Below are positions 1 to 64,000 of a stretch of DNA of 64,000 bases, piece after piece. Made by a program: the position numbers and the translations under genes. How positions within the stretch are numbered: position 1 is the first letter of the stretch; each line of letters starts with the position of its first letter. Under the pieces are notes generated by a model. The model did no database searches and had not been told where the DNA came from. It saw only the letters and a list, made by a program, of their open reading frames with translations. This DNA is from Candidatus Omnitrophota bacterium. GTDB lineage: Bacteria; Omnitrophota; Omnitrophia; Omnitrophales; Aquincolibacteriaceae. The stretch is from positions 13,381-77,380 of the forward strand of contig DAOPYQ010000004.1 of the NCBI GenBank assembly GCA_035352955.1. The letters run 5' to 3'.

Positions 1-493
1 TCACAGCACCGGTGGCGCCTCCGAGATTGGAAGGGTCAAGCCACACAAAATCGGAGAGATCCGTCCGCCCGAGATCAGCGGTAAATTCAATTCGCCAGTT
101 CTTCCCGCCCCTTACAACGCAATGGCCCAACACCCCGCCGTGGACCGAGCCTTTCGGCCGGACACCCGCGAACACGAAACGAACAGGTCGGGAACCGAGC
201 AAAAAATAGAGCGGGTCCAGGGATTCGAGGAATCGTATTTCGACCGGCACCGGGCCCTGCTTCGCCTTAAAGTTTCCGGTGATCCCAAAAATATGAAGTT
301 TGAAGTGAGGGTCGAGCGTTACTTTCCTGATGCGGATCGAATGATCGAAAAAGTCTTTTGCGCTCCGGTTAAGGATCTCCGTGGCAGCGGCTCGCGCGAT
401 GATGGAAAAATGCAGAACAATTCCGAGGACCAAAATCGTCAGGATCCCGAGGATCGCAAAGCCAACGTTCGTGCGCTTTTTCATGGCGCACAT
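1..493 (-). CDS. hypothetical membrane-anchored protein; 5' end in window, 3' end truncated by window start; absent from supplied ORF track (no in-window stop)
   Basis: Hand translation of the minus strand, in the phase of + triplets 2-4, 5-7 and so on. This phase is open from nt 643 down to the window edge. Met codons at 493 and 484 give MCAMKKRTNVGFAILGILTILVLGIVLHFSIIARAAATEILNRSAKDFFDHSIRIRKVTLDPHFKLHIFGITGNFKAKQGPVPVEIRFLESLDPLYFLL... This has a basic n-region and one hydrophobic helix, followed by a soluble domain. It explains the + strand shadow ORFs 12..209 and 122..580. Confidence 0.4.
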   Translation of the reverse strand, partial: MCAMKKRTNVGFAILGILTILVLGIVLHFSIIARAAATEILNRSAKDFFDHSIRIRKVTLDPHFKLHIFGITGNFKAKQGPVPVEIRFLESLDPLYFLLGSRPVRFVFAGVRPKGSVHGGVLGHCVVRGGKNWRIEFTADLGRTDLSDFVWLDPSNLGGATGAV

Positions 494-542
494 TCTATCA
501 CGGCAGCTCCGCAAAAGAAAAAAGTGCCCGGCGCCTATGTAT

Positions 543-1196
543 TTATTTTTCCGCGACCCGGGCGTAAACCTTCCGGGTGACCGGAAAGCGGTCTTCATAA
601 TAGGAGGCGTGGCGCTTGCCGGTGAACTTGGCATTGTAAGTGATCACAATATCCGCTTCACGGACGTTCGCGGGAACATCAGAAAACACGTAATAAATGT
701 ATCCCTTGCCGCCGGTCTCCCAAACAAACGGGAAATTCCCTTTTCCTTTGGGAAATTGGATCCCAGGCTCGCGTCCTTTTTCCATGGCCTCATCATAAAC
801 ACGTTCCGGTTCAAAAACCCGTCCGTCCCCGCCCGCGGTACGCTCGATCAGCCGAATGCCGTCCACCTGGACCCTGGCCTTCTGTTTTTTTGTGGCCATC
901 TCAAAATCCAGACTCCCGGTAAACGCAGTGTTCCCCGCAGCGTCACCCGCCTTCCGCGCCCCCGTGATCATCCCAACCCCCATAAACACATCCTCGACGG
1001 CAACATTCAAAAGACCTTTCCCTTTCTCGAACTGATACTGGATATCCTCCACCGCCACAGCACGACCAGAAGAATGCGCCGCCAATATCCCCTGCGCCCG
1101 CAAATAATGATACCCCGCAAAAAACAACAGGACCCCCACCAACACCGGAACGATGATCCGCAGAGACTTCATAGATTCCCCCTTTTCAGCCGTCAT
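543..1196 (-). CDS. hypothetical exported/signal-anchored protein
   Basis: 217-aa ORF. The likely real start is MKSLRIIVPVLVGVLLFFAGYHY (about 1172), an N-terminal hydrophobic helix. The rest is a Gly/Lys-rich soluble domain with no recognisable catalytic motif. The overlapping + ORF 381..1295 is Arg-rich antisense noise. Confidence 0.5.
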   Translation of the reverse strand: MTAEKGESMKSLRIIVPVLVGVLLFFAGYHYLRAQGILAAHSSGRAVAVEDIQYQFEKGKGLLNVAVEDVFMGVGMITGARKAGDAAGNTAFTGSLDFEMATKKQKARVQVDGIRLIERTAGGDGRVFEPERVYDEAMEKGREPGIQFPKGKGNFPFVWETGGKGYIYYVFSDVPANVREADIVITYNAKFTGKRHASYYEDRFPVTRKVYARVAEK

Positions 1197-1364
1197 GATG
1201 CTCGGTCTTTTGAGACTTCCCGCAGAACAAACATAACGGACAGCAGAGTGGTAGGGAACCTAAACTTCGGGATTTTCGGGAGAGAATCGTTTTAAAGAAG
1301 ATAAAAATCTACTGCGGGTAGGAATTAGCCAATAAAAAGATGCCTGGCACGTACTACGAATATA

Positions 1365-2126
1365 TCACCAAGGAAAATAATCAGATTGGATGACGGCTTT
1401 GGCCGCACGGCCCATGCAAACCTCGCCGGGTTTGGCATCGAGACAACCCTTGAAACCTTCTTCCTTATCCTGCTTAAAAGCCTGTCTGACAAGGAAATAA
1501 GGCTCCTTGCTCCCGGGACGATGCAAATTATATCCGGACTTCTTCTCCCAATACTTCAGGACCTCATCACAAAATGCGATCCCGCCGTCTGCGTCCCCAA
1601 TATAATCATAAAGATAAATAATCTTACTGGTAATGATCGGAATATAAACCGAAACATAAGCCTTCGGCGGAAGCATGTCTTTATATTTCTCGCGAAAATA
1701 CTTAATTGCTTTATAAATTGGAACTGGATCTTTTTCAGCCCTTGCTTCTCCTAATGCTTTTAACTCCAATCGATTATCTTCATATTCCTGTTTATTAGGA
1801 TTTAGTCTTAAAAACCATTCAGCCTCTTCGAGAGCTTCATTATATTTTCCCTGTAGACGATGCACTCCCATAATTCCCGCCAACGGAAGACATTTGTCGC
1901 TTTCTTTTAGGATGAATCGAGGAGCAAGTGCTTCTTGAAATTTTATGATAGCTTGGTCGTAAATACTTTTTTTAACTAGCTGGCGTCCCTCAAACTCAAT
2001 ACTACTTTGTTCCAAAGCTCGCACATCAAGTCCCGAAGAGCTTCCCGTTTTTTCTCCGCAAAATCCTTGTCTGAAGGTAACCCCGATAATTAAAACGAGA
2101 CAAACGATTTTATAGATAGCTTTCAT
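1365..2126 (-). CDS. secreted TPR-like hypothetical protein; start codon overlaps stop of giant gene 1
   Basis: The N-terminus MKAIYKIVCLVLIIGVTF is a signal peptide. TPR-like helical text follows (YNEALEEAEWFLRLNPNKQEYEDNRLELKALGEA). The ATG at 2124-2126 overlaps the TGA at 2123-2125 of the giant ORF as an ATGA junction. Confidence 0.5.
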   Translation of the reverse strand: MKAIYKIVCLVLIIGVTFRQGFCGEKTGSSSGLDVRALEQSSIEFEGRQLVKKSIYDQAIIKFQEALAPRFILKESDKCLPLAGIMGVHRLQGKYNEALEEAEWFLRLNPNKQEYEDNRLELKALGEARAEKDPVPIYKAIKYFREKYKDMLPPKAYVSVYIPIITSKIIYLYDYIGDADGGIAFCDEVLKYWEKKSGYNLHRPGSKEPYFLVRQAFKQDKEEGFKGCLDAKPGEVCMGRAAKAVIQSDYFPW

Positions 2127-5100
2127 GGATCTATCACCCAAACTTTCCGCACGGCATCATAAGAAGCCTTATTGCTATTACGAAGAAATGCATAAAGTTC
2201 GGTTGAAGAAGTACTGTGAATGATTAATTGAGTCACAAACTCATTAACGGCCGGCATATTCAAGGTAGTATTATCGCGTGTGAAGTAGTTGGAATGGCCG
2301 CAGCCTTTAATCTCGATATTAAACAACTGCTTGATCGGTTGACCATTGGCATCTCGTTGTCCTTCGACGGTGAATCCCGCCAGTTCTGAGCGGTACCCGC
2401 CAATTCCTGTCCTTACCAAGATATCATTGCTGCCGTAAACATTCACCAACATTCCGACCCCTGTGCTGAGCAATGAAGGAAGCTGTACGGTCGAAGGGAT
2501 ATTCTGCGTGATCGTTGAAACAGCCTCGATGAGCAGATCCATGGCGGGATCCACCAGCCCATGATCAAGCGCCTGCAAGATCGGATCCAGAACATACCCG
2601 ATCCCAAGCAGCCTTAGCAGATCGCCAAGCCCGTCCACTGTCTTGGCAAGCACCAATTCGGCGCTTTTCAGAATCATATCCACCGTATCTTTTGCCAAAC
2701 TGAGCGTCGCCGCTCCGATCCCCACCAGGCTCTTGAACGCGTAATTCGTCTGGGACGCCGTTTCCAAAAGCGGCAAGAATCCTCCCGAAAATCCCATGCC
2801 AACGATCGCTCTCGTCGCATCCGCAGGACGCATTTGAAAGCTCGCCGTCAGCATGGCTTTGATCTGCGAAACCAGAAATAACCGGTTTGCCGGTATTTGC
2901 GACTCCAAAGCCCAGGAAACGGCATCTTTAGTAACATCAACAATACTTCCATCATATTGTTTCAAATAAACAGGCGTTGTCAAAATATCAGACGGAAGGA
3001 TCGTACTATTATTCTTGTTCACAAGATCCACGCTAAGATTCTGGATATAATCCGGCAGAACGCCCACGCTAGTCTGCGGATTATTGATACCATTTGTCAG
3101 AACGAACAAAGGCCTTGCTCTTCCTTCGGAGGATGTGCCCACATTACCGGTTTGAATCTGAACATCAACTTTCTGCAAAATCCCGCTCTGGAACAGAAAC
3201 TGAAAACCCAGCGCCACAAAATTGAACAGTCCGGACCAAAAAGAAACCCCTGAAGGATCATGAGGATCGCTTCCCGGACCTTGAATAACGATCGGACCCC
3301 CACTTTGCTCGGAGCCACCCTCCAGGATCATCACGCCTGACTTTGAAACGGTCATATACTGCAATTGTCCGTTAACGATCTCTCCGGAGAATATCAATCC
3401 CTGGGCAAATTCCGCGATAACTTTGCCGGCCAAAAGGGCCCATTTGCCGGCGGAGTTGACGCCAAAAGTGCCGAGTTGGGTCACGCCGTTTTCTTTTTTC
3501 CCGATAAAGTTCCCGAGCAAATCGAAAAAGATCGAAGTGGAACCGTCCAACTGCTGTTCAAACCCCCGCTGCCCATCCGGAAGCGTCGTCAGGTGTCTCG
3601 AGGTATCACACAAGAGATGCGATATTCCCCCCAGACTTAAAAGTTTTTCCAAAGTGCTACGGCTGAAGATCGCCGAAGCCAAAGACTCGACGGCCCCGAT
3701 CAATCCCTTTTCCAGGATCAGGTCTCTGAAATCCCGCAGCCCCTGGAGAGCCATCTGGACGGTACTTTTCACGAAATTGAAGGGCGCCAGAATCGCGTTC
3801 TTCAGAATATCCAGGATTCCGCCGAACAGATCGTCGGCGTCCAAAACCCCGCCGATCGAGCCCAGAATATTCCCGCTTAACAAAGAACCAAAGAGAGGAT
3901 CGGAAGTTGCCCCGTCAAAGCAGAATCCGACCTGTTGAATGCCGTTGACCAGCGAATTCTTGATCGAATCCCACAAAGATCCGGTATCGAAGGGATTCGT
4001 TACATAGATCGGCGTCCCATCGTCACGATAACCGGAGACCGTCCCCGAAAAACGAGCCGTAACATTTCCAACGACCGCAGAGATCTGCAACCCCAGAAGC
4101 TTTGTCAAAACAGAACTCATACCCATCGACCGGCCGATCAATTCGAGACCGCCAAGGGTCAATTGGGAAGCCACCTGGGGAAGGATCCCGGTGAAAGCCT
4201 TGAGGTCGAGGGTATAGTTATCGAAGAAAGACCGGAGGCCGGTCATTGCGACAAGCGAAAGCGTGCCCGCGACCGGCGGCGCAAGACCCAGATGTGCCGC
4301 CAATTCCGAGACGCCCTGCACCGCAAGTTTCTCAAGCCCCGTCCGGATAAAACCCGTCCCCGTCTGCCCGATCCCGAGAAACCCGCCGCCCACAAACGCA
4401 CCTGCAAGCTGGCACAACACCGGATCAAGCCCGAACCCTTCAAGGCCCTTTGCGATGCCGAAATTCAGACCGGCCGATATCAACTGCCTCGCCGCATTCT
4501 GGGCGAACGTAAATTTATGCCCCACGACAACCCCGTTCTTCACGATCTCCTGCGCCGGATCCAGAAGAAAAATCTTCATCTTCGAGATCCCGGCACCCAA
4601 ACTTCCGAACCCTCCCGCGAAACCTCCTTTCAAAAATTCGAATCCGTCCATAATAAACCGGCCAACCGACTTCACGGACGTCCACAAAGCCTTCCCGACA
4701 TACGCGATCCCCTGCTTGACCGCGCCGAAGATCCCGTTTTGTGAAATACTGGAAAACACCATCTTGAGGCCCTGGACCACGAACTGACCAAGGCTCGCAA
4801 CGATCCCGATGATCCCCGCCACCATCGCCGCATAACCAAGGATCTTGCCAAATGTCGGGCTGAAGAACGACGCGACCACGGACGCGGCCGTCAGCACAAG
4901 GCTTGCGACAAACGCCCAGAAAATAATGTCGTCGATAATGAAAAACGATCCGCGGACTCTCATCGCCTCCTGGTCGGAAAGTTTCCGTTCCGCAAGCGCC
5001 CGGTCTTCCGAGACCATCAGATAACCGGAATTTTCTTTCACAAGCCAGATCTTGAGAAAATTTTCACGGCTGCTCGTGACGTCCTCACCGTTGGCGCCTT

Positions 5101-8100
5101 TTCCGGTCTCTTCGTAAGTGATTTCCGTTTCGGTCACGCGCTTCACCACCACAAAGTGGTCCTCCCCCACATGCGCGATCGCGCGCAGGGAACAAGCCGC
5201 CTGAGGATCCGGACAGGCGCTCCGGTAAAGCCCGAGAAGGTCCTGGTAGGAATATTTCACGGAGGCAACGTCCCGGGCATGGATCGCCGCGGCGCGATCC
5301 AAGGCGAACATTGAGATCACAAGATCGCCTTCAGAAAACTTGTGGATCGTTCCGGTCAGGATATCGATCAGGATCGTTTCCCTTCCGAGCGTTTCCATCG
5401 GAACCTCCGACCCCTGAGACGCGAGCAATTCCTTCAGCGACAGGAACGCGGACTGCCCGAAATGAAGATCGCGGCTTTCGAGCCAGGCAAGGATCCCGGC
5501 GACCTCCTCCGCGTCCAGCGCGACCGCTTCCGAATCGCCAAGATGGAGCGTGCCGAGCATTTCCGTTTTTATTTCCGGGGCCGCCGCAAGATAACTTTCC
5601 AGAAACTCCCGGACTCCCTGAACGATCACAGCTTTCTGGTTCTCCCGGGCCGTCCTCTCCGGAGAACTTTGGAGTTCGTTTTCGAGCTCCGCGATATCCA
5701 ACCGCCCGGCAACCTTCGACCGCTCAACCCATGCGCCGCGCTCCTGCGTAGACGCATCCCGGCCGAGGATCCGCCTGTAAAAATCCGTCAGGACCGGCTC
5801 CATCTCCTGATGCAGGATCTCCAGCAAAAAAGACTCTTTCTGTTCCAGGAGCTCGAGCATCTTCCCGGCCGTTGCCTGTTCGATCTCGAGTTGTTTTGCG
5901 AGCATTGCTCCGGGGATCAGCGCCAGCTGGTCCTGTCCCGTATGGATCAAATCGGCCCGCTGTCCGGCCAGCCGGTTGATCGCGTCTTGAACGCCCGGAA
6001 CCTCGTAAGTCCGTTCTTCGCAACTTTTCCAAAAAAGGATCCTGCGGCAATGCTTGACGGTCTGAAAACGCTGCGACTCGAGGCTTGAAATCTGGCTGTT
6101 GATCCCGGCGACACCGGCATCGACATTTTCCGCGACCTGGGCCCGCGCCACTTCGTCCTGCCAAGCCAACCGGTAGAGCGCATCGAACTTCGCCTGCTCG
6201 ATCTGCTCGGCGAGACGCTGGGCTTCGGACTCAAAATCTTGCCGCGACCTGACAAGCGTGATCCGGCTAAGCGTCATGTCCTCCTCGTTCCGGCAACCGG
6301 CCGCCGGACACGCATACTCATGAACGCTCAAAAGCTCGCCGCTCTCACCGAACGTTTCGCGCACTTTCCCGAATTCGTAGTACGAGCTGATGCCGTCGAG
6401 CCGCCGGGAAAAAACAATGCGGTCCTGCGCGTCATAGACCGTTACTGACTGCATGTCCCTCGCGGCCTTGAGAGGGGCATAGGCTTTCAGAAATTCAGAG
6501 TACGGTTGGCCAATGTCGTGCGCTATCTTGAGGAGCATGCCCATGCCTCCGAAAAGAGGCTCCTGTCCCGGAACAAGACTACGCGTGACCGTACTTTCGG
6601 TCACGGTCGAAAACGCATCCGCGCCGGTTCTCTCGGCTCCCTGCCCCGTCTCCAGACTTTCATTACCGAAAAAGCTCCACTTGCTGTTATGGGCAGCCGC
6701 CTCACGGATCCCACCCGCTCCGAGTCCTTCAAAAAAAGTTAGGATCTCATTTCCGGCGTTCGCAAAGGCGGGGTCCGAAACCACCGCCGCGACCGAATCA
6801 CCGGCCTTGATCCCCGCAAGAAAATGCTTGAGCCCAAGCTTGCCCCCTTCGGACGAAAAACTTCCGGAATAAACATCCCACTGGTTCGTCGCTTCTTCAT
6901 AGACTCCGACCAGAAAACCGTCCCCGCTGTGCACCGCCGTCTCAACGCCGGAGTCCATCAGTTTTTGATCCGCTCCCGCGGTCAATCCGACTTCCTTCGG
7001 GAACGGAACACCGTTAAAAGAGACTTGGCGACGCTCAAGGTCCGTATAACCGGTCACTTCATCCTGAGAATCCCGCGCATAGGTAAAAAGATGCGTAACA
7101 CCATTCGCCGCTTCCGTTTTAACAAGTTCGCCTGCGGGGTTATAGGTGAATGTCGTTTCTCCGGATTTTAAACTGAATCCAAGCCAGGTTCCGTCCTGTC
7201 CCTGAAGCAGGTCGCCCCCGGCGGTCTCCGGCAGCAAGGATTCAAAAACTTCTCCGTTCGACAACCGGCCACGGACCGGAACATAGTTTTCGATCTCGAG
7301 GATTAACCCGTCCGGAAACTGTATCTGTCCGCTCCGCACGCGCTGTTCCTCATCGAAGGTGAGATTGACGCCTTGGGTTCCGGAAGCGAGATGGATCTCC
7401 GACTTTCCGGCGCCGTCCCAAAGGATCCACGAACCGTCCGTTGATTCATACCCTTTCAGGCTCACGGCCCGCAATCCCTCCCCGGCAAAAAGTGCATTCT
7501 TGTAATCCTCCGGGGGAAGCGTCGAACCGGGAGAAAATTCCTGCACATAATCCGAATATTCGTAAAGAAAACCGTCACGCGTCATATGCCTGATCAGATT
7601 TCCGTTCGCGTCATAAAACCACGTCGTTCCCCGCTCATCCGTAACCTGGGTTTCCTTTCCGCGAAACAGGTACTGCGTGCTATTCAGCACCCGGTTGTTA
7701 TACGTAAGTTCCGCGCCTAAAAGTTCCCCGTCTTGATAGCTATAACGCGTCTCGATACGGTCCGGATTCACCGCAGTCAAAAGTTTCCCGTCCTTGAACC
7801 GGCGCTCCTCTCCGCTTCGCGCGTCCTTGAAAACCGTGATCTCTTTTCCGTCCGGATCAAATTCGAAGGACAGATCGTACTGCCGGCCGTCCGCCTGCGT
7901 GATCCTCCGGAGAGCGCCGTAGGTATAGTTCATCGTCCCGCCGCCGGAGGCTTCTCCCGGACCGAGGATCGTCCCCTGGGCCGTATTTTGTTCCGCGGAA
8001 TATTCATTCACGGTCCCGTCCGGCAAAATCACGCGGCGGACGGTCTGACCCATAAGCTGGATCTGGCTCCCGTCGAAACGGGTAAAATCGGTCAACTGAA

Positions 8101-11100
8101 GGGAGTCCCGGGACGCTCCCGAATAATGCAAAAGAGAAGGCGTGTCCAGCCATGCCACGAGCTGTTCGTAAACGATCGGATCCGCGGAAGCGACTTCAGC
8201 CCCTACCGACGCAAGCTGATCCGCCTCGATCTTGAGATTTTGCAATTCTCCGCTCGTGATCCCGAGACGGTCTTCCCACAGCGGGCGAACGATCTTGTTT
8301 ATCGCCATAAAGGAAAGATCCTTCAAATAAACCGCCCCCGTTTTCCCGATCCCATCGCCTTGGCGGATCGCCTCCAGCGTGATTTCCGTCTCAAAACCGG
8401 AGATGTCCTGAAGAGGAAAAACAAAAGTCTGGTAGTCTCGCGTCAGCGGACCCGCCGAAAAAGAGGCGACCGGATTCCCGCTGCCATTTTTTATCATCAC
8501 CAGGAACTGCTGGTTCCAATCCATCGAAGGATCTTGCTTCAGGGTCACGCCTAAAAAATCATAGCGCGACAGATCGGCCGGAACGTTCCCGTTCTTGACC
8601 GACAATCCGAGTTCCGCGCCGTATTCGCTTTTGTAACAGAATTGATAACGGGCCAGGGCCTGAACCCCGAAATCCCCTTTTTCCCCCTGCGTGACTTCGC
8701 CATCAGCGAGATCTCCCACGCTAAAACCGCTTACCGTATCCGCAACCGGCACCGCACTGAGAGGAGGTTCTTTGAGAAGATATTTTTTTTCGAGAGAGCG
8801 CTCCGGCCGCAAGAGAAATTCCGAAAGCGACATCGACCGGAACAATGTCTGCGACTGACCCGTCACAGGGTCGACAACAATTTCGTCAAAATAGACTTTG
8901 ACGGCAAGCAGATCCGTCTCGTCCCAGGATAACTGATACATCAGGTAGGCCTTACTGTTCCCCGGAACCTCGATCGCGGTGATCCTGGAATTTTCATAAA
9001 AGACCTTGACCCCGTCCCCGACATCGATCCCCTGCGCCGCGCTCTGATCGATCCTGAAGGAAGTGCCATCGTCAAGAACCGCGTCCGCCCGGAGCAGCGT
9101 CCCGTCATCGGCAAATTGCGGCGCGAGCAACGTCCCCCCGTCCGTCTGGATCGAAGATATCCCGCCGTTGGCGAAATGAACGATCGCCCCTTCTTCGACC
9201 ATGGTCTGCAATTTGCCATCCGCCCCGAAAACTTTTTTGCTGTCGTTCTCCTGAACGACAAAAGAGCGGATCTGGCCCCGCAGCGTCTTGTCGTAATAGA
9301 AACGCCCGACCTCCAGTTTGCCGCGGGCGAGCTCGATCACAAAGGTCGCGAGTCCGTCCTCAAAAAGCACGGTCCGCCCATTCTTGAAGACCCACTTCAC
9401 GAGCTGCCCGTTCAGAAAATACTGGATCCCTCCGTCCGCCAGCTTCAAAACCCCGTTGATCAGTTTCCCCGATGCGTCGATCGTAAAATTCTCGAGCACT
9501 TCCTCCCGCGTGCCCCCCTGGCCGCCCGCGACCTGGTTGGAGATCATGCCCCGGATCAAAGCCTGCATGTCGCTTCCGGTTTTTCCGAGTAAAAGCTCCC
9601 AGTCGATCGTATTCGAGCGCCGGACCTTCAAGGCCGAAAGCGGCCCGAGGAAAACATCCCCCGCGACGGGCTGTCCGTCCTCCGGCTGCATCGAAATGGC
9701 CAGTTGGGACAGGGTGTCCCCCGATTTCGGAACGGGGATCGAAACGTATTGCCACTCATGCGTCAGCGGCTCCGTCACAAAGATCTGCCCGAGTCCCTTG
9801 AATTCGAACTTCAACCGGACTTTTTCCGGGGTTTCAAAACCCAGCTTGACCGGAACAGAAAGGAAATCATATTCCGAAAAATCTTTGCCGCTATAATTCG
9901 CCCAGACCCCGACGGGCCATTCGGAAGAAATAAAATTAAAACTTAACCGGCGCACCTCCCCCGCCAAGGGATCCATCGTCGACATGCTCCGCGAAAACCC
10001 CTTGCCGGGAGTGTAAAAAACGCCCTGGGAATCCGCGCCGTCCAAAACATCCGCCTCCATCCCGGCGAGAAGCGCGGTCGCGGTCCCCGCGTGTTTCGGA
10101 GAAAGAAAATATTCCTGGAGGTTCATCCTCCTGAGATTTTCTCCCTCGCCGAATTCAATCTCGATATGGTGGAACTCCCCTCCCACCGTCAGATAGTTAT
10201 AGATATGTCCTTCGCCGAACTCCGGGTCGGAAAGGACGGGGACGAATGCCGGTTGTTTGACAAGTCCCGCGGCAAGTCCGTCCGGGCTCGCGCTGGCGCC
10301 GTTGTAGAGCCGCGCCGCGCTTCCGCCAAAATCAGGCGGCTCGGGATTCGCCGCGATCAGGGGATTCAGCTTGAAACTCATTCCCCCATACAAGGAATCG
10401 AAGGACTGATGCGCATCTGTGATCCGGAGATAACGATCAAAATAATCCTGACTCGTCCGGAGCAGCGATAGAATGAAAGCGGCCTGATCCACCCCGTAGT
10501 ATTGATCCGAATACACGGGCGCGATACCGTCCCCGGACTGGATGGCGTCGACAAAGCCCGCGGAGGTACGCATCCCGGGAAATGCCGCTTCAAGATTTTT
10601 GAGAAACTGCAGTGAATAATGCGGAGCGAGCGGGAACGCCGCAGCCGTCCCGTAAATGGAACCGATATCCGTTTTCAGCACATCGTCGGTCTCCGCGCCC
10701 GCGGGCAGACCGATCTTTCCATCGTACCCCTCGCCGGGAACATCGCCGGCCGAAAGAAGCCCCGGAGTCCCGTGAGCCGCCGCGAATTCCGCTTGCGCGT
10801 ACAGAAAATTCCGGAGAGCCGCGTTAAACTCCGGATACTGGGTTTCGTCGACATGGATGAGGGGCCAGAACATCTGAAAAGCGCCACCGTCATACGGAAC
10901 CGCCAGGTCCACCGCATCCCCCCGGGAAGTTTCAAAAGGACGGATCGCCAGATCAAGGTTTTGCAGAGCTTCGGCATACTGCGGGTATTTCGTAACAAGC
11001 CATACCATACCGGTGCGGAATTCATTAAAGACGCGGTCGATATAGTAGTCGCCGACCGGCTGCCAAACACCCGTCTGCGGATCGCGCGCATAAGCTCCTC

Positions 11101-14100
11101 GAAAACGTTTTTGCACGGGATCATAAAATCGGGCATATCCCGCTTCCTGAACCGCCAAAATCGCGTTGGCCGATGCAAGGATCTGGCTCCGGGAAGCCGA
11201 AAATTCCGGAGCCACCGGAACATCCTCTAGAGCCCCAATGACGCTCGCGAGACTCACGGAAAGATTTAACGTATCCCCGAACCCTACCTGATTCGAAAAA
11301 CTCTCGTACCGGAAAGCTATCCGCTTCTGCCCGGTCGGCTTCCCGTAAGCATCCAGAATATTTTCCTCATACGGAATGATCTTGAAAAACGCGACCATCC
11401 CATTCCAACCGGCCTGCTGCTGAACCTTCTGGTAGGTTTCGAGAAGCTCCTGGAGCTTCGCAAAAGCATCCGAACGGGACATTTTTGAGGTTGTGTAATC
11501 ACCGGCCGCGATCGCCGCCAGAATTTCGGCCCAAAAACCGATCAGCGTCGCCTGGCTGTAATCAGACTGTTGCGACACAGACCCGATGAAATTATCCAGC
11601 GGCAGTCCGGTCCCTTCGTGGATCCCTTTTCCGTTCATGAAATAGTCAAGCTGGAACTCGACCAGTTCGTTCCGGTACGATGCCTCCGCCGCCGTCAGCG
11701 GTTCCGCGGGAACCGCGGGTTCGGGAGGAGGAACCGTTAAAGTCTCCCCTGAAAATTCGAGGATCTGCCCCGAAGCCGTGACTTGCTTGACGATCTTGTC
11801 GTTCTCGATCAGGTACTGCGTTCCGTCATCAAAAAACAACTCCCCCGAAAAAATGCTTCCGTTCGCGTCCACGGTCAGGGAGCGGAGCTGAGCCCCGGTC
11901 AATTGTATAAGAGGAACAAAAAATCGCCCCTCGAGAAGCTCGGGCGTTTCGACAAAATCCGCGGGAACGCCCTTGTTCTGCGTATATCTCACAGGCTTCC
12001 CATACTCAAAATCCACCCGCCCTCCGCCCGGGATCTCGACCGAGACAAGCGCGGTGGTACGTTCCGTGACGCCCTGCTCGTTCTTTCCTTCGCTCACGTA
12101 ATAAGTCCTGCCATCCTCCATGGAGGTCAAACTCTCATTGTTGCCGGGATAAACGGTCACATTCCCTTCGGCGTCTTCCCTCCGCACGATCTTCCGGGTC
12201 TCGCAAATCTCTTTCGATCCGTCCGCATAAGTCCGCGTAAAATTCATCAGCGTGCTGCCATACCAGTAAAGATCCTCCAGCACGCTTCCATCATTCAAGC
12301 GGACTTGCTGAAGCGTTGAATCTGATACCCGGAAAAACGTTCCGTCACTCATCCGGATCCCGCTAAGTTGTCCCGCGGCGTCATAGACCTGCTCAAAATC
12401 GGCTGCCTCCGACGCAAAAGAAAAGAGGTCCTGTCCGCCGGGGATCTGGCTTTGAATATTCAAAAAATCTCCCGCTTGATTGAGAAACGACACGAGGGAT
12501 CCGTTCTCGAGCGCAAGGATCTCCCCACGGATCGAAATCACTTTTTTCATATCGCCCGCGGGACCGTATTCGATCGTTCGGGAAAGCTCTTGTTCCAGAG
12601 TCTTTTGGACGGAAGGGTAGTTCGCAAGGTCGGCCAGAACCGTCTCAAGAGGGACCGCCGCGCTTATTCCGGCGCACTCGACGGAAACCAGCTCCGAACG
12701 GTAGCCCTGCAACGTACTTCCCTGGTTCAAAATAGAGACTTCATAGTGAAAGACATTTCCGGCCGTATCGGTATAAGTTTCCAGAAAACCGTCCTGATAG
12801 AAGATGGCCGGCCCGTCGGTTTTCCTGATCCACACCGGCCTTCCCTTTTCATCATAGAGGCTCGTGACACCTTCTTCGAAACTAAGCATGGAGAGAACCT
12901 CTCCCGCATCGTCAAGCTGGTACGCGAACCGAATTTTCTTACCGTCCGCCGTCAGGACGTACGCGGCGGTACCGTCCCCGTTATAAACGGTTTTTTCACC
13001 GGCCTGTGACAAACGGTACACCGCTTTTCCATTCTGATAAAGAAGCCGGTCCCCGTTGGCAAAAAGCAGTACGCCGCCCAACAGATTCTGTTCTTCATCG
13101 AACAGCGGAGAAAAGAGCGTGAATTCATCTTTTTTTTCGATCGCGAAAAGCGTGCTGCCCTGATACTTAAGGACTAATCCGTTGGCGGCGGTCAGGGAGA
13201 CAAGATTCTGAGGAAGCCCGGACACCGACGGCATCGCGGGAAGCGGCGCTTCCGATTGGTTCAACATCACGGAATATTCGGAAAAAGTCTGCAAGGTTCC
13301 GGCCGTAGCGCAGACCATGAGCCGGTTCTCGCCCGGCTGAAGCCGCCAAAACTCCTGATGCTCGACCCCTTCCACGGAATAACGGAAAAGATAGTAAGGA
13401 TCCGCCGTACTGCCGTCGGAGAGGAATTGGACTGTGGGACGGATCGGTGCCGTGACAAAACGGATAACATCCGAAAAACCGGAAATATTCCCGGCCTCGT
13501 CCCGGACCTGGCAAAGAACTTCTTTACTTCCCTCGCCTTCAGGAAGCAGGACAACTTTCATGGCATTGTACGTTTCCCAGTCCGTCCAATGCTCCCCGCC
13601 GTCCAATGAAAATCGAAGATCCTTTAGTGGCACCGCATCGGCTACCGCAACATCAAGCACAACCGCGCGCGACCCGGTTTCTTCGTCCCCGTCATTGATC
13701 CGGAGCAACCCCGCGGGCGGCGTCTGATCCAGGGTCACGGTCACATTTTTCACTGCCGTGTTACCAAAAATATCCGCGGCTTCGAGCGTAAAAACGTTTC
13801 GCCCTTCGGTCAGCTGCCGGCTTTCTTTTTTTTCAATGCCCTCCACGGAATAGACAAGTTCAAAATCCGGCCGGTTGACAAAAAGCGGCCCGGAAAGGAC
13901 CTCGATCCCGGGCGGCGTGGTATCAAGCACCGCACGACCGTCGTTATAAAACTCCTCAGTCGACCCTTCCTCATAAAAGATCCGGAAACCGTCAAGCGTC
14001 GCGTCTCCCATGATAGGCTTTACAAAGTTGGCGACCCCGACCGAGTCCGCGCGCGCAAGAGCCACGTCTAACGTCTTCGAGATATAAAAACCTCGCGCGA

Positions 14101-15703
14101 ATGCCGGAGAAGTTTCGGGAACCGAATAATTCCCCCGGGCGGGATCAAGAAATTTCGGATCCTCAAGCCTGTTCCCGTTCGTCCAACCTTCCCCTGTCAC
14201 AGATCCGATCGCCGAGGGCAGCTGCAGGGCCGAACCATCGTCTTGGTCGCCGTTATGGAACAAGCTATTTTCTTCAACGCGAGTGGTCCCAGCCAGAGCT
14301 TCCAGGATGGGTTGCTCCGTCTGATGGGCGACAATATTGCTTTGAACCACAGAGATGCCTGTTCCCCCAAGGACGATTCCCTTCCGGCCTTGAAAGCTCT
14401 CTGCCAACACAACGCGGTAGGACCTTGAGGTCACGCTGAGGGGATGAGGGGCCGTCGTGGATCCGTCGTCCAGCCAGAAAGTATTCCCCGCCGGGTTGGC
14501 CGGAAAAAGTTGATCTTCAAAAACTCCGGGAGACACCTGAACACGCGACATCCTCCAATGCTCCCCATCGTCATCGGAATACTCAATATGGTAGGAGTAG
14601 GCCCCCTGCGGATCCTGAATCTCGATCTGGAACCCACGGTTGCGGACATAGCGGAATCCTTTGACCCGGAGATCTTCTTCGACCTCGTAACCGGTAATCG
14701 TGTTATAGCGGATCACCGTACGGCTGCCGGACGTTTCGATCGCAACATTGTTCCCGAAAAAGATATTCTGTTCGATCAGAATATCTTCCGCACTCGATGA
14801 GACTTGTACCCCGGCACCCAGGTTCATCTTGATCCGGCTATCACGTATTTTAACGCCGCTCCCCTCCACCCTTACGGCAGCGCTGATCTGATCCACCGCG
14901 TCTCTTCCTCCTGTCACGGTCAGGCCTTCAATGAGATTGCTCCCAAGGGCCCGAATCACAGGGCTGCCCTTCAGGTAATCACCATGGACAACCGTGCGTT
15001 CCGGATCTTCCCCCTTTAGAACGATACCCTGCCTCAGCGTCAAATGCTCGTGATAAACCCCTTCGTGCAGAACCACGGTATCTCCGGTTTGGGACTGATC
15101 GAGAGTGCTCTGCACGGAAGCTCCGGCATAGACGTGACGGATCGCTTTTCCGTCGGCTTGAAGTTCTTTGATAAGCCGACCGTCGCCATCATAGATTTTG
15201 TCCGGATCGGCTGACGCCATTACACTCGCCGGAGAAAGCGGAGAATTGGAGGCAAGAAAATCAGTGGCGGTTAATGCGGAGGGCGTTTCCCCCGATTCCT
15301 TTGTCACGACCGGACAGTCAGTGACGGGAAGTGCCGGCTGCCCCGAAGCGGCGATGGGATCCTTCACCACTGTCCCCTCAGCAACCGCCATCTGGGATGT
15401 AACAAATGTCAAAAGTGTAATGGCCGCGACAACGCGCAAAACTGTTTTTCGGAATCCATGGTAAGGACAGGGTATTTTTTCTTTAACGGAGAGTTTTTCA
15501 TTCTCGGAAGCGGCGCTAAACCATTTAAAATGATCGCTTATCTCAAGGCGTCTTGTGATCTCATCCCTCGGAAGGTTGAGAACCCGCGCGATCGTGAAGA
15601 TCGCGTCCCGCTTCAGCCCTTGTTTTTTGTTCTCCGCCGCGCTGCCCTTCATGCGAGGGGTCCCGTTTTTCCAATGAGCCGTGTCATGCGTCCTCCATGT
15701 CAA
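2123..15703 (-). CDS. giant (4526 aa) membrane-anchored surface protein with beta-helix, YD/Rhs-type repeats, glycoside-hydrolase-like helical domain, C-proximal TM cluster and 880-aa Gly/Leu-rich tail
   Basis: A 13.6 kb uninterrupted ORF cannot arise by chance. The track start is a TTG at 15703. The next in-frame ATG is at about 15652 (MKGSAAENKK). A hydrophobic anchor VLRVVAAITLLTFVTSQMAVA lies about 90 aa in. The product call is based on motif families only. Confidence 0.85.
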   Translation of the reverse strand: MTWRTHDTAHWKNGTPRMKGSAAENKKQGLKRDAIFTIARVLNLPRDEITRRLEISDHFKWFSAASENEKLSVKEKIPCPYHGFRKTVLRVVAAITLLTFVTSQMAVAEGTVVKDPIAASGQPALPVTDCPVVTKESGETPSALTATDFLASNSPLSPASVMASADPDKIYDGDGRLIKELQADGKAIRHVYAGASVQSTLDQSQTGDTVVLHEGVYHEHLTLRQGIVLKGEDPERTVVHGDYLKGSPVIRALGSNLIEGLTVTGGRDAVDQISAAVRVEGSGVKIRDSRIKMNLGAGVQVSSSAEDILIEQNIFFGNNVAIETSGSRTVIRYNTITGYEVEEDLRVKGFRYVRNRGFQIEIQDPQGAYSYHIEYSDDDGEHWRMSRVQVSPGVFEDQLFPANPAGNTFWLDDGSTTAPHPLSVTSRSYRVVLAESFQGRKGIVLGGTGISVVQSNIVAHQTEQPILEALAGTTRVEENSLFHNGDQDDGSALQLPSAIGSVTGEGWTNGNRLEDPKFLDPARGNYSVPETSPAFARGFYISKTLDVALARADSVGVANFVKPIMGDATLDGFRIFYEEGSTEEFYNDGRAVLDTTPPGIEVLSGPLFVNRPDFELVYSVEGIEKKESRQLTEGRNVFTLEAADIFGNTAVKNVTVTLDQTPPAGLLRINDGDEETGSRAVVLDVAVADAVPLKDLRFSLDGGEHWTDWETYNAMKVVLLPEGEGSKEVLCQVRDEAGNISGFSDVIRFVTAPIRPTVQFLSDGSTADPYYLFRYSVEGVEHQEFWRLQPGENRLMVCATAGTLQTFSEYSVMLNQSEAPLPAMPSVSGLPQNLVSLTAANGLVLKYQGSTLFAIEKKDEFTLFSPLFDEEQNLLGGVLLFANGDRLLYQNGKAVYRLSQAGEKTVYNGDGTAAYVLTADGKKIRFAYQLDDAGEVLSMLSFEEGVTSLYDEKGRPVWIRKTDGPAIFYQDGFLETYTDTAGNVFHYEVSILNQGSTLQGYRSELVSVECAGISAAVPLETVLADLANYPSVQKTLEQELSRTIEYGPAGDMKKVISIRGEILALENGSLVSFLNQAGDFLNIQSQIPGGQDLFSFASEAADFEQVYDAAGQLSGIRMSDGTFFRVSDSTLQQVRLNDGSVLEDLYWYGSTLMNFTRTYADGSKEICETRKIVRREDAEGNVTVYPGNNESLTSMEDGRTYYVSEGKNEQGVTERTTALVSVEIPGGGRVDFEYGKPVRYTQNKGVPADFVETPELLEGRFFVPLIQLTGAQLRSLTVDANGSIFSGELFFDDGTQYLIENDKIVKQVTASGQILEFSGETLTVPPPEPAVPAEPLTAAEASYRNELVEFQLDYFMNGKGIHEGTGLPLDNFIGSVSQQSDYSQATLIGFWAEILAAIAAGDYTTSKMSRSDAFAKLQELLETYQKVQQQAGWNGMVAFFKIIPYEENILDAYGKPTGQKRIAFRYESFSNQVGFGDTLNLSVSLASVIGALEDVPVAPEFSASRSQILASANAILAVQEAGYARFYDPVQKRFRGAYARDPQTGVWQPVGDYYIDRVFNEFRTGMVWLVTKYPQYAEALQNLDLAIRPFETSRGDAVDLAVPYDGGAFQMFWPLIHVDETQYPEFNAALRNFLYAQAEFAAAHGTPGLLSAGDVPGEGYDGKIGLPAGAETDDVLKTDIGSIYGTAAAFPLAPHYSLQFLKNLEAAFPGMRTSAGFVDAIQSGDGIAPVYSDQYYGVDQAAFILSLLRTSQDYFDRYLRITDAHQSFDSLYGGMSFKLNPLIAANPEPPDFGGSAARLYNGASASPDGLAAGLVKQPAFVPVLSDPEFGEGHIYNYLTVGGEFHHIEIEFGEGENLRRMNLQEYFLSPKHAGTATALLAGMEADVLDGADSQGVFYTPGKGFSRSMSTMDPLAGEVRRLSFNFISSEWPVGVWANYSGKDFSEYDFLSVPVKLGFETPEKVRLKFEFKGLGQIFVTEPLTHEWQYVSIPVPKSGDTLSQLAISMQPEDGQPVAGDVFLGPLSALKVRRSNTIDWELLLGKTGSDMQALIRGMISNQVAGGQGGTREEVLENFTIDASGKLINGVLKLADGGIQYFLNGQLVKWVFKNGRTVLFEDGLATFVIELARGKLEVGRFYYDKTLRGQIRSFVVQENDSKKVFGADGKLQTMVEEGAIVHFANGGISSIQTDGGTLLAPQFADDGTLLRADAVLDDGTSFRIDQSAAQGIDVGDGVKVFYENSRITAIEVPGNSKAYLMYQLSWDETDLLAVKVYFDEIVVDPVTGQSQTLFRSMSLSEFLLRPERSLEKKYLLKEPPLSAVPVADTVSGFSVGDLADGEVTQGEKGDFGVQALARYQFCYKSEYGAELGLSVKNGNVPADLSRYDFLGVTLKQDPSMDWNQQFLVMIKNGSGNPVASFSAGPLTRDYQTFVFPLQDISGFETEITLEAIRQGDGIGKTGAVYLKDLSFMAINKIVRPLWEDRLGITSGELQNLKIEADQLASVGAEVASADPIVYEQLVAWLDTPSLLHYSGASRDSLQLTDFTRFDGSQIQLMGQTVRRVILPDGTVNEYSAEQNTAQGTILGPGEASGGGTMNYTYGALRRITQADGRQYDLSFEFDPDGKEITVFKDARSGEERRFKDGKLLTAVNPDRIETRYSYQDGELLGAELTYNNRVLNSTQYLFRGKETQVTDERGTTWFYDANGNLIRHMTRDGFLYEYSDYVQEFSPGSTLPPEDYKNALFAGEGLRAVSLKGYESTDGSWILWDGAGKSEIHLASGTQGVNLTFDEEQRVRSGQIQFPDGLILEIENYVPVRGRLSNGEVFESLLPETAGGDLLQGQDGTWLGFSLKSGETTFTYNPAGELVKTEAANGVTHLFTYARDSQDEVTGYTDLERRQVSFNGVPFPKEVGLTAGADQKLMDSGVETAVHSGDGFLVGVYEEATNQWDVYSGSFSSEGGKLGLKHFLAGIKAGDSVAAVVSDPAFANAGNEILTFFEGLGAGGIREAAAHNSKWSFFGNESLETGQGAERTGADAFSTVTESTVTRSLVPGQEPLFGGMGMLLKIAHDIGQPYSEFLKAYAPLKAARDMQSVTVYDAQDRIVFSRRLDGISSYYEFGKVRETFGESGELLSVHEYACPAAGCRNEEDMTLSRITLVRSRQDFESEAQRLAEQIEQAKFDALYRLAWQDEVARAQVAENVDAGVAGINSQISSLESQRFQTVKHCRRILFWKSCEERTYEVPGVQDAINRLAGQRADLIHTGQDQLALIPGAMLAKQLEIEQATAGKMLELLEQKESFLLEILHQEMEPVLTDFYRRILGRDASTQERGAWVERSKVAGRLDIAELENELQSSPERTARENQKAVIVQGVREFLESYLAAAPEIKTEMLGTLHLGDSEAVALDAEEVAGILAWLESRDLHFGQSAFLSLKELLASQGSEVPMETLGRETILIDILTGTIHKFSEGDLVISMFALDRAAAIHARDVASVKYSYQDLLGLYRSACPDPQAACSLRAIAHVGEDHFVVVKRVTETEITYEETGKGANGEDVTSSRENFLKIWLVKENSGYLMVSEDRALAERKLSDQEAMRVRGSFFIIDDIIFWAFVASLVLTAASVVASFFSPTFGKILGYAAMVAGIIGIVASLGQFVVQGLKMVFSSISQNGIFGAVKQGIAYVGKALWTSVKSVGRFIMDGFEFLKGGFAGGFGSLGAGISKMKIFLLDPAQEIVKNGVVVGHKFTFAQNAARQLISAGLNFGIAKGLEGFGLDPVLCQLAGAFVGGGFLGIGQTGTGFIRTGLEKLAVQGVSELAAHLGLAPPVAGTLSLVAMTGLRSFFDNYTLDLKAFTGILPQVASQLTLGGLELIGRSMGMSSVLTKLLGLQISAVVGNVTARFSGTVSGYRDDGTPIYVTNPFDTGSLWDSIKNSLVNGIQQVGFCFDGATSDPLFGSLLSGNILGSIGGVLDADDLFGGILDILKNAILAPFNFVKSTVQMALQGLRDFRDLILEKGLIGAVESLASAIFSRSTLEKLLSLGGISHLLCDTSRHLTTLPDGQRGFEQQLDGSTSIFFDLLGNFIGKKENGVTQLGTFGVNSAGKWALLAGKVIAEFAQGLIFSGEIVNGQLQYMTVSKSGVMILEGGSEQSGGPIVIQGPGSDPHDPSGVSFWSGLFNFVALGFQFLFQSGILQKVDVQIQTGNVGTSSEGRARPLFVLTNGINNPQTSVGVLPDYIQNLSVDLVNKNNSTILPSDILTTPVYLKQYDGSIVDVTKDAVSWALESQIPANRLFLVSQIKAMLTASFQMRPADATRAIVGMGFSGGFLPLLETASQTNYAFKSLVGIGAATLSLAKDTVDMILKSAELVLAKTVDGLGDLLRLLGIGYVLDPILQALDHGLVDPAMDLLIEAVSTITQNIPSTVQLPSLLSTGVGMLVNVYGSNDILVRTGIGGYRSELAGFTVEGQRDANGQPIKQLFNIEIKGCGHSNYFTRDNTTLNMPAVNEFVTQLIIHSTSSTELYAFLRNSNKASYDAVRKVWVIDP
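4780..4960 (-). other. cluster of 2-3 transmembrane helices about 3585 aa into giant 1
   Basis: FFIIDDIIFWAFVASLVLTAASVVASFFSPTFGKILGYAAMVAGIIGIVASLGQFVVQGL. Confidence 0.55.
7450..7950 (-). other. Rhs/YD-repeat block inside giant 1
   Basis: YDLSFEFDPDGKEITVFKDARSGEERRFKDGKLLTAVNPDRIETRYSYQDGELLGAELTYNNRVLNSTQYLFRGKETQVTDERGTTWFYDANGNLIRHMTRDGFLYEYS. These are classic YD-repeat strings (YDANGNL, TRDG..YEY). Further YD-like blocks lie at about 12700-13100 and 8850-9010. Confidence 0.55.
10500..11600 (-). other. alpha-helical (alpha/alpha)6-barrel glycoside-hydrolase-like domain inside giant 1 (tentative)
   Basis: GWNGMVAFFKIIPYEEN...DYYIDRVFNEFRTGMVWLVTKYPQYAEALQNLDLAIRPFE...DGGAFQMFWPLIHVDETQYPEFNAALRNFLYAQAEFAAAHG. 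This resembles glucoamylase-like or DUF3131-like glycoside-hydrolase folds. The family is not secure. Confidence 0.3.
14650..15100 (-). other. right-handed parallel beta-helix (pectate-lyase-like) repeats inside giant 1
   Basis: DTVVLHEGVYHEHLTLRQGIVLKGEDPERTVVHGDYLKGSPVIRALGSNLIEGLTVTGGRDAVDQISAAVRVEGSGVKIRDSRIKMNLGAGVQVSSSAEDILIEQNIFFGNNVAIETSGSRTVIRYNTITG. This shows the periodic hydrophobic/Gly/Asn pattern of PbH1 repeats. Confidence 0.5.
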
Positions 15704-15895
15704 ACCGTCCGGACTTTTTTCTAAAATGTATCCGTCAGAAACATAATGCGCGGGCGGAAAAAAGAAAACGGGAAACCGCCGGATTTTTTCATGGAGGAGT
15801 TTTATATGAGATTAAAATCTACCAATGGTAGGATTTCGGACGATCCAGGCAGAAGCCGGGTCATGAAACGCGAGGCGAAGCGAAATCAGAGGACG

Positions 15896-16090
15896 CTAGA
15901 AAGGAAGCCGAAAAACGGGAACCTTCTTTTCTTCAAGGAGATCGAGGATTTCGTTGATGTAGGTCTGGATGTGTGGCGGAGGCGTGTCGTCAAAAAGAAG
16001 GAAGAGGTTCAAAAGGAACCTGCGGACCTCGGTAGCAAGCTTCTTGTCCTTGATCCGCGATAGCCGGACTTCCAGTTCATCCGCTGACAT
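15896..16090 (-). CDS. small hypothetical protein (64 aa) immediately upstream of giant gene 1
   Basis: MSADELEVRLSRIKDKKLATEVRRFLLNLFLLFDDTPPPHIQTYINEILDLLEEKKVPVFRLPF. The composition is more protein-like than the overlapping Lys/Arg-rich + ORF 15746..16063. There is no homology signal. Confidence 0.2.
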   Translation of the reverse strand: MSADELEVRLSRIKDKKLATEVRRFLLNLFLLFDDTPPPHIQTYINEILDLLEEKKVPVFRLPF

Positions 16091-16324
16091 TCGTCGCCAC
16101 TCCTGATGTTTGATTGAATCCTTGCCTACACAGCGAATATTACATTAAATATTTAATAATTTCAAGATACTTTTAATACTTTTTTATCTAATATATATTT
16201 TATTTATAGCATATTATAGCGATAAATAGCAAAAAGATTTCTAAATTACGCACTAAACGGCTAGAAACTTGATTTTAAGGTGAAGAAATGCGCGTATTGG
16301 TTCGATAATTCCTAGGAAGCGCTT

Positions 16325-16347
16325 AACATGTCTTTCTGAAACATGTT
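16325..16347 (+). promoter_or_regulatory. perfect 7-9-7 palindrome AACATGT-N9-ACATGTT, candidate repressor operator for the fadL-family gene
   Basis: Read directly as aacatgtctttctgaaacatgtt. It lies 38-60 nt upstream of the ATG at 16385. A good -10-like GATAAT at 16304-16309 sits just upstream, so the dyad would overlap the +1 region. The surrounding 16100-16320 stretch is strongly AT-rich. Confidence 0.35.
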
Positions 16348-16384
16348 GCGGCAATCCGCAACTCAACCCGGGAGCAGATTGACC

Positions 16385-17779
16385 ATGAGCAAAAAACTCA
16401 TCAGCCTTGTGACGGCCCTCGCCGTCATTTTCATGACCCCTGCCACAGCCTTTGCGGTCGGAGGCGGTAGTCTTGAGAACGCCTCGTTTAGCGGCGAACA
16501 GCTTGGTTTAAGCGGAGCCGTTACAGCCACTGCTGATGAGCCTGCCGCGATATCTTACAATCCGGCCGGGATCGTCAATCTTCCGGGGATCCAGGTCCAG
16601 GGAGATGCAAATTTTCTTAGCTCGTTTACCTTTAAAACAAGCGATACCACCGGTTCGACACGCAGCACCGGCACGCTCCATTTCGTTCCGACCGGCTACC
16701 TTACGATCAACCCCGGAGAGATCTTTTGCGATCGCGTAGCCTTCGGCATCGGCACGGATTCTCCGTTCGGCCTGGCCAACCAATACGATTCCATGAATCC
16801 CGCCGTCCATTACACTGGTTGGGCGAATTATCTCAAAATGTATACGATCAAGCCGGTCATGGCGGTCAAAGTCACGGACTGGCTTGATATCGGCGGCGGC
16901 CCGATGTGGTACCGCATCTACGATTTCGGAGCTGTTCAGGCTTATCCGAACAACCTAATATTCCCTTACACCTGGCCGGACGGCCAAGTCCGCATCAATC
17001 TGTCTGGGCAACACTGGGGCTGGCAGATGGGTGCTCTTGTCAAGCCAACAAAGAAACATCGCTTCGGTTTTTACTTCCGCAGCCCGGTCGTCGTCAACGT
17101 CAGCGGCCTCGGAAAGGTCGAGAACTCCTCATTCTACCCCGGCGGCAGCTATGAGACAGGCGTGCACAGCAAAGTGCCTCTCCCGATGAACCTGACCTGG
17201 GCTTATGCGTATCAGCCCACGGACAAAACCCATTATGAGGTCGACTTCACTTACAATCACTGGTCCACGACAAAGCGGCTCTGCTTTCCGGCCGATCCCA
17301 CCCCTAGCGCTGCAGACAACGGGATCATGTCAGCGATCGGCACCGCGGACAAGGACTGGGGCAATTCCTATGGCATCCAGATCGGCGCAAGCCATAAATT
17401 CACGAAAAAACTTACCGGCCGTTGCGGCAGTTTCTTCTACTGGACCCCGATCCCGAAGACCTCCTTTAGCCCGGCCGTGCCGGACGCAAACAGGCTGTCT
17501 CTCTCGCTAGGCGCCGGTTACGCGATCTCAAAATACCTTACGGCAGATATCGCGTATTACAATTCGTTCTACTTCCGAAGGCGGATCAACAACTCTTATC
17601 CCGAAAATGCCGTTTGGGGTTCCAGTTCTTCCGTGGATGGGACCTATTTTTCTTATTTGCAAGCTTTTACGGTAAGCCTTACAGCGCACTGGGATGATAT
17701 TTTCCCGAGAGCAGACAAGGACAAGGGGACCCAAAAGGATGTCCCGGCTCCGTCGATCGAGATGACCCCGATCAAATAG
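16385..17779 (+). CDS. fadL: outer-membrane long-chain fatty acid / hydrophobic compound transporter, FadL/TodX (OMPP1) family
   Basis: Signal peptide MSKKLISLVTALAVIFMTPATAFA with a GGGAG ribosome-binding site 10 nt upstream. The conserved N-terminal hatch motif ISYNPAG is present. The composition is a Gly/Tyr/Thr-rich beta-barrel ending in an aromatic-rich C-terminus. The track start at 16343 lies inside the operator palindrome and is probably not used. Confidence 0.85.
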   Translation: MSKKLISLVTALAVIFMTPATAFAVGGGSLENASFSGEQLGLSGAVTATADEPAAISYNPAGIVNLPGIQVQGDANFLSSFTFKTSDTTGSTRSTGTLHFVPTGYLTINPGEIFCDRVAFGIGTDSPFGLANQYDSMNPAVHYTGWANYLKMYTIKPVMAVKVTDWLDIGGGPMWYRIYDFGAVQAYPNNLIFPYTWPDGQVRINLSGQHWGWQMGALVKPTKKHRFGFYFRSPVVVNVSGLGKVENSSFYPGGSYETGVHSKVPLPMNLTWAYAYQPTDKTHYEVDFTYNHWSTTKRLCFPADPTPSAADNGIMSAIGTADKDWGNSYGIQIGASHKFTKKLTGRCGSFFYWTPIPKTSFSPAVPDANRLSLSLGAGYAISKYLTADIAYYNSFYFRRRINNSYPENAVWGSSSSVDGTYFSYLQAFTVSLTAHWDDIFPRADKDKGTQKDVPAPSIEMTPIK

Positions 17780-17802
17780 AAAAAGACTTATAAAATAAAA
17801 AA

Positions 17803-17838
17803 ACGGTGATGGGTTTTCCCCATCACCGTTTTTTTATT
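17803..17838. terminator. bidirectional Rho-independent terminator between convergent fadL and gpsA
   Basis: An 11-bp perfect stem acggtgatggg / cccatcaccgt with a 5-nt loop. It is followed by tttttttatt on the + strand and preceded by aaaataaaaaaa, which gives a T-run on the other strand. Confidence 0.65.
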
Positions 17839-17871
17839 CCCCCGGCCCACCTTCGGCGGATCCGGAAATTT

Positions 17872-18924
17872 TTATTTCTTACGATCGGGCTTATCCGCAA
17901 AATCAGTAAAATCAAAAGCCTTCCATTCCTCATACGGCGGACGCGACAGAAGCGTTGAAACCACTTCGGAAGGAGCCTTATCCTCAAAAAGCATCTTGTA
18001 AACCTCGGTCATGATCGGGAGCTGAAGCGCTTCTCGCGAGCAAAGCTGATGAACACTTAACGCCGTGTCCACGCCTTCCGCAACCATCGCCATCCCGCCC
18101 AGGATCTCCTTGATCGTCCGGCCCTTCCCAAGCTCCCGGCCGACGAAAAGGTTGCGGCCGTGCTTGGAAAAACAGGTCGTGATCAGGTCCCCGATCCCGG
18201 AAAGCCCGAAAAAGGTGTTAGGATTCGCGCCGTACTTAACGCCGAGCCGCACGATCTCATAAAGTCCGCGCGTGATCAGCCCGGACTTGGTATTGTCCCC
18301 AAAATTAAGGCCGTCGCACACGCCCGCCGCGATCGCGATCACGTTCTTGAGGGCTCCGCCGAATTCCACGCCAATAATGTCTTTTTGCACATAGATCCGG
18401 AACTGCGGGTCACGGAAATGCTCCTGAACATACTTCGCGGACGCCGGGTCTTCCGACGCCGCCACCACAAGAGTCGGGATTTTCCGGGCCACTTCCTCGG
18501 CATGAGACGGCCCCGAGAGTACCACGATCGGATGATCCTTGCCGAAGACGGCGCGAATGATCTCCGACGGCCGGAGACAGGTCTTCTTCTCGATCCCTTT
18601 GGCGGTACTGATAAGGATCTTGTTCTTATGCGGAAGTTCTTTGAGTTTGAAAAGGATGTTCCGGAGATACTGGGCCGGGATCGAGAGCACGATCACATCG
18701 CCGAACTCAACGGCCTCTCTCAAGTCCGACGTGATCCTCAAGACATCCGGCAACTTCACGCCCGGAAGAAATTTAACGTTCTCCCGCTCCGTTTCAAGAA
18801 CCCGAACGTAATCCGGAAAATTGGACCACATCATGACGTCGTTACCGCGACGAACGTTCACGAGAGCAAGTGCCGTTCCCCAACCGCCGTCCCCCAGCAC
18901 TGTTACTTTGATGTTTTTCGACAT
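17872..18924 (-). CDS. gpsA: NAD(P)H-dependent glycerol-3-phosphate dehydrogenase
   Basis: N-terminal Rossmann motif KVTVLGDGGWGTALA. GpsA-typical blocks GVEFGGALKNVIAIAAGVCDGL and GLSGIGDLITTCFS. Length 350 aa. Confidence 0.95.
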   Translation of the reverse strand: MSKNIKVTVLGDGGWGTALALVNVRRGNDVMMWSNFPDYVRVLETERENVKFLPGVKLPDVLRITSDLREAVEFGDVIVLSIPAQYLRNILFKLKELPHKNKILISTAKGIEKKTCLRPSEIIRAVFGKDHPIVVLSGPSHAEEVARKIPTLVVAASEDPASAKYVQEHFRDPQFRIYVQKDIIGVEFGGALKNVIAIAAGVCDGLNFGDNTKSGLITRGLYEIVRLGVKYGANPNTFFGLSGIGDLITTCFSKHGRNLFVGRELGKGRTIKEILGGMAMVAEGVDTALSVHQLCSREALQLPIMTEVYKMLFEDKAPSEVVSTLLSRPPYEEWKAFDFTDFADKPDRKK

Positions 18925-18991
18925 GGACCCCTCAATTTAGGCGTTACTTTATCATTCCCAGACACCGTGCGCAAAGCCCAATGGATTCGCT

Positions 18992-19471
18992 TTAAGATTT
19001 AACGTTGCGCGTTAAGCGCTGGGCGTTGAGCGTGCATACTGTCACCGTTTCCCGGATTTCCTGCGGCACCCGGCACGGCTTCATGGTTTTATTGACGAAT
19101 ACATGGACCGTGTGTCCGGTCACGAGAAGCTTCGATGTTTTCGCGTTCGTCACTTGATACTCGAACCGGAGCGTGCTGTTCCCGATCTTCGAAACACTTG
19201 TCCGGACCACGACATCGTCATCATAAGTGGAAGGCGCCTTGTAATCAGCGTGGGCCTCGGCAACCGGCAGGTAGATCCCTTTTTTCTCGCATTCCGTATA
19301 CGGGAACCCGAGCGCACGAAAATATTCGGTCCGCGCGGCCTCGAACCAGCGGAAATAATTCGCGTAGTACGTGATCCCCATCTGGTCGGTATCGGCGTAC
19401 AGCACGCGATACCGGTAGTCGTAGTAATTCACCGTTTCTCTCCCACGATCGTGCATGAAATCAAAATTCAA
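18992..19471 (-). CDS. ybgC: acyl-CoA thioesterase, YbgC/4HBT hotdog-fold family
   Basis: YRVLYADTDQMGITYYANYFRWFEAARTEYFRALG matches the YbgC/4HBT signature, with the catalytic Asp in YADTD. The last 20 aa or so overlap a GCGCGTTRAGCG-type repeat, so the C-terminus may be extended. Confidence 0.8.
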   Translation of the reverse strand: MNFDFMHDRGRETVNYYDYRYRVLYADTDQMGITYYANYFRWFEAARTEYFRALGFPYTECEKKGIYLPVAEAHADYKAPSTYDDDVVVRTSVSKIGNSTLRFEYQVTNAKTSKLLVTGHTVHVFVNKTMKPCRVPQEIRETVTVCTLNAQRLTRNVKS

Positions 19472-19565
19472 AAGTTGAATCTCAAAGCCTCAATTCAAAG
19501 TTCAAAACGTTTTGGATTTTAAATTGTGGTTTTGTTCTTTACGTTTTGATATTTACGCTAAATAG
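19470..19565. repeat. hairpin-rich intergenic repeat element, copy 1 (3' of dnaJ)
   Basis: It shares the cores aattcaaaagt and aattgtggYtttgYtcttt with the element at 57925-58022. It contains the dyad aaaacgtttt and a tcaaag-rich stretch. Confidence 0.4.
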
Positions 19566-19567
19566 TT

Positions 19568-20668
19568 TTAGAAGAAACCTTTCTTCGCGTGAACCTTGTC
19601 GCCGCGCAAAGCTCCGAGCTTTTCAAGCAGTTCCCGCTCTTCCTTGCCCAGTTTGGTGGGCACATCAATATCAACCTTTACATATTCGTCTCCGCGGTGT
19701 TCCGTCATGCCGTAAAGCGGCACGCCCTCTTCCTTGATCCTGAGGACCTTTCCCGAGGGCGTTCCCGCAGGGATCTTCAACGTCGTTTCCCCCGTCAAGG
19801 TCGGGACTTTCACTTCACCGCCGAGCGCCGCCACCGTATAAGGAATAAGGACTTGGCAGTAGATATCCTGCCCTTGGCGCTCGAATGTTTTGTCTTTTTT
19901 CACCAGCACATGGATATAAAGATCACCGCGTGACGCGCCGCCTTGCCCGGCCTCGCCCTCGCCGGTCATCCGCAACCGAGAACCATGCTCGATCCCCGCC
20001 GGGATCTTGACCTGCAGCTTGCGAACCTTCCGGGCCCGGCCCTCGCCGTGACAGACCCCGCAGGGCTTCTCGATCGATTCCCCTTCCCCGTGACATCTCG
20101 GACAGGTGCGCCTTAGCGTGAAAAATCCCTGCGAAACCCGGACCTCGCCCCGGCCGCCACAATCCTGGCAGACCTTCCGCTTCGAACCCTTCTCCGCCCC
20201 GCTGCCCTGGCATTCCGCGCAGGTCTCGCGCCTCGGGATCTCAAGGTCAAGTTCCTTGCCCGTCAAAACTTCGGCAAGCAGGATCTCCGCCGTATATTCC
20301 AGATCGGACCCACGCTGACCGCGCCCGCCACGACGGCGTCCGCCGCCCTCGGTCCCGCCGAAAAAGCCTTCGAAAAGATCCCCAAAAATATCACTGAACC
20401 CGCCGAAGGCATCCTGAAATCCTTCGAACCCGGAGAATCCCCCGCCGCCAAGACTGTGCCCGAACTGGTCGTAACGCGATCTTTTTTCGGGATCGCTTAA
20501 AATCGCGTATGCCTCGGCCGCCTCCTTGAAACTCTCCTCGGCAACCTTGTTGCCGGGATTGCGGTCAGGATGGAACTTCAGCGCCAGCCGGCGGTAACTT
20601 TTCTTGATCTCTTCACCCGCGGCGTTGCGGCTCACTTCTAACACTTCATAGTAATCGCGTTTAGTCAT
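19568..20668 (-). CDS. dnaJ: molecular chaperone DnaJ (Hsp40)
   Basis: J-domain YYEVLEV...HPDRNPG. A Gly/Phe-rich linker. Four CxxCxGxG zinc-finger repeats ([32 protein letters not shown]). Confidence 0.95.
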
Positions 20669-20753
20669 AAATTCCCGGATTTCGGATGAAGGATAACGGA
20701 TGACGAAAAACAGGCTTTTGCAACATCCGTCATCCTATTTCCGTCTTCCTGTC

Positions 20754-21395
20754 TTAAGTGATTTCGTCCAGTTTCTGGTCGCCTGTCGCTTGAGGCGGGA
20801 CCCGGACGCGCACCTTGGCGGCCCGAAGTAACCGGTCGTGCAGCATGTACCCGGGTTCAAGTTCGTCCACGATCTGGTCTTCGGCGCCTTCTTCAGTCAC
20901 ATGTCCCACCACTTCGTGGAAATGCGGGTCGAATTTCTGGCCGGCTGTCCCGATTCGCTTGAGACCGTGAACTTTGAGGATATCGAACAACTGTTTTTGG
21001 ACCATCTGCACGCCCGAAATAAGCGTTTTCAGGTTCTGCTGAAGGGCATCTTCCCCCGTCACGGTCGCCGACGCTACCGTTGCGTGATTGATCGCACGCT
21101 CAAAATTATCAAGCACCGGAAGAATCTCCCGGAGGATCCGCTCCTGGCTGAATTTGATGAATTCCTCTTTGTCGCGGGCGTTCCGTTTCTTGGCGTTCTC
21201 AAAATCCGCGGCCGCGTGAAGGAACTTTTCGCGTAAGCCTTCAAGCTCCGCGACCTTCTGCGTCAGGGCTTCGTATTCCTGCTTCGAAACTTCGATCTTA
21301 TCGCCTGCCGGCGCTTCGGAAGGCGCGGAAATCGGCTTGTCGCCCTCCGGTTTTTCATGATGATGATTTTTTTTCGACATGATCAACCTTCCCAT
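20754..21395 (-). CDS. grpE: nucleotide exchange factor GrpE
   Basis: Coiled-coil N-terminal half followed by a GrpE-typical C-terminal beta-sheet domain (EVVGHVTEEGAEDQIVDELEPGYMLHDRLLRAAKVRV). It overlaps hrcA by 13 nt. Confidence 0.9.
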   Translation of the reverse strand: MGRLIMSKKNHHHEKPEGDKPISAPSEAPAGDKIEVSKQEYEALTQKVAELEGLREKFLHAAADFENAKKRNARDKEEFIKFSQERILREILPVLDNFERAINHATVASATVTGEDALQQNLKTLISGVQMVQKQLFDILKVHGLKRIGTAGQKFDPHFHEVVGHVTEEGAEDQIVDELEPGYMLHDRLLRAAKVRVRVPPQATGDQKLDEIT

Positions 21396-22189
21396 TCTAT
21401 TTGTTCGAGAATATCCCCGACCAGGACCGCCATTTGCGAAACCATCGGGATAATCCGGCGATAGGCCATTCTCTTCGGACCCAGGATCGCGATGGCACCG
21501 CTCCCGTGCCGGCCGTCCTGGTAGCGGGCCGTCACGATCGCGCAGTCTTCGAGGGCCTCCTGCCCGTGCTCATGCCCGATCGCGATCGATACGGGACTTT
21601 CCCCGATACGCCGGAGCAAACAATTCGAGAGCGCCTCTTTTTCTTCCAGCGCCCCAAAAAGCGTTTTCACCTTGCGAAGATCCTGGAATTCCGGTTTTTC
21701 CAACATATGGGTCACTCCCTGGAACGACAACTTCGAACGGCTCGCCCGGAGCGGCATCAGCATCAACCCGATCTCTTGCGACATCGAGGAAAGGAGCAGC
21801 GACACGCGATCGAGAAAAAGTTCGACCCCCTCTTCCGGCGTCCCGACCGAAAGTTCCTCGGAGATCTTTTCGCAAGAGCCCCGGGGCATAGGTTCCTCGA
21901 ACGCCGTGTGATCCAGATAATACCGGTAACCGTGGTCCGTCGGAATACGCCCGGCCGACGTGTGCGGGTGCATCAGGTAGCCGACCTCTTCGAGGTAACC
22001 CATTTCATTCCGGACCGTGGCCGGCGAAAAAGAATACGAATACCGCTCGACGATGGCACGCGAGCCGACAGGCTGGCTGGTCTCGATATGCGTCTCAACG
22101 ACACTCTTCAGGATCGATGTTTGTCTCTGGGATAATTGTTCCACCCCGCTAGAGATTGTCCGGACAGGAATTTTTAAGTTTTTATCCAT
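21383..22189 (-). CDS. hrcA: heat-inducible transcription repressor HrcA
   Basis: LSQRQTSILKSVVETHIETSQPVGSRAIVERY...SPATVRNEMGYLEEVGYLMHPHTSAGRIPTDHGYRYYLD is the HrcA winged-helix signature. The C-terminus has GAIAILGPKRMAYRRIIPMV. Confidence 0.85.
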   Translation of the reverse strand: MDKNLKIPVRTISSGVEQLSQRQTSILKSVVETHIETSQPVGSRAIVERYSYSFSPATVRNEMGYLEEVGYLMHPHTSAGRIPTDHGYRYYLDHTAFEEPMPRGSCEKISEELSVGTPEEGVELFLDRVSLLLSSMSQEIGLMLMPLRASRSKLSFQGVTHMLEKPEFQDLRKVKTLFGALEEKEALSNCLLRRIGESPVSIAIGHEHGQEALEDCAIVTARYQDGRHGSGAIAILGPKRMAYRRIIPMVSQMAVLVGDILEQIEWEG

Positions 22190-22367
22190 GCAAAAAAGGT
22201 CCCATACGTGAAGAAAATTTCCCCATCTTCAACAGAAGCGTTTTAAAAACGTTTCTTATCTCTAACGGGGTCCATAGGGTGCGTATGATAACAAAAATTC
22301 TCAATTCTGAGAAGGTATCGTTATAGCGCCTTAAGCTGGCCCAGCGACATACCGCGTTGTGCGAATA

Positions 22368-25300
22368 TTATGCCGCCGAAGAAATAACCACGTAGGCGTC
22401 AAAGAGTATTTCAAGAGCGCGGGAAGCATTAAACCCAAGGCGATCCGCAATGAATTGGCGGAGGCTCCCCGTCCTGGAGATGGCCTCATCGAGATAGGAC
22501 GACCAGGATAACTCAACCCCCGCGATAAAATCGCCCTCTTGAAGGCCCTGGAATACCGCTTTGACTTTTTGCCGCAGCCTTTGGGACAACGACTGAAGAT
22601 TGGCCGCCGCATCCCCCGTGAAATAAATGACCTGCGCGTTCCCGGGGATCTGCATGGCATTCGATTCCGTGAACACATGCCCGCCGAAACTCTCCAGCTC
22701 CCGGAGCTTTGCTTCCGTCTTCTTTGAAACCTTCCCGGTGACCACGAGATTCAGCTCTTTTCCGTAAATCCCTTTGAGCGCAAGCAATTCATTCCACCTC
22801 CGGTCGCCTTTGACCGTCCCCAGAACTTCAAGCGACCTTGCATCGATCGCGAAGAACACATTCTGCGACGGCACGCCGTCCATGAACCGGCCTTCGGCCG
22901 CGTTAGCCGGTCCACGCGCAACGCGCAACGTAGAACCTTTTTCTTTCGTTGAGCTTTGCGCGTTGAGCGTTGCGCTGTTTTCCCTCCGCATCTCGGCGCG
23001 AGGGGGCACAACCCCTCCCTCGCGGACGCCGTCCGGTTGATCGGATACCATACCGGTCTTCTCCATTTTTTGGATGTGCGTGGCAAACAATGCCGCGAGT
23101 TCCTGTCTTCCAGTCACTTGACTCACTCGTCCGGCCACGATATCCGCGGCAAATGCCATAATAAAACGTTTGAGATCGTCTTTTTCCTTAAAGAGCGGTG
23201 CATACACATCAAAAAGCGGTTGGGAAGCCGCCGGAAGAAAAACGGAAAAGCTGCCGAGGTGAGAGCCATAATCGCGGCAGTAGATCTCGAAATCAAATTC
23301 GAGGTTTTCCACGTAATGTCCCACCAGTGCCCGTTCAATCTCAAGGGCGGCAAAGAACACCTCGGGGTCATCAAGCTGCCGCACCATTTCAGGGAACCGG
23401 CTGAACAGCAAATGATCGAACATAGGGATGTCGCTGTGCCATTTCAAAAGAGCTCTTACTCTTTCCGGTCTTTTCACAGCGGGACCCTGATTGAGAAACG
23501 GCAAAATGGCGTCGATCGCACCCGAAACGGTCCGGATCATTTCTTCGATTCGCTGATTGCTACTCTCTTCCGGCATAGCCGCGGTGTTTGCCTCAAGATT
23601 CACATCTGCGGGAACGGCAACCTGGTGGAGTGAGTAAGTTATCCCAAGGTCCCCCGCGTCAAAGCCAAGGACCTCATACCGGAAAGCCCGGTCGAACGTA
23701 ATGGCATCTAACGCCCGAAACACTTCGCTCTTTAAATCGGGATATTTTTGACCCGTTTCAATCAGCGCCGGCAAAGCTTCAAATGCATCCGGTCCAAGTT
23801 TTTCCAAATCCGCCACCGCAACCTTCCTCTCAGAAGAATCCCCCTCCCGTAATCGCCGGACAAAAGGGTCGATCGTCGAATATTTATCCACCCCTTGGTC
23901 TTTTCCAGATCTTTCTAATCTCTCCTGCTTTTGGGGAAGACGCTTAAGCCCTTCGCCGTTAACAATCTTAAGCAGCTCGGAAGCCTTCGCCTGAACATCC
24001 TCGGAAGAACTATGGGCCTGACAATCCAGCAAGACAGACATCACTGTTTTCTTTTCCGTATCAATCGCAACCAAAGATTTCAATGCGTTTTCCTGAGCCC
24101 AGCTATCTGCTTTCCTTTTGACCAACCGCATCAGGGACGGAACAGCCCTTTGTGCGCCCGGTCCGATTTCACCCAGAACTTTTGCCGCCATCCTCAGTTC
24201 GACGATACGGTTAAACTGTCGACCGTAGTCCATAACGTCCATATTATCCTCTACCGTTTTGATCAAAAGGTCTACAACCTCGCCTCGTCTCGCATCGTTT
24301 CGGACGAGCCTTACAAGATTATCCCAAGCGGTGTTATCGCGATAAGCTGAATTCAACAGCAAAGAAAGCACTTTAGGCATCTCCACACCGCGAGCGCCCA
24401 ACACTTTGGCCGCGCCAAGTCTGCCTGAAAGATCCGCGTTCTTATCCTCCATCGCCCGAATCAGTGCAGACGTCAGCCGGGGATCCGCAAGATAAGCATC
24501 ATCCAAAACAGCGATAAATTCAAAATTTCCCCGTTGAATTTCCGTCTGGATCATCGGAAGCGCCATTTCTCCCATTCGCCGCAAAGCCTTCGCAAGTTTT
24601 TCACGGTTTTGAAGATCGCCCCTCCGAGCCATTGATTGATAAGCGCGGATCCAACCTTTGATCAATCGGTTCTTGTCGATGGCATCACGTTTCTCCGCAC
24701 GAAATTCATTCTGAGCGTTCGCGACAAGCACCCCCGCCGAAAGAACGACCCCCCTCACGGAATCTGGCATGCTGAACCAATCGGGGACCCGGATCCTGGC
24801 TGTAGTCCTGTCAAAGAGAAAACCCTTCCGGTCACTGCCCGGAACATCTACCGGAACGACACCCTCTCCCATCCTGGCGTACACATCCTTCACGCCCTGG
24901 TTCTTTTCCGAAGGCATGTAATACCCGACCGCTTTGCCAAGCTTTCCAACCACATAGGCCATAAAAAGGTTTTCAACCTTTCCTCCCATCCCTCCGACCC
25001 ACGCGCGACAGCTCTGGCAAAAACTTTCAATGACAGGCACCGGCCCGTTGCAATCGACCACCATCACGGCCACGATCCCCTGATCGCCTTCCCGGTCCTT
25101 CTGCTGCAGTGAAAAGACTCGGTAAGTCCCGTGCTCTCCGGACAACCGGTCCACGAGATCTTCGCGCGTAAAAGTTCTTCCGGTCATATTAAAACGGTTC
25201 GCGCGCTCGAAAAGCTCGACGACCCGATCGATCCTCGACGAAGCCGGGGTCTCTTCAAAGATCTCAACGGCCATGCCAAGTCCGCGCAGATAATCGTTAA

Positions 25301-28300
25301 AGCTTTGCCGCACGCTCTTGGCTACCTCCCAGCCTTGTTCGCGCCTCTTTTGATCTTCATAAAGACGGGTCCGGTTCCGGGCTTCCGGCGTAAGGGATCC
25401 ACTCTGAGGAGGAATAAAATCATCCAAGATCCGGGGCCACTCCGAAGGCGACGCAGGCAGTTCCGGAACTAAAACCTCGGGAAAGGCCTGCCGGACCCGG
25501 GCCCGTTCGAACGGAGAATCATCCAGGAAAACAAATGAATCGAGACCCAGGTGAAGTTTTTCGGCGATTTCCTTTAAATGTTCGGCTTTGTTCCGGTCAT
25601 CCGCCCAAATGCCGGCAAGATCCTGACGGCGCAGGGCCATTTCAGGCCTCTGGGCAAAAACCGCTTCGACGTCTTTCGGGGTATTCCGGCTTGAGATCAC
25701 CAGCAGGATTCCCCGTTCTTTCAATGCTAGAACTTTTTTCTGGACCGCCAGGAACTCTTCCGTCAGTCGTACCCCTTCCGGACCCACTTCTGACACAGCC
25801 TCACCCCAAAGCGTAAAGTCCGCATCGAGAACGACGACCTTGACGAGTTTCGGCATCGGCGCGCCAAAAGCTTTAAAAACATCTTCGGAAGCGATGGAAC
25901 GCAATTCGGCGCGGGCAGGGTCAGAATCGGGAACCTGCGGCGATGCAACCGTTTTATTCGTTTTTGCCGCTCCGCGAGCATGATCCCCAACCCCTCTCTC
26001 GCGGCTGTTCGCCTGCACTTGAGCGGCAAGCATGTCTCTCGTTTGTAATTCGGTTTTATCTTTCAAAGAATTTGCAAGCTGGTCTGTATATTCCGTCCCA
26101 ATCTCAGCAAGAACCCTGACAAGGTTCGCTTTGTACTTATCCGTACCAACATCATAAAGCGAGAGAAGATCGTCAATCCTCCTGAGAATATTCCCTTCAT
26201 AAAGCCACAAAACAACACCCTCCACCGCTGCGTCGTCATATTCGGAAGAAACAGTTTCAAGAAGCTTTCGAAGATTTTGGACTGGCTCAACGCTATAGTC
26301 TCCCGCGGAATATCGCTTTTCGGTCGGAGCCTTATCCAATTGATTCCGCTGATCATCGTGGGAGTTAAAAAAGATCGTAGGGGCGGTGTAACCAAAAGAA
26401 AGCACCGGCCTTCCGGTTGCATCAAAATATTGCACGGTCCAGCAAGCCGCCGAACTCGCTTCATCGATATCCTCGCTGCTGCGTATTTCGATCTTTTTTC
26501 CGGCAACGTCGCGGCGACTATCTTCCAATGAAAAAGGTTTCTCGATCAAACGATACTGTTCTTCGGTAATGGCCCCGCCAGTTCTAAGCTTAGTCAACAT
26601 TGCATACACTACCAGCCGGCTCGCTCCCATAATATAAATATCGCGAATGTGGTCATAAATCAGACGCACAGCTTTCCCGATACTTGGATGCTCATAACTC
26701 GCTGAAGTCAAAAATTGTGCCAAAACTACCGCCTCATTCGCACCTATGCCATACTTTCCAAGAACAAACGGATCCCTAATAATATCCTCCGCCATTTTTA
26801 ACGCAGTATTTAAGCGCTCCGCAGGATTCCTCTGATGGGAAATTTGTTCCTCCCGCATTTCGGCGCGGAGGGTCTCAGCCTCTCTCTCGCGGACGCCGTC
26901 CGGTTCGCTCTTGCGGCGGCCGAGCAATTCATGAATAAAATGTTTCTCGAGGTTTGCGGTAAAAACAGCTTTTTTGTCCGGGCTATTTTGGACCGTTTTG
27001 AACTTCTCTTCCGCTTGCTGATTCAGCTCCACGAGCCGCGGCACCGTAAATTCCGGCTTGATGCTGCCATCCGTTTGCAGATAAGCCTTGAGAAACTCCT
27101 GCTTGAATTCCGGAATATGGATCCCGTAACTGGCGTCCAGCGCGACACCGTTCTCTTCGAGGACATCCTCCCCGGTGACGAACAAAGACTGATGGTCGCC
27201 GTCCACAACGACGACGTCCCCTTCGCGCAACTTTTGACCGTTCTCCAAAACGATGGTTTGTTCATCCAACCGCGTGCCGGCCACATTAATGAGGGACGGT
27301 ATGCCGGAAAGCCGCGACAGGACCGCTTCATGCGAAGAAGCGTTCCCGTAACCTAATGTCAGCAGGCCGGAGCGGGAATATTCAAAAAGAAGCGCCAGTA
27401 GTTCATCCTGGTCTTTCTCACGCGCCACAAAAATGACCGGTTTCCCCTCCCGGATCAACTCACGTGCCCTGTCCACACTCCAGGCGAGATGGCCCTGCAT
27501 CGCACCCGGCGTCGCCGCCGGCGCAGTCGCCACGGGCTTCGCCGCTACGACGTCCCTGACCCTATAGAGTTTTCTTGACCCCAACCGCTCCTGAAGTTTT
27601 TCAAGCTGCGGGATCGCCCTGGCCTCCGTGATCTTGTTCGCCGCCAATTGTTCCCGGATGTACGCGATCTCGGCCTGCGTCGCAAAATTGATCCGGCGCG
27701 TCTGAACAAAATAAAGCTTCCCATGATTGACCACAAATTCGACCTCTTGGGGACCCACCACGTCTTCGAGTTTTTTTGCGGCGTCCACTAGTTGCGTATA
27801 GATCTCCGGGGCAACCTGCGCGAGGGCGTTGAGGTCCTCCCCCAGTTTCCCGTTCGTCATGAGTTCGCTGCCATCGGCATTCTCACTGTATCTTCCGAAA
27901 AGTCCGGCACCATTCGTGTTCGGATCCCGGGTCGAGAAAGCCCCCGCCATACACAACGCGACAGGCTCCTTGCGCGCGCGCTTTCCGTCATATTGACCGA
28001 AGGGATCAGCCTTCCCGCTTTCAAACTTCTGAACGATCAACGGAAGATCGTAGGCGTCCGGAATGCCTTCTCTTTTCCGGTACACTTTGGCTTTCGGAGA
28101 CTCCCAAGCCTTGGCCGCCGTCTGGATCTCGCTGACAGGATTGTTGAACGTTCGGATACTTTCAAGAATCCCCGGCATGGAACGTTTGGGATTGCTTCTA
28201 ACGATCAAGTCTTCATAACCCCCGGAATGGATCTTAATGCCAATACGGTTTAATTGCCTTTTAATAAAAGCGTCATAGACCGGCCTTTCTTCGTATTGAA

Positions 28301-31300
28301 TCCCCGCCAAAACAGACGCCAGCTCCGCACTGAGGGCGATCCCCGGAGGATAGGGCAATCCCAGCTTTTCAAAGATCAGGAATCCGGCTTCCTTGTTCCC
28401 CATCCCGCGTTGATAAATCCCCTTGCCCAGCTGACGGACCCCCGCATCGACCTTCGCCTCGACATCGGAATACTCTCCCAGCAGGATTCTTCTCAGGAGG
28501 ATGCTGTCAGCCGAATAGTAAAGCTCCATCAGGTCGCCGAATTCTTCCGGAACAACGAGAGAGTCCACTGCGACGCCCATCATATAGTGACGGGTTGAAT
28601 CCCAATCCTCTATATTCCGGTAATATTTTAAATAAGCATTCCGGATTCCGAACTTTTCTTTCAGAAAAACAAGGAACGGGCCTTCCATCACTTTTTTCGT
28701 CCCCTGGGGAAGCCCCTCCAGAAACCTTGCGTCATCCTCCGGAGTATCCAATCGCGTGCTATCGGATTGGGTTATGATGACCACCATGCCCGCTTCTTCC
28801 GCGGGTTCCAGTACCCGCAAATGCGATTTCCCGATTTGGTAAAGTTCGAAAAGAGCCTTCAGGTCCAGCTTCGGATTGATCTTGATCGCGGCTCGATAGA
28901 TCGCAGTAAATCTCTCATCCGGAGATTCTTGAATCCCGAGATCTTTGAGCCGTTCTTCCAGGGACTGTTCGGGGACCGGTGGGAAAACGATCCTGCGGAC
29001 CGTCTCATCGCCCGCCGCGAAATAAAATGCGGCGAAATCCGCGTATTCGGAAGTAACCTGCGTCATTTCCTGTTCCGTCACGTGACCCAGATGTCTGTTC
29101 ACCTCATAATCGATCTCGCACTCTCGCTCAATAACGCGATACGCCTGAGGAACATGAAAATCGCGACGCAGAGCCTCACAAGAAGGATCGTGCAAAAACG
29201 TGAACCTGACCTTTTTGTCTTTCCTGGTATCGAGCACCTTGCTAGCGGAATAATCCAACAGACCATAAAATTCTTCCCATTCATCGATCTTATAGACCTG
29301 TTCGCCGGAAGAACGGACCGTCGAAAGCCCGTCCTCCGCCCTCGAAGGCTGTACCATCCCCTTCTTCACCTTCGTATACGTTTCATACAACAATTTTAGA
29401 TCCAGCCCGGGGTTGACCCCTTGGGCGACCCGGAAAATGGCCATCAAAGAACCGTCCACCTCGGCTCCCGGGATCCCTTTTTCACTAAGGCTACGTTTCA
29501 AAGCCTCGGCATCCATCGGTTGCATCCCGGCAACACTCTTGCCCGTTCCTCTAAGGAGGTTCTCCATCGCCTCCTCGCCCAGAACAAGCATCATTTCGAT
29601 AAAAAGGTCGTGTTTCCCGGACGGAACCAGGAAGTCATCGCCTACCGATTTCCATCCGCCCTCAAACCTTTGCAAAGCGCGACGTTCTTTCTCGACATAC
29701 CCGCACCCGAAAATGCCATAGAATTTTTCAAGCAGCTTCAGGAAGGGATGATCCTCGACCCGTTCAACCCGGGGCTCGAAAGAATCCGCATACCGGACAT
29801 ATTCTTCATATTGGGTCGAAGGCCCGAGACGGAAGCGGCCTTTTTCATCCTTCACCGGATTTTTCTTTCGCGCCTCGAGAAATTGGTCCCGAGCCTTCTC
29901 GAACGCCACGAGATCAAGACCGGGATTAATGCCTTTCATGAATCCATAAAGCTCCTTGAAGTCACCCTGCAGATCGATCCCGAAAATCCTGGATTGAACG
30001 TCCTCGGAAGCCGACCAGGCGCCCAGGATCAGACAGAGGAACACCGGGATCGTCTTTTCAGCGGGGAAAACCAGCGTCAAACGCATTTTATCTTCCGAAT
30101 AGTGGGATTCACTGCGTTCATAATATCCCGCCTCCACCACGGCACTCTCGAGATCCGCAGGGATCTTTTTTCGGTGAAGAGCCACAAGGATTTTGGGACC
30201 CTCCAACATGTGCCAGCTATCGACATTATGGGAACGCTCGGTACTGATGGCCTCGGTGGCAAGCGCAATACGCAGATTTCCAGACTTCACTATCTTTTCG
30301 GCCACGGGTTCGAGGATCCTCTTGACCCGCATCAGACGTTCCCAATCCCCGCTAACAAAGACCCTGAGGATTCCGAACGAAATTTCCTGAACGTAGGGAT
30401 CCTCGGAAATGAGCCCGGAAACGAGATCGTTCAGCATTTTGTCGCTCACGATACTTCGGTCCTTCCCGACGATGACCTCGACAAAGAAACCGATCACTTC
30501 ATGACTCGTAAAATGCTCCGACGACGCCCATCCGGTATAGGGCGGCACAAAATGCGCCATCGTCACAAATGTTTCAACGATCGCTTCCAGACTTTCCCTT
30601 GTTTCAGGAAGTTGCTTGAACGCCCGGGCCGCCTGGACCCGCTTTTCTTGCTCCCGGTCACCCAGAAGCCTCACGATCCCGGCGATCTGTTCCATCTTTC
30701 GCTCCTGCGAAGTTTTCCCGGTCCGGAAATAACGCATAACCTCCGCTTCATACTGCGCGGGAACGATAAGATAAGTTTGAGTCTCGATCCTGTCACTATG
30801 GACCCCCTCCTGCACATAGCCCCAGCTTCCTTCCGTCACCATCGAAGCTTCCGGGATCTCCAAACGATCCTTGACCGTCGTGAGAACGGGATGCTGATCG
30901 ACCCGTTCCGGAAAACGCAGCATCTTCGCGGGCGCCTCTTCCACGGAAACGAGAAGATTACTTTGCTCGACCCAAAAACGTCCCGGCGCGACTCTTACGA
31001 TAGACTTCCCCTCGGCCGGTCCATTCGCCCGAAGTATTTTTTCAGCGACCTGCTCCACGAGATCGTCCTCGGTTCCGTTGTAAGGATGCACAAAAACATA
31101 CCGGCCAAGATCACCGCTCCACCTTGCAGCCTTAGAGAGTTCGCTAATGAAATCCCGGACGTCTTTTTCGGCGGCTTTGTCCACAACGAGGAAATAATCA
31201 TATTCGAAAGATGCAAAATGACGGGTAGGAGCCATGTCTCCCGGAAGCTCGAGATACTCCAGCGAAACGGGCACCAACGCCCGATTGATTTTTTCCGCGA

Positions 31301-34300
31301 TGACGGCGGCATAAGGCGCTAGGCCCTTTTGCTCAGCCTCGGGCAATTCCCAGCCATCGCTTAACGTGGCCGTGCCGATATGAATACGGGTCTTTCCGTC
31401 CTTCGCTTCGGCCTCGAGCAACTCCGCTCTTTTTTCAACAGAGATCCCGCGAAGATTCACGGACGCATTGACCTTTCGCGGTGAGCCCTTGATCGGTTCT
31501 TCCCGGGGCGGCCATCCCAGCGTAGGTCCGACATGGCGGAAATAGTTTTGAGAACCGGTTTGGTCTCTCTCCGAATTTAGGAAATCATCCGGGTAAGATA
31601 CCCAAAGTTCCTGCCCGTTCTTTAATTTGACCAGATACTTGTATTCATAAGTGCCTTCTTTGAGACGGCTCGTGATCATCCACTCCGTTTCCCCCTTCCT
31701 TGTACCACTCCGCATCTTAAACTCCGGGGCAGCCTTCCAGTCGTTAAACGACCCCGCCAAATAAACCGCCTCGATATCGCTTTCGTCAATTCCTCTAGGC
31801 CGAAATTGGAATGTGACATCAGCGCTATACGGTAAACGCCGCTCCGCGCGGCGGCCATCTCTCGCTGCCGGCGGGAAAGTGTTTGAATTAACCAAATTCG
31901 ACTGCCTCTCAGCCCGTTCGAGCGGAACAGGCGTAAGGACCGGGGCGCCGGGGTCCAGGGCGTACTTCTGACCAAAGAACCGGAATTGCAATTTGCCCTG
32001 GATAAAATCAAATGGGTCGAACGATTCCCCTTCCGGAACGGGTTCCGCATTCCAATCCGTCGCGCCCGTTTTTTTCTCAAGCTTATGCGGAAACTCAACC
32101 GGACCGGGCACTATTTCTTTTTCACTTTTTCTCCAAAGTGCGTTCCATCGGGACGCCGGCTTTTCAATAACGACCTCCCGCGCATAGAGCAGCGATCGTT
32201 TATGGTCCCGGTCATACCTCACCATAAAAAGGCGTATCCGGTCCGTGGAAATCCTGTAAAAATGGAGGCCGCTCACCATCCCCCGAAAAGGTTTTTCTTC
32301 AAAAACCGGTGTGACCTTCCCGTCCTTGACCGCAACGCACAAAGTCCGGGGATCCGAATCGCTCCTCCAGGTGCGCACCTTCATCTTTTTGGCGACCACA
32401 AGCACCGAGAACGGCAGGTCCGCAGCTTCCACGACTTCTCCCCAAAGAAGATCCCTGTCCTTGAACCGCTCCATATTTTTGGAGGCCTCCTCATCGGAAA
32501 CACCAAGCCTTCGGAACGCTTCGGCAATATCGGAGCGTCCTTCCAGATACATGCCCGGGATCTCTTCCCCGTTCCGGAGTTCTGCGCGGACGTTTTCGCT
32601 CTGTTCGATAAGCGGTTTCAGGATCAGGGCCAGAGTCTGCGGCGTCACGTGCCCTTTTGGAAAAGGAAGGGTATTGCCTATACCCGCCAATTCTTCTTTG
32701 TCGAGCCACACGCCCGAGATAAAAATGATCGGCGTCCTGATCCCCAATTCTTTCCGGAATCTCAGCGCAACATGATTCCCATTCCAACGCTCTCTCACCG
32801 TGCGGAAATCCTCTCCTCGCAAGCGAGCGGCATTTTCTTCATCAAGACGAAATTTCAAATCATCCAATGGCATGCTCACATCCGAAAGGATCAGGTCGAC
32901 CTCGCCGGCGTGCTCTTTCAGATAATCGAACATTTCTTTTCCGTCTTTGACGGAAACGGTCTTGATCTCCGAACGCCCCAGGGACCGGATCCCCGCTTCG
33001 TGATCAGACCGGAAATTCGCCTCATCGTCCGCGATCAGGATCGTCCGGACCGGCCTTTCAAAATGAAGTTCTGAGATCCCGGAAATAAAAGACTTCACGG
33101 CTTCCGCCTCTTCCGGAGAAAGTTCCTTCGCGACCTCGACCACTTCAGAGGTAACCCGCAAATCTTCCTTCCGGAGACCTTCACAAATACCGCGAAACCG
33201 GCTGGCCATATCGAGCTTCCAAACCTTCATCGAAATGTCCGCGAAACCTTCCTTCGCGATATTCTCCCGATACTCTCGAAGCAGACCGTCCAGCTGCGTC
33301 AGCATAAAAGCCCGCGCCTTTTGAAGATGGGCTGTCGCCGCCGCCCCATGCGAAGCACCACGGACCGCCGCCAAGGCGTCTCCGTAGATCTTGAGGATCT
33401 TTTCCCTGTGGATGCGTGCGATCACTTCCATTTTATCCTGCTCGCCCCGGACGAACGCGTCCCGCCACCTCTGCCACCAGGCGCCGCCCGATTTGACAAA
33501 ACCGCTTCGAAGCTCGGCACGGTCCGGGCGATCAAAATTCCGAAGCTTCCGGGTCAGCGCGTCGAATTGTTCCCCGAAAAGGAATCGTACATAACGGGCA
33601 TGAAAATGATGCTGGAGCGATTTGACCGCGGTATAGATCACGGACGCCCGCGAGGCAAAAAGATGCGCCAGACGGTTCTGCGCATAAAGCTCGTTGAAAA
33701 GGATCCCGCCGGTCACCCGGATCCCGTTATCGATAAGACGCTGGTTGGGTTCCCTGCCCGCCGCCCGCTGCGCACTGTAACCGTAAACAACGTTTTTAAT
33801 CCCGGCGCTCATGATCAATTTCTCGCACCATTCGCAGGGAGCCATCGTCACGAAGAGCGTCATCGAACCCATCGGATCTCCCAACCGGTCATTCACCCAG
33901 GTAAACAGCGGAAGATCGGCTTCCGGGAAATAGCGACTGATCTTCAGAGAGAACCTCAGATAATCGATCGTCGTCTTGATCTTTTCCGCGTCCTCGAACC
34001 GAACACCGGCGGTCTGCCGGGCCTGAAAAATTTTATCAAGCGCATCTACGATGGCCATACGCTCGGCGTGCTGCTGTCCCAGTCCGTTCACCGCGAGGGA
34101 GACCCCTTTCCCGTTTTGATCCACCACCATCCCTCCAACCTTGACCATTGAGGAAAACGGAAAAGCACGGAACGGGTAAGCCGCAACATAATTCATGACC
34201 TGCCGCATAGAACTCTCAAGCTTCGCGCGGTCCTGCAGGCCCTCCGAAACAACCCCCTCGCTTCGGAGCTCTGCGCGAACGACCAGCAAAGTTTTTAAAT

Positions 34301-37300
34301 AATCTTCCAGGGAGCTGAGGACCTCTTGATAGTCTTTCCTGGCAAGAACTTCCGGACGCTTGGACAGAGCTTCGCGGAACTCGCGCGTTTTGACGCCCAG
34401 TTCGCGCGCTTCTTCGTCGCTCCCGCGCCGGATCACAAAATCCGCGTTTGCCTTCGTGGGCTCGACAAAATCTTTTTCTCCTGCGGCCACATTGTCCCAG
34501 AGCGCGAGGGTGCGGAACGGATCCTTGAACTGCCGCTCCGTCACGTCCCGCCACAGTCTCCGCATGAACCGGATCTGCCACGGCGTATCGAGATAAACTT
34601 TCAAAACAGGCACGTCGGACGCAACCGCCGCGGTAAGTTTCGGGTGCAAGGTATGAAGTCCTTCGACGCCGATCACATCTTTGCTCCCAAGCACCGGCTC
34701 TCGCGCAGGCTCCGGCTTTCCGAACGTGCTGGCCGGGATCACGGCTGTTCCGTCTTCGTGGAATTTCTGCACCGTTCGCGCCACCGCCGCAAGATCGTAA
34801 GCATCAATGTGGTCAAAATCAGGCTTGCCGTTACGGAGCGGACATTCCGCCTCCGGTTTAAAATAGCGGTCTTCCGGCACCCATTCGATCTTCCGGCCCT
34901 GTGCCGCCATCAAAGCGTCAAACTCATTGAGCATCCATGATTTCCCCGTCGCGGAAGGCCCCGCCACGAGCAGCACTCCCCTCGGCGGCAATTGCCGCAG
35001 CCTCTCCGAAAACGCTCCCTTCACCTCATCCCACGTTCCAGAGCGGAGTTCGGCGCGACCACGCTCGGAAGACAAGGACGCCGCGAGTGAATTCAGAACC
35101 CGGGTCACACGTTCGATCCTTTGATCCGCCTCAGGGCCTGCTTGAAATTCCCTCAGCCCGTCCGCCCAAAGCTCCGTTTTCAGGAGAAGTCTTTCGAGTT
35201 TATCCTTTTCGACGGGGAGATCCTGCGCAATCCTTTCTTCAATGGACGTCAGCCTCGAAAGAAGTTTACTGGAATAAGCCAGAATGAAAGCCTGCCGGTC
35301 TTCGGAGTTGGGAGCGGACCGGATCTTCGAGATCAGCCGTTTGATGAACCGCTCGTTATATTCCGGCCGACGGTCCGTAAGGAACGAGGTCTTTTTAGCG
35401 TCCACGATCCGGGGAGGAAGAACCTGTCTTTCGCCGATCAACTCGGGGACAAGAGTTCCCGCGGTCACTTCCGCGACGATCTCATTTTCAACAAGTTCGT
35501 CAAGCGCATCCTGGCTGGTCATGACTTTGGCAAAAGACGCCAAGGGCATCAAGGCGGCGGAAAGCTCCGGGTGGAACGCTTCATGTTCCCGTCCAAGAAC
35601 GCTGGCCAGGATATGTTGAAAATAATTACGCCGGCTCTCGCGGGTCCAGTCGGCCGTCAGGCGATCAAAATAAGGCCTGTTATGACTGGCGATCTCCGCA
35701 AGCATGGCTACCGTGATCGCCCGGAGATCAACTCCGCCGCCCTGCAACGCGAGCTGGTAGCCCTCGCGCGCCGCCAGAAAATACTTTTCGTTCAGGTCCA
35801 GGCCTTTCCAGACAACGGTTTTTATTTCTTCCAGCAGTTCCAGGTCGAGCTTTTTGGAAGACGGCGTCACGGAGGCGCTTCCCGCCAGGTAGAGTTCTTT
35901 GATATCTCTGAAATAGATCTCGTACTTTTCCCCATTCTGTCTTTTCTTTTCCGCCGTGACCCCCAGGGCTAGGCTGATCAAAATCTGTTCGCGAGAATGT
36001 TTTTCCCAATCTTCGCCAAATTGCTCCACCTTTTTTTCCAGCGCATTAAAAATGAACCGGGTCATACCAACACCGACTAAAAATTCCGCCCCTATGCTCT
36101 CATGCCCCATCGAGACGCCAAAAAGATGAAGCCCGAGATAGGTCATGACCACGATCCCGAGCGGCACCAGGCCGGTGTAAAGAATATGCCCGATCACCGT
36201 CGGACCGAACATCCGGTAAGTCCGAAGCACGGCATATTGAAAGCGATTCATCTTTACGCCCGGCAGCTCCACTTTCCCATCCGAAAAATGTTCCGTGACC
36301 GCCGAAACCGCATCTTCCATAAAATCGCGACCTTTTTCAAGATCCTCGCCTTCCGGCGATCCCGGCAGCGGCGCAAAACCGATAGTTTTGTGCGCGAACC
36401 GGTTCCTCGGCATACGCCCTTTTTCCAGAACCGGCCGCGGTGAAAGAAAATGGCGCCGGACCACGCCGAAAAGGAATTCGGGAGAATCAAAAAAATGAGT
36501 CTCTCGCAAAGCTCTCATCAGATCCCCGGAGCCCTCAACCCGCTGGATCAATTCCTCTCCCGGATTTCTGTATTTTTTCCACCGCCCGGAGTTATAAAAA
36601 TCCGTTATCGCCGGAAGCAGGTTCCGCAGGATCCCGGCTTCGACCTTTTTTCGCGCAGCCGGTAAGACCTGCGCCATGGAACGCGAAAAATGCTGCGCCT
36701 TGAAGTTGATCCGATCCGCTTGAGCCAGCACCGCCGGATCGACTTCCGTTTTCACATACCGCTCGTAGGTCCCAATCAAACGGCTGATACCCGTCATATC
36801 CAGGTCGCGACCTTCGGCGTCCAGATAACTTCCCATCATGTCGAGCGTGGCGAGCGCGATCAGGAATTCGCAGGCCCGCTCGATCTCTTTCTGCTCCGTA
36901 ATCCCGGCCCTGCGAAGGTCCCGGACAAAAGCCACCAGTCCGTCGAGTTTCTCAAGCGAGTAACCCAGCGCATGATGTTTAATAGAAAGCAGTAATACGG
37001 AATCCCCGGAGATATCAAGGTCCCCGTACCTTACGGGGTTCTTCGAGAGAACCTCGTAAGAATCATTTTCATGCTCGTGGAAGCTGTAACTTTGTTCAAT
37101 ATCGCCGACGGCCATCTTCTTCGCCTGATATTTTGTGACCTTCCCGATATCGTGCCCAAAACAGGCGGCCTCAATCCTTGCGCGATTTTCGTTTGCCAGA
37201 CGCCGAATAAAGATTATCGCCTGCCAGGGAACGCGTGGATCCCGAAAATGAGGGCCTTCGATCTTCCGGAGAGCTTTCAACATCGCTCCGATATGGTCCT

Positions 37301-40300
37301 GAAGATAACGGCCCTCCTGATGCCACCGCTGATTAAAATTATGGGCCTTTGGAAAATTGGCATAAAGGGTCGGGAGCCCTTTGAGCTTCGATGCCATCGC
37401 CTGAACATCATCCCCCGGCTCAGAGCGGAGTTCGGCACGAACGGCCTGCGGCCCGACCTCGTCAAAAAGAGACGCCACATCGATCAACACTTCGTTGCCG
37501 TTCCGGACAAAAGGGATCCCGTAAATTTCCACCCTCTTATTTTCCGGGAGCTCGCGAAACTGGGCCTGGACGGCCGTGAGGTCCGAATCCTCAGGGATCC
37601 GGTCCATATCTGCCGCCACTTTGATCGCGATCCTTTCCATCGCGTCCTCGATCTCGAGAGGAGGATACTCCCGGCTAAGCAAATTGCCTGTAAACACCGT
37701 TTCTCCGCCGGGCACAAGCAAGGAGACATGCGCCAGAAGCCTCATCCATTTAGCGAACCGCTTGTAGGAAGCATCGTACTTCACAAGCCGTGTCGGGACG
37801 CTGACCAACCGATACCTCATATCGATCGCGTCGCGCCATTGCTTACGGAGCATTTCCTCCTCTTGGCCGAAGATCTTACGGATCATGGCGTTCAGCGACA
37901 GGATCTCGCCGGGGGTCAGGTCTTTCTCCGAATTTCCGGAGGTTTTGGCCAATTTTTCGAACCGGTACTGGTCATAAACTTCAAGAGACTGTTGACGCGT
38001 CTTTGGATCAAACCAACCCACCACCGTCGCGAGCCGGGCCGGGTAATACACCATGCTGTCCGACAGGACCGCCGAGGCGTCCACGATATTGTGTAGCACC
38101 AGCTTCAGAAAACCTTTCTCGTCCAATCCTTCCATGAATTTCTGATAACGAAGTTCCCCCAAAGATAACAACCCGACGCTCATGTGACGCCGGATCAGCC
38201 GACTGACGGCTTCTGCTCTCGCAGACGGCAACGAAAGCTCACCCCGGATAAACTGTTCGGCAAAAATGCCGCCCCGCTCCTCATGTCCTGCGTCCGTGGC
38301 CCCGGACGTGTACCCGGTGTCATGCAATTTGATCTCGAGCCACATTTCCGTTCTTTCGGCCGGCGTGAAAGTCTCAAAATAGGCTTTCAGCCTCCTGAGA
38401 TTCTGGCGATACCCCTCTTTATCTGCGTCGGAGGTCCCGCTCGCCAACCGGCGCACAAAGTACTCCGTATTTCCAGTGGCAAGCGCACGGAAGAAACGCT
38501 CCGCGCGGATCATGTGCCGCGCGCGGTCAGGATTAGGCTTGAGACCCAACGCCGGATTTCCCTCCCGGATCAACCGGAGAGCCTCGCTCGACACCAGATC
38601 GAATTTTTCAACTTCGAGATCCGGAACATAAGTCTTCACGGTCCTCATCACCGCTTCGTTAACGTTCCCCGGCGCCGCGAGTCCCGTCAAAGCTTCCTGG
38701 ATCTCATTAACTGTAATCTGAATATAGGCAACGCTTTTTTCCTTCCCCGCTTTCCGCGCAACCTCTTGCTCATCCCTGGCATCCCCAAGAGCCTTATTCA
38801 AAACCGCCACGGCTTCCTCACGAGCTCTCTCCCCAAGCCGGATCTCGGCCCGGGCTTCCTTGGCCCGGGCACGAGTGAGTGTCCCCGGCGTACCCGGTAC
38901 CGTTCCCGCGGAACCCTCCGACTTCGGAAGATCAAAGTTGCGGCGAAGATTCAACTGATTGGCCAAATCGTAGGCATTCGGGAAACTTCCCGAGAGAAGA
39001 ACGCTTGGCTGTAGCTTTTGCATTTCCTTCTCGGTTTTAGGGCGCAACAACGCAACAGTGTAAATCCTTCGTTGTCTTCCCGCTGCGACCTTTTGGGCAG
39101 CTTTGATCTCACCAAGCCCATCCCCAATAACCATCATCGTCGGATTCTGGTTTTCTTCGGAGAGACGCTCCAGCGCCGTTGCTTTGCTAAATTCCCCGCT
39201 ATAGGGCCACTCACGCGCATTGATCAAGTTCACAAAATACTTACTCAAACCAAGTTCATCTAAAATCTTCCGGGTCAAATAATGGTTGCCGCTGAGCAAA
39301 TACTGCTTGATGCCGCGCCGATGATATTCATCTAGATTTTCCAATGCCCCGGGGATAAGGTACTGCTCCATGTTCGTCTTCCATTCGGCAAGACGCTTCT
39401 GGACGTAAGCATCCTGGACTAAAAAGTATTCCGTTGCATACTTTTTCCCGATAGTTGCGGCTTCATCTAGACTGCTGCTCACCCGCTGGGCTGCAAGCGT
39501 AAACCGTTGTTCGTCGGAAATACCCAAGGACTCTTGAAAAAATCGTCTCGCTTCTGCTAAAAGTTCGCCGGTAATCATCTCCGAGGCATTCTTAACCCAG
39601 ATCTTCGCGATGATCTGAGCCTCCATAGCTTCCCAGACTTCTTCCACGCCAAAAATGGTGTTGTCAAAATCCCACACAATAACTTCCGCCTGCTCTAAAA
39701 TCTCTTCCTGTATCCGGACATCCCCATTCCGCATCTCGGCCCGGGGAGTCACAACCCCTCCCTCGCGGACGCCGTCCGGTGCGACCGTTTTGCTTTCGGC
39801 GGGAACGGTCGTAGCCCAGTGGGTGGTGAGGAGCGGAAGATGGAAGATCCGGCGGAACAGCAGTTCAAAAAAGACCTGGTAGTTGATCCGTATCTGCCGG
39901 TTCCAGAAAAAATCTTTGTACTTCCGGTAAGTCTCCCCCACGCGGATCTTCCCGCTGACAGGGTCCCTTACGGCCCTGCTTTTCCAAAATCCAAAGATCG
40001 CGCCCGGTCCATAATGCGCCGGCCGGTATTTCTGTTTCTCTTTTCCCCGAAGACTCGTGAGCCAGCGATCACCGAGTTCGTAACGGTAATTCTGAATATA
40101 GCCGGACCGGAAATTCGTCGCGGCGCTCCACCGGAACACGGCGTCCCCGGACGGATTCTCGATCACCCTCCATCCGCACATCGCCCTGGGAACGGATTCA
40201 TCCTCATAGTAGATGCGCCCGAGATAGACATCTTCATTAATAGGATAGGAAGGAAGCGGCGGAAACGCGAACAGGAACGAGAACATGCTCGGTCCCATCG

Positions 40301-43300
40301 GCGCGCGGTTCCGTTCCGGCCACCATTTCTCGTCCCACTCGCTTTGCGACGGACCCAGCTGCCCCCGCGAAGTGGTCATCACGGGCGACACGCGCTTCAT
40401 CGCGTTATTCCCCTTGGCGGAATCGATCAAAAACAGGACGTTCGAAAGAATGTTCTTGTCTGAGATCCCGATGTCGTCATCCATCAATCCAAGGATCGTC
40501 GCTTTTGCATTATCACGGGCATATTCCACGATCGCGTTCACCGCGTTGGTCTTCCCCGAAAAGATCTCCCGGTATTTTTTGACCCACTCTATCCGGCGCG
40601 GATCGTGACGCTTTTCCCAAAACCCGTTTAAAGCATCCTGGATCCTCGTCGCGACTGAGACAACCCGGGGATCAAAAACCTGCCTCCCAAAGATCTCCAC
40701 ATACTCTCTACCATGCAACCGCCCCGCAAGCGGCATATGGATCACGGTCACGGGAATCTCCGAAGTGGAGCGTTCCTTTTGGAATTGCAACACCGCGGCG
40801 AGATAAGCCCCTTGTTCCAGGCCATTCACATTGATCACCAGCTCGGCGTTCCAGTTCTTTTCTTGCTTAGCGGACTCGCGACGGAGAATTTTCAAGGAGT
40901 TCAGGACCGTCTCGAAAAAAGCGACCCGTTTTTTAGCGTACGCTTTTGTTTCTTCTTCCGTACCACCGCTATACGCCGACGGGATCCCGATGACGATCGA
41001 TTGTTGATCGCTACGGATCACCTCTCCGGCCTTCGCCTGATCGATCTTTCGATCGCGGAGAAAATCCGCCACATCGGTATAGACCTTCCCGAAATATTCC
41101 TTGTAGTCCTTTGTCGCAAAGACCGTTTTTCCGTCCTTCGCGCTATAGATCTTCAAAATAACGGGCCGCCCGTCCTCAAAAACAGCAAACCCACCCCTCG
41201 ACCGAAGCTCCGCGCGACGAAGGTCCTGACTTAGCGAACGCCCTCCGCTAAAATAGGGCGCAAAATCCTTTTGGATCCTCCGGATCGTCTGCATGACGCT
41301 CGCCTGTACCGAAGGCGACCGTTGTCCTTCGCCAAAAACACCCCCGCGATCACGAAAATAAAGAGTGTCCAGAAAATCCACAAGGAAGAACCAAGGAAGG
41401 ATATCAAGCTCCTCATCGCTGAGCCGACTTGTCCCGGCTTCCTTTTGATACGCCTTCAGAGCTCGTAGAAGTTCTTCGGCTGTCCCATGAACGTATGCCT
41501 TCGCCCCCCCACGGCCGGAACGGAAAAGGAGGCCCGTAAAATCTTCAATTCGATAACCGAACCGTGACGCTTCCCAGTCGATAATCTCCCGAATCTTTCC
41601 GGCATCATCAAAAAAAAGGTTGGCAAAATTAATATCGGAGTTGATCGGCTGACGAGAGATCTTCCGGAGAGCCTCCCGGACTTTCGGAAAAGCCTCGTCA
41701 AGGAGAGACAAAATCAACGCACTATCTTCCGGGGGATAGTTCTTTCGAATATTCTCACGAAAAATCCGGCGGCTGTTCTCCATGTCATCAAACGCATGGT
41801 CACGGACCCAGCGATTCAGCTTAGGCCATTCTGTTTCACGAACACCTGCGGTAGCAGAATGAATCCTGGCCAACCAACGAGCAACTTCTCCCATCATTTC
41901 CGGCGTTGCCTCTTCCCGTTTGATGCTCCGATACCCGGCAATCCACCGTTCGACCATGAAATACCTCACCGCATCCACCGAACCGCCCTTGATCCGAAAG
42001 ATCAGATGCTCTGCATCCTTCTCACCCGACCGGTAGATCACGGGGATCGGAACACCTCTTTGAAGGTTACGGTGAATCACCTCGGCAACGAAAAGCATCT
42101 GCGTTTCTTTACCGACCGGATCGAGGTCCGTAATCGGCTTGATGCAAAATTTCCCCTTCGAAGTCTCAAGGACTGGAAGGGTTTTCTCATTGTGAGTGAA
42201 AAAGCTAATCGCCCGAAGTTCGCCCAATTGATACTCATCAAAAAGACGCCGGATCTCATCGGGGGTCCATCCCTCAAATGCTTTGGCAATATCAGCCTGA
42301 AGCTGATCAGAACCCAGGCTTTTCAGCAGCATCTCCCCGTGGGACGGTCCCCGGATCCCCTGTCCAACATCCCGTGTTCGTGACATTGCAAACACCGGGT
42401 CTTTGTACGGTTCCTGACGGCGCAATTCGGCGCGTGATTCTTTCCGTTCCGACCGCGCGCGAAGTTCATCGAGAGCGGCGCCAACGTCTTTCCCGAGGGC
42501 TTCCATGTACCCCTGGATCTCACGGCCAAGTTTCGTACGCGCTCCGGGGTCTCCCTTGAAATCAAAAAAGCCGTCCAGCATGTCGAGGAGCCGGTTCGCT
42601 CGCTCGGAAAATCCCCGGTCCGGAAAGAAAGATTGAAGGATGTAGGCGGAACGCGTGAGATAACGCGCGATATAATCATCCTCAAAAAAGTCCATGTGAT
42701 CGCCGTCGATCGCCACACCGAAACTGCGCTCCAACATCCGCCGGTTGTACAAAAAGTCCGCGTACTTGAGAACGTCATTCGTCTCAAGCGCCGTCGGCTC
42801 GGCCGCGCTCGGCTCTCCCATCAGCGTGACAGAATCCATGATCGCGGGATGGAATTCCGAATTCCCGGCCATGATAAAAAGATCCATCTGAAAAGGCTTG
42901 TGATACGCCGGCAGCGCGTCGGGGAAAAGCTCGGGAAGAAGACGGGCCTTGAGATTCCCCTGGAACAATTTGCTCGAAGGATGCCGGAATTCAAGAATCA
43001 GATCGAAATCCGAGGGGACGCGAGCACGGCCGACCCAGCTCCCGAAGGCCTCAAGACGCACCATCCGGAAACCGCGTTCCTGCATCTCATGGACAAAGGC
43101 CTCCATATAACGCGACAGGGAAACATACCGGGTTTCGTTCCCGGGAGCCACTTGGGAGGCTTTGGCGTACAGGGAATCCTCCGTCGCCTTCTGGGCCTTT
43201 TTGAAAACATCCCCAAAATCTTCATTCACCCAGAGGTGGGGCCGGACCTCCACCGGGATCTCCGGAATATGGCGCACCACTTCCCTCACCTTGTGCCGAC

Positions 43301-46300
43301 GCTCCGGAGACCAATACCGGAAGGCGTAATTCTGCGCGAGGGATCGTTCGACAAGCTTGGGATCGATCTGGAATTTGAACGGCGTACTGGAGAACCGGAA
43401 GAAACGTGAGAACTCCCCGAGATGCGTGTCCAGATAGTCCCGGACCCCCGGGGTCACAAACGTAAAATCGTAATGGGTCCGCATTTCTAAAGACCGGAGA
43501 CCCGCATGAAAACGCGTATCGTTCAGGTGAACCTCATAGGGAAGCTTTTTCAGGCTTTCCGCTGGGATTTCGTCCCCCGCCCCGCTGCGGATAAAAAGAG
43601 TCGCCGCACCTTTTTGAAATTTCCCGGTAAAATTCCGGAGAGCTTCGTCAAATTCCTTGCGCCATTTGAGGAACGTCTTTGCGCCTGCGACCACGATCAG
43701 GGATGTTGAGGTCTTTTTTTCCGGAGCGGTCGCGCGGTTCAGCTCTGCCACCTCGACGGCAGCATCAACGCTGGTCCTACCGGGCATTTCCTCCGCCGTA
43801 AGCACGGTCTGCATGAGCGGTGAGAAGATGTCCGTCAGTCTCCGGGACATCGCCTCGCGGTGTTTAAACGGAAGCTGAGTCGGATTCCCGCTCGGACCTT
43901 TCCCATGATCGCCCATCGGAACAAGCACGGCCACGTAGGTTTTAGGATGCCCGCGGTCCTTCTCCGAAGCAAAAACCAGCGCATCCAGCAGCGCGTCGAT
44001 ATGATCCAGGTGCGGAAGCTCGAAAGTCCCCGGCAGTGCCACGATCACCTGATCGCCCGGCCTGCTCCCGGAATTTGCGGCAGGATCTTTCGCCGAAGTC
44101 CTCAGGGGAGCGGACGGCAACAACACATCTCCGGCTTCGATCCGCGACCGGAGCGTCCGCAGATTATGATTGAATTTCTTACGGATCGCCTCGAACTTTG
44201 CCATATCTTCGGACTCCGCAACGGCTCTCATCGCTTCCAACTCCTTGTTGAACCGCTCGAGGATCCCGTTCATCGCGACAAGGGATGCAGCATCGGCCTT
44301 GCGACCGGTCGGGGTCAGCCGCCCGTTCTCCCACAGAAAATTCCCGCCGTCTTCGCGCGTGATCCGGATCTTCAGGCCCCCGTCACGATCGTCTACGTCA
44401 AAGGCCCGGACCCGGTCATAAACGGCCGTGGTGTGGGTCTCGCGGTCATAGGTCGAAACCACCACCGAGTCATCCATGTTAAGAAAGACATAAACATCAT
44501 AGCGCCCCGCCAAGTTATAGTAGGTCACGGTCTTGAATGAAAACGCTTCGACTTTTTCGCCATGGCCGAACGCCCGGACCGTCCTCACCACTTCTTCCGA
44601 AAACGCGGGATTGAGCGCGTAAAAAAGGGCGTCATTAAAATAAACTTCCGGACGGTTCCTCGCATCGCCCACGTAATCCTCCCAATCCACCCAGTCGATC
44701 GACCCGACCCTCGGATCCGTCACTCGCAGATTTTTCTCCGCTTCCGGCGTGAGAAAGATCGCACCGAGGGAAGCGAACTGCCGGGAATGGATCGAGGGAT
44801 CCTCCTTGTAACGGCTATGCGTCCGGAGCCAGCCGGCGGTCCGGATCTGCATGAACTGGAACCCGCCATCTTCAAGTCCGTATTGTTCCTTTAACGCACG
44901 GCGAAGGACTTTTTCAAAACTCCCGCGGTCTTTCGGCTGATAAAGAGCCTGGACACTCAGATCGAACCGCCCCTTGCCGAGGTGAACCGACTGAGACCGT
45001 TGTCTGCGCAGGACTTGCAGCCGACCCTCCGGGCTCTTTCTGAAAATGAATCCTTGCAGGGATTCATGCCAAAGCCCCTCACGATGAACAATAGCCCTTT
45101 CCTCCACGGCAACCGAAGTTCGCGTGGCCGGATCCACCACCGGCAGTTGTTCCCTCTGGTATCCCCTCTCGCCTTCGACGGGAACGACCCTGGCCTTTTC
45201 GAGCTCGGCGATCGCAAGGCTGACGCTCTGCTCCAACGCCCCGATCTGACTCCGCACCGATTCAAACAACCGCTTCCCGGTAGGAATGCTTTTTTCCCGG
45301 CCGGTCATATCATAGTAACGGTTAAGGTCGTTCAATAACCGGTTCGCACGGGCTGCAAAATCCTTATCGGGAAAAGTCGTGTGCAACAAAAAAGCGCCAC
45401 GCGTTAGATAACGCACCAGGAATTCATCGTCAAAGAATCCGCCGACCCCGCCCTGCCCGATCTCGTCGGAATACTTTTCCCGCCTTGTGCGGGTTTCAAA
45501 AAGATGCTTGGCGTGCACGAGGACCCGCTCAACATCCGCTTTCTTGGGATCGAGATGGCTGACCGGTCCGAACAGCGTGACGGAATCTTCGATCGCCGGA
45601 TCGTACTTTTCCGAAGGGGTGGAAACCAGTAGCTCCATGCGATTGACGCGAAGATTTTTGGCAACACCCTCAGGGTAAGCCTCCGGAACCAGATCCGCGT
45701 GAAGCGTGCTCGAAAAGAATTTGACGTTCGGATGTTCGAACTCAAGCCTGAAATCGATATCACCGGGATCCCGGGGGCCGGACGTCCAACTCCCGGTCGC
45801 TTCGATACGAACGAGCCGGAAACCGCGGGCGACCATTTGATCCACATACGCCTCAAGATAGTCCGACAAAGGAACGGTTTTCCCGGGTCCAGAAGCGGCA
45901 GCGAGAGCCCCTTCAGCGACCTTCTGGACTTTGAGCCCATAATCCCCGAACTGTCCGCCGTCATAGAGATAATCACGGACCCGGACCGGGATCTGCGGGA
46001 TCTGCCGGATGAGCCTGCGCATCTTTTCCTTCTGCGACGGCGGGAGATAACGGAAAGCATACTTGTTCTCGAGAACTTCGTTGATCTGCGCGTCCGTGAT
46101 CCGGAGTTTAAACGCTTCCGCCCCCTTCGCGTTCTCTACTTTTTCTTCGCTGCGAAGCTCCGCGCGGATTGCGCCTTTCAGGATAAATTGAGCGATCGTC
46201 TTCCCGCTTTTCGAGGCTTCCTGTTTGATCCAATGGTCCGCCGCGAGCTCATCCCCGCGAAACCGACCGACGATCTTTGGGTAGGCGGGGCTGCGGACCG

Positions 46301-49300
46301 CTCGGGCATATTCCGTCGCGGTCATGCTCGCGGCCCATCCGCGGCGGCCGGGGCCCGCCAATGGGATGCTTCGGGTATGCCGCTCCCGGAATCCTTGGAA
46401 CGAAAGAAGTCCGGGATTTTGTTTGATGAACACCGAATCCCCGGTGAAAGCATCCACTCCGGTCACGGATTCGCTGAACTCGCGGCAGACCATGAACGCG
46501 AAGTAGGCGGTCTTGTTGATCCCCTGGAGCGTTTCATAGGAACGCGCGCCCTGGACAAGGATCGCGTCGCTATTCAGAACAAGATCCGCCACTTCTTCCG
46601 AAAATTCCCGGCCATTCACCGCGCCCCAAAGCGGCCCCGACCGGGAGATCTGGTATCGCCCTTCCTCGGCCATGATCCGCGACAAGGGAGCGAGCGACGG
46701 CATCGTCAGGAACTTATTAATAAAATCCATGTCGTGAGCATCGTTTCCGACGCGGATCCAGCCGGCCACGGCGTGACGCGGGACCGAGATCACCTTCAGC
46801 AGCGGATTTTCCTGGAGCATCTTCAGGATGAACAAAAGATCCAGCTGGGCTTCGCCGTAATCGTCATGAAAAACCACAAGCGTCTTGGGGGTCTTGGACT
46901 TGATGAACTGGGCTTCGAAATCCGGCCAAAAATCGATCGCCAGCGGACGGGCCGCCTTTTCGCCGAGGACTCTGAGTATCCGCTCGGACCGCGCACGGTC
47001 GGATTCCCCCGGAACATAATACGGGATGATATTGGTCGTATTGGTAATGGATGCTGCCGAAGAACTGGACTTAAGATCAAGCCCCAAAGCTCCCGCGGCG
47101 ATCGAATACCGGAAAAGCTGCTCGATCGAAAGGTTTTCCATCCGCGGCAGGATCGTTTCGATCACCTTTCCGATCTTTTCGTTAAAATCCTTGTCCGAAT
47201 AAGGAGAATTGTAGGTGTGGTGGGAAGTCAGCTTGGACATGGCCCGGGTAAAGACGTCCTGGTAGATCTGGGCCGGGATCATGTCCATGAACCGTTTGCC
47301 GGAGCCATCTCTAAGGAAGAGCAAAAGGAACACGGCATCCCCAAGGGGGATCCCCCATTCCCTTTCTTTGTCGCCCACAAATTCGAGGATCTTGTTGTAA
47401 CGAAGGCGCTCTGCGGGATCCGACTCCTTGTCGGCAGCTTTTCTCCAGCGAACGAGTTCCGCGGCGATCTGAATGCCGACCCATTTCCGGAGGTTCTGGT
47501 TATCGGAAGCCGCAAGGAAAGGCGGCCTGTGCAAACGCTCCCCCACCATAAAGGTCCCCGGCACAAAATCGGGATCGAAAAGTTGACCGATCTTTTGCGG
47601 TGACGCCGGCGGGATCAAAGGGTTCATAATACTCTCGATCATCGCTCCCGCGGACGCCTCATCGAGGCCAAGCGCCGCCGCAATATTTTTTTCAAGAAGC
47701 GTCCATCCCTCCGCGCTAAAACCTTCCCCGGACTCCGCGACTTTTTCAAGAAGATCCGCCAGTTCCGCGGCCCGGATCCCGGCGGGGACTTCCGTTGCAC
47801 CGGACGGGGCGGCAACACCTGTTTTCCTTGACGCTTCCTCCTCCGGAAGCATGCGCGTCAAAAGATCGTGCAGGAAATGCTGCTCCAGGTTCGCGATGTA
47901 GGCCGCTTTTGCGTCCTTGCCTTTTTTAAGATCGCGGCACCGCGCCATGGCTTTATCGTGCAAAGCCTTTACTTCTTCCCCGGTCAGACCCGCCCGCACT
48001 TGTCCTTCGGCGGTAAGATAAGGCTTCAGGAATTTTTTCCGGAACGAAGGAATATGGATGCCATAGCTCGCTTTCAGCTCCACACCGCTTTCCTCAAGGG
48101 CATCGGCCGGACCGGAAAGGAGGCGGTCATGATCCCCGTCCACGATCACCGGATCGCCTTCATGAAGAACGACCCCGCCCTCAAGTTCCAGGGACACGCG
48201 GCTCCCCTCCTCAACGACTTTGGCCCTCCTCAAATTGATCAGAGAAGCGATCCCGACAGACCGGGTCAATACGGCCTCGTGCGAGGAGCCGTTCCCGTAT
48301 TCAGTGACCAATGCGAAACTCGGATAACCGAGAAGCCCGATAAGGAGATCCGTGTTTTTGGTACTGCTCTTGATGTTCTTTTTAAGGGCAAACCATACGA
48401 AAGGTTTTTTCTTCGCTACAAGCTCCGGGATCCTGGCAGGATCGAATACCAGCGGCCCCCGGAAAGCGCCGGAATTGGAAGTCAGCGCCCTGGCAAGCGG
48501 CCGGACTTGAGCGCCCGCCCGAACCTTGTAGATCTTCCGCTGACCGAGCCGGGCCTGAAGCGCCTCGATCCTCGGAATCGCAAGAGTCTCGGTGATCCGC
48601 CCCTCAGCCATGTCTTCTTCAAGGTGAGCGATCTCGCCATAGATCGAAAACTTCATATTTCTCATTTGAAGAAACCACAATTTCCCGTCCACCACAGTGA
48701 ACTCAAGCTCCTGCGGAGGAAGCAGCCGGCCTTTTTTACTGCCTTTCCGTGGACGAAGCCATCCGTCGATCTTTGCCTTGGCGTCGAGGATCTGCCGGTA
48801 AATCTTGGGTGCTGCCGTCGCGAGCTCGCGGATATCCCGGCCTTCCCCCCCCTCGGTCATCAGATGCTCGCCCATGACGTTCGCTTCAAATCGGCCGACG
48901 ATACCGTCCCTGCCGTCTTTGGGGTCGCGCGTGGTAAAAGCACCCGCGAAATTCCGCAACGTTTTTCCCTTACGGGCCGACGCGTAATCGAAACCACGCT
49001 CCAGGCGCTGGATAATCAGGGGAAGATCGTACCGGTGAGGGATCCCCGCCCATTGGCGGTAGTCCCTTGCCGCATCGGTGTCCCACGCCTTGGCCGCCGC
49101 GAGAATCGCATCGATCAACCGTTCCCGCCAGTTGACGGGAAGACTAGTCAAAACGCCCGGCATGGAAACCTTCGGATTGCTGCGAACCATCAAGCTGTCG
49201 TTCGGACCGATCCCGGCCTTGGCAAGCTGTTCCTCGATCAGCGCAATGTAGGGAGATTTGCTAAGATCCCTTTCTTCTTTTGCCGAAGAAACAATCGCAC

Positions 49301-52300
49301 AAACCAATTCCGCGGAAAGCACGATCCCGGGAGGGAAATCGAGTCCCAACTCCTTCAGATGCTCAAAACCAATTTCTTTGTTCCCAGGCTTGGAATCCGG
49401 CCGGATCTCTCCCAGAATGGAAACGTTCCTCTCCACTTCATCCTTGAAGGTCAGCTCCCCGGGGAATAAAGCCCGCAGCGTACGGGCGTGACCCGCTTCA
49501 AGATAGAGCGCGACAAAATCTTCCGCGTCCTTGGGAACCTCGAGCGCTTCTTCATAAACCCCGTACGGAAAATGTCTTTCCCCGTCATTGTAAACCATCT
49601 TACGCACCTTCATGCGCGCGGTCCGAAGACCGAAACGCTCACGGAGAACGTTCAGGAGCGGATGTTTTTCAAGAGTCTCTTCCTCCCGCTCTCCGACCAC
49701 ACGAATCCCATACAAGCTGATGAACTCCTCTTCCTCCTCAAGGGTTTCAAGCCATTCCCGGACATGCTTGACCCGGAGCTCACCTTCAGAATCCCGCTTC
49801 ATCAATTCCCGGTTCTGCGCGAAAAGTTTCCGCAAGGCCACCCGGTCACAATGGGGGTTAATACTGGTCGCGAACCGGAGGATCCGTTGAAATGTTTTTT
49901 CCGACGGATCCGAAGGCTGCGCCGCTCCTCCGTCGATCAATTGCCGAAACGCCGACATCCGATCGGGGGTCAATACGTCCGGAGCCAGAGCCCCGATCAT
50001 TCCTTCAAAAAATTCCCGCAGGATGTCCCGGGCTTCCGGGCTCATGCCCGCCAGAAGACCTCCCTGAAAAAGAAAATTCAAAACATCCTGATAAAATGTC
50101 CCCTCATGTCTCACCGCAAGTTCTGCAAGAAAACATCCCGCCGCAGTGTCCCCGGCGATAGCGGCTTTCAAAAGTTGTTCGGTGTGGGAGGCATCGGTGG
50201 ACGAGACCCCGTCCGGAGGAAGATCCGCCTTCGAGACCCGGGCGCCCGTCTTCAGGCTCGAAACGATCACCCCGACAAGCTGATCCGCAAAATATTTTTC
50301 GCTGCCGGCCCCGAACGCACGATGCACCATGAGCGTGTTGGGATATTGAAACGAAGGGCTCAATTCGTAATGCCAGTGGAATTTCCCGCGAGCCACCCGC
50401 ACGACCGTTCCTTCCTTCTCACGCTTCGCCGGCTCTCCCGAGTACCAGAGGATCGGCCCCCGGAATTTGAACCGTTCCCGCAACTGCCGGATAAGCACGT
50501 CCCCGTTCATGAGCGGCATATCCGTATCCGTAATAACCAGGTCAAAGAGCCGGTCCGGGTTTCCGGAATTTTTCTCAAAGTATTCCATGGCCTCGTTTCC
50601 GTTCACGGCCATCACGACCGTCCGCTCCTCCGCGGTAAGCGTCGTCTTCAGGAGTTCACGGATATTCTCCCGGTCTTCCACGATGAGGACCCTCCGGAGT
50701 CCGGCCTTCGGGTCCACAAGCCTTAGCTCATTGGGCCGGAATTCGCCGTCGTCCGTTCGCAATTCCGCACGACGAATGTTCCCCGAAAAGGAGCTGTCCC
50801 CTTTCGTTTCCGGCTTCATTCCCCGAAAAGGATCATTCAACTGCGACAAGAGTCCGCCCGGAGCCTGTACGATCTCAAAAAGAGAGTAAGACTCTCCCTT
50901 AAAATCCGCCTCATCTGCTGTTTGATATTCGAAACCGTCGATGCCGTTCGCGGCTCCGCGGGCATACCGGGTCTTGATCAGCCAGTAACGACCCGTGCTG
51001 GTTTCCAGAAGAAAGGAGTCGGCATTTACCCGTTCCCTGACCGGAGCCACCCTGACGTGAAGAACTTTTCCGAGGCGGGGCATGCGCGGCTCGAACCATT
51101 CGGAAAGATACCGGCCACGCAATTCCAGAAGATTCACGCGTCCGAAATCATTATTCAAAAACAGGAACTGCCCCGCGGCATACCACAAATTGTATTTCAG
51201 GAACAAACCGGCCCACAGACTCCCGGGATCAAAAGCCATGACAACAAGAGCCCCGGCAGCCACGAACAGATTCCCCAAGGTTCCCGCCGAGCTGATCCCC
51301 AAGAACCAACGCTGCGGGATCCCCGTCGCGGAGGACTCGGTAAATTTCACCTGCCAGCCCAACCAATCGATCTTGAGATTCTTCAGCGGTATTTCCGGCC
51401 ATGAAATCGCGTTCAGATATCGGGCCGTAAGGTAGTGGAAAATTTCATGCACGTAGATGCTTATTAGAATTGCAGCCACCCATGGCATCGAAACGAACGC
51501 ACCGATCAGCAGCAGATCGAAATAATTGACCAGGTATTTTCCGATATCGGAACGGCCCTTGAAACCCTTGGCCGTTAAAATAACCCGCCGCGATAAAAGA
51601 GACCCCGTCATGATCCCGAAACCTTCGCGGACGGCTAGAAAGAAACTCAGTTTCGAAAGGGTCTGAAGGATCCCTCCCGGGACATCTCCCGCAAAAACCA
51701 TCGCGGCGCCAAGCCCCAGGAATACAGCCACCGGAACGCCGCCCATTTCAGAAAATTTCTTTCCAACATTTTTAGCCTTTTCGCGCAAGGCAGCCCCGAA
51801 CGCCGGCTTTCGGGGCGCCGGTTCCATCTCTCCCTTCATCCCGACCCTGTGAAAACCGTATTCGATGCCCTCGTAAAGGATCCATGCAATCAACCCCGCA
51901 GCAATGCCCGAACTTCCCAAAAACAATCCGGCGCCCACAACATACCAGAGCCCTGAAAATTTCCGGTAATAGCCAAAACCTTCAGCGCTCGTCCACCGGA
52001 AAACGAACCGCTTCCACTGTTCTTTCAGCCAGTTTCCTTTCTCCGGCACATCCTTGGCGACGGAAGTCACATCCTTTGTTTCGCGTAACTCTGCACGAGA
52101 TTTTTTCACAACAACGGAGGGCGCTCCCTTTCCGAGCAAACGATCCAACGTCCCGAGATCGGTCCCGGGATGAACGCGCAAAGCTTCATAGACCGCACGA
52201 ACCTCAGCGCGCCCGTTAAGGGAAGGGTGGAAAACCGGCAAGACCCTCGCCGCGGTGGCAAGGACCGACACAAAAGGTTTTTCAAAAGAGAGGAAGCCTT

Positions 52301-53870
52301 CCGTCATGAGCTTGTTGTAATAACCTTCGTGGCGGAGGCTGGGCTTCGTGATCTTCGGACTGACGACCCCATACGAGATCCCCTTGGATTCGAGAATGCG
52401 TTTGATGTTCTCCTTGTGGAAACCGCCGTAGATCAAAATTGCCGGCAGCAATTTTGAGTCCGACGTTCGACGCGCAACGGCCGACGTATCGTTGCGCGTT
52501 GTGCGTTGCGCGTTGCCCGAGAGAAAATATTCATCCAGCCTTTTCGAAATCGCTCCATCGCGCTCCGCCGCGATCTCATAGAATTTCACCGCTTCCCGGA
52601 TATTCCGTTCCCATTGCCGGGAAAGAACAATCGGCTTTTTCACGTTCGCATGAATAAATTCGCCCAACGACCGGGTATTGAATGTCCTGAGCGCCTGCCG
52701 GACCACCTCGTACTCCTCTTGCGAGACCTGAAGATCGCTGAGGCGTCCGAGAAGACAAAGAGTCTTGTAATGCCCGAAAAGTTCTTTATCACCCGCCCCG
52801 GCAAGATACGCCTCCGCAAGAGACTCATCCAACTTCGAAAGTTCGGCAAAAACCTCCCGTGCATCGATATGCTTCGCTTTTTCGATGACGACAGGATCGT
52901 TTGTTTTAACAGCCTCGAGAATGAAGCTCACCAGGGGCACCGTCGCCCCGGACAACCCCCGGAGTTTGACTTGGGACCCCTGAGATCGATGGCCAGGTGT
53001 TGATCCGGGCGAAAGCAACATTGTTCTGCTTAGATAAGTGAACAGATCCAGTTTCTTCGCATCGAACTGCTCCCTTAGCCTGAGCCATTCGCGGAATTCC
53101 TTCGGAAAGCGCGCATCCGTGAGCAAGCGGACCTCTTTTTCAAGGGCCCTCAGGTCTTTTGCGATCGCCTCTTTCTTCTCCGCGGAGAACCGGTACTGGT
53201 CGACGTTCTCTTTGTGGAGTTTCAGACTGTCCGCACCGATAAGCGTCCAATCAGGATATCGGATGCCGGATGTCGGATGTCGAAAAGCCGGGCTGTCGTC
53301 ATCCGTCATCCTATATCCGTCATCCGTTTTTCTGTTAATGTGCGCATATTCGGCGCCGCCGATGCGGAGATGATCGAGAAAAAAATAGGAGACCTTGCGC
53401 TTCAACTCGGGATCTTTGATGAAACCGAAAAATTCCCCGGTGGGAACCGGACCTTCATAACCTTCCTCAAAAACCGTTCGAACTCCATAGTTCTCAGTCA
53501 GATGTTTGATGATCTTCGCGATGCTCTCCTGGGCTTCAAGAGAGTCGTGCGCGTCCTGAACGTAAATTACGGCAGGGAGATCAGAATTCGGGGTTCGGAG
53601 TGTTGTCTTTGCGCTGTGTGTTTCGCGCTGAGCTCGGTAAACTTCGCTTATCGTGCCAAGTTCGGGAGGGAGCCAGCGGCTTTCATCGATCAGGGGTTGG
53701 CCGGAAAGCGCGGTTGGCTTTTCCCCTCCCGGAACTATGGATTTTATCGGAGTATTAGCAAGCGCTTGCGACGGAAATGAGCAGATCTCGGAAAAAAGAA
53801 AGAGCACCGCAACGAGCATTGCGATGCTCCGGATCGCCGTCCCTTTTTTCGATAAAAATAGCCTGTTCAA
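22368..53870 (-). CDS. giant (10,500 aa) signal-peptide-bearing multi-enzyme protein / candidate polyprotein: M50-like HExxH membrane module followed by about 20 enzyme and signalling domains punctuated by RAE[LM]R motifs
   Basis: A 31.5 kb uninterrupted ORF. TTG start at 53870. MNRLFLSKKGTAIRSIAMLVAVLFLFSEICSFPSQALA is a canonical signal peptide. Individual domains are listed as separate features. Confidence 0.85.
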   Translation of the reverse strand: MNRLFLSKKGTAIRSIAMLVAVLFLFSEICSFPSQALANTPIKSIVPGGEKPTALSGQPLIDESRWLPPELGTISEVYRAQRETHSAKTTLRTPNSDLPAVIYVQDAHDSLEAQESIAKIIKHLTENYGVRTVFEEGYEGPVPTGEFFGFIKDPELKRKVSYFFLDHLRIGGAEYAHINRKTDDGYRMTDDDSPAFRHPTSGIRYPDWTLIGADSLKLHKENVDQYRFSAEKKEAIAKDLRALEKEVRLLTDARFPKEFREWLRLREQFDAKKLDLFTYLSRTMLLSPGSTPGHRSQGSQVKLRGLSGATVPLVSFILEAVKTNDPVVIEKAKHIDAREVFAELSKLDESLAEAYLAGAGDKELFGHYKTLCLLGRLSDLQVSQEEYEVVRQALRTFNTRSLGEFIHANVKKPIVLSRQWERNIREAVKFYEIAAERDGAISKRLDEYFLSGNAQRTTRNDTSAVARRTSDSKLLPAILIYGGFHKENIKRILESKGISYGVVSPKITKPSLRHEGYYNKLMTEGFLSFEKPFVSVLATAARVLPVFHPSLNGRAEVRAVYEALRVHPGTDLGTLDRLLGKGAPSVVVKKSRAELRETKDVTSVAKDVPEKGNWLKEQWKRFVFRWTSAEGFGYYRKFSGLWYVVGAGLFLGSSGIAAGLIAWILYEGIEYGFHRVGMKGEMEPAPRKPAFGAALREKAKNVGKKFSEMGGVPVAVFLGLGAAMVFAGDVPGGILQTLSKLSFFLAVREGFGIMTGSLLSRRVILTAKGFKGRSDIGKYLVNYFDLLLIGAFVSMPWVAAILISIYVHEIFHYLTARYLNAISWPEIPLKNLKIDWLGWQVKFTESSATGIPQRWFLGISSAGTLGNLFVAAGALVVMAFDPGSLWAGLFLKYNLWYAAGQFLFLNNDFGRVNLLELRGRYLSEWFEPRMPRLGKVLHVRVAPVRERVNADSFLLETSTGRYWLIKTRYARGAANGIDGFEYQTADEADFKGESYSLFEIVQAPGGLLSQLNDPFRGMKPETKGDSSFSGNIRRAELRTDDGEFRPNELRLVDPKAGLRRVLIVEDRENIRELLKTTLTAEERTVVMAVNGNEAMEYFEKNSGNPDRLFDLVITDTDMPLMNGDVLIRQLRERFKFRGPILWYSGEPAKREKEGTVVRVARGKFHWHYELSPSFQYPNTLMVHRAFGAGSEKYFADQLVGVIVSSLKTGARVSKADLPPDGVSSTDASHTEQLLKAAIAGDTAAGCFLAELAVRHEGTFYQDVLNFLFQGGLLAGMSPEARDILREFFEGMIGALAPDVLTPDRMSAFRQLIDGGAAQPSDPSEKTFQRILRFATSINPHCDRVALRKLFAQNRELMKRDSEGELRVKHVREWLETLEEEEEFISLYGIRVVGEREEETLEKHPLLNVLRERFGLRTARMKVRKMVYNDGERHFPYGVYEEALEVPKDAEDFVALYLEAGHARTLRALFPGELTFKDEVERNVSILGEIRPDSKPGNKEIGFEHLKELGLDFPPGIVLSAELVCAIVSSAKEERDLSKSPYIALIEEQLAKAGIGPNDSLMVRSNPKVSMPGVLTSLPVNWRERLIDAILAAAKAWDTDAARDYRQWAGIPHRYDLPLIIQRLERGFDYASARKGKTLRNFAGAFTTRDPKDGRDGIVGRFEANVMGEHLMTEGGEGRDIRELATAAPKIYRQILDAKAKIDGWLRPRKGSKKGRLLPPQELEFTVVDGKLWFLQMRNMKFSIYGEIAHLEEDMAEGRITETLAIPRIEALQARLGQRKIYKVRAGAQVRPLARALTSNSGAFRGPLVFDPARIPELVAKKKPFVWFALKKNIKSSTKNTDLLIGLLGYPSFALVTEYGNGSSHEAVLTRSVGIASLINLRRAKVVEEGSRVSLELEGGVVLHEGDPVIVDGDHDRLLSGPADALEESGVELKASYGIHIPSFRKKFLKPYLTAEGQVRAGLTGEEVKALHDKAMARCRDLKKGKDAKAAYIANLEQHFLHDLLTRMLPEEEASRKTGVAAPSGATEVPAGIRAAELADLLEKVAESGEGFSAEGWTLLEKNIAAALGLDEASAGAMIESIMNPLIPPASPQKIGQLFDPDFVPGTFMVGERLHRPPFLAASDNQNLRKWVGIQIAAELVRWRKAADKESDPAERLRYNKILEFVGDKEREWGIPLGDAVFLLLFLRDGSGKRFMDMIPAQIYQDVFTRAMSKLTSHHTYNSPYSDKDFNEKIGKVIETILPRMENLSIEQLFRYSIAAGALGLDLKSSSSAASITNTTNIIPYYVPGESDRARSERILRVLGEKAARPLAIDFWPDFEAQFIKSKTPKTLVVFHDDYGEAQLDLLFILKMLQENPLLKVISVPRHAVAGWIRVGNDAHDMDFINKFLTMPSLAPLSRIMAEEGRYQISRSGPLWGAVNGREFSEEVADLVLNSDAILVQGARSYETLQGINKTAYFAFMVCREFSESVTGVDAFTGDSVFIKQNPGLLSFQGFRERHTRSIPLAGPGRRGWAASMTATEYARAVRSPAYPKIVGRFRGDELAADHWIKQEASKSGKTIAQFILKGAIRAELRSEEKVENAKGAEAFKLRITDAQINEVLENKYAFRYLPPSQKEKMRRLIRQIPQIPVRVRDYLYDGGQFGDYGLKVQKVAEGALAAASGPGKTVPLSDYLEAYVDQMVARGFRLVRIEATGSWTSGPRDPGDIDFRLEFEHPNVKFFSSTLHADLVPEAYPEGVAKNLRVNRMELLVSTPSEKYDPAIEDSVTLFGPVSHLDPKKADVERVLVHAKHLFETRTRREKYSDEIGQGGVGGFFDDEFLVRYLTRGAFLLHTTFPDKDFAARANRLLNDLNRYYDMTGREKSIPTGKRLFESVRSQIGALEQSVSLAIAELEKARVVPVEGERGYQREQLPVVDPATRTSVAVEERAIVHREGLWHESLQGFIFRKSPEGRLQVLRRQRSQSVHLGKGRFDLSVQALYQPKDRGSFEKVLRRALKEQYGLEDGGFQFMQIRTAGWLRTHSRYKEDPSIHSRQFASLGAIFLTPEAEKNLRVTDPRVGSIDWVDWEDYVGDARNRPEVYFNDALFYALNPAFSEEVVRTVRAFGHGEKVEAFSFKTVTYYNLAGRYDVYVFLNMDDSVVVSTYDRETHTTAVYDRVRAFDVDDRDGGLKIRITREDGGNFLWENGRLTPTGRKADAASLVAMNGILERFNKELEAMRAVAESEDMAKFEAIRKKFNHNLRTLRSRIEAGDVLLPSAPLRTSAKDPAANSGSRPGDQVIVALPGTFELPHLDHIDALLDALVFASEKDRGHPKTYVAVLVPMGDHGKGPSGNPTQLPFKHREAMSRRLTDIFSPLMQTVLTAEEMPGRTSVDAAVEVAELNRATAPEKKTSTSLIVVAGAKTFLKWRKEFDEALRNFTGKFQKGAATLFIRSGAGDEIPAESLKKLPYEVHLNDTRFHAGLRSLEMRTHYDFTFVTPGVRDYLDTHLGEFSRFFRFSSTPFKFQIDPKLVERSLAQNYAFRYWSPERRHKVREVVRHIPEIPVEVRPHLWVNEDFGDVFKKAQKATEDSLYAKASQVAPGNETRYVSLSRYMEAFVHEMQERGFRMVRLEAFGSWVGRARVPSDFDLILEFRHPSSKLFQGNLKARLLPELFPDALPAYHKPFQMDLFIMAGNSEFHPAIMDSVTLMGEPSAAEPTALETNDVLKYADFLYNRRMLERSFGVAIDGDHMDFFEDDYIARYLTRSAYILQSFFPDRGFSERANRLLDMLDGFFDFKGDPGARTKLGREIQGYMEALGKDVGAALDELRARSERKESRAELRRQEPYKDPVFAMSRTRDVGQGIRGPSHGEMLLKSLGSDQLQADIAKAFEGWTPDEIRRLFDEYQLGELRAISFFTHNEKTLPVLETSKGKFCIKPITDLDPVGKETQMLFVAEVIHRNLQRGVPIPVIYRSGEKDAEHLIFRIKGGSVDAVRYFMVERWIAGYRSIKREEATPEMMGEVARWLARIHSATAGVRETEWPKLNRWVRDHAFDDMENSRRIFRENIRKNYPPEDSALILSLLDEAFPKVREALRKISRQPINSDINFANLFFDDAGKIREIIDWEASRFGYRIEDFTGLLFRSGRGGAKAYVHGTAEELLRALKAYQKEAGTSRLSDEELDILPWFFLVDFLDTLYFRDRGGVFGEGQRSPSVQASVMQTIRRIQKDFAPYFSGGRSLSQDLRRAELRSRGGFAVFEDGRPVILKIYSAKDGKTVFATKDYKEYFGKVYTDVADFLRDRKIDQAKAGEVIRSDQQSIVIGIPSAYSGGTEEETKAYAKKRVAFFETVLNSLKILRRESAKQEKNWNAELVINVNGLEQGAYLAAVLQFQKERSTSEIPVTVIHMPLAGRLHGREYVEIFGRQVFDPRVVSVATRIQDALNGFWEKRHDPRRIEWVKKYREIFSGKTNAVNAIVEYARDNAKATILGLMDDDIGISDKNILSNVLFLIDSAKGNNAMKRVSPVMTTSRGQLGPSQSEWDEKWWPERNRAPMGPSMFSFLFAFPPLPSYPINEDVYLGRIYYEDESVPRAMCGWRVIENPSGDAVFRWSAATNFRSGYIQNYRYELGDRWLTSLRGKEKQKYRPAHYGPGAIFGFWKSRAVRDPVSGKIRVGETYRKYKDFFWNRQIRINYQVFFELLFRRIFHLPLLTTHWATTVPAESKTVAPDGVREGGVVTPRAEMRNGDVRIQEEILEQAEVIVWDFDNTIFGVEEVWEAMEAQIIAKIWVKNASEMITGELLAEARRFFQESLGISDEQRFTLAAQRVSSSLDEAATIGKKYATEYFLVQDAYVQKRLAEWKTNMEQYLIPGALENLDEYHRRGIKQYLLSGNHYLTRKILDELGLSKYFVNLINAREWPYSGEFSKATALERLSEENQNPTMMVIGDGLGEIKAAQKVAAGRQRRIYTVALLRPKTEKEMQKLQPSVLLSGSFPNAYDLANQLNLRRNFDLPKSEGSAGTVPGTPGTLTRARAKEARAEIRLGERAREEAVAVLNKALGDARDEQEVARKAGKEKSVAYIQITVNEIQEALTGLAAPGNVNEAVMRTVKTYVPDLEVEKFDLVSSEALRLIREGNPALGLKPNPDRARHMIRAERFFRALATGNTEYFVRRLASGTSDADKEGYRQNLRRLKAYFETFTPAERTEMWLEIKLHDTGYTSGATDAGHEERGGIFAEQFIRGELSLPSARAEAVSRLIRRHMSVGLLSLGELRYQKFMEGLDEKGFLKLVLHNIVDASAVLSDSMVYYPARLATVVGWFDPKTRQQSLEVYDQYRFEKLAKTSGNSEKDLTPGEILSLNAMIRKIFGQEEEMLRKQWRDAIDMRYRLVSVPTRLVKYDASYKRFAKWMRLLAHVSLLVPGGETVFTGNLLSREYPPLEIEDAMERIAIKVAADMDRIPEDSDLTAVQAQFRELPENKRVEIYGIPFVRNGNEVLIDVASLFDEVGPQAVRAELRSEPGDDVQAMASKLKGLPTLYANFPKAHNFNQRWHQEGRYLQDHIGAMLKALRKIEGPHFRDPRVPWQAIIFIRRLANENRARIEAACFGHDIGKVTKYQAKKMAVGDIEQSYSFHEHENDSYEVLSKNPVRYGDLDISGDSVLLLSIKHHALGYSLEKLDGLVAFVRDLRRAGITEQKEIERACEFLIALATLDMMGSYLDAEGRDLDMTGISRLIGTYERYVKTEVDPAVLAQADRINFKAQHFSRSMAQVLPAARKKVEAGILRNLLPAITDFYNSGRWKKYRNPGEELIQRVEGSGDLMRALRETHFFDSPEFLFGVVRRHFLSPRPVLEKGRMPRNRFAHKTIGFAPLPGSPEGEDLEKGRDFMEDAVSAVTEHFSDGKVELPGVKMNRFQYAVLRTYRMFGPTVIGHILYTGLVPLGIVVMTYLGLHLFGVSMGHESIGAEFLVGVGMTRFIFNALEKKVEQFGEDWEKHSREQILISLALGVTAEKKRQNGEKYEIYFRDIKELYLAGSASVTPSSKKLDLELLEEIKTVVWKGLDLNEKYFLAAREGYQLALQGGGVDLRAITVAMLAEIASHNRPYFDRLTADWTRESRRNYFQHILASVLGREHEAFHPELSAALMPLASFAKVMTSQDALDELVENEIVAEVTAGTLVPELIGERQVLPPRIVDAKKTSFLTDRRPEYNERFIKRLISKIRSAPNSEDRQAFILAYSSKLLSRLTSIEERIAQDLPVEKDKLERLLLKTELWADGLREFQAGPEADQRIERVTRVLNSLAASLSSERGRAELRSGTWDEVKGAFSERLRQLPPRGVLLVAGPSATGKSWMLNEFDALMAAQGRKIEWVPEDRYFKPEAECPLRNGKPDFDHIDAYDLAAVARTVQKFHEDGTAVIPASTFGKPEPAREPVLGSKDVIGVEGLHTLHPKLTAAVASDVPVLKVYLDTPWQIRFMRRLWRDVTERQFKDPFRTLALWDNVAAGEKDFVEPTKANADFVIRRGSDEEARELGVKTREFREALSKRPEVLARKDYQEVLSSLEDYLKTLLVVRAELRSEGVVSEGLQDRAKLESSMRQVMNYVAAYPFRAFPFSSMVKVGGMVVDQNGKGVSLAVNGLGQQHAERMAIVDALDKIFQARQTAGVRFEDAEKIKTTIDYLRFSLKISRYFPEADLPLFTWVNDRLGDPMGSMTLFVTMAPCEWCEKLIMSAGIKNVVYGYSAQRAAGREPNQRLIDNGIRVTGGILFNELYAQNRLAHLFASRASVIYTAVKSLQHHFHARYVRFLFGEQFDALTRKLRNFDRPDRAELRSGFVKSGGAWWQRWRDAFVRGEQDKMEVIARIHREKILKIYGDALAAVRGASHGAAATAHLQKARAFMLTQLDGLLREYRENIAKEGFADISMKVWKLDMASRFRGICEGLRKEDLRVTSEVVEVAKELSPEEAEAVKSFISGISELHFERPVRTILIADDEANFRSDHEAGIRSLGRSEIKTVSVKDGKEMFDYLKEHAGEVDLILSDVSMPLDDLKFRLDEENAARLRGEDFRTVRERWNGNHVALRFRKELGIRTPIIFISGVWLDKEELAGIGNTLPFPKGHVTPQTLALILKPLIEQSENVRAELRNGEEIPGMYLEGRSDIAEAFRRLGVSDEEASKNMERFKDRDLLWGEVVEAADLPFSVLVVAKKMKVRTWRSDSDPRTLCVAVKDGKVTPVFEEKPFRGMVSGLHFYRISTDRIRLFMVRYDRDHKRSLLYAREVVIEKPASRWNALWRKSEKEIVPGPVEFPHKLEKKTGATDWNAEPVPEGESFDPFDFIQGKLQFRFFGQKYALDPGAPVLTPVPLERAERQSNLVNSNTFPPAARDGRRAERRLPYSADVTFQFRPRGIDESDIEAVYLAGSFNDWKAAPEFKMRSGTRKGETEWMITSRLKEGTYEYKYLVKLKNGQELWVSYPDDFLNSERDQTGSQNYFRHVGPTLGWPPREEPIKGSPRKVNASVNLRGISVEKRAELLEAEAKDGKTRIHIGTATLSDGWELPEAEQKGLAPYAAVIAEKINRALVPVSLEYLELPGDMAPTRHFASFEYDYFLVVDKAAEKDVRDFISELSKAARWSGDLGRYVFVHPYNGTEDDLVEQVAEKILRANGPAEGKSIVRVAPGRFWVEQSNLLVSVEEAPAKMLRFPERVDQHPVLTTVKDRLEIPEASMVTEGSWGYVQEGVHSDRIETQTYLIVPAQYEAEVMRYFRTGKTSQERKMEQIAGIVRLLGDREQEKRVQAARAFKQLPETRESLEAIVETFVTMAHFVPPYTGWASSEHFTSHEVIGFFVEVIVGKDRSIVSDKMLNDLVSGLISEDPYVQEISFGILRVFVSGDWERLMRVKRILEPVAEKIVKSGNLRIALATEAISTERSHNVDSWHMLEGPKILVALHRKKIPADLESAVVEAGYYERSESHYSEDKMRLTLVFPAEKTIPVFLCLILGAWSASEDVQSRIFGIDLQGDFKELYGFMKGINPGLDLVAFEKARDQFLEARKKNPVKDEKGRFRLGPSTQYEEYVRYADSFEPRVERVEDHPFLKLLEKFYGIFGCGYVEKERRALQRFEGGWKSVGDDFLVPSGKHDLFIEMMLVLGEEAMENLLRGTGKSVAGMQPMDAEALKRSLSEKGIPGAEVDGSLMAIFRVAQGVNPGLDLKLLYETYTKVKKGMVQPSRAEDGLSTVRSSGEQVYKIDEWEEFYGLLDYSASKVLDTRKDKKVRFTFLHDPSCEALRRDFHVPQAYRVIERECEIDYEVNRHLGHVTEQEMTQVTSEYADFAAFYFAAGDETVRRIVFPPVPEQSLEERLKDLGIQESPDERFTAIYRAAIKINPKLDLKALFELYQIGKSHLRVLEPAEEAGMVVIITQSDSTRLDTPEDDARFLEGLPQGTKKVMEGPFLVFLKEKFGIRNAYLKYYRNIEDWDSTRHYMMGVAVDSLVVPEEFGDLMELYYSADSILLRRILLGEYSDVEAKVDAGVRQLGKGIYQRGMGNKEAGFLIFEKLGLPYPPGIALSAELASVLAGIQYEERPVYDAFIKRQLNRIGIKIHSGGYEDLIVRSNPKRSMPGILESIRTFNNPVSEIQTAAKAWESPKAKVYRKREGIPDAYDLPLIVQKFESGKADPFGQYDGKRARKEPVALCMAGAFSTRDPNTNGAGLFGRYSENADGSELMTNGKLGEDLNALAQVAPEIYTQLVDAAKKLEDVVGPQEVEFVVNHGKLYFVQTRRINFATQAEIAYIREQLAANKITEARAIPQLEKLQERLGSRKLYRVRDVVAAKPVATAPAATPGAMQGHLAWSVDRARELIREGKPVIFVAREKDQDELLALLFEYSRSGLLTLGYGNASSHEAVLSRLSGIPSLINVAGTRLDEQTIVLENGQKLREGDVVVVDGDHQSLFVTGEDVLEENGVALDASYGIHIPEFKQEFLKAYLQTDGSIKPEFTVPRLVELNQQAEEKFKTVQNSPDKKAVFTANLEKHFIHELLGRRKSEPDGVREREAETLRAEMREEQISHQRNPAERLNTALKMAEDIIRDPFVLGKYGIGANEAVVLAQFLTSASYEHPSIGKAVRLIYDHIRDIYIMGASRLVVYAMLTKLRTGGAITEEQYRLIEKPFSLEDSRRDVAGKKIEIRSSEDIDEASSAACWTVQYFDATGRPVLSFGYTAPTIFFNSHDDQRNQLDKAPTEKRYSAGDYSVEPVQNLRKLLETVSSEYDDAAVEGVVLWLYEGNILRRIDDLLSLYDVGTDKYKANLVRVLAEIGTEYTDQLANSLKDKTELQTRDMLAAQVQANSRERGVGDHARGAAKTNKTVASPQVPDSDPARAELRSIASEDVFKAFGAPMPKLVKVVVLDADFTLWGEAVSEVGPEGVRLTEEFLAVQKKVLALKERGILLVISSRNTPKDVEAVFAQRPEMALRRQDLAGIWADDRNKAEHLKEIAEKLHLGLDSFVFLDDSPFERARVRQAFPEVLVPELPASPSEWPRILDDFIPPQSGSLTPEARNRTRLYEDQKRREQGWEVAKSVRQSFNDYLRGLGMAVEIFEETPASSRIDRVVELFERANRFNMTGRTFTREDLVDRLSGEHGTYRVFSLQQKDREGDQGIVAVMVVDCNGPVPVIESFCQSCRAWVGGMGGKVENLFMAYVVGKLGKAVGYYMPSEKNQGVKDVYARMGEGVVPVDVPGSDRKGFLFDRTTARIRVPDWFSMPDSVRGVVLSAGVLVANAQNEFRAEKRDAIDKNRLIKGWIRAYQSMARRGDLQNREKLAKALRRMGEMALPMIQTEIQRGNFEFIAVLDDAYLADPRLTSALIRAMEDKNADLSGRLGAAKVLGARGVEMPKVLSLLLNSAYRDNTAWDNLVRLVRNDARRGEVVDLLIKTVEDNMDVMDYGRQFNRIVELRMAAKVLGEIGPGAQRAVPSLMRLVKRKADSWAQENALKSLVAIDTEKKTVMSVLLDCQAHSSSEDVQAKASELLKIVNGEGLKRLPQKQERLERSGKDQGVDKYSTIDPFVRRLREGDSSERKVAVADLEKLGPDAFEALPALIETGQKYPDLKSEVFRALDAITFDRAFRYEVLGFDAGDLGITYSLHQVAVPADVNLEANTAAMPEESSNQRIEEMIRTVSGAIDAILPFLNQGPAVKRPERVRALLKWHSDIPMFDHLLFSRFPEMVRQLDDPEVFFAALEIERALVGHYVENLEFDFEIYCRDYGSHLGSFSVFLPAASQPLFDVYAPLFKEKDDLKRFIMAFAADIVAGRVSQVTGRQELAALFATHIQKMEKTGMVSDQPDGVREGGVVPPRAEMRRENSATLNAQSSTKEKGSTLRVARGPANAAEGRFMDGVPSQNVFFAIDARSLEVLGTVKGDRRWNELLALKGIYGKELNLVVTGKVSKKTEAKLRELESFGGHVFTESNAMQIPGNAQVIYFTGDAAANLQSLSQRLRQKVKAVFQGLQEGDFIAGVELSWSSYLDEAISRTGSLRQFIADRLGFNASRALEILFDAYVVISSAA
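22981..23040. repeat. about-60-nt intragenic DNA repeat, copy A (encodes PDGVREGGVVPPRAEMRR)
   Basis: tccctccgcatctcggcgcgagggggcacaacccctccctcgcggacgccgtccggttg. It shares a 19-nt exact core ctcgcggacgccgtccggt with copies at 26856 and 39720. Confidence 0.6.
23900..24700 (-). other. HEAT / PBS-lyase-like helical repeats
   Basis: Repeated LxxLLxDxDxxVRxxAxxALGxIG-type units: AAKVLGARGVEMPKVLSLLLNSAYRDN, AAKVLGEIGPGAQRAVPSLMRLVKRKADSWAQENALKSLVAI, VAVADLEKLGPDAFEALPALIETGQ. Confidence 0.45.
25500..25895 (-). other. HAD-superfamily IIIC / FkbH-like phosphatase domain (HAD 2)
   Basis: KVVVLDADFTLWGEAVSEVGPEG...LLVISSRNTPKDVEAVF...DLAGIWADDRNKAEHLKEIAEKLHLGLDSFVFLDDSPFERARV, compared with the FkbH-like consensus LDLDNTLWGG...SKN.E.DV...WxPK..NL..IA..LNLGLDSFVFxDDNP.ER. 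Confidence 0.55.
26856..26912. repeat. intragenic DNA repeat, copy B (encodes PDGVREREAETLRAEMRE)
   Basis: ttcctcccgcatttcggcgcggagggtctcagcctctctctcgcggacgccgtccggttc. Confidence 0.55.
27100..28700 (-). other. pyruvate-phosphate-dikinase-like phosphotransferase module 2 (paralogue of module 1)
   Basis: LGLPYPPGIALSAELASVLAG (28321-28380). VRSNPKRSMPGILES. CMAGAFSTRDPNTNGAGLFGRYSENADGSELMTNG. EFVVNHGKLYFVQTRRINF. GYGNASSHEAVLSRLSGIPSLINV (27301-27360). Confidence 0.6.
28855..29990 (-). repeat. three protein-level copies of an unknown domain of about 180 aa carrying [FY]xxx[IV]NP[GK]LDL
   Basis: YGFMKGINPGLDLVAFEKARDQF (about 29960), IFRVAQGVNPGLDLKLLYETYTK (about 29420) and IYRAAIKINPKLDLKALFELYQI (about 28890). 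Confidence 0.4.
31600..31780 (-). other. CBM48 / AMPK-beta glycogen-binding-domain-like carbohydrate-binding module
   Basis: VYLAGSFNDWKAAPEFKMRSGTRKGETEWMITSRLKEGTYEYKYLVKLKNGQELWVSYPDD, compared with the CBM48 consensus VxLxGSFNNW...GxHxYKFxVDG.W. Confidence 0.55.
32700..33050 (-). other. response-regulator receiver (REC) domain 2
   Basis: RTILIADDEANFRS...VDLILSDVSMPLDD...TPIIFISGVWLDKEE. Confidence 0.5.
33780..34140 (-). other. cytidine/deoxycytidylate-deaminase-like zinc-binding domain
   Basis: HAERMAI (34025-34078) and PCEWCEKLI (33825-33865), that is HAE...PCxxC. The spacing is about 75 aa, longer than canonical, so this is a moderate call. Confidence 0.45.
34400..35000 (-). other. 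uridine-kinase / phosphoribulokinase-like P-loop kinase
   Basis: Walker A LLVAGPSATGKSW (34921-34980) directly after the RAELRS linker. ...DRYFKP...KPDFDHIDAYDL resembles the PRK/Udk family. Confidence 0.5.
36050..36260 (-). other. internal transmembrane helices in the middle of giant 2 (about aa 5860)
   Basis: FGPTVIGHILYTGLVPLGIVVMTYLGLHLFGVSMGHESIGAEFLVGVGMTRFIF. Confidence 0.45.
36800..37300 (-). other. HD-domain phosphohydrolase 2
   Basis: EAACFGHDIGKVTKYQAKK (37080-37175) and later LSIKHHALGYS. Confidence 0.5.
38000..38500 (-). other. HD-domain phosphohydrolase 1
   Basis: EIKLHDTGYTSGATDAGHEERG (38281-38343) shows the H...HD...H/D arrangement. Confidence 0.45.
39050..39690 (-). other. 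HAD-superfamily hydrolase domain 1
   Basis: Motif I VIVWDFDNTIF (DxD) lies immediately after the RAEMRN linker. SGNHYLTRKILDELGL follows, and motif IV is MMVIGDGLGE. Confidence 0.55.
39720..39780. repeat. intragenic DNA repeat, copy C (encodes PDGVREGGVVTPRAEMRN)
   Basis: atccccattccgcatctcggcccggggagtcacaacccctccctcgcggacgccgtccggtg. About 90% identical to copy A over about 55 nt. Confidence 0.6.
41250..42380 (-). other. aminoglycoside-phosphotransferase / choline-kinase-like (protein-kinase fold) domain
   Basis: KFCIKPITDL...FRIKGGSVDAVRYFMVERWIAGY...PINSDINFANLFFDDAGKIREIIDWEASRFGYRIEDF shows a Brenner-type D....N catalytic loop and an IDWE (DFG-equivalent) motif. Confidence 0.5.
43981..44061 (-). 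other. cytidylyltransferase-like (HxGH) nucleotidyltransferase motif
   Basis: QVIVALPGTFELPHLDHIDALLDA, compared with the GTFDxxHxGH signature of the CoaD/NadD/TagD superfamily. Confidence 0.35.
45250..46050 (-). other. Pol-beta-superfamily nucleotidyltransferase module 1 with helical C-domain (KNTase-like)
   Basis: RIEATGSWTSGPRDPGDIDFRLEF (45737-45815) is a GS...D.D minimal NTase motif. A paralogous copy lies at 42988-43078 (RLEAFGSWVGRARVPSDFDLILEF). Both are followed by similar helical domains (DSVTLFGP... / DSVTLMGE... and YLTRGAFLLHTTFPDKDFAARANRLLNDL / YLTRSAYILQSFFPDRGFSERANRLLDML). Confidence 0.55.
48050..49750 (-). other. pyruvate-phosphate-dikinase / PEP-synthase-like phosphotransferase module 1 (ATP-grasp N-domain plus phosphohistidine swivel domain)
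   Basis: VRSNPKVSMPGVLTS matches PPDK VRSGAxxSMPGMMDT. RNFAGAFTTRDPKDGRDGIVGRFEANVMGEHL matches RGxAFxFTRNPxTGE...GEYLxNAQGEDVV. EFTVVDGKLWFLQMRNMK matches DIEFTIExGKLWMLQTR. GNGSSHEAVLTRSVGIASL (48241-48300) matches the PEP-utilising mobile domain GGxTSHAAIxAREL with a presumed phospho-His. Confidence 0.65.
50345..50690 (-). other. response-regulator receiver (REC) domain 1 in giant 2
   Basis: RVLIVEDRENIRELLKTTL...VMAVNGNEAMEYF...LFDLVITDTDMPLMNGDVLIRQLRE. The acidic pair, the phospho-acceptor Asp (ITDTDMP) and the later K are all present. Confidence 0.6.
51150..52000 (-). other. polytopic membrane region with intramembrane HExxH (zinc-metalloprotease-like, S2P/M50-like, tentative) in giant 2
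   Basis: Hydrophobic helices GLWYVVGAGLFLGSSGIAAGLIAWILY, VPVAVFLGLGAAMVFAG, LLLIGAFVSMPWVAAILISIYVHEIFHYL and LGNLFVAAGALVVMAF. The HEIFH codons are at 51435-51449. Confidence 0.4.
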
Positions 53871-54211
53871 GCCAACCCCCGTTAAGCTTAAGACTTTTAA
53901 AATCCCTTGAGATATAGAAAAGATAACACCTATTGAGTTTACGTCAAATTATCCGGGTTTAATCATGAGACAGAAAATTACAATGCTATAAATTGACATA
54001 TCGCCTATTGACAAGGACTATTAAATTTTTCCGGTCCGACCGGCAGGGCCAAATCGACAGAGGAATGCGAGAAACTACGGCAGCTTCGGGAGGATAAAAA
54101 ATCAGGGAAAGACGACTCCAAAAGGATGCTTTTCGGGAATCAACAACAGAGGCCACGGATTTTCTTGCGGAAGATCCCGAAAATCACCGCGGGTTAAAAC
54201 GAGACCGATTT

Positions 54212-55591
54212 CTAGTAAGTTAAAACACTTTGCAGCTTTTTTCTATTGCGCCTAAAAAGATCGAGACCCTCTTTCGTGGCGACCCAGACGCGGTCATGCC
54301 CGTCTTGGGACACTTCGAATTTGAGGCTCTTGTAATCCTGAAAACTATAACTCCGGAGCACGTCCACAAACTCGCGGGCCGCGAGCTCCCAGAGATAAAG
54401 CATGTCCTCGTGGATCCCCCCATTGGAGACACCGGCCTGCTTCGCGTTGCGTAATGGCGCGATCACATTGAATGAAAACGAAGGTTCGGAACTTTTTTCG
54501 TAACGGAACAGAGGCTTGACGTTCGTAAAAGTGTTGTAGATCCTTTCGTCCTGGGCCACGGTCTCCTGGAGACGGCGCGTAAGCTGGCGGGAAAGGAATT
54601 CCCCCATCGTGATGTCCGGAACCTTGAACTCCGTCTCCCAGCTCGGCAAGCTCTGGTAAACCATGTCTTTCGTAAAAGAAAGCCCGGCCTCGGTCCCTTT
54701 TCCGTCCAGATAGATCAGAGGGATGATCCGCCGGATCTTTTCGCCTTCCCCCTTGGTGGAAATATGGAAAAGATATTCCATTGTCTTCGGCGGAAATGCC
54801 GGCATTTTCTTATCCCGGGAAGAAACCTCGACCTTCGCGTAGACGACAATGTCATCGTCCTGGATCGGAATACTCCTCAGGTCCAGAACCTTCCATTCCG
54901 CGCTCCCCTTCGGCAGAACCTTTCCCGCCGCGTCAGCAAAAAGGAACTCCCGGGCCCATTTCTCCTTCGCCGTCTTCGGGAAGTAAAGCTTTCCGACCGT
55001 CGCCGCATCCGCCTCATTCAGGTCCCGGAAAAAGTGCCGTACCGGCTTGTGCCAAAGCGCCGCGCGGTTGAGCCGGAATTCATGGAGAATACGCTTGCGG
55101 TATTCGCTGCGCGGGATGTCCCAAAATCGCACCCGCTTGACGTCGTCGATCTGGCCGGTAAACACAAGTTCCATACCGCTTTTCTCGACGTCCGTGGCCT
55201 GGAGATAATAAAAATCGATCTTTTTGTCCGTGGAAAGCATGACCCGCGACATCGAAAAAAGAACGTCTTCAACCTTGTCGATCGCGGCTTCCGTCGGCTG
55301 AAAAAGACTTTCCATGTCCGTCACCTTGCCGCTCATGATCGCTTCCTTGAAATCCAGCGCAAAAAGTTCGTTGAGCGGCAGGTAGACCCCGAGCGTGGTC
55401 CCGACAAATTCGACGTCGATGTGGGGGATCTTATATTCCTTGAGGGCGATCTCCTGAAGGGCTTCCCGGCAACGCTCCTCGGGATAGGTAACCGGCGAGC
55501 AGCCCGAGAAAGCCGCAAGAAGAAGAACGAAGAAAAAAGGGGTCAGACACCCTTTCCCTAAAAAGGCACCTGACCCCTTTTTGAATTCCAT
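54212..55591 (-). CDS. hypothetical lipoprotein (459 aa), between ftsH-like gene and giant gene 2
   Basis: Signal peptide with lipobox: FFFVLLLAAFSGC-SPVTY. There are no catalytic motifs. The start is 11 nt after the ftsH stop. Confidence 0.55.
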   Translation of the reverse strand: MEFKKGSGAFLGKGCLTPFFFVLLLAAFSGCSPVTYPEERCREALQEIALKEYKIPHIDVEFVGTTLGVYLPLNELFALDFKEAIMSGKVTDMESLFQPTEAAIDKVEDVLFSMSRVMLSTDKKIDFYYLQATDVEKSGMELVFTGQIDDVKRVRFWDIPRSEYRKRILHEFRLNRAALWHKPVRHFFRDLNEADAATVGKLYFPKTAKEKWAREFLFADAAGKVLPKGSAEWKVLDLRSIPIQDDDIVVYAKVEVSSRDKKMPAFPPKTMEYLFHISTKGEGEKIRRIIPLIYLDGKGTEAGLSFTKDMVYQSLPSWETEFKVPDITMGEFLSRQLTRRLQETVAQDERIYNTFTNVKPLFRYEKSSEPSFSFNVIAPLRNAKQAGVSNGGIHEDMLYLWELAAREFVDVLRSYSFQDYKSLKFEVSQDGHDRVWVATKEGLDLFRRNRKKLQSVLTY

Positions 55592-55601
55592 GTCTCAGAT
55601 C

Positions 55602-57269
55602 CTAAACCACCGGCGGCGCACCGGTGAAACGGCGCGGGTTCACTTTGCCATATTCCGCAAAAATCGCCTCGATCTCGTCGTAATCGAGTTCCTGCTTCGT
55701 AATCAACTCTTGCGCGAACCGGTCAAAAAGCTGGCTTTCCTTCCGAAGAAGCGCTTCCACCTCAGCCATACAATCCTTGATAATCTTGTCAACATCCTGA
55801 TTGAGCTTCAGCTTGGTCTCTTCCGAGAGGACAAAGGGATTTTTGTCACCGATCGTCAGGTAGTCCCCCACCAATCCGGAGGCCCCCATGCCGATCCGCC
55901 AGACCATGAAATGGGCGATCGACATCGCCTGCCGGAAGTCCGAGGTCACCCCGGTCGTGGTCGTATTGAATTTGACTTTCTCGGCAACATAGCCGGCCAA
56001 ACAAACCTTGATCTCGGCAAGCAGCGTCTCGCGGTCCTGGCTATGCCACTCTTCCATCGGCGTCGGATGGACCACGCCGAGCGAGGATTTCCTCGGAATG
56101 ATCGAAGCTTTGAACACGTCGTCGCGCGGATGCATCAAATAGGTCGAGATCAAATGGCCGGTTTCGTGATACGCGGTCATTTCAAGTTCGCGCCGGTTGA
56201 TCGTCAATTTCTGCTTCATGCCGAGCTCGATCCTCTCGATCGCTTCAGATAACTCGTGTAGGCCGACCACATCTTTCTTGTTCCGGGTGGCGATCAGCGC
56301 AGCTTCCTTGACGATGTTTTCGATGTCGGCCGGAGATTTGTCGATGGCTTTTCTGGCCAGGCGTTTGCAATCTACGGACGCTTCGTACTTTACTTTGCCG
56401 AGGTAATATTTGAAAAGTTGTTCCCGGCCTTCGAGGCTTGGCTTGCGAATATAGACTTTTCTATCAAAACGGCCGGGACGGAGCAGCGCAGGATCCAGAA
56501 TATCCTCCGCGGCGTTCGTCGCGCCGATCACAATGATGTTCTCGGACTTTTCTCCGAGGCCGTCCATGGCGACCAGCAACTGGTTCTGCGTGGTATTCCC
56601 TTCACCGCTGCCGAACTGGCTGAACGTCCGGCGGGACCCCATGGCGTCCAATTCGTCGATAAAAACAATGCAGCCGCCGAACCCATAGGCCAGGCTGGCC
56701 GCTTTTTTGAAAAGCTTTCGGACACGGCTCGCCCCGACGCCGACAAAGATCTCATTGAATTCGCTGGCGGCCATCGTGAGGAACGGCAATCCGGCTTCGG
56801 TCGCGATCGCCTTGGCGAGGTACGTTTTGCCGCACCCCGGAGGCCCCATCATCAGGATGCCCCGGAGGATCTTGCCGCCGATCTTTTTGAGACGCGCGTG
56901 ATCCTTGATCAACTGGACGACTTCCCAGCATTCATCCTTGGCTTCGTCGATCCCGATCACGTCGGAAAATTTCACATTGACCGTATTACTTTTGACCTTG
57001 TTCTTATCCAGCTTGGAAAGCGCACCGCCCTGGATCCCGACGATCACATAGGCGAACACCACGGCATTAACCGTCATCATAAGAAAGTTGATGGGAAGCT
57101 GGGCCAAGGTGATATTGCGATAATAGCTTTCGAGAGACGCCATGCCCCACCAGGAAAGGGCAAAGAGGATAATCGAGCCAAGAAGGATCGTGATTTTGAC
57201 CCAGTGGTCCATCCAAAACAGATTCCAGCGACGCCATTTATTCATAAAAACCCATCCCCTTTGATTCAA
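55602..57269 (-). CDS. ftsH: ATP-dependent zinc metalloprotease FtsH-family, atypical (very short periplasmic loop)
   Basis: Walker A GPPGCGKT. Walker B IVFIDELDA. SRH GATNAAEDILDPALLRPGRFDR. Zinc site HETGH. The two N-terminal TM helices (KITILLGSIILFAL and INFLMMTVNAVVFAYVIVGI) are only about 15 aa apart. An alternative start is MNKWRRW at 57245. Confidence 0.85.
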   Translation of the reverse strand: MNQRGWVFMNKWRRWNLFWMDHWVKITILLGSIILFALSWWGMASLESYYRNITLAQLPINFLMMTVNAVVFAYVIVGIQGGALSKLDKNKVKSNTVNVKFSDVIGIDEAKDECWEVVQLIKDHARLKKIGGKILRGILMMGPPGCGKTYLAKAIATEAGLPFLTMAASEFNEIFVGVGASRVRKLFKKAASLAYGFGGCIVFIDELDAMGSRRTFSQFGSGEGNTTQNQLLVAMDGLGEKSENIIVIGATNAAEDILDPALLRPGRFDRKVYIRKPSLEGREQLFKYYLGKVKYEASVDCKRLARKAIDKSPADIENIVKEAALIATRNKKDVVGLHELSEAIERIELGMKQKLTINRRELEMTAYHETGHLISTYLMHPRDDVFKASIIPRKSSLGVVHPTPMEEWHSQDRETLLAEIKVCLAGYVAEKVKFNTTTTGVTSDFRQAMSIAHFMVWRIGMGASGLVGDYLTIGDKNPFVLSEETKLKLNQDVDKIIKDCMAEVEALLRKESQLFDRFAQELITKQELDYDEIEAIFAEYGKVNPRRFTGAPPVV

Positions 57270-57425
57270 CCAGGTTAGTGATCTAAAAACGTTGGATTAT
57301 ACCTTTTTTACCTGAGAAACACACGTCTTACAGTTACGACAATTTGGAAGGAGTCTTAACCCCAGAGGCTCAAATCAAAAACAGAAAAACGCACTCCCAC
57401 CGCTTGCGGGACAAGTGTCGGCGGT

Positions 57426-57875
57426 TTACCACCAATAATCGTCGGGTTTCTTTTCCTCTCCGTCCCGGGCGCCCGCCGCCGGTTGGGCGGCCGGCTCCTC
57501 TGTCAACGGCGGTACTTCTTCCGGAGTCACCGCCTCCCCGGAAGCCTGTTGCTCCGCGGGCTGCGCCGCCGTCTCGCCAGGGGATTTTTCTTCCCACCAG
57601 TCCGACGTTGCCGGGGTCTTCTCGGTTTTATCGCCAGCGCCGGGTTCCTTCTTCTTTTCGTAAGGAGGTTCGATGAAGAACTTTTCCTTAGGGTTGTATT
57701 TAACGTTGTAAAGAAGCGGCCCCTTTTTCCCGTCCTTTTCCTCTTCCATTTTCTGCTTATAAAGGATCCCGTTGGTCTGGGTATCCCGGATAGGATCCTC
57801 CGCCTTCCGGATCGAACCGAGGTTCACGGACGCCAGAACCAGCACCATCATGAAGAAAACGATGTTTTTATTCAT
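57426..57875 (-). CDS. small secreted Pro/Glu/Lys-rich low-complexity protein
   Basis: Signal peptide MNKNIVFFMMVLVLASVNLG. The rest is charged low complexity ending in DDYWW. Confidence 0.4.
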   Translation of the reverse strand: MNKNIVFFMMVLVLASVNLGSIRKAEDPIRDTQTNGILYKQKMEEEKDGKKGPLLYNVKYNPKEKFFIEPPYEKKKEPGAGDKTEKTPATSDWWEEKSPGETAAQPAEQQASGEAVTPEEVPPLTEEPAAQPAAGARDGEEKKPDDYWW

Positions 57876-57924
57876 ACATAAAGAATAACCGATAAAAACG
57901 ATAACCGCAACTTCACCAATTCAA

Positions 57925-58022
57925 AAGTAAAAAATCAAAGATCAAAACCACAACTCAAAATCCAAAGCTTTTGATCTTTGAATTGTGGCTTTGCTCTTTG
58001 ATCTTTGAACTTTAAGTTTATG
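57925..58022. repeat. hairpin-rich intergenic repeat element, copy 2 (3' of uvrA)
   Basis: aattcaaaagtaaaaaatcaaagatcaaaaccacaactcaaaatccaaagcttttgatctttgaattgtggctttgctctttgatctttga. It has an imperfect long dyad and shares cores with the 19470-19565 copy. Confidence 0.4.
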
Positions 58023-58023
58023 T

Positions 58024-60792
58024 TCAATTTCCCAAATACTGTTTAAGAAACCGCCCGGTATAGGAACCGCTACAGTCAAGGAGCCCGGAAACGTCTCCCT
58101 GATACACAACCTCGCCGCCGCGATCGCCGCCCTCCGGGCCAAGGTCGATGACATGGTCCGCAAGGCTGATCACGCCCATGTGATGCTCGATCACGAGAAG
58201 CGAGTGCCCGCGCTGGATCAGTTCGTCGAACGCGCTAATGAGGTGCCGGATATCGTCTTCATGGAGCCCGGTCGTTGGTTCATCCAAAAGATAAAGTGAC
58301 GGACCCGCGCCGCCGCAAGAGAGTTCGTAAGCAAGCTTCAGCCGCTGGGCCTCCCCCCCGGAAAGTGTCAGCGTGGGCTGGCCCAGCCGCAGATACCCGA
58401 GGCCGATCTTTTGAAGAACGGAAAATTTCTGAACGAACCCCTTGCTTCCGGCAAAAAAATCCAGCGCTTCGTCAACCGTCATATTGAGGACCTCATCCAC
58501 ATTCTTGCCCTGATATTCGATTTCGAGGACTTCGGGCTTGAACCGTTTTCCGCGGCAGGCTTCGCAAGGAATGAAAATGTCCGCCAGGAAATGCATCTCG
58601 ATCTTGATCGCGCCGTCCCCCTCGCAGGCCGGGCACCGCCCCTTGCTGGAATTAAACGAAAAATGGCCGACCTCGAACCCCTCGCGCTTCGCCTGAGGCG
58701 TCGCCGCGAAAAGCTTCCGGACATCGTCAAAAGCCTTCATGAACGTCACAGGATTCGACCGGGGCGAACGCCCCAGGGGCGACTGGTCGATCAGGATCAT
58801 ATGCTCGAGATGCCGGAAACCTTTTGCCTCACGTACCGCTCCGAGATCTTCCTGGGAAACAGGCTGGCCTTTTGATTTCAGAAAATGGTTGTAGAGAATG
58901 TCGTAAAGAAAGGTACTCTTCCCGGAACCCGAAACCCCGGTAAGTACGGAAAATTTCCCGAGCGGGATCTCGACATCGATCCCTTTCAAGTTGTGCGCCT
59001 TTGCGCCGCGGATCAGGATCTTTTCCGCCGCGGACGTACGGGAATGCACCCTCCGGCTGATCCGGTTCTCGCCGCTCAGATACCGGCCGGTGCAAGACTT
59101 GCCGCATGCCTCGAGCTGCGCAACACTTCCCTGGAAAACGATCTCGCCGCCGCGGGCGCCACCGCCCGGGCCAAGGTCGATCACGGTATCCGCCGCCCGA
59201 ATCATCGTCCGGTCATGCTCCACCACCACAACCGTATTGCCGAGATCCCGGAGCTTCCTCAAAAGATCGATCAGCATCTGATTGTCACGTTCGTGAAGCC
59301 CGATGCTCGGTTCGTCGAGCACATAAAGCGTGTCCACTAGGGCGGACCCAAGCGAACTCGCCAGATGGATCCGCTCGACCTCGCCGCCCGAAAGCGTACG
59401 CGACATCCGGTCAAGCGTGAGGTACCCGAGCCCGACGTCTTTGAGGAACCGGACACGGGCAAGAAGTTCCTGATGCACCGGCCCCGTTTTTTCCTTTTCC
59501 TCGGGCGTCCAGTCGAGCCCTTCCAGGAATCCGAGAAGCGCATCGATGGCCATGCCCTGGACTTCGGCGATGTTCTTCCCGCCGATCCGGTATTGGAGAG
59601 CGTCGGTCTTGAGCCGCGTCGTCCGGCAAACGCCGCAAGGAACGTAGCCCCGGTAGCGGTTCAGAAAGATCCGGACGTGCATTTTGTACGTCCTTTTTTT
59701 TAGAAAATCGAAAAAGCCCTGGACGCTCACATACTCGTCGCCTTCATAGCCCCGGAGGATCCATTCTTTGTGCTCTTTTTTAAGTTTTGCCCACGCCGTT
59801 TTTGTGGGGATCCGCTTCCGGGCGCAAAAATCCAACAGCTGTCCCTGTTCCCACCGCGTGCCGCCTTTGGTCCAGGGCTCGATCGCGCCGTCCCGGATCG
59901 TTTTGGACGTATCGGGAACCACGAGGTCCCAATCCACGGTGATCACGCGACCGAACCCCTGGCACTCGGGACACGCTCCGAGCGGGCTATTAAACGAAAA
60001 GAGGTTCGGCGTGGGCTCCGGAAACAACCTCCCGCACGAATGGCACCGCAACGCTTCTGAAAATTTCATGACCCGCTCCCCGGCCCACACCTGCGCTTCG
60101 TTTCGCCCGAGGCGAAATGCCTGCTCCAGGGAATCCGTCAGGCGTTCCCGGTTCTTCGGGGTGATCTGCAACAGGTCGATGCTGACGAGGAGCTCCTTCA
60201 GGTCGCCCTTCCGAGCGCGCAGGACTTCGCCGCTCCCCCAGTGATTATCATAAAAAAATTCACTGAACCCCTGCCGCTCGAGTTCTTCGATGTTCTCGCG
60301 CAGATACTTCCGGCTTTTGCCGCCGAACGGCAAGGCAAAAACGATCCGGACCTCGGTCCCGGAAGAACCGGAAAGAAGGCGCGCTGCGATACCGGAAGGA
60401 TCGTGTTTCTCGACCTCCACACCGCAATCCGGACACCGGAGACGCCCCGCGCGCGCGAAAGCCACGCGAAGGTAGTCGTTGATCTCGGTCTGGGTTCCGA
60501 CGGTTGAGCGTGCGTTGGTGATGACGTTCCTGGACTGGATCGCAAGGGCCGGCGGGATCCCGGAAGCGGACTCAACCTCGGGCTTCGGCATCCTCTCGAG
60601 AAATTGTCGGGCATAGGCCGAAACGGATTCGATATAACGGCGCTGGCCTTCAGCATAGAGGGTATCAAACGCGAGCGAGGATTTCCCGGAACCGGAAACC
60701 CCTGTCACCACATAAAGCTTGCGATGCGGAAGAGTGAAGGAAAGGTCTTTTAAATTGTGGGTCTTGACTCCCCGGAGAAGAATGGCATCCAA
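58024..60792 (-). CDS. uvrA: excinuclease ABC subunit A
   Basis: MDAILLRGVKTHNLKDLSFTLP...GVSGSGKSSLAFDTLYAEGQRRY. Two ABC ATPase modules (second Walker A GVSGSGKSTF). Zinc-finger cysteines. Length 922 aa. Confidence 0.95.
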   Translation of the reverse strand: MDAILLRGVKTHNLKDLSFTLPHRKLYVVTGVSGSGKSSLAFDTLYAEGQRRYIESVSAYARQFLERMPKPEVESASGIPPALAIQSRNVITNARSTVGTQTEINDYLRVAFARAGRLRCPDCGVEVEKHDPSGIAARLLSGSSGTEVRIVFALPFGGKSRKYLRENIEELERQGFSEFFYDNHWGSGEVLRARKGDLKELLVSIDLLQITPKNRERLTDSLEQAFRLGRNEAQVWAGERVMKFSEALRCHSCGRLFPEPTPNLFSFNSPLGACPECQGFGRVITVDWDLVVPDTSKTIRDGAIEPWTKGGTRWEQGQLLDFCARKRIPTKTAWAKLKKEHKEWILRGYEGDEYVSVQGFFDFLKKRTYKMHVRIFLNRYRGYVPCGVCRTTRLKTDALQYRIGGKNIAEVQGMAIDALLGFLEGLDWTPEEKEKTGPVHQELLARVRFLKDVGLGYLTLDRMSRTLSGGEVERIHLASSLGSALVDTLYVLDEPSIGLHERDNQMLIDLLRKLRDLGNTVVVVEHDRTMIRAADTVIDLGPGGGARGGEIVFQGSVAQLEACGKSCTGRYLSGENRISRRVHSRTSAAEKILIRGAKAHNLKGIDVEIPLGKFSVLTGVSGSGKSTFLYDILYNHFLKSKGQPVSQEDLGAVREAKGFRHLEHMILIDQSPLGRSPRSNPVTFMKAFDDVRKLFAATPQAKREGFEVGHFSFNSSKGRCPACEGDGAIKIEMHFLADIFIPCEACRGKRFKPEVLEIEYQGKNVDEVLNMTVDEALDFFAGSKGFVQKFSVLQKIGLGYLRLGQPTLTLSGGEAQRLKLAYELSCGGAGPSLYLLDEPTTGLHEDDIRHLISAFDELIQRGHSLLVIEHHMGVISLADHVIDLGPEGGDRGGEVVYQGDVSGLLDCSGSYTGRFLKQYLGN

Positions 60793-60798
60793 GGCGGA

Positions 60799-61197
60799 TC
60801 AGCTTTTGACTTCGCGGCCCAAAGAGTCCCCGATGACCCGGAGGAATTGGTCCCCTCCGAACACCTTCTGGTATTTCGGAAGAATAGAAACCGACGTTGT
60901 TCCGGCATCCACGCGCTTGATCGTAAAACTGATCAAACGCTGGTCAGAATCATCCAGGCGGCTGTACTGCGTATTGCGAACGCTGAGGATGCCCTTTTCC
61001 TTGTCGGTTTCTTCGAGCACCCAACCGGGTTGGGAGTCCAGCGCCTCAAGCGTGCGAAGGTAGGTCAGATCATACGCCAGCGGATAGATCAGGACCCGGT
61101 CGTTCGGCGGCAGGACTTCGCCGACGGTGTTGCAACCGGTGAACTGAAGACACAAAAGAGCGGCAAAAAAAGCGGCGACAATATTTTTCATGATCAT
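60799..61197 (-). CDS. hypothetical lipoprotein (132 aa)
   Basis: MKNIVAAFFAALLCLQFTGC-NTVGE is a signal peptide with a lipobox. Confidence 0.5.
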   Translation of the reverse strand: MIMKNIVAAFFAALLCLQFTGCNTVGEVLPPNDRVLIYPLAYDLTYLRTLEALDSQPGWVLEETDKEKGILSVRNTQYSRLDDSDQRLISFTIKRVDAGTTSVSILPKYQKVFGGDQFLRVIGDSLGREVKS

Positions 61198-61222
61198 TTC
61201 TCCGTTGCGGTAGCTGCTCCTG

Positions 61223-64000
61223 TTAGAACTTCCCGGTCATGCGAACGAAAGGCCCGCTGCTGCGGAAGTTGTTCGCGTCCCGAAGGTCATCGCTGAAATC
61301 GGTGAAATTATACCCCACCCCGAGACGCACGTATTCATAAATCTCGCGGTCGACTTCGATCAAAGAGCCTTGTTTAAGGGTTTCAAACGCTGCGGACTGC
61401 CAGAGGATCCGGTATTCGAGTGCAAGGTCCCACTTGCGGGTCACGTGAAAATTGATGCGATTCGCCGTCAGGAACGAATTGGCGGAAACCGTCGCCGTAT
61501 CGCCGAGGTTTCCTTCCACCACCGACCGCTTGAAGGCCAGTTTTTCGACGAGCCCGAAATACCGGTTCACGTCGTACGCGATATCCGTCGCAACGATCTG
61601 CGCGGACTGGTCGAAGGTGTAGCCGTTGTAATAGCTGTTGTCGAACTGCGCGTCATTGCCAAGGTCCTGCAGATAGGTGTAACGCGCGAGCACGTTGAGT
61701 TTGTCTAAAGCCACCGGACGGATCGCGAACCCCGAGCTGATCTCCATAAACCTCGCCGCGTCATTCTGAGGATCATTCTGCCGCGTGTCTCCCCAGTTGA
61801 AGTACGTCAGGAAGCTCACGTCCTCGTTGATCTGGTATTTCAAAGAGTTGCGGGTCGTCACCTGGCTCATATCGGGAGCGGAGGGATCGACGCGAACCTC
61901 CCAGTATGTCCTGGCGCGGAATTTGTTGCCGTCCGCGTAGGCAAGATTGCCGCCGACCGTATTAAAAGTCGCCGCGCGGGCGAGATTGTCCTGTGCCGCC
62001 CGGTTATACAATCCGAGGTAAGAACTGTTGATATGCCGCCGTTCGAGTTTCGCGCCGTAATCCCAATGGTCTCCGGTCCGCCCCTCGTACCCGAGGATGT
62101 CGGCGAAACCGTTCTGGCCCTGATAGGAAGAGTATTCCCGCTCGGAAAAAAGACGCGATTTCTCGGTCAGCGAAAAAGAGTTCCCGATCGCCGTCGCAAG
62201 GGTCTTATCACCGATCCCGCGATCGAACGAGCGAAGGTTCGCGTAGCTCCGGGCGCCGTTCCCGTGCTGGCGTTCAAACCCGAAATAGGTCGAATCCCCG
62301 ATCGGGCCGAACATCTGCTCGATATAGGCAAAAAGGTCCTTGATGACCTCGTAGCGAACGCCGCCCCCGAATTGATAGTCATTCTTGCCGTCGATCGCGG
62401 CCTGCGCCTTGACGTAGGGCAGCAACCGGTCATTGATATGATAACCGGCCTTCCCGGTCACGGCGTTATTGAACGGGATCTGGTTCTCAAGGTCCGGCAC
62501 GAGATACGCCGAATCGCCAACCTGGTCAAAATTCCGGTTCTGATATTCCAACTCCCCGAGATACTGCCCGTCATCGTAAGTGACCTGGGCCGTCTGGGTC
62601 TGCAAGTCTTTCGTCGAAGCGTCCGTATTCGTCACTTCAAGCGGTTCCAGTTGCGAAACGATCCCGGCGGCATCAAAACGGTAACGGGCGGACAAATTGT
62701 CGGTAAATTTGTAAAGGCTCCCGACGCCATATTTTTTCTGCCCTTCCTGGCTCATCATATGCCCGTCCGAAAAACTCGGGTCCACTTCCTGAACATAGCC
62801 GCTCAACTCAAGGTTCTTCACCGGCTTGGATTCCGCCTTGATCACGTAGGCGCTGTTCCGGCCCTTCGTATGACGTCCGGAAAGCTGCGAAAGATCCCCG
62901 TAGGTGACCCCGCCGTCGTAGGAAAGCGAGCTCCCCATTTGCGAACCGATGGACTCCGAATATTCCGCGGTCACTTTGGAGTTCCGGCCGATCTTAAAGA
63001 GCGCGTCGACGCCGTTCAGGCTGTAGTCCCCGCCGGTCCTCTTTTCCTCGATCGCGGTCCCGCCGATCCGGACGTGGTCGCCCATGTAGGTGTAGCCGCG
63101 GATCCCGCGATTCGGAATGTCTTTCGTATCAGCGCCGGAGTCATATTCATAATCGACGATCAGGTAAACGGGATTACCGTCCATAATATCGGTCGTCGAC
63201 ATGGTGTCCGACGCGGACATGGAAGAAAGCGGCCGGTTCAGCATGATCCGCCCGTCCTCATAATGGATCTCGTAATCCGTTCCGGCCTGAAGATCATAAC
63301 TGGAAAGGACCATGTCCTGGATCTTGTCGCGGATCTCGACCCGGATCTTTTCGCTGCCCTCGATGATATTGCGGTTGCGTGTGTAAAAAAGCGTGCCGCC
63401 CGTGGCATAGAGTTCATTATGGTCGGCTTGCGTTCCTGACTTGGCCGTAAAAAGTTTGAAGCCTCGCTTGGGGTCTCCGTAAACCGTGCTGCTCACTGTA
63501 TCGAAATTGACCTTGAGACCGGACAGCGTCCGGTTGTAGGTCGCCAGTTCGGTGTCCGTAAATTCCGTTTTGAAGCTTCCCCACTTGGCGTAAGAACGGT
63601 CCATTTCCACGAGCATGTAAAGCCGCTGGGCCGTGTCTTTCGCTTCGTAATCGCGGGTCGAGTTGTCGCCGTAGATCGGGTAATAATTGTCCGGGTCGAG
63701 GTTCGTGAAAAGAGCGGACTGCGTGTCGGAAGTGTCGTAATGCGCTTTGACGAGGAATTTGCCTTTCAGCTTCCCTTTCAGGAAAAAGGACATGCGCCCC
63801 TGCTCCTGGAAGCCGTCGCGGTACGCATCCGAATCCGCCGCCTCCATCGCCCCGCTCGCAAAATTTTCGCCGAGCTGTTCCTCGCCGAGGGCGACCATGA
63901 AGAACGTGCTGTCCTTCACGGTGATCTTTTTGTTGAAGTTCGTGTTCTCCCCCGTCGGCGTGGTCGCCGCGATGTTCACATTATATTCCCCGGGCTGGAC
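61223..64000 (-). CDS. large outer-membrane beta-barrel protein, 5' end outside window
   Basis: The frame stays open to the window edge, and the track start at 63979 is a GTG. The composition is Tyr/Gly/Asp/Asn/Thr-rich with an alternating amphipathic pattern. The C-terminal ...GPFVRMTGKF ends in an aromatic residue, which is typical of BAM-dependent OMPs. Confidence 0.5.
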   Translation of the reverse strand, partial: VQPGEYNVNIAATTPTGENTNFNKKITVKDSTFFMVALGEEQLGENFASGAMEAADSDAYRDGFQEQGRMSFFLKGKLKGKFLVKAHYDTSDTQSALFTNLDPDNYYPIYGDNSTRDYEAKDTAQRLYMLVEMDRSYAKWGSFKTEFTDTELATYNRTLSGLKVNFDTVSSTVYGDPKRGFKLFTAKSGTQADHNELYATGGTLFYTRNRNIIEGSEKIRVEIRDKIQDMVLSSYDLQAGTDYEIHYEDGRIMLNRPLSSMSASDTMSTTDIMDGNPVYLIVDYEYDSGADTKDIPNRGIRGYTYMGDHVRIGGTAIEEKRTGGDYSLNGVDALFKIGRNSKVTAEYSESIGSQMGSSLSYDGGVTYGDLSQLSGRHTKGRNSAYVIKAESKPVKNLELSGYVQEVDPSFSDGHMMSQEGQKKYGVGSLYKFTDNLSARYRFDAAGIVSQLEPLEVTNTDASTKDLQTQTAQVTYDDGQYLGELEYQNRNFDQVGDSAYLVPDLENQIPFNNAVTGKAGYHINDRLLPYVKAQAAIDGKNDYQFGGGVRYEVIKDLFAYIEQMFGPIGDSTYFGFERQHGNGARSYANLRSFDRGIGDKTLATAIGNSFSLTEKSRLFSEREYSSYQGQNGFADILGYEGRTGDHWDYGAKLERRHINSSYLGLYNRAAQDNLARAATFNTVGGNLAYADGNKFRARTYWEVRVDPSAPDMSQVTTRNSLKYQINEDVSFLTYFNWGDTRQNDPQNDAARFMEISSGFAIRPVALDKLNVLARYTYLQDLGNDAQFDNSYYNGYTFDQSAQIVATDIAYDVNRYFGLVEKLAFKRSVVEGNLGDTATVSANSFLTANRINFHVTRKWDLALEYRILWQSAAFETLKQGSLIEVDREIYEYVRLGVGYNFTDFSDDLRDANNFRSSGPFVRMTGKF

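Follow-up and report, generated by a model that had tools for sequence, protein, structure and literature searches.

Viral polyproteins carry recurrent protease cleavage motifs, for example the dibasic sites of flaviviruses and the NIa sites of potyviruses. In modular megasynthases (PKS/NRPS), concerted evolution or gene conversion acts between modules and linkers, and precursor families such as prochlorosins and conotoxins combine conserved leaders with hypervariable cores. Palindromic repeats include the in-frame Rickettsia palindromic elements and the REP/BIME hairpins of polycistronic mRNAs. Giant multi-enzyme proteins of the Omnitrophota have been described as "Archaeovorin"-type proteins, the Archaeovorins being defined by a 30,000-aa cut (West-Roberts et al. 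2023, bioRxiv 10.1101/2023.11.21.568195), and under the class name "multi-enzyme metabolic cluster" (bioRxiv 10.64898/2026.06.07.730766). The frequent domains in both papers include PPDK_N, HAD, HEAT and the response-regulator receiver; cleavage of the giant proteins is posed there as an open question, and a recurrent linker motif, intragenic linker repeats and recombination are unmentioned (10.1101/2023.11.21.568195; 10.64898/2026.06.07.730766).

Here, we analyzed a giant ORF in a 64,000-nt stretch of DNA (the window) from a Candidatus Omnitrophota MAG. Like the Archaeovorin-type proteins, its product belongs to this phylum and has a signal-peptide-like start, an unannotated N-terminal region and a mosaic of unrelated enzyme domains; unlike the Archaeovorins, it lies below their size cut. 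As in viral polyproteins, protein-sized units of a long single ORF are parted by a short position-specific motif, which ends in a basic residue and is followed by a small one. However, this is a cellular bacterial gene with metabolic and regulatory modules, no cis-encoded protease was identified, and cleavage is putative. Three of its linkers contain short boundary segments that are near-identical in DNA next to unrelated functional parts, similarly to what is known for megasynthases and for the prochlorosin and conotoxin families, and the identity stops sharply at the (here presumed) processing site. In contrast to those systems, the homogenized unit is short and located within a single ORF, upstream of the presumed cut, and the adjoining modules are non-homologous enzymes instead of paralogous modules or peptides.

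A pentapeptide motif punctuates the giant ORF

Gene callers assigned 10,483 aa to the giant ORF, compared to 10,500 codons counted from TTG, and its frame is intact throughout. The neighboring genes carry the name Candidatus Omnitrophota bacterium. Pfam matches comprised Response_reg, PPDK_N with PEP-utilizers (twice), ARMT1-like, DUF6932 and APH, as well as HAD, HD, PRK, dCMP deaminase, AMPK1_CBM and HEAT_2; C39 or S8 peptidase and SecA_DEAD domains were not detected by Pfam at E ≤ 1e-3, nor in the N-terminal modules at E ≤ 1. In one orthologue search, the sole matches were to the FkbH/HAD-IIIC-like part. The motif RAE[L/I/M]R was observed at 15 sites between modules (Table 1), where it separates Pfam domains that belong to different families. 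It is absent from all other genes of the window, the one additional RAELR match being off frame and not a gene. The PDGVRE extension described below is missing at 12 of the 15 sites, and Met occupies motif position 4 in all three repeat copies and at no other site.

Table 1. Coordinates of the giant ORF, the repeat copies and the punctuation motif sites in the window
Feature	Position	Strand	Remarks
Giant ORF	22368..53870	(-)	10,500 codons from TTG, ~31.5 kb; multi-enzyme protein carrying all three repeats
Conserved N-terminal domain	52095..53765	(-)	aa 36-592, after signal-peptide-like start; hallmark of the punctuated giant-protein family; conserved motifs
Repeat copy A (reference)	22985..23037	(-)	encodes PDGVREGGVVPPRAEMR, aa 10279-10295
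Repeat copy B	26852..26904	(-)	83% identical to A; encodes PDGVREREAETLRAEMR, aa 8990-9006
Repeat copy C	39728..39780	(-)	92% identical to A; encodes PDGVREGGVVTPRAEMR, aa 4698-4714
Exact 19-nt core, copy A	23019..23037	(-)	codons PDGVRE; 6-1-6 palindrome CGGACGnCGTCCG at 23023-23035
Exact 19-nt core, copy B	26886..26904	(-)	palindrome at 26890-26902
Exact 19-nt core, copy C	39762..39780	(-)	palindrome at 39766-39778
RAEMR codons, copy A	22986..23000	(-)	
RAEMR codons, copy B	26853..26867	(-)	
RAEMR codons, copy C	39729..39743	(-)	
Short RAELR site	52083..52097	(-)	aa 592, end of conserved N-terminal domain
Short RAELR site	50757..50771	(-)	aa 1034
Short RAELR site	46152..46166	(-)	aa 2569
Short RAELR site	42420..42434	(-)	aa 3813
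Short RAELR site	41202..41216	(-)	aa 4219
RAEIR site	38838..38852	(-)	aa 5007; core + downstream matches copy C at 20/27 nt; GCCCGGGC...GCCCGGGC hairpin
Short RAELR site	37425..37439	(-)	aa 5478; 22/27 nt match to site at aa 6272
Short RAELR site	35043..35057	(-)	aa 6272
Short RAELR site	34263..34277	(-)	aa 6532
Short RAELR site	33507..33521	(-)	aa 6784
Short RAELR site	32574..32588	(-)	aa 7095
Short RAELR site	25899..25913	(-)	aa 9320, between copies B and A

Three linkers share a 53-nt cassette

An unbiased repeat search of the giant ORF ranked a 53-nt family first, and its three copies, A (the reference for identity figures), B and C, have the same reading frame and orientation. The repeat had originally been estimated at about 60 nt, which is longer than the conserved block that we measured; this block ends at the last residue of the RAEMR motif. 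The exact 19-nt core CTCGCGGACGCCGTCCGGT reported in the original prediction was recovered at all three sites. Nothing beyond these copies was found in the window with up to 3 mismatches allowed (0.04 expected), and three copies were reached in 0/100 shuffles. Copies A and C have an exact 31-mer in common. Over 51 nt anchored on the motif, pairs within the trio matched at 43 to 47 positions, compared to 12 to 28 for all other pairs among the 15 punctuation sites.

Comparison of the gene with itself and extension into the flanks, both suggested at the outset, revealed that the linker alone is duplicated: the modules flanking the three copies are unrelated in sequence, and similarity breaks off sharply at both ends. 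No further copy of the 53-nt unit was found in ~72 kb of the genome (the window and 7.9 kb beyond), and the pattern was not found in 185,579 GTDB genomes, a metagenome set or viral contigs. The peptide shared by the copies is PDGVRE-x6-RAEMR, with PDGVRE and RAEMR invariant and the middle six residues variable. The long-linker peptide predicted for all three sites was thereby retained for A and C, which read PDGVREGGVV[P/T]PRAEMR, but not for B (PDGVREREAETLRAEMR), in which the middle six codons differ.

Codon identity indicates common DNA ancestry

Codons at shared degenerate residues were identical between A and C in 13 of 15 cases (P = 2e-5), and three-way agreement across A, B and C reached 8/10 (P = 3e-6) against a null of peptide conservation plus codon usage. 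At the 12 short RAELR-type sites, synonymous codons were mixed (0.356 identical versus 0.321 expected). Since codon identity in the trio exceeds what peptide conservation and codon usage account for, the three copies have a common ancestry at the DNA level, in line with the nucleotide-level relatedness that had been proposed. Six synonymous positions are unchanged inside the 19-nt core; synonymous changes number 0 in the core of any copy versus three in the rest of the cassette, which is weak evidence (roughly P = 0.05, an estimate) for extra nucleotide-level constraint on the core.

The trio probably represents recent, paralogous short-patch copies of one inter-module linker cassette, maintained by selection on what is probably a processing site, and we consider this explanation moderately likely. 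The cassette consists of 12 extension codons, six for PDGVRE and 6 variable ones, and then the five codons of RAEMR, which is the variant in the giant ORF of a wider motif, R-[S/A]-E-hydrophobic-R. It would have been copied between distant linkers of one gene as a short patch, without the adjoining modules; ectopic gene conversion, template switching or recombination, with the similar motif codons as the anchor, is the likely route. Both flanking modules would remain intact only if an event stayed within the linker, and thus only such events would survive. After copying, PDGVRE and RAEMR would have stayed constant, and the middle six codons would have drifted or diversified in copy B. The linker-only extent of the repeat is consistent with such short-patch intragenic copying or gene conversion. 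The copying mechanism and cleavage at the motif are inferences, as would be any role of PDGVRE, for instance that of a C-terminal tail or recognition sequence common to three products.

Several observations stand against this explanation. With only 15 nt of imperfect homology, the motif core is a short substrate for RecA-type conversion, and the 7 changes that separate the middle six codons of copy B from those of A are all nonsynonymous (0 synonymous), a pattern not expected from simple drift. Moreover, no recombinant, deleted or polymorphic variant of the repeats was present among the available assemblies, all of which are identical, and the collections searched contained no close orthologue of the giant ORF by which the copying could be dated or polarized.

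The motif recurs in a family of punctuated giant proteins

A phmmer search of 1.84e9 representatives with the N-terminal domain yielded 3333 matches at E ≤ 1e-3, 283 of them at E ≤ 1e-30. Nearly all were multi-thousand-aa proteins aligned over query residues ~14 to 600, and all named relatives were Candidatus Omnitrophota/Omnitrophica. We then scanned 150 proteins, i.e., 149 homologues sharing this domain and the giant ORF, and found 801 occurrences of R[SAP]E[VLMIA]R within 414,391 aa, or 1.93 per 1000 aa compared to 0.027 expected. At least 3 sites were present in 79 of the 91 family proteins of at least 2000 aa, and the median spacing was 306 aa. The giant ORF shows both family features, namely, the ~550-aa N-terminal domain and pentapeptide enrichment at a spacing of about one protein length. 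Across this large family of giant multi-enzyme proteins from the Omnitrophota, R-[S/A]-E-hydrophobic-R stands between modules of protein size. A family logo of the motif sites showed no conservation beyond the pentapeptide, and, apart from unrelated PL7 alginate lyases, the literature that could be searched did not contain the motif strings.

The motif is most plausibly a proteolytic processing site, in which case the giant protein would be a polyprotein. The conserved N-terminal domain had no Pfam or PDB sequence match, and no protease domain was recognized in it. Its AF2 model (pLDDT 80, pTM 0.82) gave no significant Foldseek match, with low-probability matches only (ChaN 2g5g, HopBA1 5t09 and 2rad). 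Module 2 contains an HEIFH motif with a sub-threshold M50 match (E = 0.054), and a gene of the FtsH-like AAA+M41 type is located two genes upstream of the giant ORF. Trypsin also cuts after the last Arg of the motif, so that standard tryptic data are uninformative on the putative cleavage.

Linker repeats are not confined to the giant ORF. In nine other family proteins, non-adjacent or tandem sites share 7 to 14 of 14 upstream residues, each protein with its own sequence. In the DNA of five of these nine, the top self-BLAST repeats were linker cassettes of 57 to 134 nt with 85 to 98% identity, whose ends fall within 0 to 1 nt of the final base of the motif; several start at another motif. The duplication or recombination first suggested for the trio gains support from these five further genes of the family, which also contain cassette copies bounded by the punctuation motif. 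The recurrence is consistent with the notion that linkers are places where recombination products survive.

Nucleic acid-level, peptide-level and artifactual explanations

The cassette could instead be a nucleic acid-level cis element, i.e., a hairpin-forming in-frame repeat whose encoded peptide is secondary, and could serve as a recombination or template-switch site for module shuffling, a mobile palindromic insert that only linkers tolerate or an mRNA pause or stability hairpin. We consider this unlikely. The exact core, with its unchanged synonymous positions and the palindrome in all copies, argues in its favor, as does a consensus hairpin of 16 pairs that can be drawn for the trio, with 46 of 48 cells paired (2 unpaired) and a single compensatory change from G:C to A:U. 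The same level of covariation, however, was reached in 164 of 500 shuffles, and the fold energy resembled that of dinucleotide shuffles (80 nt, both strands, z of -0.50 to +0.29; 54-nt unit, z of -0.95, +0.29 and +0.91; 75 nt, z of -1.95, +0.70 and +1.51). An Rfam search with the repeat gave no match, and 6-bp palindromes are commonplace, with 29 in the window and a stem of at least 6 bp in ~20% of random 90-nt windows. The structured mRNA element of the original prediction was thus not borne out for the trio.

Like Rickettsia palindromic and REP elements, the cassette is short, sharply bounded, palindrome-bearing and in frame within a coding sequence, and the related cassettes of other family proteins fold into strong hairpins. 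Unlike these elements, it is limited to three copies, each at a motif site of the same gene and in one frame and orientation, with no intergenic copies in ~72 kb, and the trio has no significant fold, terminal inverted repeats or target-site duplications. A dispersed mobile palindromic element (RPE/REP/MITE-like) was not supported, given this distribution in ~72 kb and the absence of the pattern from GTDB representatives, metagenomes and viral contigs, which also argues against a cis element in general. No transposase, integrase or reverse transcriptase was found among the large ORFs of the window. A diversity-generating retroelement was likewise not supported: no RT domain was found in these ORFs, and only 4 of the 7 A-versus-B differences fall at adenines of one copy, with other adenines unchanged.

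Relatives provide further evidence for a cis element. The duplicated cassettes of P0078 (z of -5.3 and -5.5) and P0058 (z of -3.5 and -2.9) fold much more strongly than shuffles and show compensatory changes between copies, and the mean fold z was -1.34 at duplicated-cassette sites versus +0.30 at single sites (Mann-Whitney P = 5e-4, copies not being independent). Given these strongly folding cassettes, a nucleic acid-level role may apply in the family.

Somewhat less probable still is that PDGVRE-x6 is a functional peptide (a C-terminal tail, protease exosite or sorting tag on three upstream modules), the copies being alike mainly from selection on the peptide and the manner of copying being incidental. 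The invariance of PDGVRE and RAEMR in 3/3 copies around a variable middle would fit, and the block ends where the product C terminus would lie if the cut follows the final Arg; other family members also repeat their own lineage-specific extensions at two sites. Peptide selection alone nevertheless leaves the identical synonymous codons unexplained, the extension is missing at most sites of the giant ORF and matched nothing, whether within Pfam-annotated regions or outside them, and family-wide conservation stops at the pentapeptide.

More than 10 independent assemblies from four pipelines (JGI, ENA, NCBI and Logan) and several samples were 100% identical to the window, and to the extent that assemblies allow a judgment, the misassembly that had been raised as a possibility can be ruled out. 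One Logan contig ends at 23036, a position k-1 bases inside the 31-mer that A and C have in common, as a true repeat would produce in a k=31 graph. That the identity reflects protein-level convergence with codon bias, or a collapsed or chimeric repeat assembly, is therefore highly improbable: although the GC content of the gene is high and its codon usage somewhat biased, the underlying data are short-read metagenome assemblies and the Logan contig breaks at copy A, the codon-usage null was rejected, the copies differ pairwise at 4 to 9 positions and sit in different unique contexts, and the 31.5-kb reading frame is unbroken.

Implications for Omnitrophota giant genes

Short-patch copying of a linker cassette thus remains our preferred explanation for the trio, and the repeats may act as a recombination hotspot for module shuffling, as originally suggested. 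A more far-reaching idea, which we regard as quite improbable, is that the cassettes are cis-acting elements for in-frame cut-and-paste or copy-and-paste of modules in Omnitrophota giant genes. Such a system would couple hairpin-capable sequence to motif codons, would be intragenic and frame-preserving, and would loosely resemble integron attC sites or REP elements. If this were true, the three direct repeats would be live recombination sites, exchange between which would lead to the in-frame loss or duplication of 1289 or 4292 codons, and it would explain how dozens of unrelated enzymes were assembled behind one N-terminal head.

Three copies of a linker-coding repeat in the giant gene

The giant open reading frame (ORF) of the window spans 31,503 nt (10,500 codons) on the minus strand (22368-53870); the genes next to it carry the source annotation Candidatus Omnitrophota bacterium. 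In an unbiased repeat search of this ORF, the top-ranked family was a 53-nt block present in three copies, A, B and C, each encoding PDGVRE, six further residues and RAEMR. All three contain the exact 19-mer CTCGCGGACGCCGTCCGGT (starts at 23019, 26886 and 39762), for which no further match was found in the window even when three mismatches were allowed (0.04 expected), and A and C have an exact 31-mer in common. The copies are in-frame direct repeats with spacings of 3867 and 12876 nt. Thus, the three copies of the original prediction are real; the block is 53 nt rather than about 60 nt long, and the middle six codons of B differ.

We aligned 250 nt around each copy, as had been proposed for detecting duplicated flanking module sequence, and observed that the likeness starts 1 base before the Pro codon of PDGVRE and stops at the last Arg codon of RAEMR. 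The flanks of A, B and C are unrelated. A and C differ at 4 positions, and B carries 9 differences. Seven changes of B relative to A fall in the middle six codons and are all nonsynonymous; the 19-nt core is unchanged in all three copies. This pattern may reflect added constraint on the core or diversifying change in the middle codons. The absence of synonymous change in the core has, by our estimate, a probability of roughly P = 0.05, which is not decisive.

Coordinates of the repeat copies and of related features (window positions, or positions in DNA of relatives where prefixed L017, L018 or L020)
Feature	Coordinates	Strand	Description
Copy A	22985-23037	-	coding strand PDGVREGGVVPPRAEMR; reference
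Copy B	26852-26904	-	coding strand PDGVREREAETLRAEMR; 83% to A
Copy C	39728-39780	-	coding strand PDGVREGGVVTPRAEMR; 92% to A
PPDK-like paralogous stretches	47985-48104 vs 27079-27167; 49156-49194 vs 28171-28209		
Conserved N-terminal domain	52095-53765		aa 36-592; putatively secreted; motifs QDAHDSLEAQ, FEEGYEGPVP, RIGGAEYAH, GGFHK
Module 2	50772-52082		aa 597-1033
459-aa protein	54212-55591		no assigned function; upstream of giant gene
FtsH-like AAA+/M41 protease	55602-57269		two TM helices; upstream of giant gene
hrcA-grpE-dnaJ	21383-22189, 20754-21395, 19568-20668	as giant gene	downstream of giant gene
Second giant ORF	2123-15703	as giant gene	4,526 codons
Strongly folding duplicated cassettes	L017:6487-6568, 8809-8890		
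Strongly folding duplicated cassettes	L018:2583-2651, 5280-5348, 5217-5294, 6405-6482		
Strongly folding duplicated cassettes	L020:4790-4923, 10922-11055		

Shared ancestry of the copies at the DNA level

Codon identity was compared with a null in which codon usage was taken from the giant ORF itself. Of the degenerate residues shared by A and C, 13 of 15 have identical codons (P = 2e-5); across all three copies the count is 8 of 10 (P = 3e-6). Mixed synonymous codons were found at the 12 short RAELR sites, which lack the PDGVRE extension (0.356 identical versus 0.321 expected). Anchored on the motif, pairs among A, B and C match at 43 to 47 of 51 nt, and every other pair of sites matches at 12 to 28. 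Convergence of the peptides is ruled out by the codon test. As far as assemblies can tell, an artefact is ruled out as well, and with it the earlier concern about a collapsed assembly, since the window sequence is 100% identical in independent contigs from JGI, ENA, two NCBI MAGs and Logan (several samples). A contig from Logan breaks off at 23036, at k-1 bases within the 31-mer common to A and C; this is exactly the break expected of a genuine repeat when the graph has k=31. The repeat is therefore real, and it is not a chance match.

In the MAG GCA_035403665.1, both contigs with the giant gene end at about 33670-33690 of the window, which leaves fragments of 6726 and 3757 aa; a search for repeated 20-mers at this break was negative.

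A pentapeptide motif punctuates the giant protein and its family

The giant protein contains 15 RAE[L/M/I]R sites, and no other gene of the window contains any; the sole extra match is off-frame inside the giant ORF. The segments between these sites are about 205 to 1,900 aa long and carry unrelated Pfam domains (receiver, PPDK-like, ARMT1-like, nucleotidyltransferase-like DUF6932, APH kinase, HAD, HD, PRK, deaminase, CBM and HEAT). A search with the C-terminal 1521 aa gave matches to FkbH-type (FkbH/HAD-IIIC-like) proteins only. We then scanned 150 family proteins (149 homologues and the giant ORF; 414,391 aa) and counted R[SAP]E[VLMIA]R 801 times, corresponding to 1.93 per 1000 aa versus 0.027 expected, an enrichment of about 73-fold. 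At least three sites were present in 79 of the 91 proteins of at least 2000 aa. Lineages prefer different variants (RSEVR, RSELR, RSEMR, RSEAR, RAEVR or RPEAR). Conservation is limited to the pentapeptide; the residues directly flanking it tend to be small, and successive sites are a median of 306 aa apart. The motif probably constitutes a set of processing sites.

All 30 motif Arg codons at the 15 sites of the giant ORF are CGN and none is AGR; since AGR makes up 21% of its Arg codons, an all-CGN motif has P of about 8e-4. The bias points to common descent of the sites or to a preference at the nucleotide level.

Multi-enzyme giant proteins of Omnitrophota have been described (West-Roberts et al. 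2023, bioRxiv 10.1101/2023.11.21.568195; bioRxiv 10.64898/2026.06.07.730766), and the accessible text of the former treats cleaved versus single-chain proteins as an open question. The accessible portions of both papers make no mention of a linker motif, and in the searchable literature the motif strings were absent except in alginate lyases.

Linker cassettes recur in relatives

In nine other family proteins, two sites have 7 to 14 of 14 upstream residues in common. Each protein has its own sequence there, e.g., SGHPQSAFRIPKSE-RSEVR, TDPGTPQSLKRLAS-RAEVR or NPGGLLHFPDN-RSE[M/L]R. At the DNA level, the pairs in five of the nine are near-identical in nucleotides and are followed by unrelated sequence. 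Unbiased self-BLAST of these five genes returned these linker-coding repeats, or cassettes, as the strongest intragenic repeats (57-134 nt, 85-98% identity), with 3' ends at most 1 nt away from the final motif base. Since the motif codons resemble one another at every site (10-14 of 15), the actual limit of the copied stretch may fall at any point of the motif. Several of the relatives' cassettes start at another motif, sometimes a degenerate one, and some consist of tandem 60-nt units. The repeat of A, B and C is one case of a recurrent phenomenon in this family.

Within the giant ORF, the RAEIR site at aa 5007 (38838-38852 and upstream) contains GCCCGGGC-N7-GCCCGGGC, a perfect 8-bp hairpin (z = -2.5). 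It agrees at 22 of 25 nt with the 3' part of copy C, which is located 891 nt away on the other side of the HAD module, and the adjacent sites at aa 5478 and aa 6272 have 22 of 27 nt in common. Thus, neighbouring linkers on either side of one module can resemble each other.

Alternative readings of the repeat

The repeats had also been suggested to act as a structured mRNA element. Copies A, B and C were folded with ViennaRNA on both strands and in three window sizes, complemented by RNAalifold and a pair-count control. Against dinucleotide shuffles, z was -0.45, -0.39 and +0.29 (sense) and -0.50, -0.48 and +0.20 (antisense) at 80 nt, -0.95, +0.29 and +0.91 at 54 nt, and -1.95, +0.70 and +1.51 at 75 nt. 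One hairpin of 16 pairs fits all three copies (46 of 48 cells paired, one compensatory pair); it was equalled by 164 of 500 shuffles, three sequences giving no power. With fold energies at shuffle level, no Rfam match and no signal from RNAalifold or the pair count, RNA structure was rejected for these copies and the suggestion was not borne out. Consensus scans around A and B revealed nothing beyond shuffles and nothing at the repeats, which argues against a promoter or terminator role.

Duplicated cassettes of relatives fold more strongly. Those of P0078 reached z of -5.3 and -5.5, with two perfect hairpins of 9 and 11 bp, and those of P0058 reached -3.5 and -2.9; compensatory changes between cassette copies were seen in P0058 and P0037. 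Across six genes, duplicated-cassette sites had a mean z of -1.34 versus +0.30 at single sites (P = 5e-4, copies not being independent). In view of these folds and compensatory changes, cassettes may act as nucleic-acid elements, a reading that is improbable for A, B and C. One hairpin arm in P0058 is the reverse complement of the motif codons. Single linkers have, if anything, less structure than windows drawn at random within the genes (mean z +0.30 versus -0.01).

A dispersed mobile element was addressed with a degenerate protein-level DNA pattern, PDGVRE-N18-RAExR, verified on its 3 matches in the window. It gave two chance matches in GTDB representatives and none in metagenome or viral contigs, and no further copies lie in the 7.9 kb beyond the window. 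Such an element appears unlikely, because there are only three copies in about 72 kb and none in these sets.

A and C carry GGAGG upstream of an in-frame GTG or ATG, as an internal translation start would require. This reading appears unlikely: there is no GTG in copy B, about 22 nt separate the ATG from GGAGG, and none of the 12 short sites contains a start codon. Module duplication is refuted by the unrelated flanks. The giant ORF has a single pair of paralogous modules (PPDK-like, 71% over 89 nt), which is older and does not account for the repeats. DGR-like mutagenesis was dismissed, no RT having been found in the large ORFs of the window and the differences not being adenine-specific.

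The PPDK-like modules, at aa about 1490-2000 and 8490-9000, are ancient paralogues with short stretches of 71-82% identity. Linker copy B lies at the end of the second; the first ends in ...PAGIRAAELADLL, possibly a decayed motif.

The N-terminal domain and neighbouring genes

The N-terminal ~600 residues of the giant protein constitute a domain at the head of a very large family (3333 representative proteins at E<=1e-3, 283 at E<=1e-30). Most homologues are thousands of residues long, and the named members are all from Omnitrophota; the domain is also found as stand-alone proteins of about 430 aa. Pfam and PDB sequence searches gave no match, and a confident AF2 model (pLDDT 80) gave no significant Foldseek match, with low-probability matches only, to weakly ChaN/EreA-like folds. 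None of these searches pointed to a protease; a processing enzyme is one possibility. Module 2, a multi-pass membrane segment, contains an HEIFH motif and gave a sub-threshold match to Peptidase_M50 (E=0.054). Conservation among family homologues does not extend to this module; their alignments end around residue 600-660.

Protease and chaperone genes adjoin the putative polyprotein gene. The second giant ORF has beta-helix and RHS-repeat matches and no R[S/A]ExR punctuation, and therefore represents a different class of giant protein at the same locus.

Probable copying of linkers within one gene

Copies A, B and C are most likely copied linker cassettes in a punctuated giant gene. The recent intragenic duplication or conversion put forward in the original prediction is supported by codon identity beyond peptide conservation and by copying of the linker alone between unrelated flanks. 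Linker-coding DNA would be copied as a short patch between distant linkers of one gene; the motif codons, being similar, are where conversion, template switching or unequal exchange would most obviously be anchored. Any event that harms a flanking module or the motif would be purged by selection, leaving sharply bounded cassettes. At least two copying events would be required, A and C being the younger pair and B older or modified. Exchange between the direct repeats would delete or duplicate whole sets of modules with the frame kept; no such variants between copies were seen in the available assemblies. A search with the C-terminal 1521 aa revealed no close orthologue, and one with the module at aa 9007-9319 against metagenome contigs revealed no relative; the copying can therefore be neither dated nor polarised.

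On their own, the three copies amount to a modest finding: a linker that was copied recently and shows no detectable fold. Their value lies in the sequence evidence for linker-level recombination and in the lead to the motif. Together with the cassettes in five other genes, they indicate that linkers are copied at the DNA level between distant positions of one gene, which is direct sequence evidence for a process that could shuffle modules. The motif gives exact cut-site predictions, making the question of cleavage in Omnitrophota giant proteins testable.

Follow-up and report, generated by a model that had tools for sequence, protein, structure and literature searches.

A remote site-2-protease-like cassette bounded by a recurrent pentapeptide in a 10,500-residue Omnitrophota protein

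The window, the whole 64,000-nucleotide stretch of DNA analysed here, comes from a member of the Omnitrophota, a poorly understood phylum that is probably host-dependent. It contains a giant open reading frame, the start codon of which is that of the NCBI gene call for P0001 (GCA_035403665.1), an identical, truncated protein. The layout of the encoded protein is modular: a signal-peptide-like start is followed by a Tiki/ChaN-like N-terminal domain and then by enzyme cassettes spaced by a pentapeptide, R[AS]E[LMVI]R. One of these cassettes, referred to below as the module, resembles the site-2 proteases (S2P, family M50) and is the main subject of this report. The features on which the argument draws are the following; segments are labelled transmembrane (TM) in this text on the basis of hydropathy and homology to M50.

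22368..53870, minus strand: giant open reading frame, 10,500 aa
53760..53870, minus strand: signal-peptide-like segment, aa 1–37, with K8, K9 and R14, a hydrophobic core and ALA at 35–37
52101..53759, minus strand: conserved N-terminal domain, aa 38–590, with invariant DAH..EEG..GAEYAH..GGFH..H
52083..52097, minus strand: upstream boundary motif, the pentapeptide RAELR, aa 592–596
50772..52082, minus strand: S2P-like cassette, aa 597–1033 (437 aa), made up of an amphipathic lead-in, five hydrophobic helices and a C-terminal soluble domain
51876..51941, minus strand: hydrophobic helix 1, aa 644–665, mean hydropathy 1.94, kept in P0002
51669..51746, minus strand: hydrophobic helix 2, aa 709–734, mean hydropathy 1.55, kept in P0002
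51435..51512, minus strand: hydrophobic helix 3, aa 787–812, ending in H808-E809-I-F-H812
51435–51449, minus strand: HEIFH, aa 808–812, placed on the HExxH helix of M50 by three comparisons (Pfam, the RseP match, hhalign)
51336..51383, minus strand: loop, aa 830–845 (LKIDWLGWQVKF region), at the position of the S2P membrane-reentrant β-loop
51228..51296, minus strand: hydrophobic helix 4, aa 859–881, with A862-G-T-L-G-N867, counterpart of the M50 'AGPxxN'
51144..51212, minus strand: weakly hydrophobic helix 5, aa 887–909, ending in N906-N907-D908-F909
51147–51149, minus strand: D908, proposed third zinc ligand and counterpart of the LDG Asp
50781..51098, minus strand: C-terminal soluble β-rich domain, aa 925–1030, FLLRT.TG.YW..K ... 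Y.L[FY]E[IL]..P
50757..50771, minus strand: downstream boundary motif, the pentapeptide RAELR, aa 1034–1038
36039..36200, minus strand: second hydrophobic block, aa 5891–5944, with one strong and one marginal stretch

The N-terminal domain is shared by a family of giant proteins. It is 42% identical between the window protein and P0002, and a hydrophobic segment comparable to aa 1–37 lies ahead of it in 54 of the 81 family sequences. At least 118 copies are present in GTDB Omnitrophota genomes, and the loci that share the domain are nearly all labelled Omnitrophota, the remainder being unclassified metagenome-assembled genomes. Judged by its sequence, the domain is related to the Tiki/ChaN superfamily (PF04187 was matched by 4 of 32 members, with a best E of 1.8e-5). 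On the C-terminal side of the module, Pfam recognizes Response_reg (aa 1061–1146, after the downstream RAELR), PPDK_N/PEP-utilizers, APH, HAD, PRK and dCMP deaminase domains. In its taxon, its signal peptide and TM architecture and its numerous enzyme Pfam families (among them response-regulator receiver, kinases, NUDIX and radical SAM), the protein is like the 'multi-enzyme metabolic cluster' giants described for Omnitrophota (bioRxiv 10.64898/2026.06.07.730766; 10.1101/2023.11.21.568195). Neither of these two reports mentions 'M50' or 'site-2', and 'Tiki' and 'motif' are absent from the first; the proteases treated for giant proteins are C39 and S8 (West-Roberts et al., bioRxiv 10.1101/2023.11.21.568195). 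We also considered, and dropped, the idea that a protease gene is conserved beside these proteins, as the upstream FtsH-like and 459-aa genes are not kept next to other family members.

The cassette is delimited on both sides by RAELR. Three further copies of the module were found (P0002, L024 and L082), all in Omnitrophota-type giant proteins. Residues 1594–2018 of P0002 are homologous to the cassette over its full length, with 31% identity, and are flanked by RSEVR and RSEMR; the neighbouring cassettes differ between the two proteins, with pentapeptide flanks in both. The copies in L024 (22% identical) and L082 are more distant than that of P0002. Host proteins measure between 3,964 aa (P0002) and 10,500 aa; the reading frames of L024 and L082 are pieces that run off their loci. 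The C-terminal β-rich domain is kept in all four copies, and aa 925–1030 gave no family match in Pfam or among PDB sequences. The module is rare: the count of four copies stands after a complete HMMER scan covering 1.84 billion representatives. No match was returned by a GTDB genome scan with the module as query, by a metagenome pattern scan with the three-copy alignment or by an NCBIfam scan of the module, and word-index homologue searches (with the module or a three-sequence alignment) found nothing either, missing even the module's own protein.

Kyte–Doolittle 19-mer averages in the N-terminal part of the protein peak at 1.6 or above at aa 12–37, 644–665, 709–734, 787–810 and 859–886. The original prediction, made from the DNA alone, had placed HEIFH (51435–51449) in a hydrophobic helix of a polytopic region, and this is what we find: the motif occupies aa 808–812, and the helix at aa 787–810 runs into it. 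From composition, 0.28 HExxH motifs are expected in the whole protein and 0.007 in or adjoining a hydrophobic 19-mer. As so few placements of this kind are expected and the motif is invariant in three distant homologues, its position at the end of a hydrophobic helix is more than chance. The second HExxH of the protein, HEAFH at aa 6096, was rejected as a further metal motif, being compatible with chance and lying in hydrophilic surroundings. When the four copies are aligned, three elements never vary among them: HExxH, the Gly within [AS]G[PT] (G863) and one Asp some 100 aa past HExxH. The equivalents of AGTLGN (aa 862–867) are AGPLAE in P0002, SGPSAT in L024 and SGPLAT in L082, and the invariant Asp stands in the contexts NNDFG, TGDFK, YSDGA and FSDWA.

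The module is remotely homologous to M50. Peptidase_M50 (PF02163) was matched by the window, P0002, L024 and L082 copies with 10.6, 15.5, 10.5 and 11.5 bits (E 0.36, 0.012, 0.39 and 0.19), scores that miss the gathering score of 27.2. It was the sole Pfam match for the window and L024 copies, the best for P0002 and the third for L082, below two weak and unrelated matches. With the E cut-off set at 1 for the window copy and 10 for the other three, M48 (PF01435) and M56 (PF05569) were matched by none of the four. Among the protease families that the original prediction had named, M50 is the one recovered, below its threshold. A profile search of 177,635 PDB sequences returned a single chain, the RseP orthologue 7w6y_A (E 1), in an alignment that passes through HExxH and AGPxxN; no match was obtained when PDB sequences were searched with a single module sequence. 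Compared by hhalign with 60 bona fide M50 proteins, a three-copy profile reached a probability of 94.5% (E 7.7e-8) and a four-copy profile 94.6%, in alignments of 79–81 columns with E about 7e-8. Single-sequence probabilities against M50 were low (33%, 24% and 1.4%). An HExxH helix of the S2P/M50 type, as originally predicted, is borne out by these weak matches in four of four copies together with the profile comparison.

These comparisons could also be taken to mean that there is no kinship with S2P at all, the module being a polytopic segment or a soluble hydrophobic core with a chance HExxH, and the M50 matches reflecting only hydrophobic composition plus that pentapeptide. Every database match is indeed below curated thresholds, more than half of the hhalign score comes from the HExxH block (31–35 of 55.7 score units from the HExxH helix alone in block-shuffle controls, in which shuffled templates gave 15–62%), and AlphaFold2, run on a two-sequence alignment of the window and P0002 copies, returned a mean pLDDT of only 34.6. 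However, the alignment is collinear, with three motifs on three consecutive helices and M50-like spacing (100 aa from H808 to D908, against about 90–100 aa in M50), and reversed profiles gave just 0.1–0.2%. The sole PDB match was RseP, and in a reciprocal search of 2,040 non-self ORFs in 1.36 Mb of Omnitrophota DNA the module profile ranked first the one true M50 ORF, L071, which is the sole canonical one (E 0.024). Furthermore, an HExxH beside a TM segment, expected 0.007 times, is seen in four of four copies. We therefore regard such a lack of kinship as quite improbable.

The three motifs differ in how firmly they can be placed. The AGPxxN alignment of helix 4 lies in the confident part of both the hhalign and the RseP alignments. 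Between the HExxH and AGP helices of the hhalign alignment falls the aa 830–845 loop, in which the AlphaFold2 model (pLDDT <50) is suggestive of strands. For the second S2P motif, of LDG type, which the original prediction proposed to look for, the outcome is mixed: the Asp that never varies, D908 of NNDFG, falls on the LDG Asp once the alignment is extended, and the motif around it is degenerate. The extended hhalign alignment puts FLF-LNNDFGRV onto NLIPIPPLDGSRV; D908, 100 aa after H808, pairs with the LDG Asp solely in this low-confidence tail. The Pro, Leu and Gly of the canonical motif are absent around D908, and MAFFT with M50 sequences misplaces the third motif of the module.

The degenerate motif bears on whether the module is a protease at all. 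It may be derived from S2P and catalytically inactive, a pseudo-protease that acts as membrane anchor or scaffold only. The canonical NxxPxxxLDG has lost its Pro and has DF in place of DG, the module is very rare and fast-evolving (22–31% identity between copies), and every score is sub-threshold; since TM cassettes of unrelated kinds are found elsewhere in the family, selection may be for anchoring alone. However, the H, E and H of HExxH and the Asp downstream are unchanged in four of four copies even though the sequence around them has fallen to 22% identity, a pattern that one would expect of a retained metal site. We consider loss of activity unlikely.

We favour instead, with a probability of roughly 60%, a reading in which the cassette at aa 597–1033 is a strongly diverged member (or sister) of the M50 fold that serves as anchor and protease and is not the RAELR enzyme; we take it for a remote S2P-like domain that is probably active. 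Helix 3 would present H808-E809-x-x-H812, helix 4 the AG(T/P)xxN turn and helix 5 D908, and a single zinc ion would be bound in the plane of the membrane by H808, H812 and D908. E809 would be the catalytic Glu that activates water, as in RseP, SpoIVFB and mjS2P. By homology only, the Tiki/ChaN-like N-terminal domain would be exported and lie outside, to be followed by helices 1–2 and then by the three-helix S2P core, with its active site at the cytoplasmic face. Five crossings would give an N-out, C-in protein, the C-terminal β-rich domain being inside together with the kinase, phosphatase, receiver and nucleotide-metabolism domains of the following 9,500 aa or so. The module would then be the membrane anchor of the giant protein as well as an intramembrane or juxtamembrane protease, and candidate substrates are a membrane helix of its own polypeptide or of another protein.

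The module has several features in common with RseP, SpoIVFB and Methanocaldococcus jannaschii S2P. HExxH stands at the end of a TM helix with xxxA(R/K) after it, the next loop stands at the membrane-reentrant β-loop position, a small-residue helix carries AG(P/T)xxN, and an Asp about 100 aa downstream closes a third helix; a soluble accessory domain is appended, as with PDZ in RseP and CBS in SpoIVFB. The module differs from M50 in its Pfam score (10.6 bits for the window copy against a threshold of 27.2), in the replacement of NxxPxxxLDG by [QN]FLFxxxDF (window, P0002) or PxNxxSD[GW] (L024, L082), in two extra N-terminal helices, in a novel C-terminal β-rich domain without family match, and in being a motif-bracketed cassette of a giant protein and not a free-standing enzyme. 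M48 (Ste24/HtpX) and M56 (BlaR1) are also membrane-embedded or membrane-anchored HExxH zinc proteases. In these two families a Glu of a soluble region serves as third ligand, whereas the candidate in the module is an Asp that ends a later TM helix. The known site-2 proteases are regulators that stand on their own and free transcription factors from membranes; what is new here is an S2P-like core as an interchangeable cassette in a 10,500-residue multi-enzyme protein. If active, this core would be the first case of an intramembrane protease incorporated in a giant protein and a candidate for controlling how some 9,500 residues of enzymes are attached to the membrane.

The pentapeptide itself is a family-wide feature. 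The 81 related proteins contain 363 copies of R[SA]E[VLMI]R where 3.8 would be expected, and the window protein has 16 R[AS]E[LMVI]R sites where 0.27 would be expected, located at cassette boundaries. RAELR codons vary synonymously, which indicates that the sites are under peptide-level selection. For the same reason RAELR was dropped as a candidate DNA-level recombination site.

It was originally suggested that the module is the intrinsic protease of a polyprotein, cutting at RAE[LM]R and freeing soluble and membrane-bound products. Several observations suit this idea: the 16 sites share a polypeptide with the module, lie at cassette boundaries and are selected as peptides, a protease domain is plausible in this protein, and post-translational cleavage of Omnitrophota giants, at unknown points, has already been proposed (West-Roberts et al., bioRxiv 10.1101/2023.11.21.568195). 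However, the 81 proteins with their 363 motifs include just 2 that carry the module, namely the window protein and L024; P0002 and L082 were found elsewhere. About 77 of 80 sampled relatives are without it, and it is absent from complete relatives with 2–7 motifs; conversely, L082 has the module and zero canonical motifs in 2,969 aa. In addition, S2P enzymes are known to cleave inside or beside membrane-associated hydrophobic segments, whereas these sites are hydrophilic, carry charge and are placed in soluble linkers thousands of residues away from the membrane. The distribution of motif and module argues against the module as the general enzyme for R[SA]E[VLMI]R punctuation. Since this punctuation is family-wide while about 77 of 80 relatives lack the module, autoprocessing at RAELR is unsupported, and an account in which the S2P-like module is the intrinsic protease that cuts the polyprotein is highly unlikely.

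A more general possibility, which we hold to be doubtful, is that Omnitrophota have an undescribed system of true chromosomal polyproteins with R-[SA]-E-[VLMI]-R as the dedicated processing site. A signal peptide and a Tiki/ChaN-superfamily N-terminal domain would head freely shuffled enzyme cassettes, cutting would be done by the universal N-terminal domain or by a trans-acting enzyme, and rare cassettes such as the S2P-like module would decide between membrane retention and release of the products. Such a system, if true, would provide the cleavage map so far missing for giant Omnitrophota proteins. In the literature searched, the pentapeptide is nowhere connected with these proteins. Published work is reported to have been unable to dissect the giants in this way, cleavage and boundary points being unknown; R[SA]E[VLMI]R gives concrete domain boundaries by which they can be dissected and folded piecewise.

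The original prediction also saw a puzzle of topology in a second pair of hydrophobic helices, thought to lie some 5,800 aa beyond the first. The actual gap to HEIFH is about 5,080 aa, 5,800 being the distance from the N-terminus. Of the pair, one member stands, a strong stretch of 32 aa (aa 5891–5922) with GLVPLG at its centre; its partner at aa 5926–5944 is marginal, with a mean hydropathy of about 1.3 (hand calculation) and containing E and R. The block sits within a cassette (aa 5483–6271) that also carries an HD domain and for which no homologue was found in the family loci. Identical Pfam families are found on both sides of the block, and this favours a hairpin or an element that is buried. 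The puzzle is somewhat softened, since S2P homology would give N-out/C-in and the same families flank the second block. Two points count for the C-in orientation: the M50 loop that follows HExxH is on the cytoplasmic side (RseP topology), and the downstream domains need ATP or nucleotides. The loop before helix 3 has a K+R count of 8 and the loops on either side of helix 1 have 9 each, so that by this count the positive-inside rule does not clearly support the homology-based topology. Many complete relatives have radical-SAM or NAD-epimerase domains but no TM-like segment past the N-terminal one, which makes the compartment of the cassettes in the family uncertain. One additional hydropathy peak of the window protein, at aa 7931–7951, contains E and K.

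The S2P-like (site-2-protease-like, M50) module, a cassette spanning aa 597-1033, belongs to a giant protein encoded by one ORF, which holds the whole finding. The relevant features are as follows.

22368..53870, minus strand: giant ORF, 10,500 aa
52101-53759, within the giant ORF: conserved N-terminal domain (N-domain), aa 38-590, with invariant DAH..EEG..GAEYAH..GGFH..H
52083-52097, 50757-50771 and 46152-46166, within 22368-53870: examples of R[SA]E[VLMI]R motif sites
54212-55591, minus strand: gene just upstream of the giant gene, 459 aa, without a significant match to any family; its one Pfam hit is below threshold
55602-57269, minus strand: FtsH-like AAA+/M41 protease gene, 555 aa, just upstream of the giant gene

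The neighbours of the giant gene are ordinary bacterial housekeeping genes (hrcA-grpE-dnaJ directly downstream; gpsA, a FadL-type porin, the FtsH-like AAA/M41 protein and uvrA), and neither the FtsH-like nor the 459-aa upstream gene is conserved beside other family members. An identical but truncated copy of the giant protein, P0001 (6,726 aa, MAG GCA_035403665.1), has the same annotated start codon. Pfam domains along the chain comprise Response_reg (×2), PPDK_N and PEP-utilizers (×2), ARMT1-like, APH, HAD, HD, PRK/uridine kinase, dCMP deaminase, CBM20/AMPK-CBM and HEAT, a set that fits the 'multi-enzyme metabolic cluster' class of Omnitrophota giant proteins (bioRxiv 10.64898/2026.06.07.730766).

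The n-, h- and c-regions of a putative Sec signal peptide can be recognised at the N-terminus (K8, K9 and R14; a hydrophobic core; ALA at 35-37). In a hydropathy scan with 19-residue windows, segments reaching the threshold of 1.6 lie at aa 12-37, 644-665, 709-734, 787-810 and 859-886, with a weaker helix at aa 887-909. HEIFH lies where the original prediction placed it (51435-51449, aa 808-812) and does sit in a hydrophobic helix, directly ending the segment at aa 787-810. From composition, 0.28 HExxH would be expected in the whole giant protein and only 0.007 adjoining a hydrophobic 19-mer. The second hydrophobic block is present at aa 5891-5944 (36039-36200), ~5,080 aa after HEIFH and not ~5,800 as first estimated; what was described as a pair of helices is one strong 32-residue stretch and a marginal one. 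A second HExxH, HEAFH (aa 6096-6100, 35581-35595), shares a cassette with the HD domain and this block; its surroundings are hydrophilic, it has no family hit and, given the expectation per protein, it is compatible with chance.

The module is a very rare cassette. Run in full against 1.84 billion representative proteins with aa 597-1033 as the query, HMMER returned only the giant protein itself and one relative, P0002, the product of a complete 3,964-aa gene with normal chromosomal neighbours on a 115-kb contig. The two modules are 31% identical, and their homology runs from just past RAELR-592 to just short of RAELR-1034 in the giant protein, and from just past RSEVR-1589 to just short of RSEMR-2019 in P0002. 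The flanking domains differ: the module is preceded by the N-domain and followed by a receiver domain in the giant protein, and preceded by an APH-like and followed by a Nudix cassette in P0002. A more distant copy lies between RSEIR and RSEVR in an uncultured MAG locus, L024 (aa ~2633-3297), and a fourth, 48% identical to that of L024, in L082, an ORF of more than 2,969 aa (1-8909 on JGI metagenome contig Ga0080064_1000545). No further copies were found in 1.36 Mb of related loci. All four share the HExxH helix, the loop after it, an [AS]G[PT] helix, an Asp-containing segment and a ~120-aa soluble C-terminal domain.

The proposed S2P/M50-type assignment holds as remote similarity and not as family membership. 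Pfam Peptidase_M50 matches all four copies (E 0.36 in the giant protein, 0.012 in P0002, 0.39 in L024 and 0.19 in L082), with the match in P0002 and L024 covering positions 4-106 of the profile, HExxH helix to AGPxxN helix; M48, M56 and other membrane-protease families are absent from these Pfam scans. All four scores are far under the gathering cut-off, and by Pfam's definition the module is not a member of M50. A three-copy profile run over the whole set of PDB sequences returned a single chain, 7w6y_A, an RseP-type 'zinc metalloprotease' (E 1), in an alignment that passes through HExxH and AGPxxN. We also aligned the module profile by hhalign with 60 genuine M50 proteins, retrieved with the sole canonical M50 ORF in the related loci as the starting point (probability 94.5%, E 7.7e-8, 79 columns; 94.6% for a four-copy profile). 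Reversed profiles gave 0.1-0.2%, and block-shuffled templates keeping the HExxH block gave 15-62% (scores 31-40, versus 55.7 for the real alignment); thus the M50 signal, though moderate, exceeds the HExxH pentapeptide. Single-sequence probabilities were low (33%, 24% and 1.4%). Reciprocally, the module profile found the canonical M50 ORF (L071) as its best non-self match among 2,040 ORFs (E 0.024). As for a second, LDG-type motif, permissive or global alignment places YNLWYAAGQFLF-LNNDFGRV opposite FNLGLAVFNLIPIPPLDGSRV, with D908, invariant in all four copies, on the LDG Asp; the Pro, Leu and Gly are missing. An AlphaFold2 model from a two-sequence alignment was unusable (pLDDT 34.6). We read the module, from these comparisons, as remotely homologous to the S2P core, with the proposed metal ligands retained, and as probably active.

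In RseP-type enzymes, the HExxH helix end and the loop after it are on the cytoplasmic side. By homology, the corresponding end of helix 3 and its following loop would face the cytoplasm. The N-domain would then be outside, helices 1 and 2 would return the chain to the outside and helices 3-5 would finish inside, so that five crossings would leave in the cytoplasm both the module's C-terminal domain and the ~9,500 aa after it, in agreement with the dependence of the domains there on ATP and nucleotides. The positive-inside rule does not settle the orientation (nine K+R on either side of helix 1, eight in the loop preceding helix 3), and transmembrane predictions for such giant proteins have been called unreliable (bioRxiv 10.1101/2023.11.21.568195). 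In the original proposal, successive enzyme blocks would lie on opposite sides of the membrane if both hydrophobic blocks were inserted in it. The same Pfam families flank the second block (Response_reg at aa 1061-1146 and 6944-7001; PEP-utilizers at aa 1853-1914 and 8810-8893), which points to one compartment and argues that this block is a hairpin or does not span the membrane. Caution is needed in assigning the cassettes of the N-domain family to a compartment: three complete members of 2,562-2,799 aa (L009, 9959-18058; L022, 9893-17581; L072, 9968-18367) have an N-terminal signal-like segment and no later hydrophobic segment, yet L009 carries a radical-SAM domain and L022 an NAD-epimerase/dehydratase domain, which is hard to square with the entire protein being exported through Sec.

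The pentapeptide motif is real. R[AS]E[LMVI]R occurs 16 times in the giant protein (0.27 expected), zero times in the window's other ORFs and 363 times in 81 family proteins (3.8 expected; 230,439 aa; loci L002-L081 and the window). Every protein with the same N-terminal domain is punctuated by it, most commonly as RSEVR, RSELR, RSEMR or RAELR with unconserved flanks, and it flanks homologous cassettes, which are shuffled from one protein to another. Its codons vary synonymously, which places selection at the peptide level.

The module had been put forward as a candidate autoprocessing protease for these sites, a role that its distribution argues against: only 2 of the 81 family proteins contain it, complete proteins with two to seven motifs lack it, and the 2,969 aa of L082 include the module but no canonical motif, with variants such as RAEER at the expected boundary. 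The sites are also charged and lie in soluble linkers distant from the membrane, unlike known S2P substrates. These patterns argue that the module is not the general enzyme for the R[SA]E[VLMI]R sites, if those are cleaved at all. A candidate partner of the motif is the N-domain, the sole element common to all motif-bearing proteins. GTDB species genomes contain 118 or more relatives of it, several per genome, and nearly all named ones are labelled Omnitrophota, which makes the organism a member of Omnitrophota. The domain appears weakly related to the Tiki/ChaN superfamily (PF04187 matched by 4 of 32 members, best E 1.8e-5).

The giant-protein literature treats C39 and S8 proteases and states that the cleavage points are unknown (bioRxiv 10.1101/2023.11.21.568195). 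By term search, neither that paper nor the 2026 preprint (bioRxiv 10.64898/2026.06.07.730766) mentions M50 or site-2 proteases, and 'Tiki' and 'motif' are absent from the latter; the literature searched ties no pentapeptide variants to such proteins. What is new is a highly divergent form of a known protease type in an unusual fused context; of more interest than the module itself is the family-wide R[SA]E[VLMI]R punctuation.

Three motif copies have near-identical peptides ahead of them (GVREGGVVTPRAEMR, GVREGGVVPPRAEMR and GVREREAETLRAEMR; 39729-39760, 22986-23017 and 26853-26884), and two PPDK-like cassettes (aa 1510-2044 and 8555-8989) match one and the same P0002 cassette; together, these similarities indicate that cassettes were duplicated internally within the giant protein. 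A second very long ORF (2123-15703, minus strand, 4,526 aa), without R[SA]ExR and with right-handed beta-helix and RHS-repeat hits, is another kind of giant protein within the same window.
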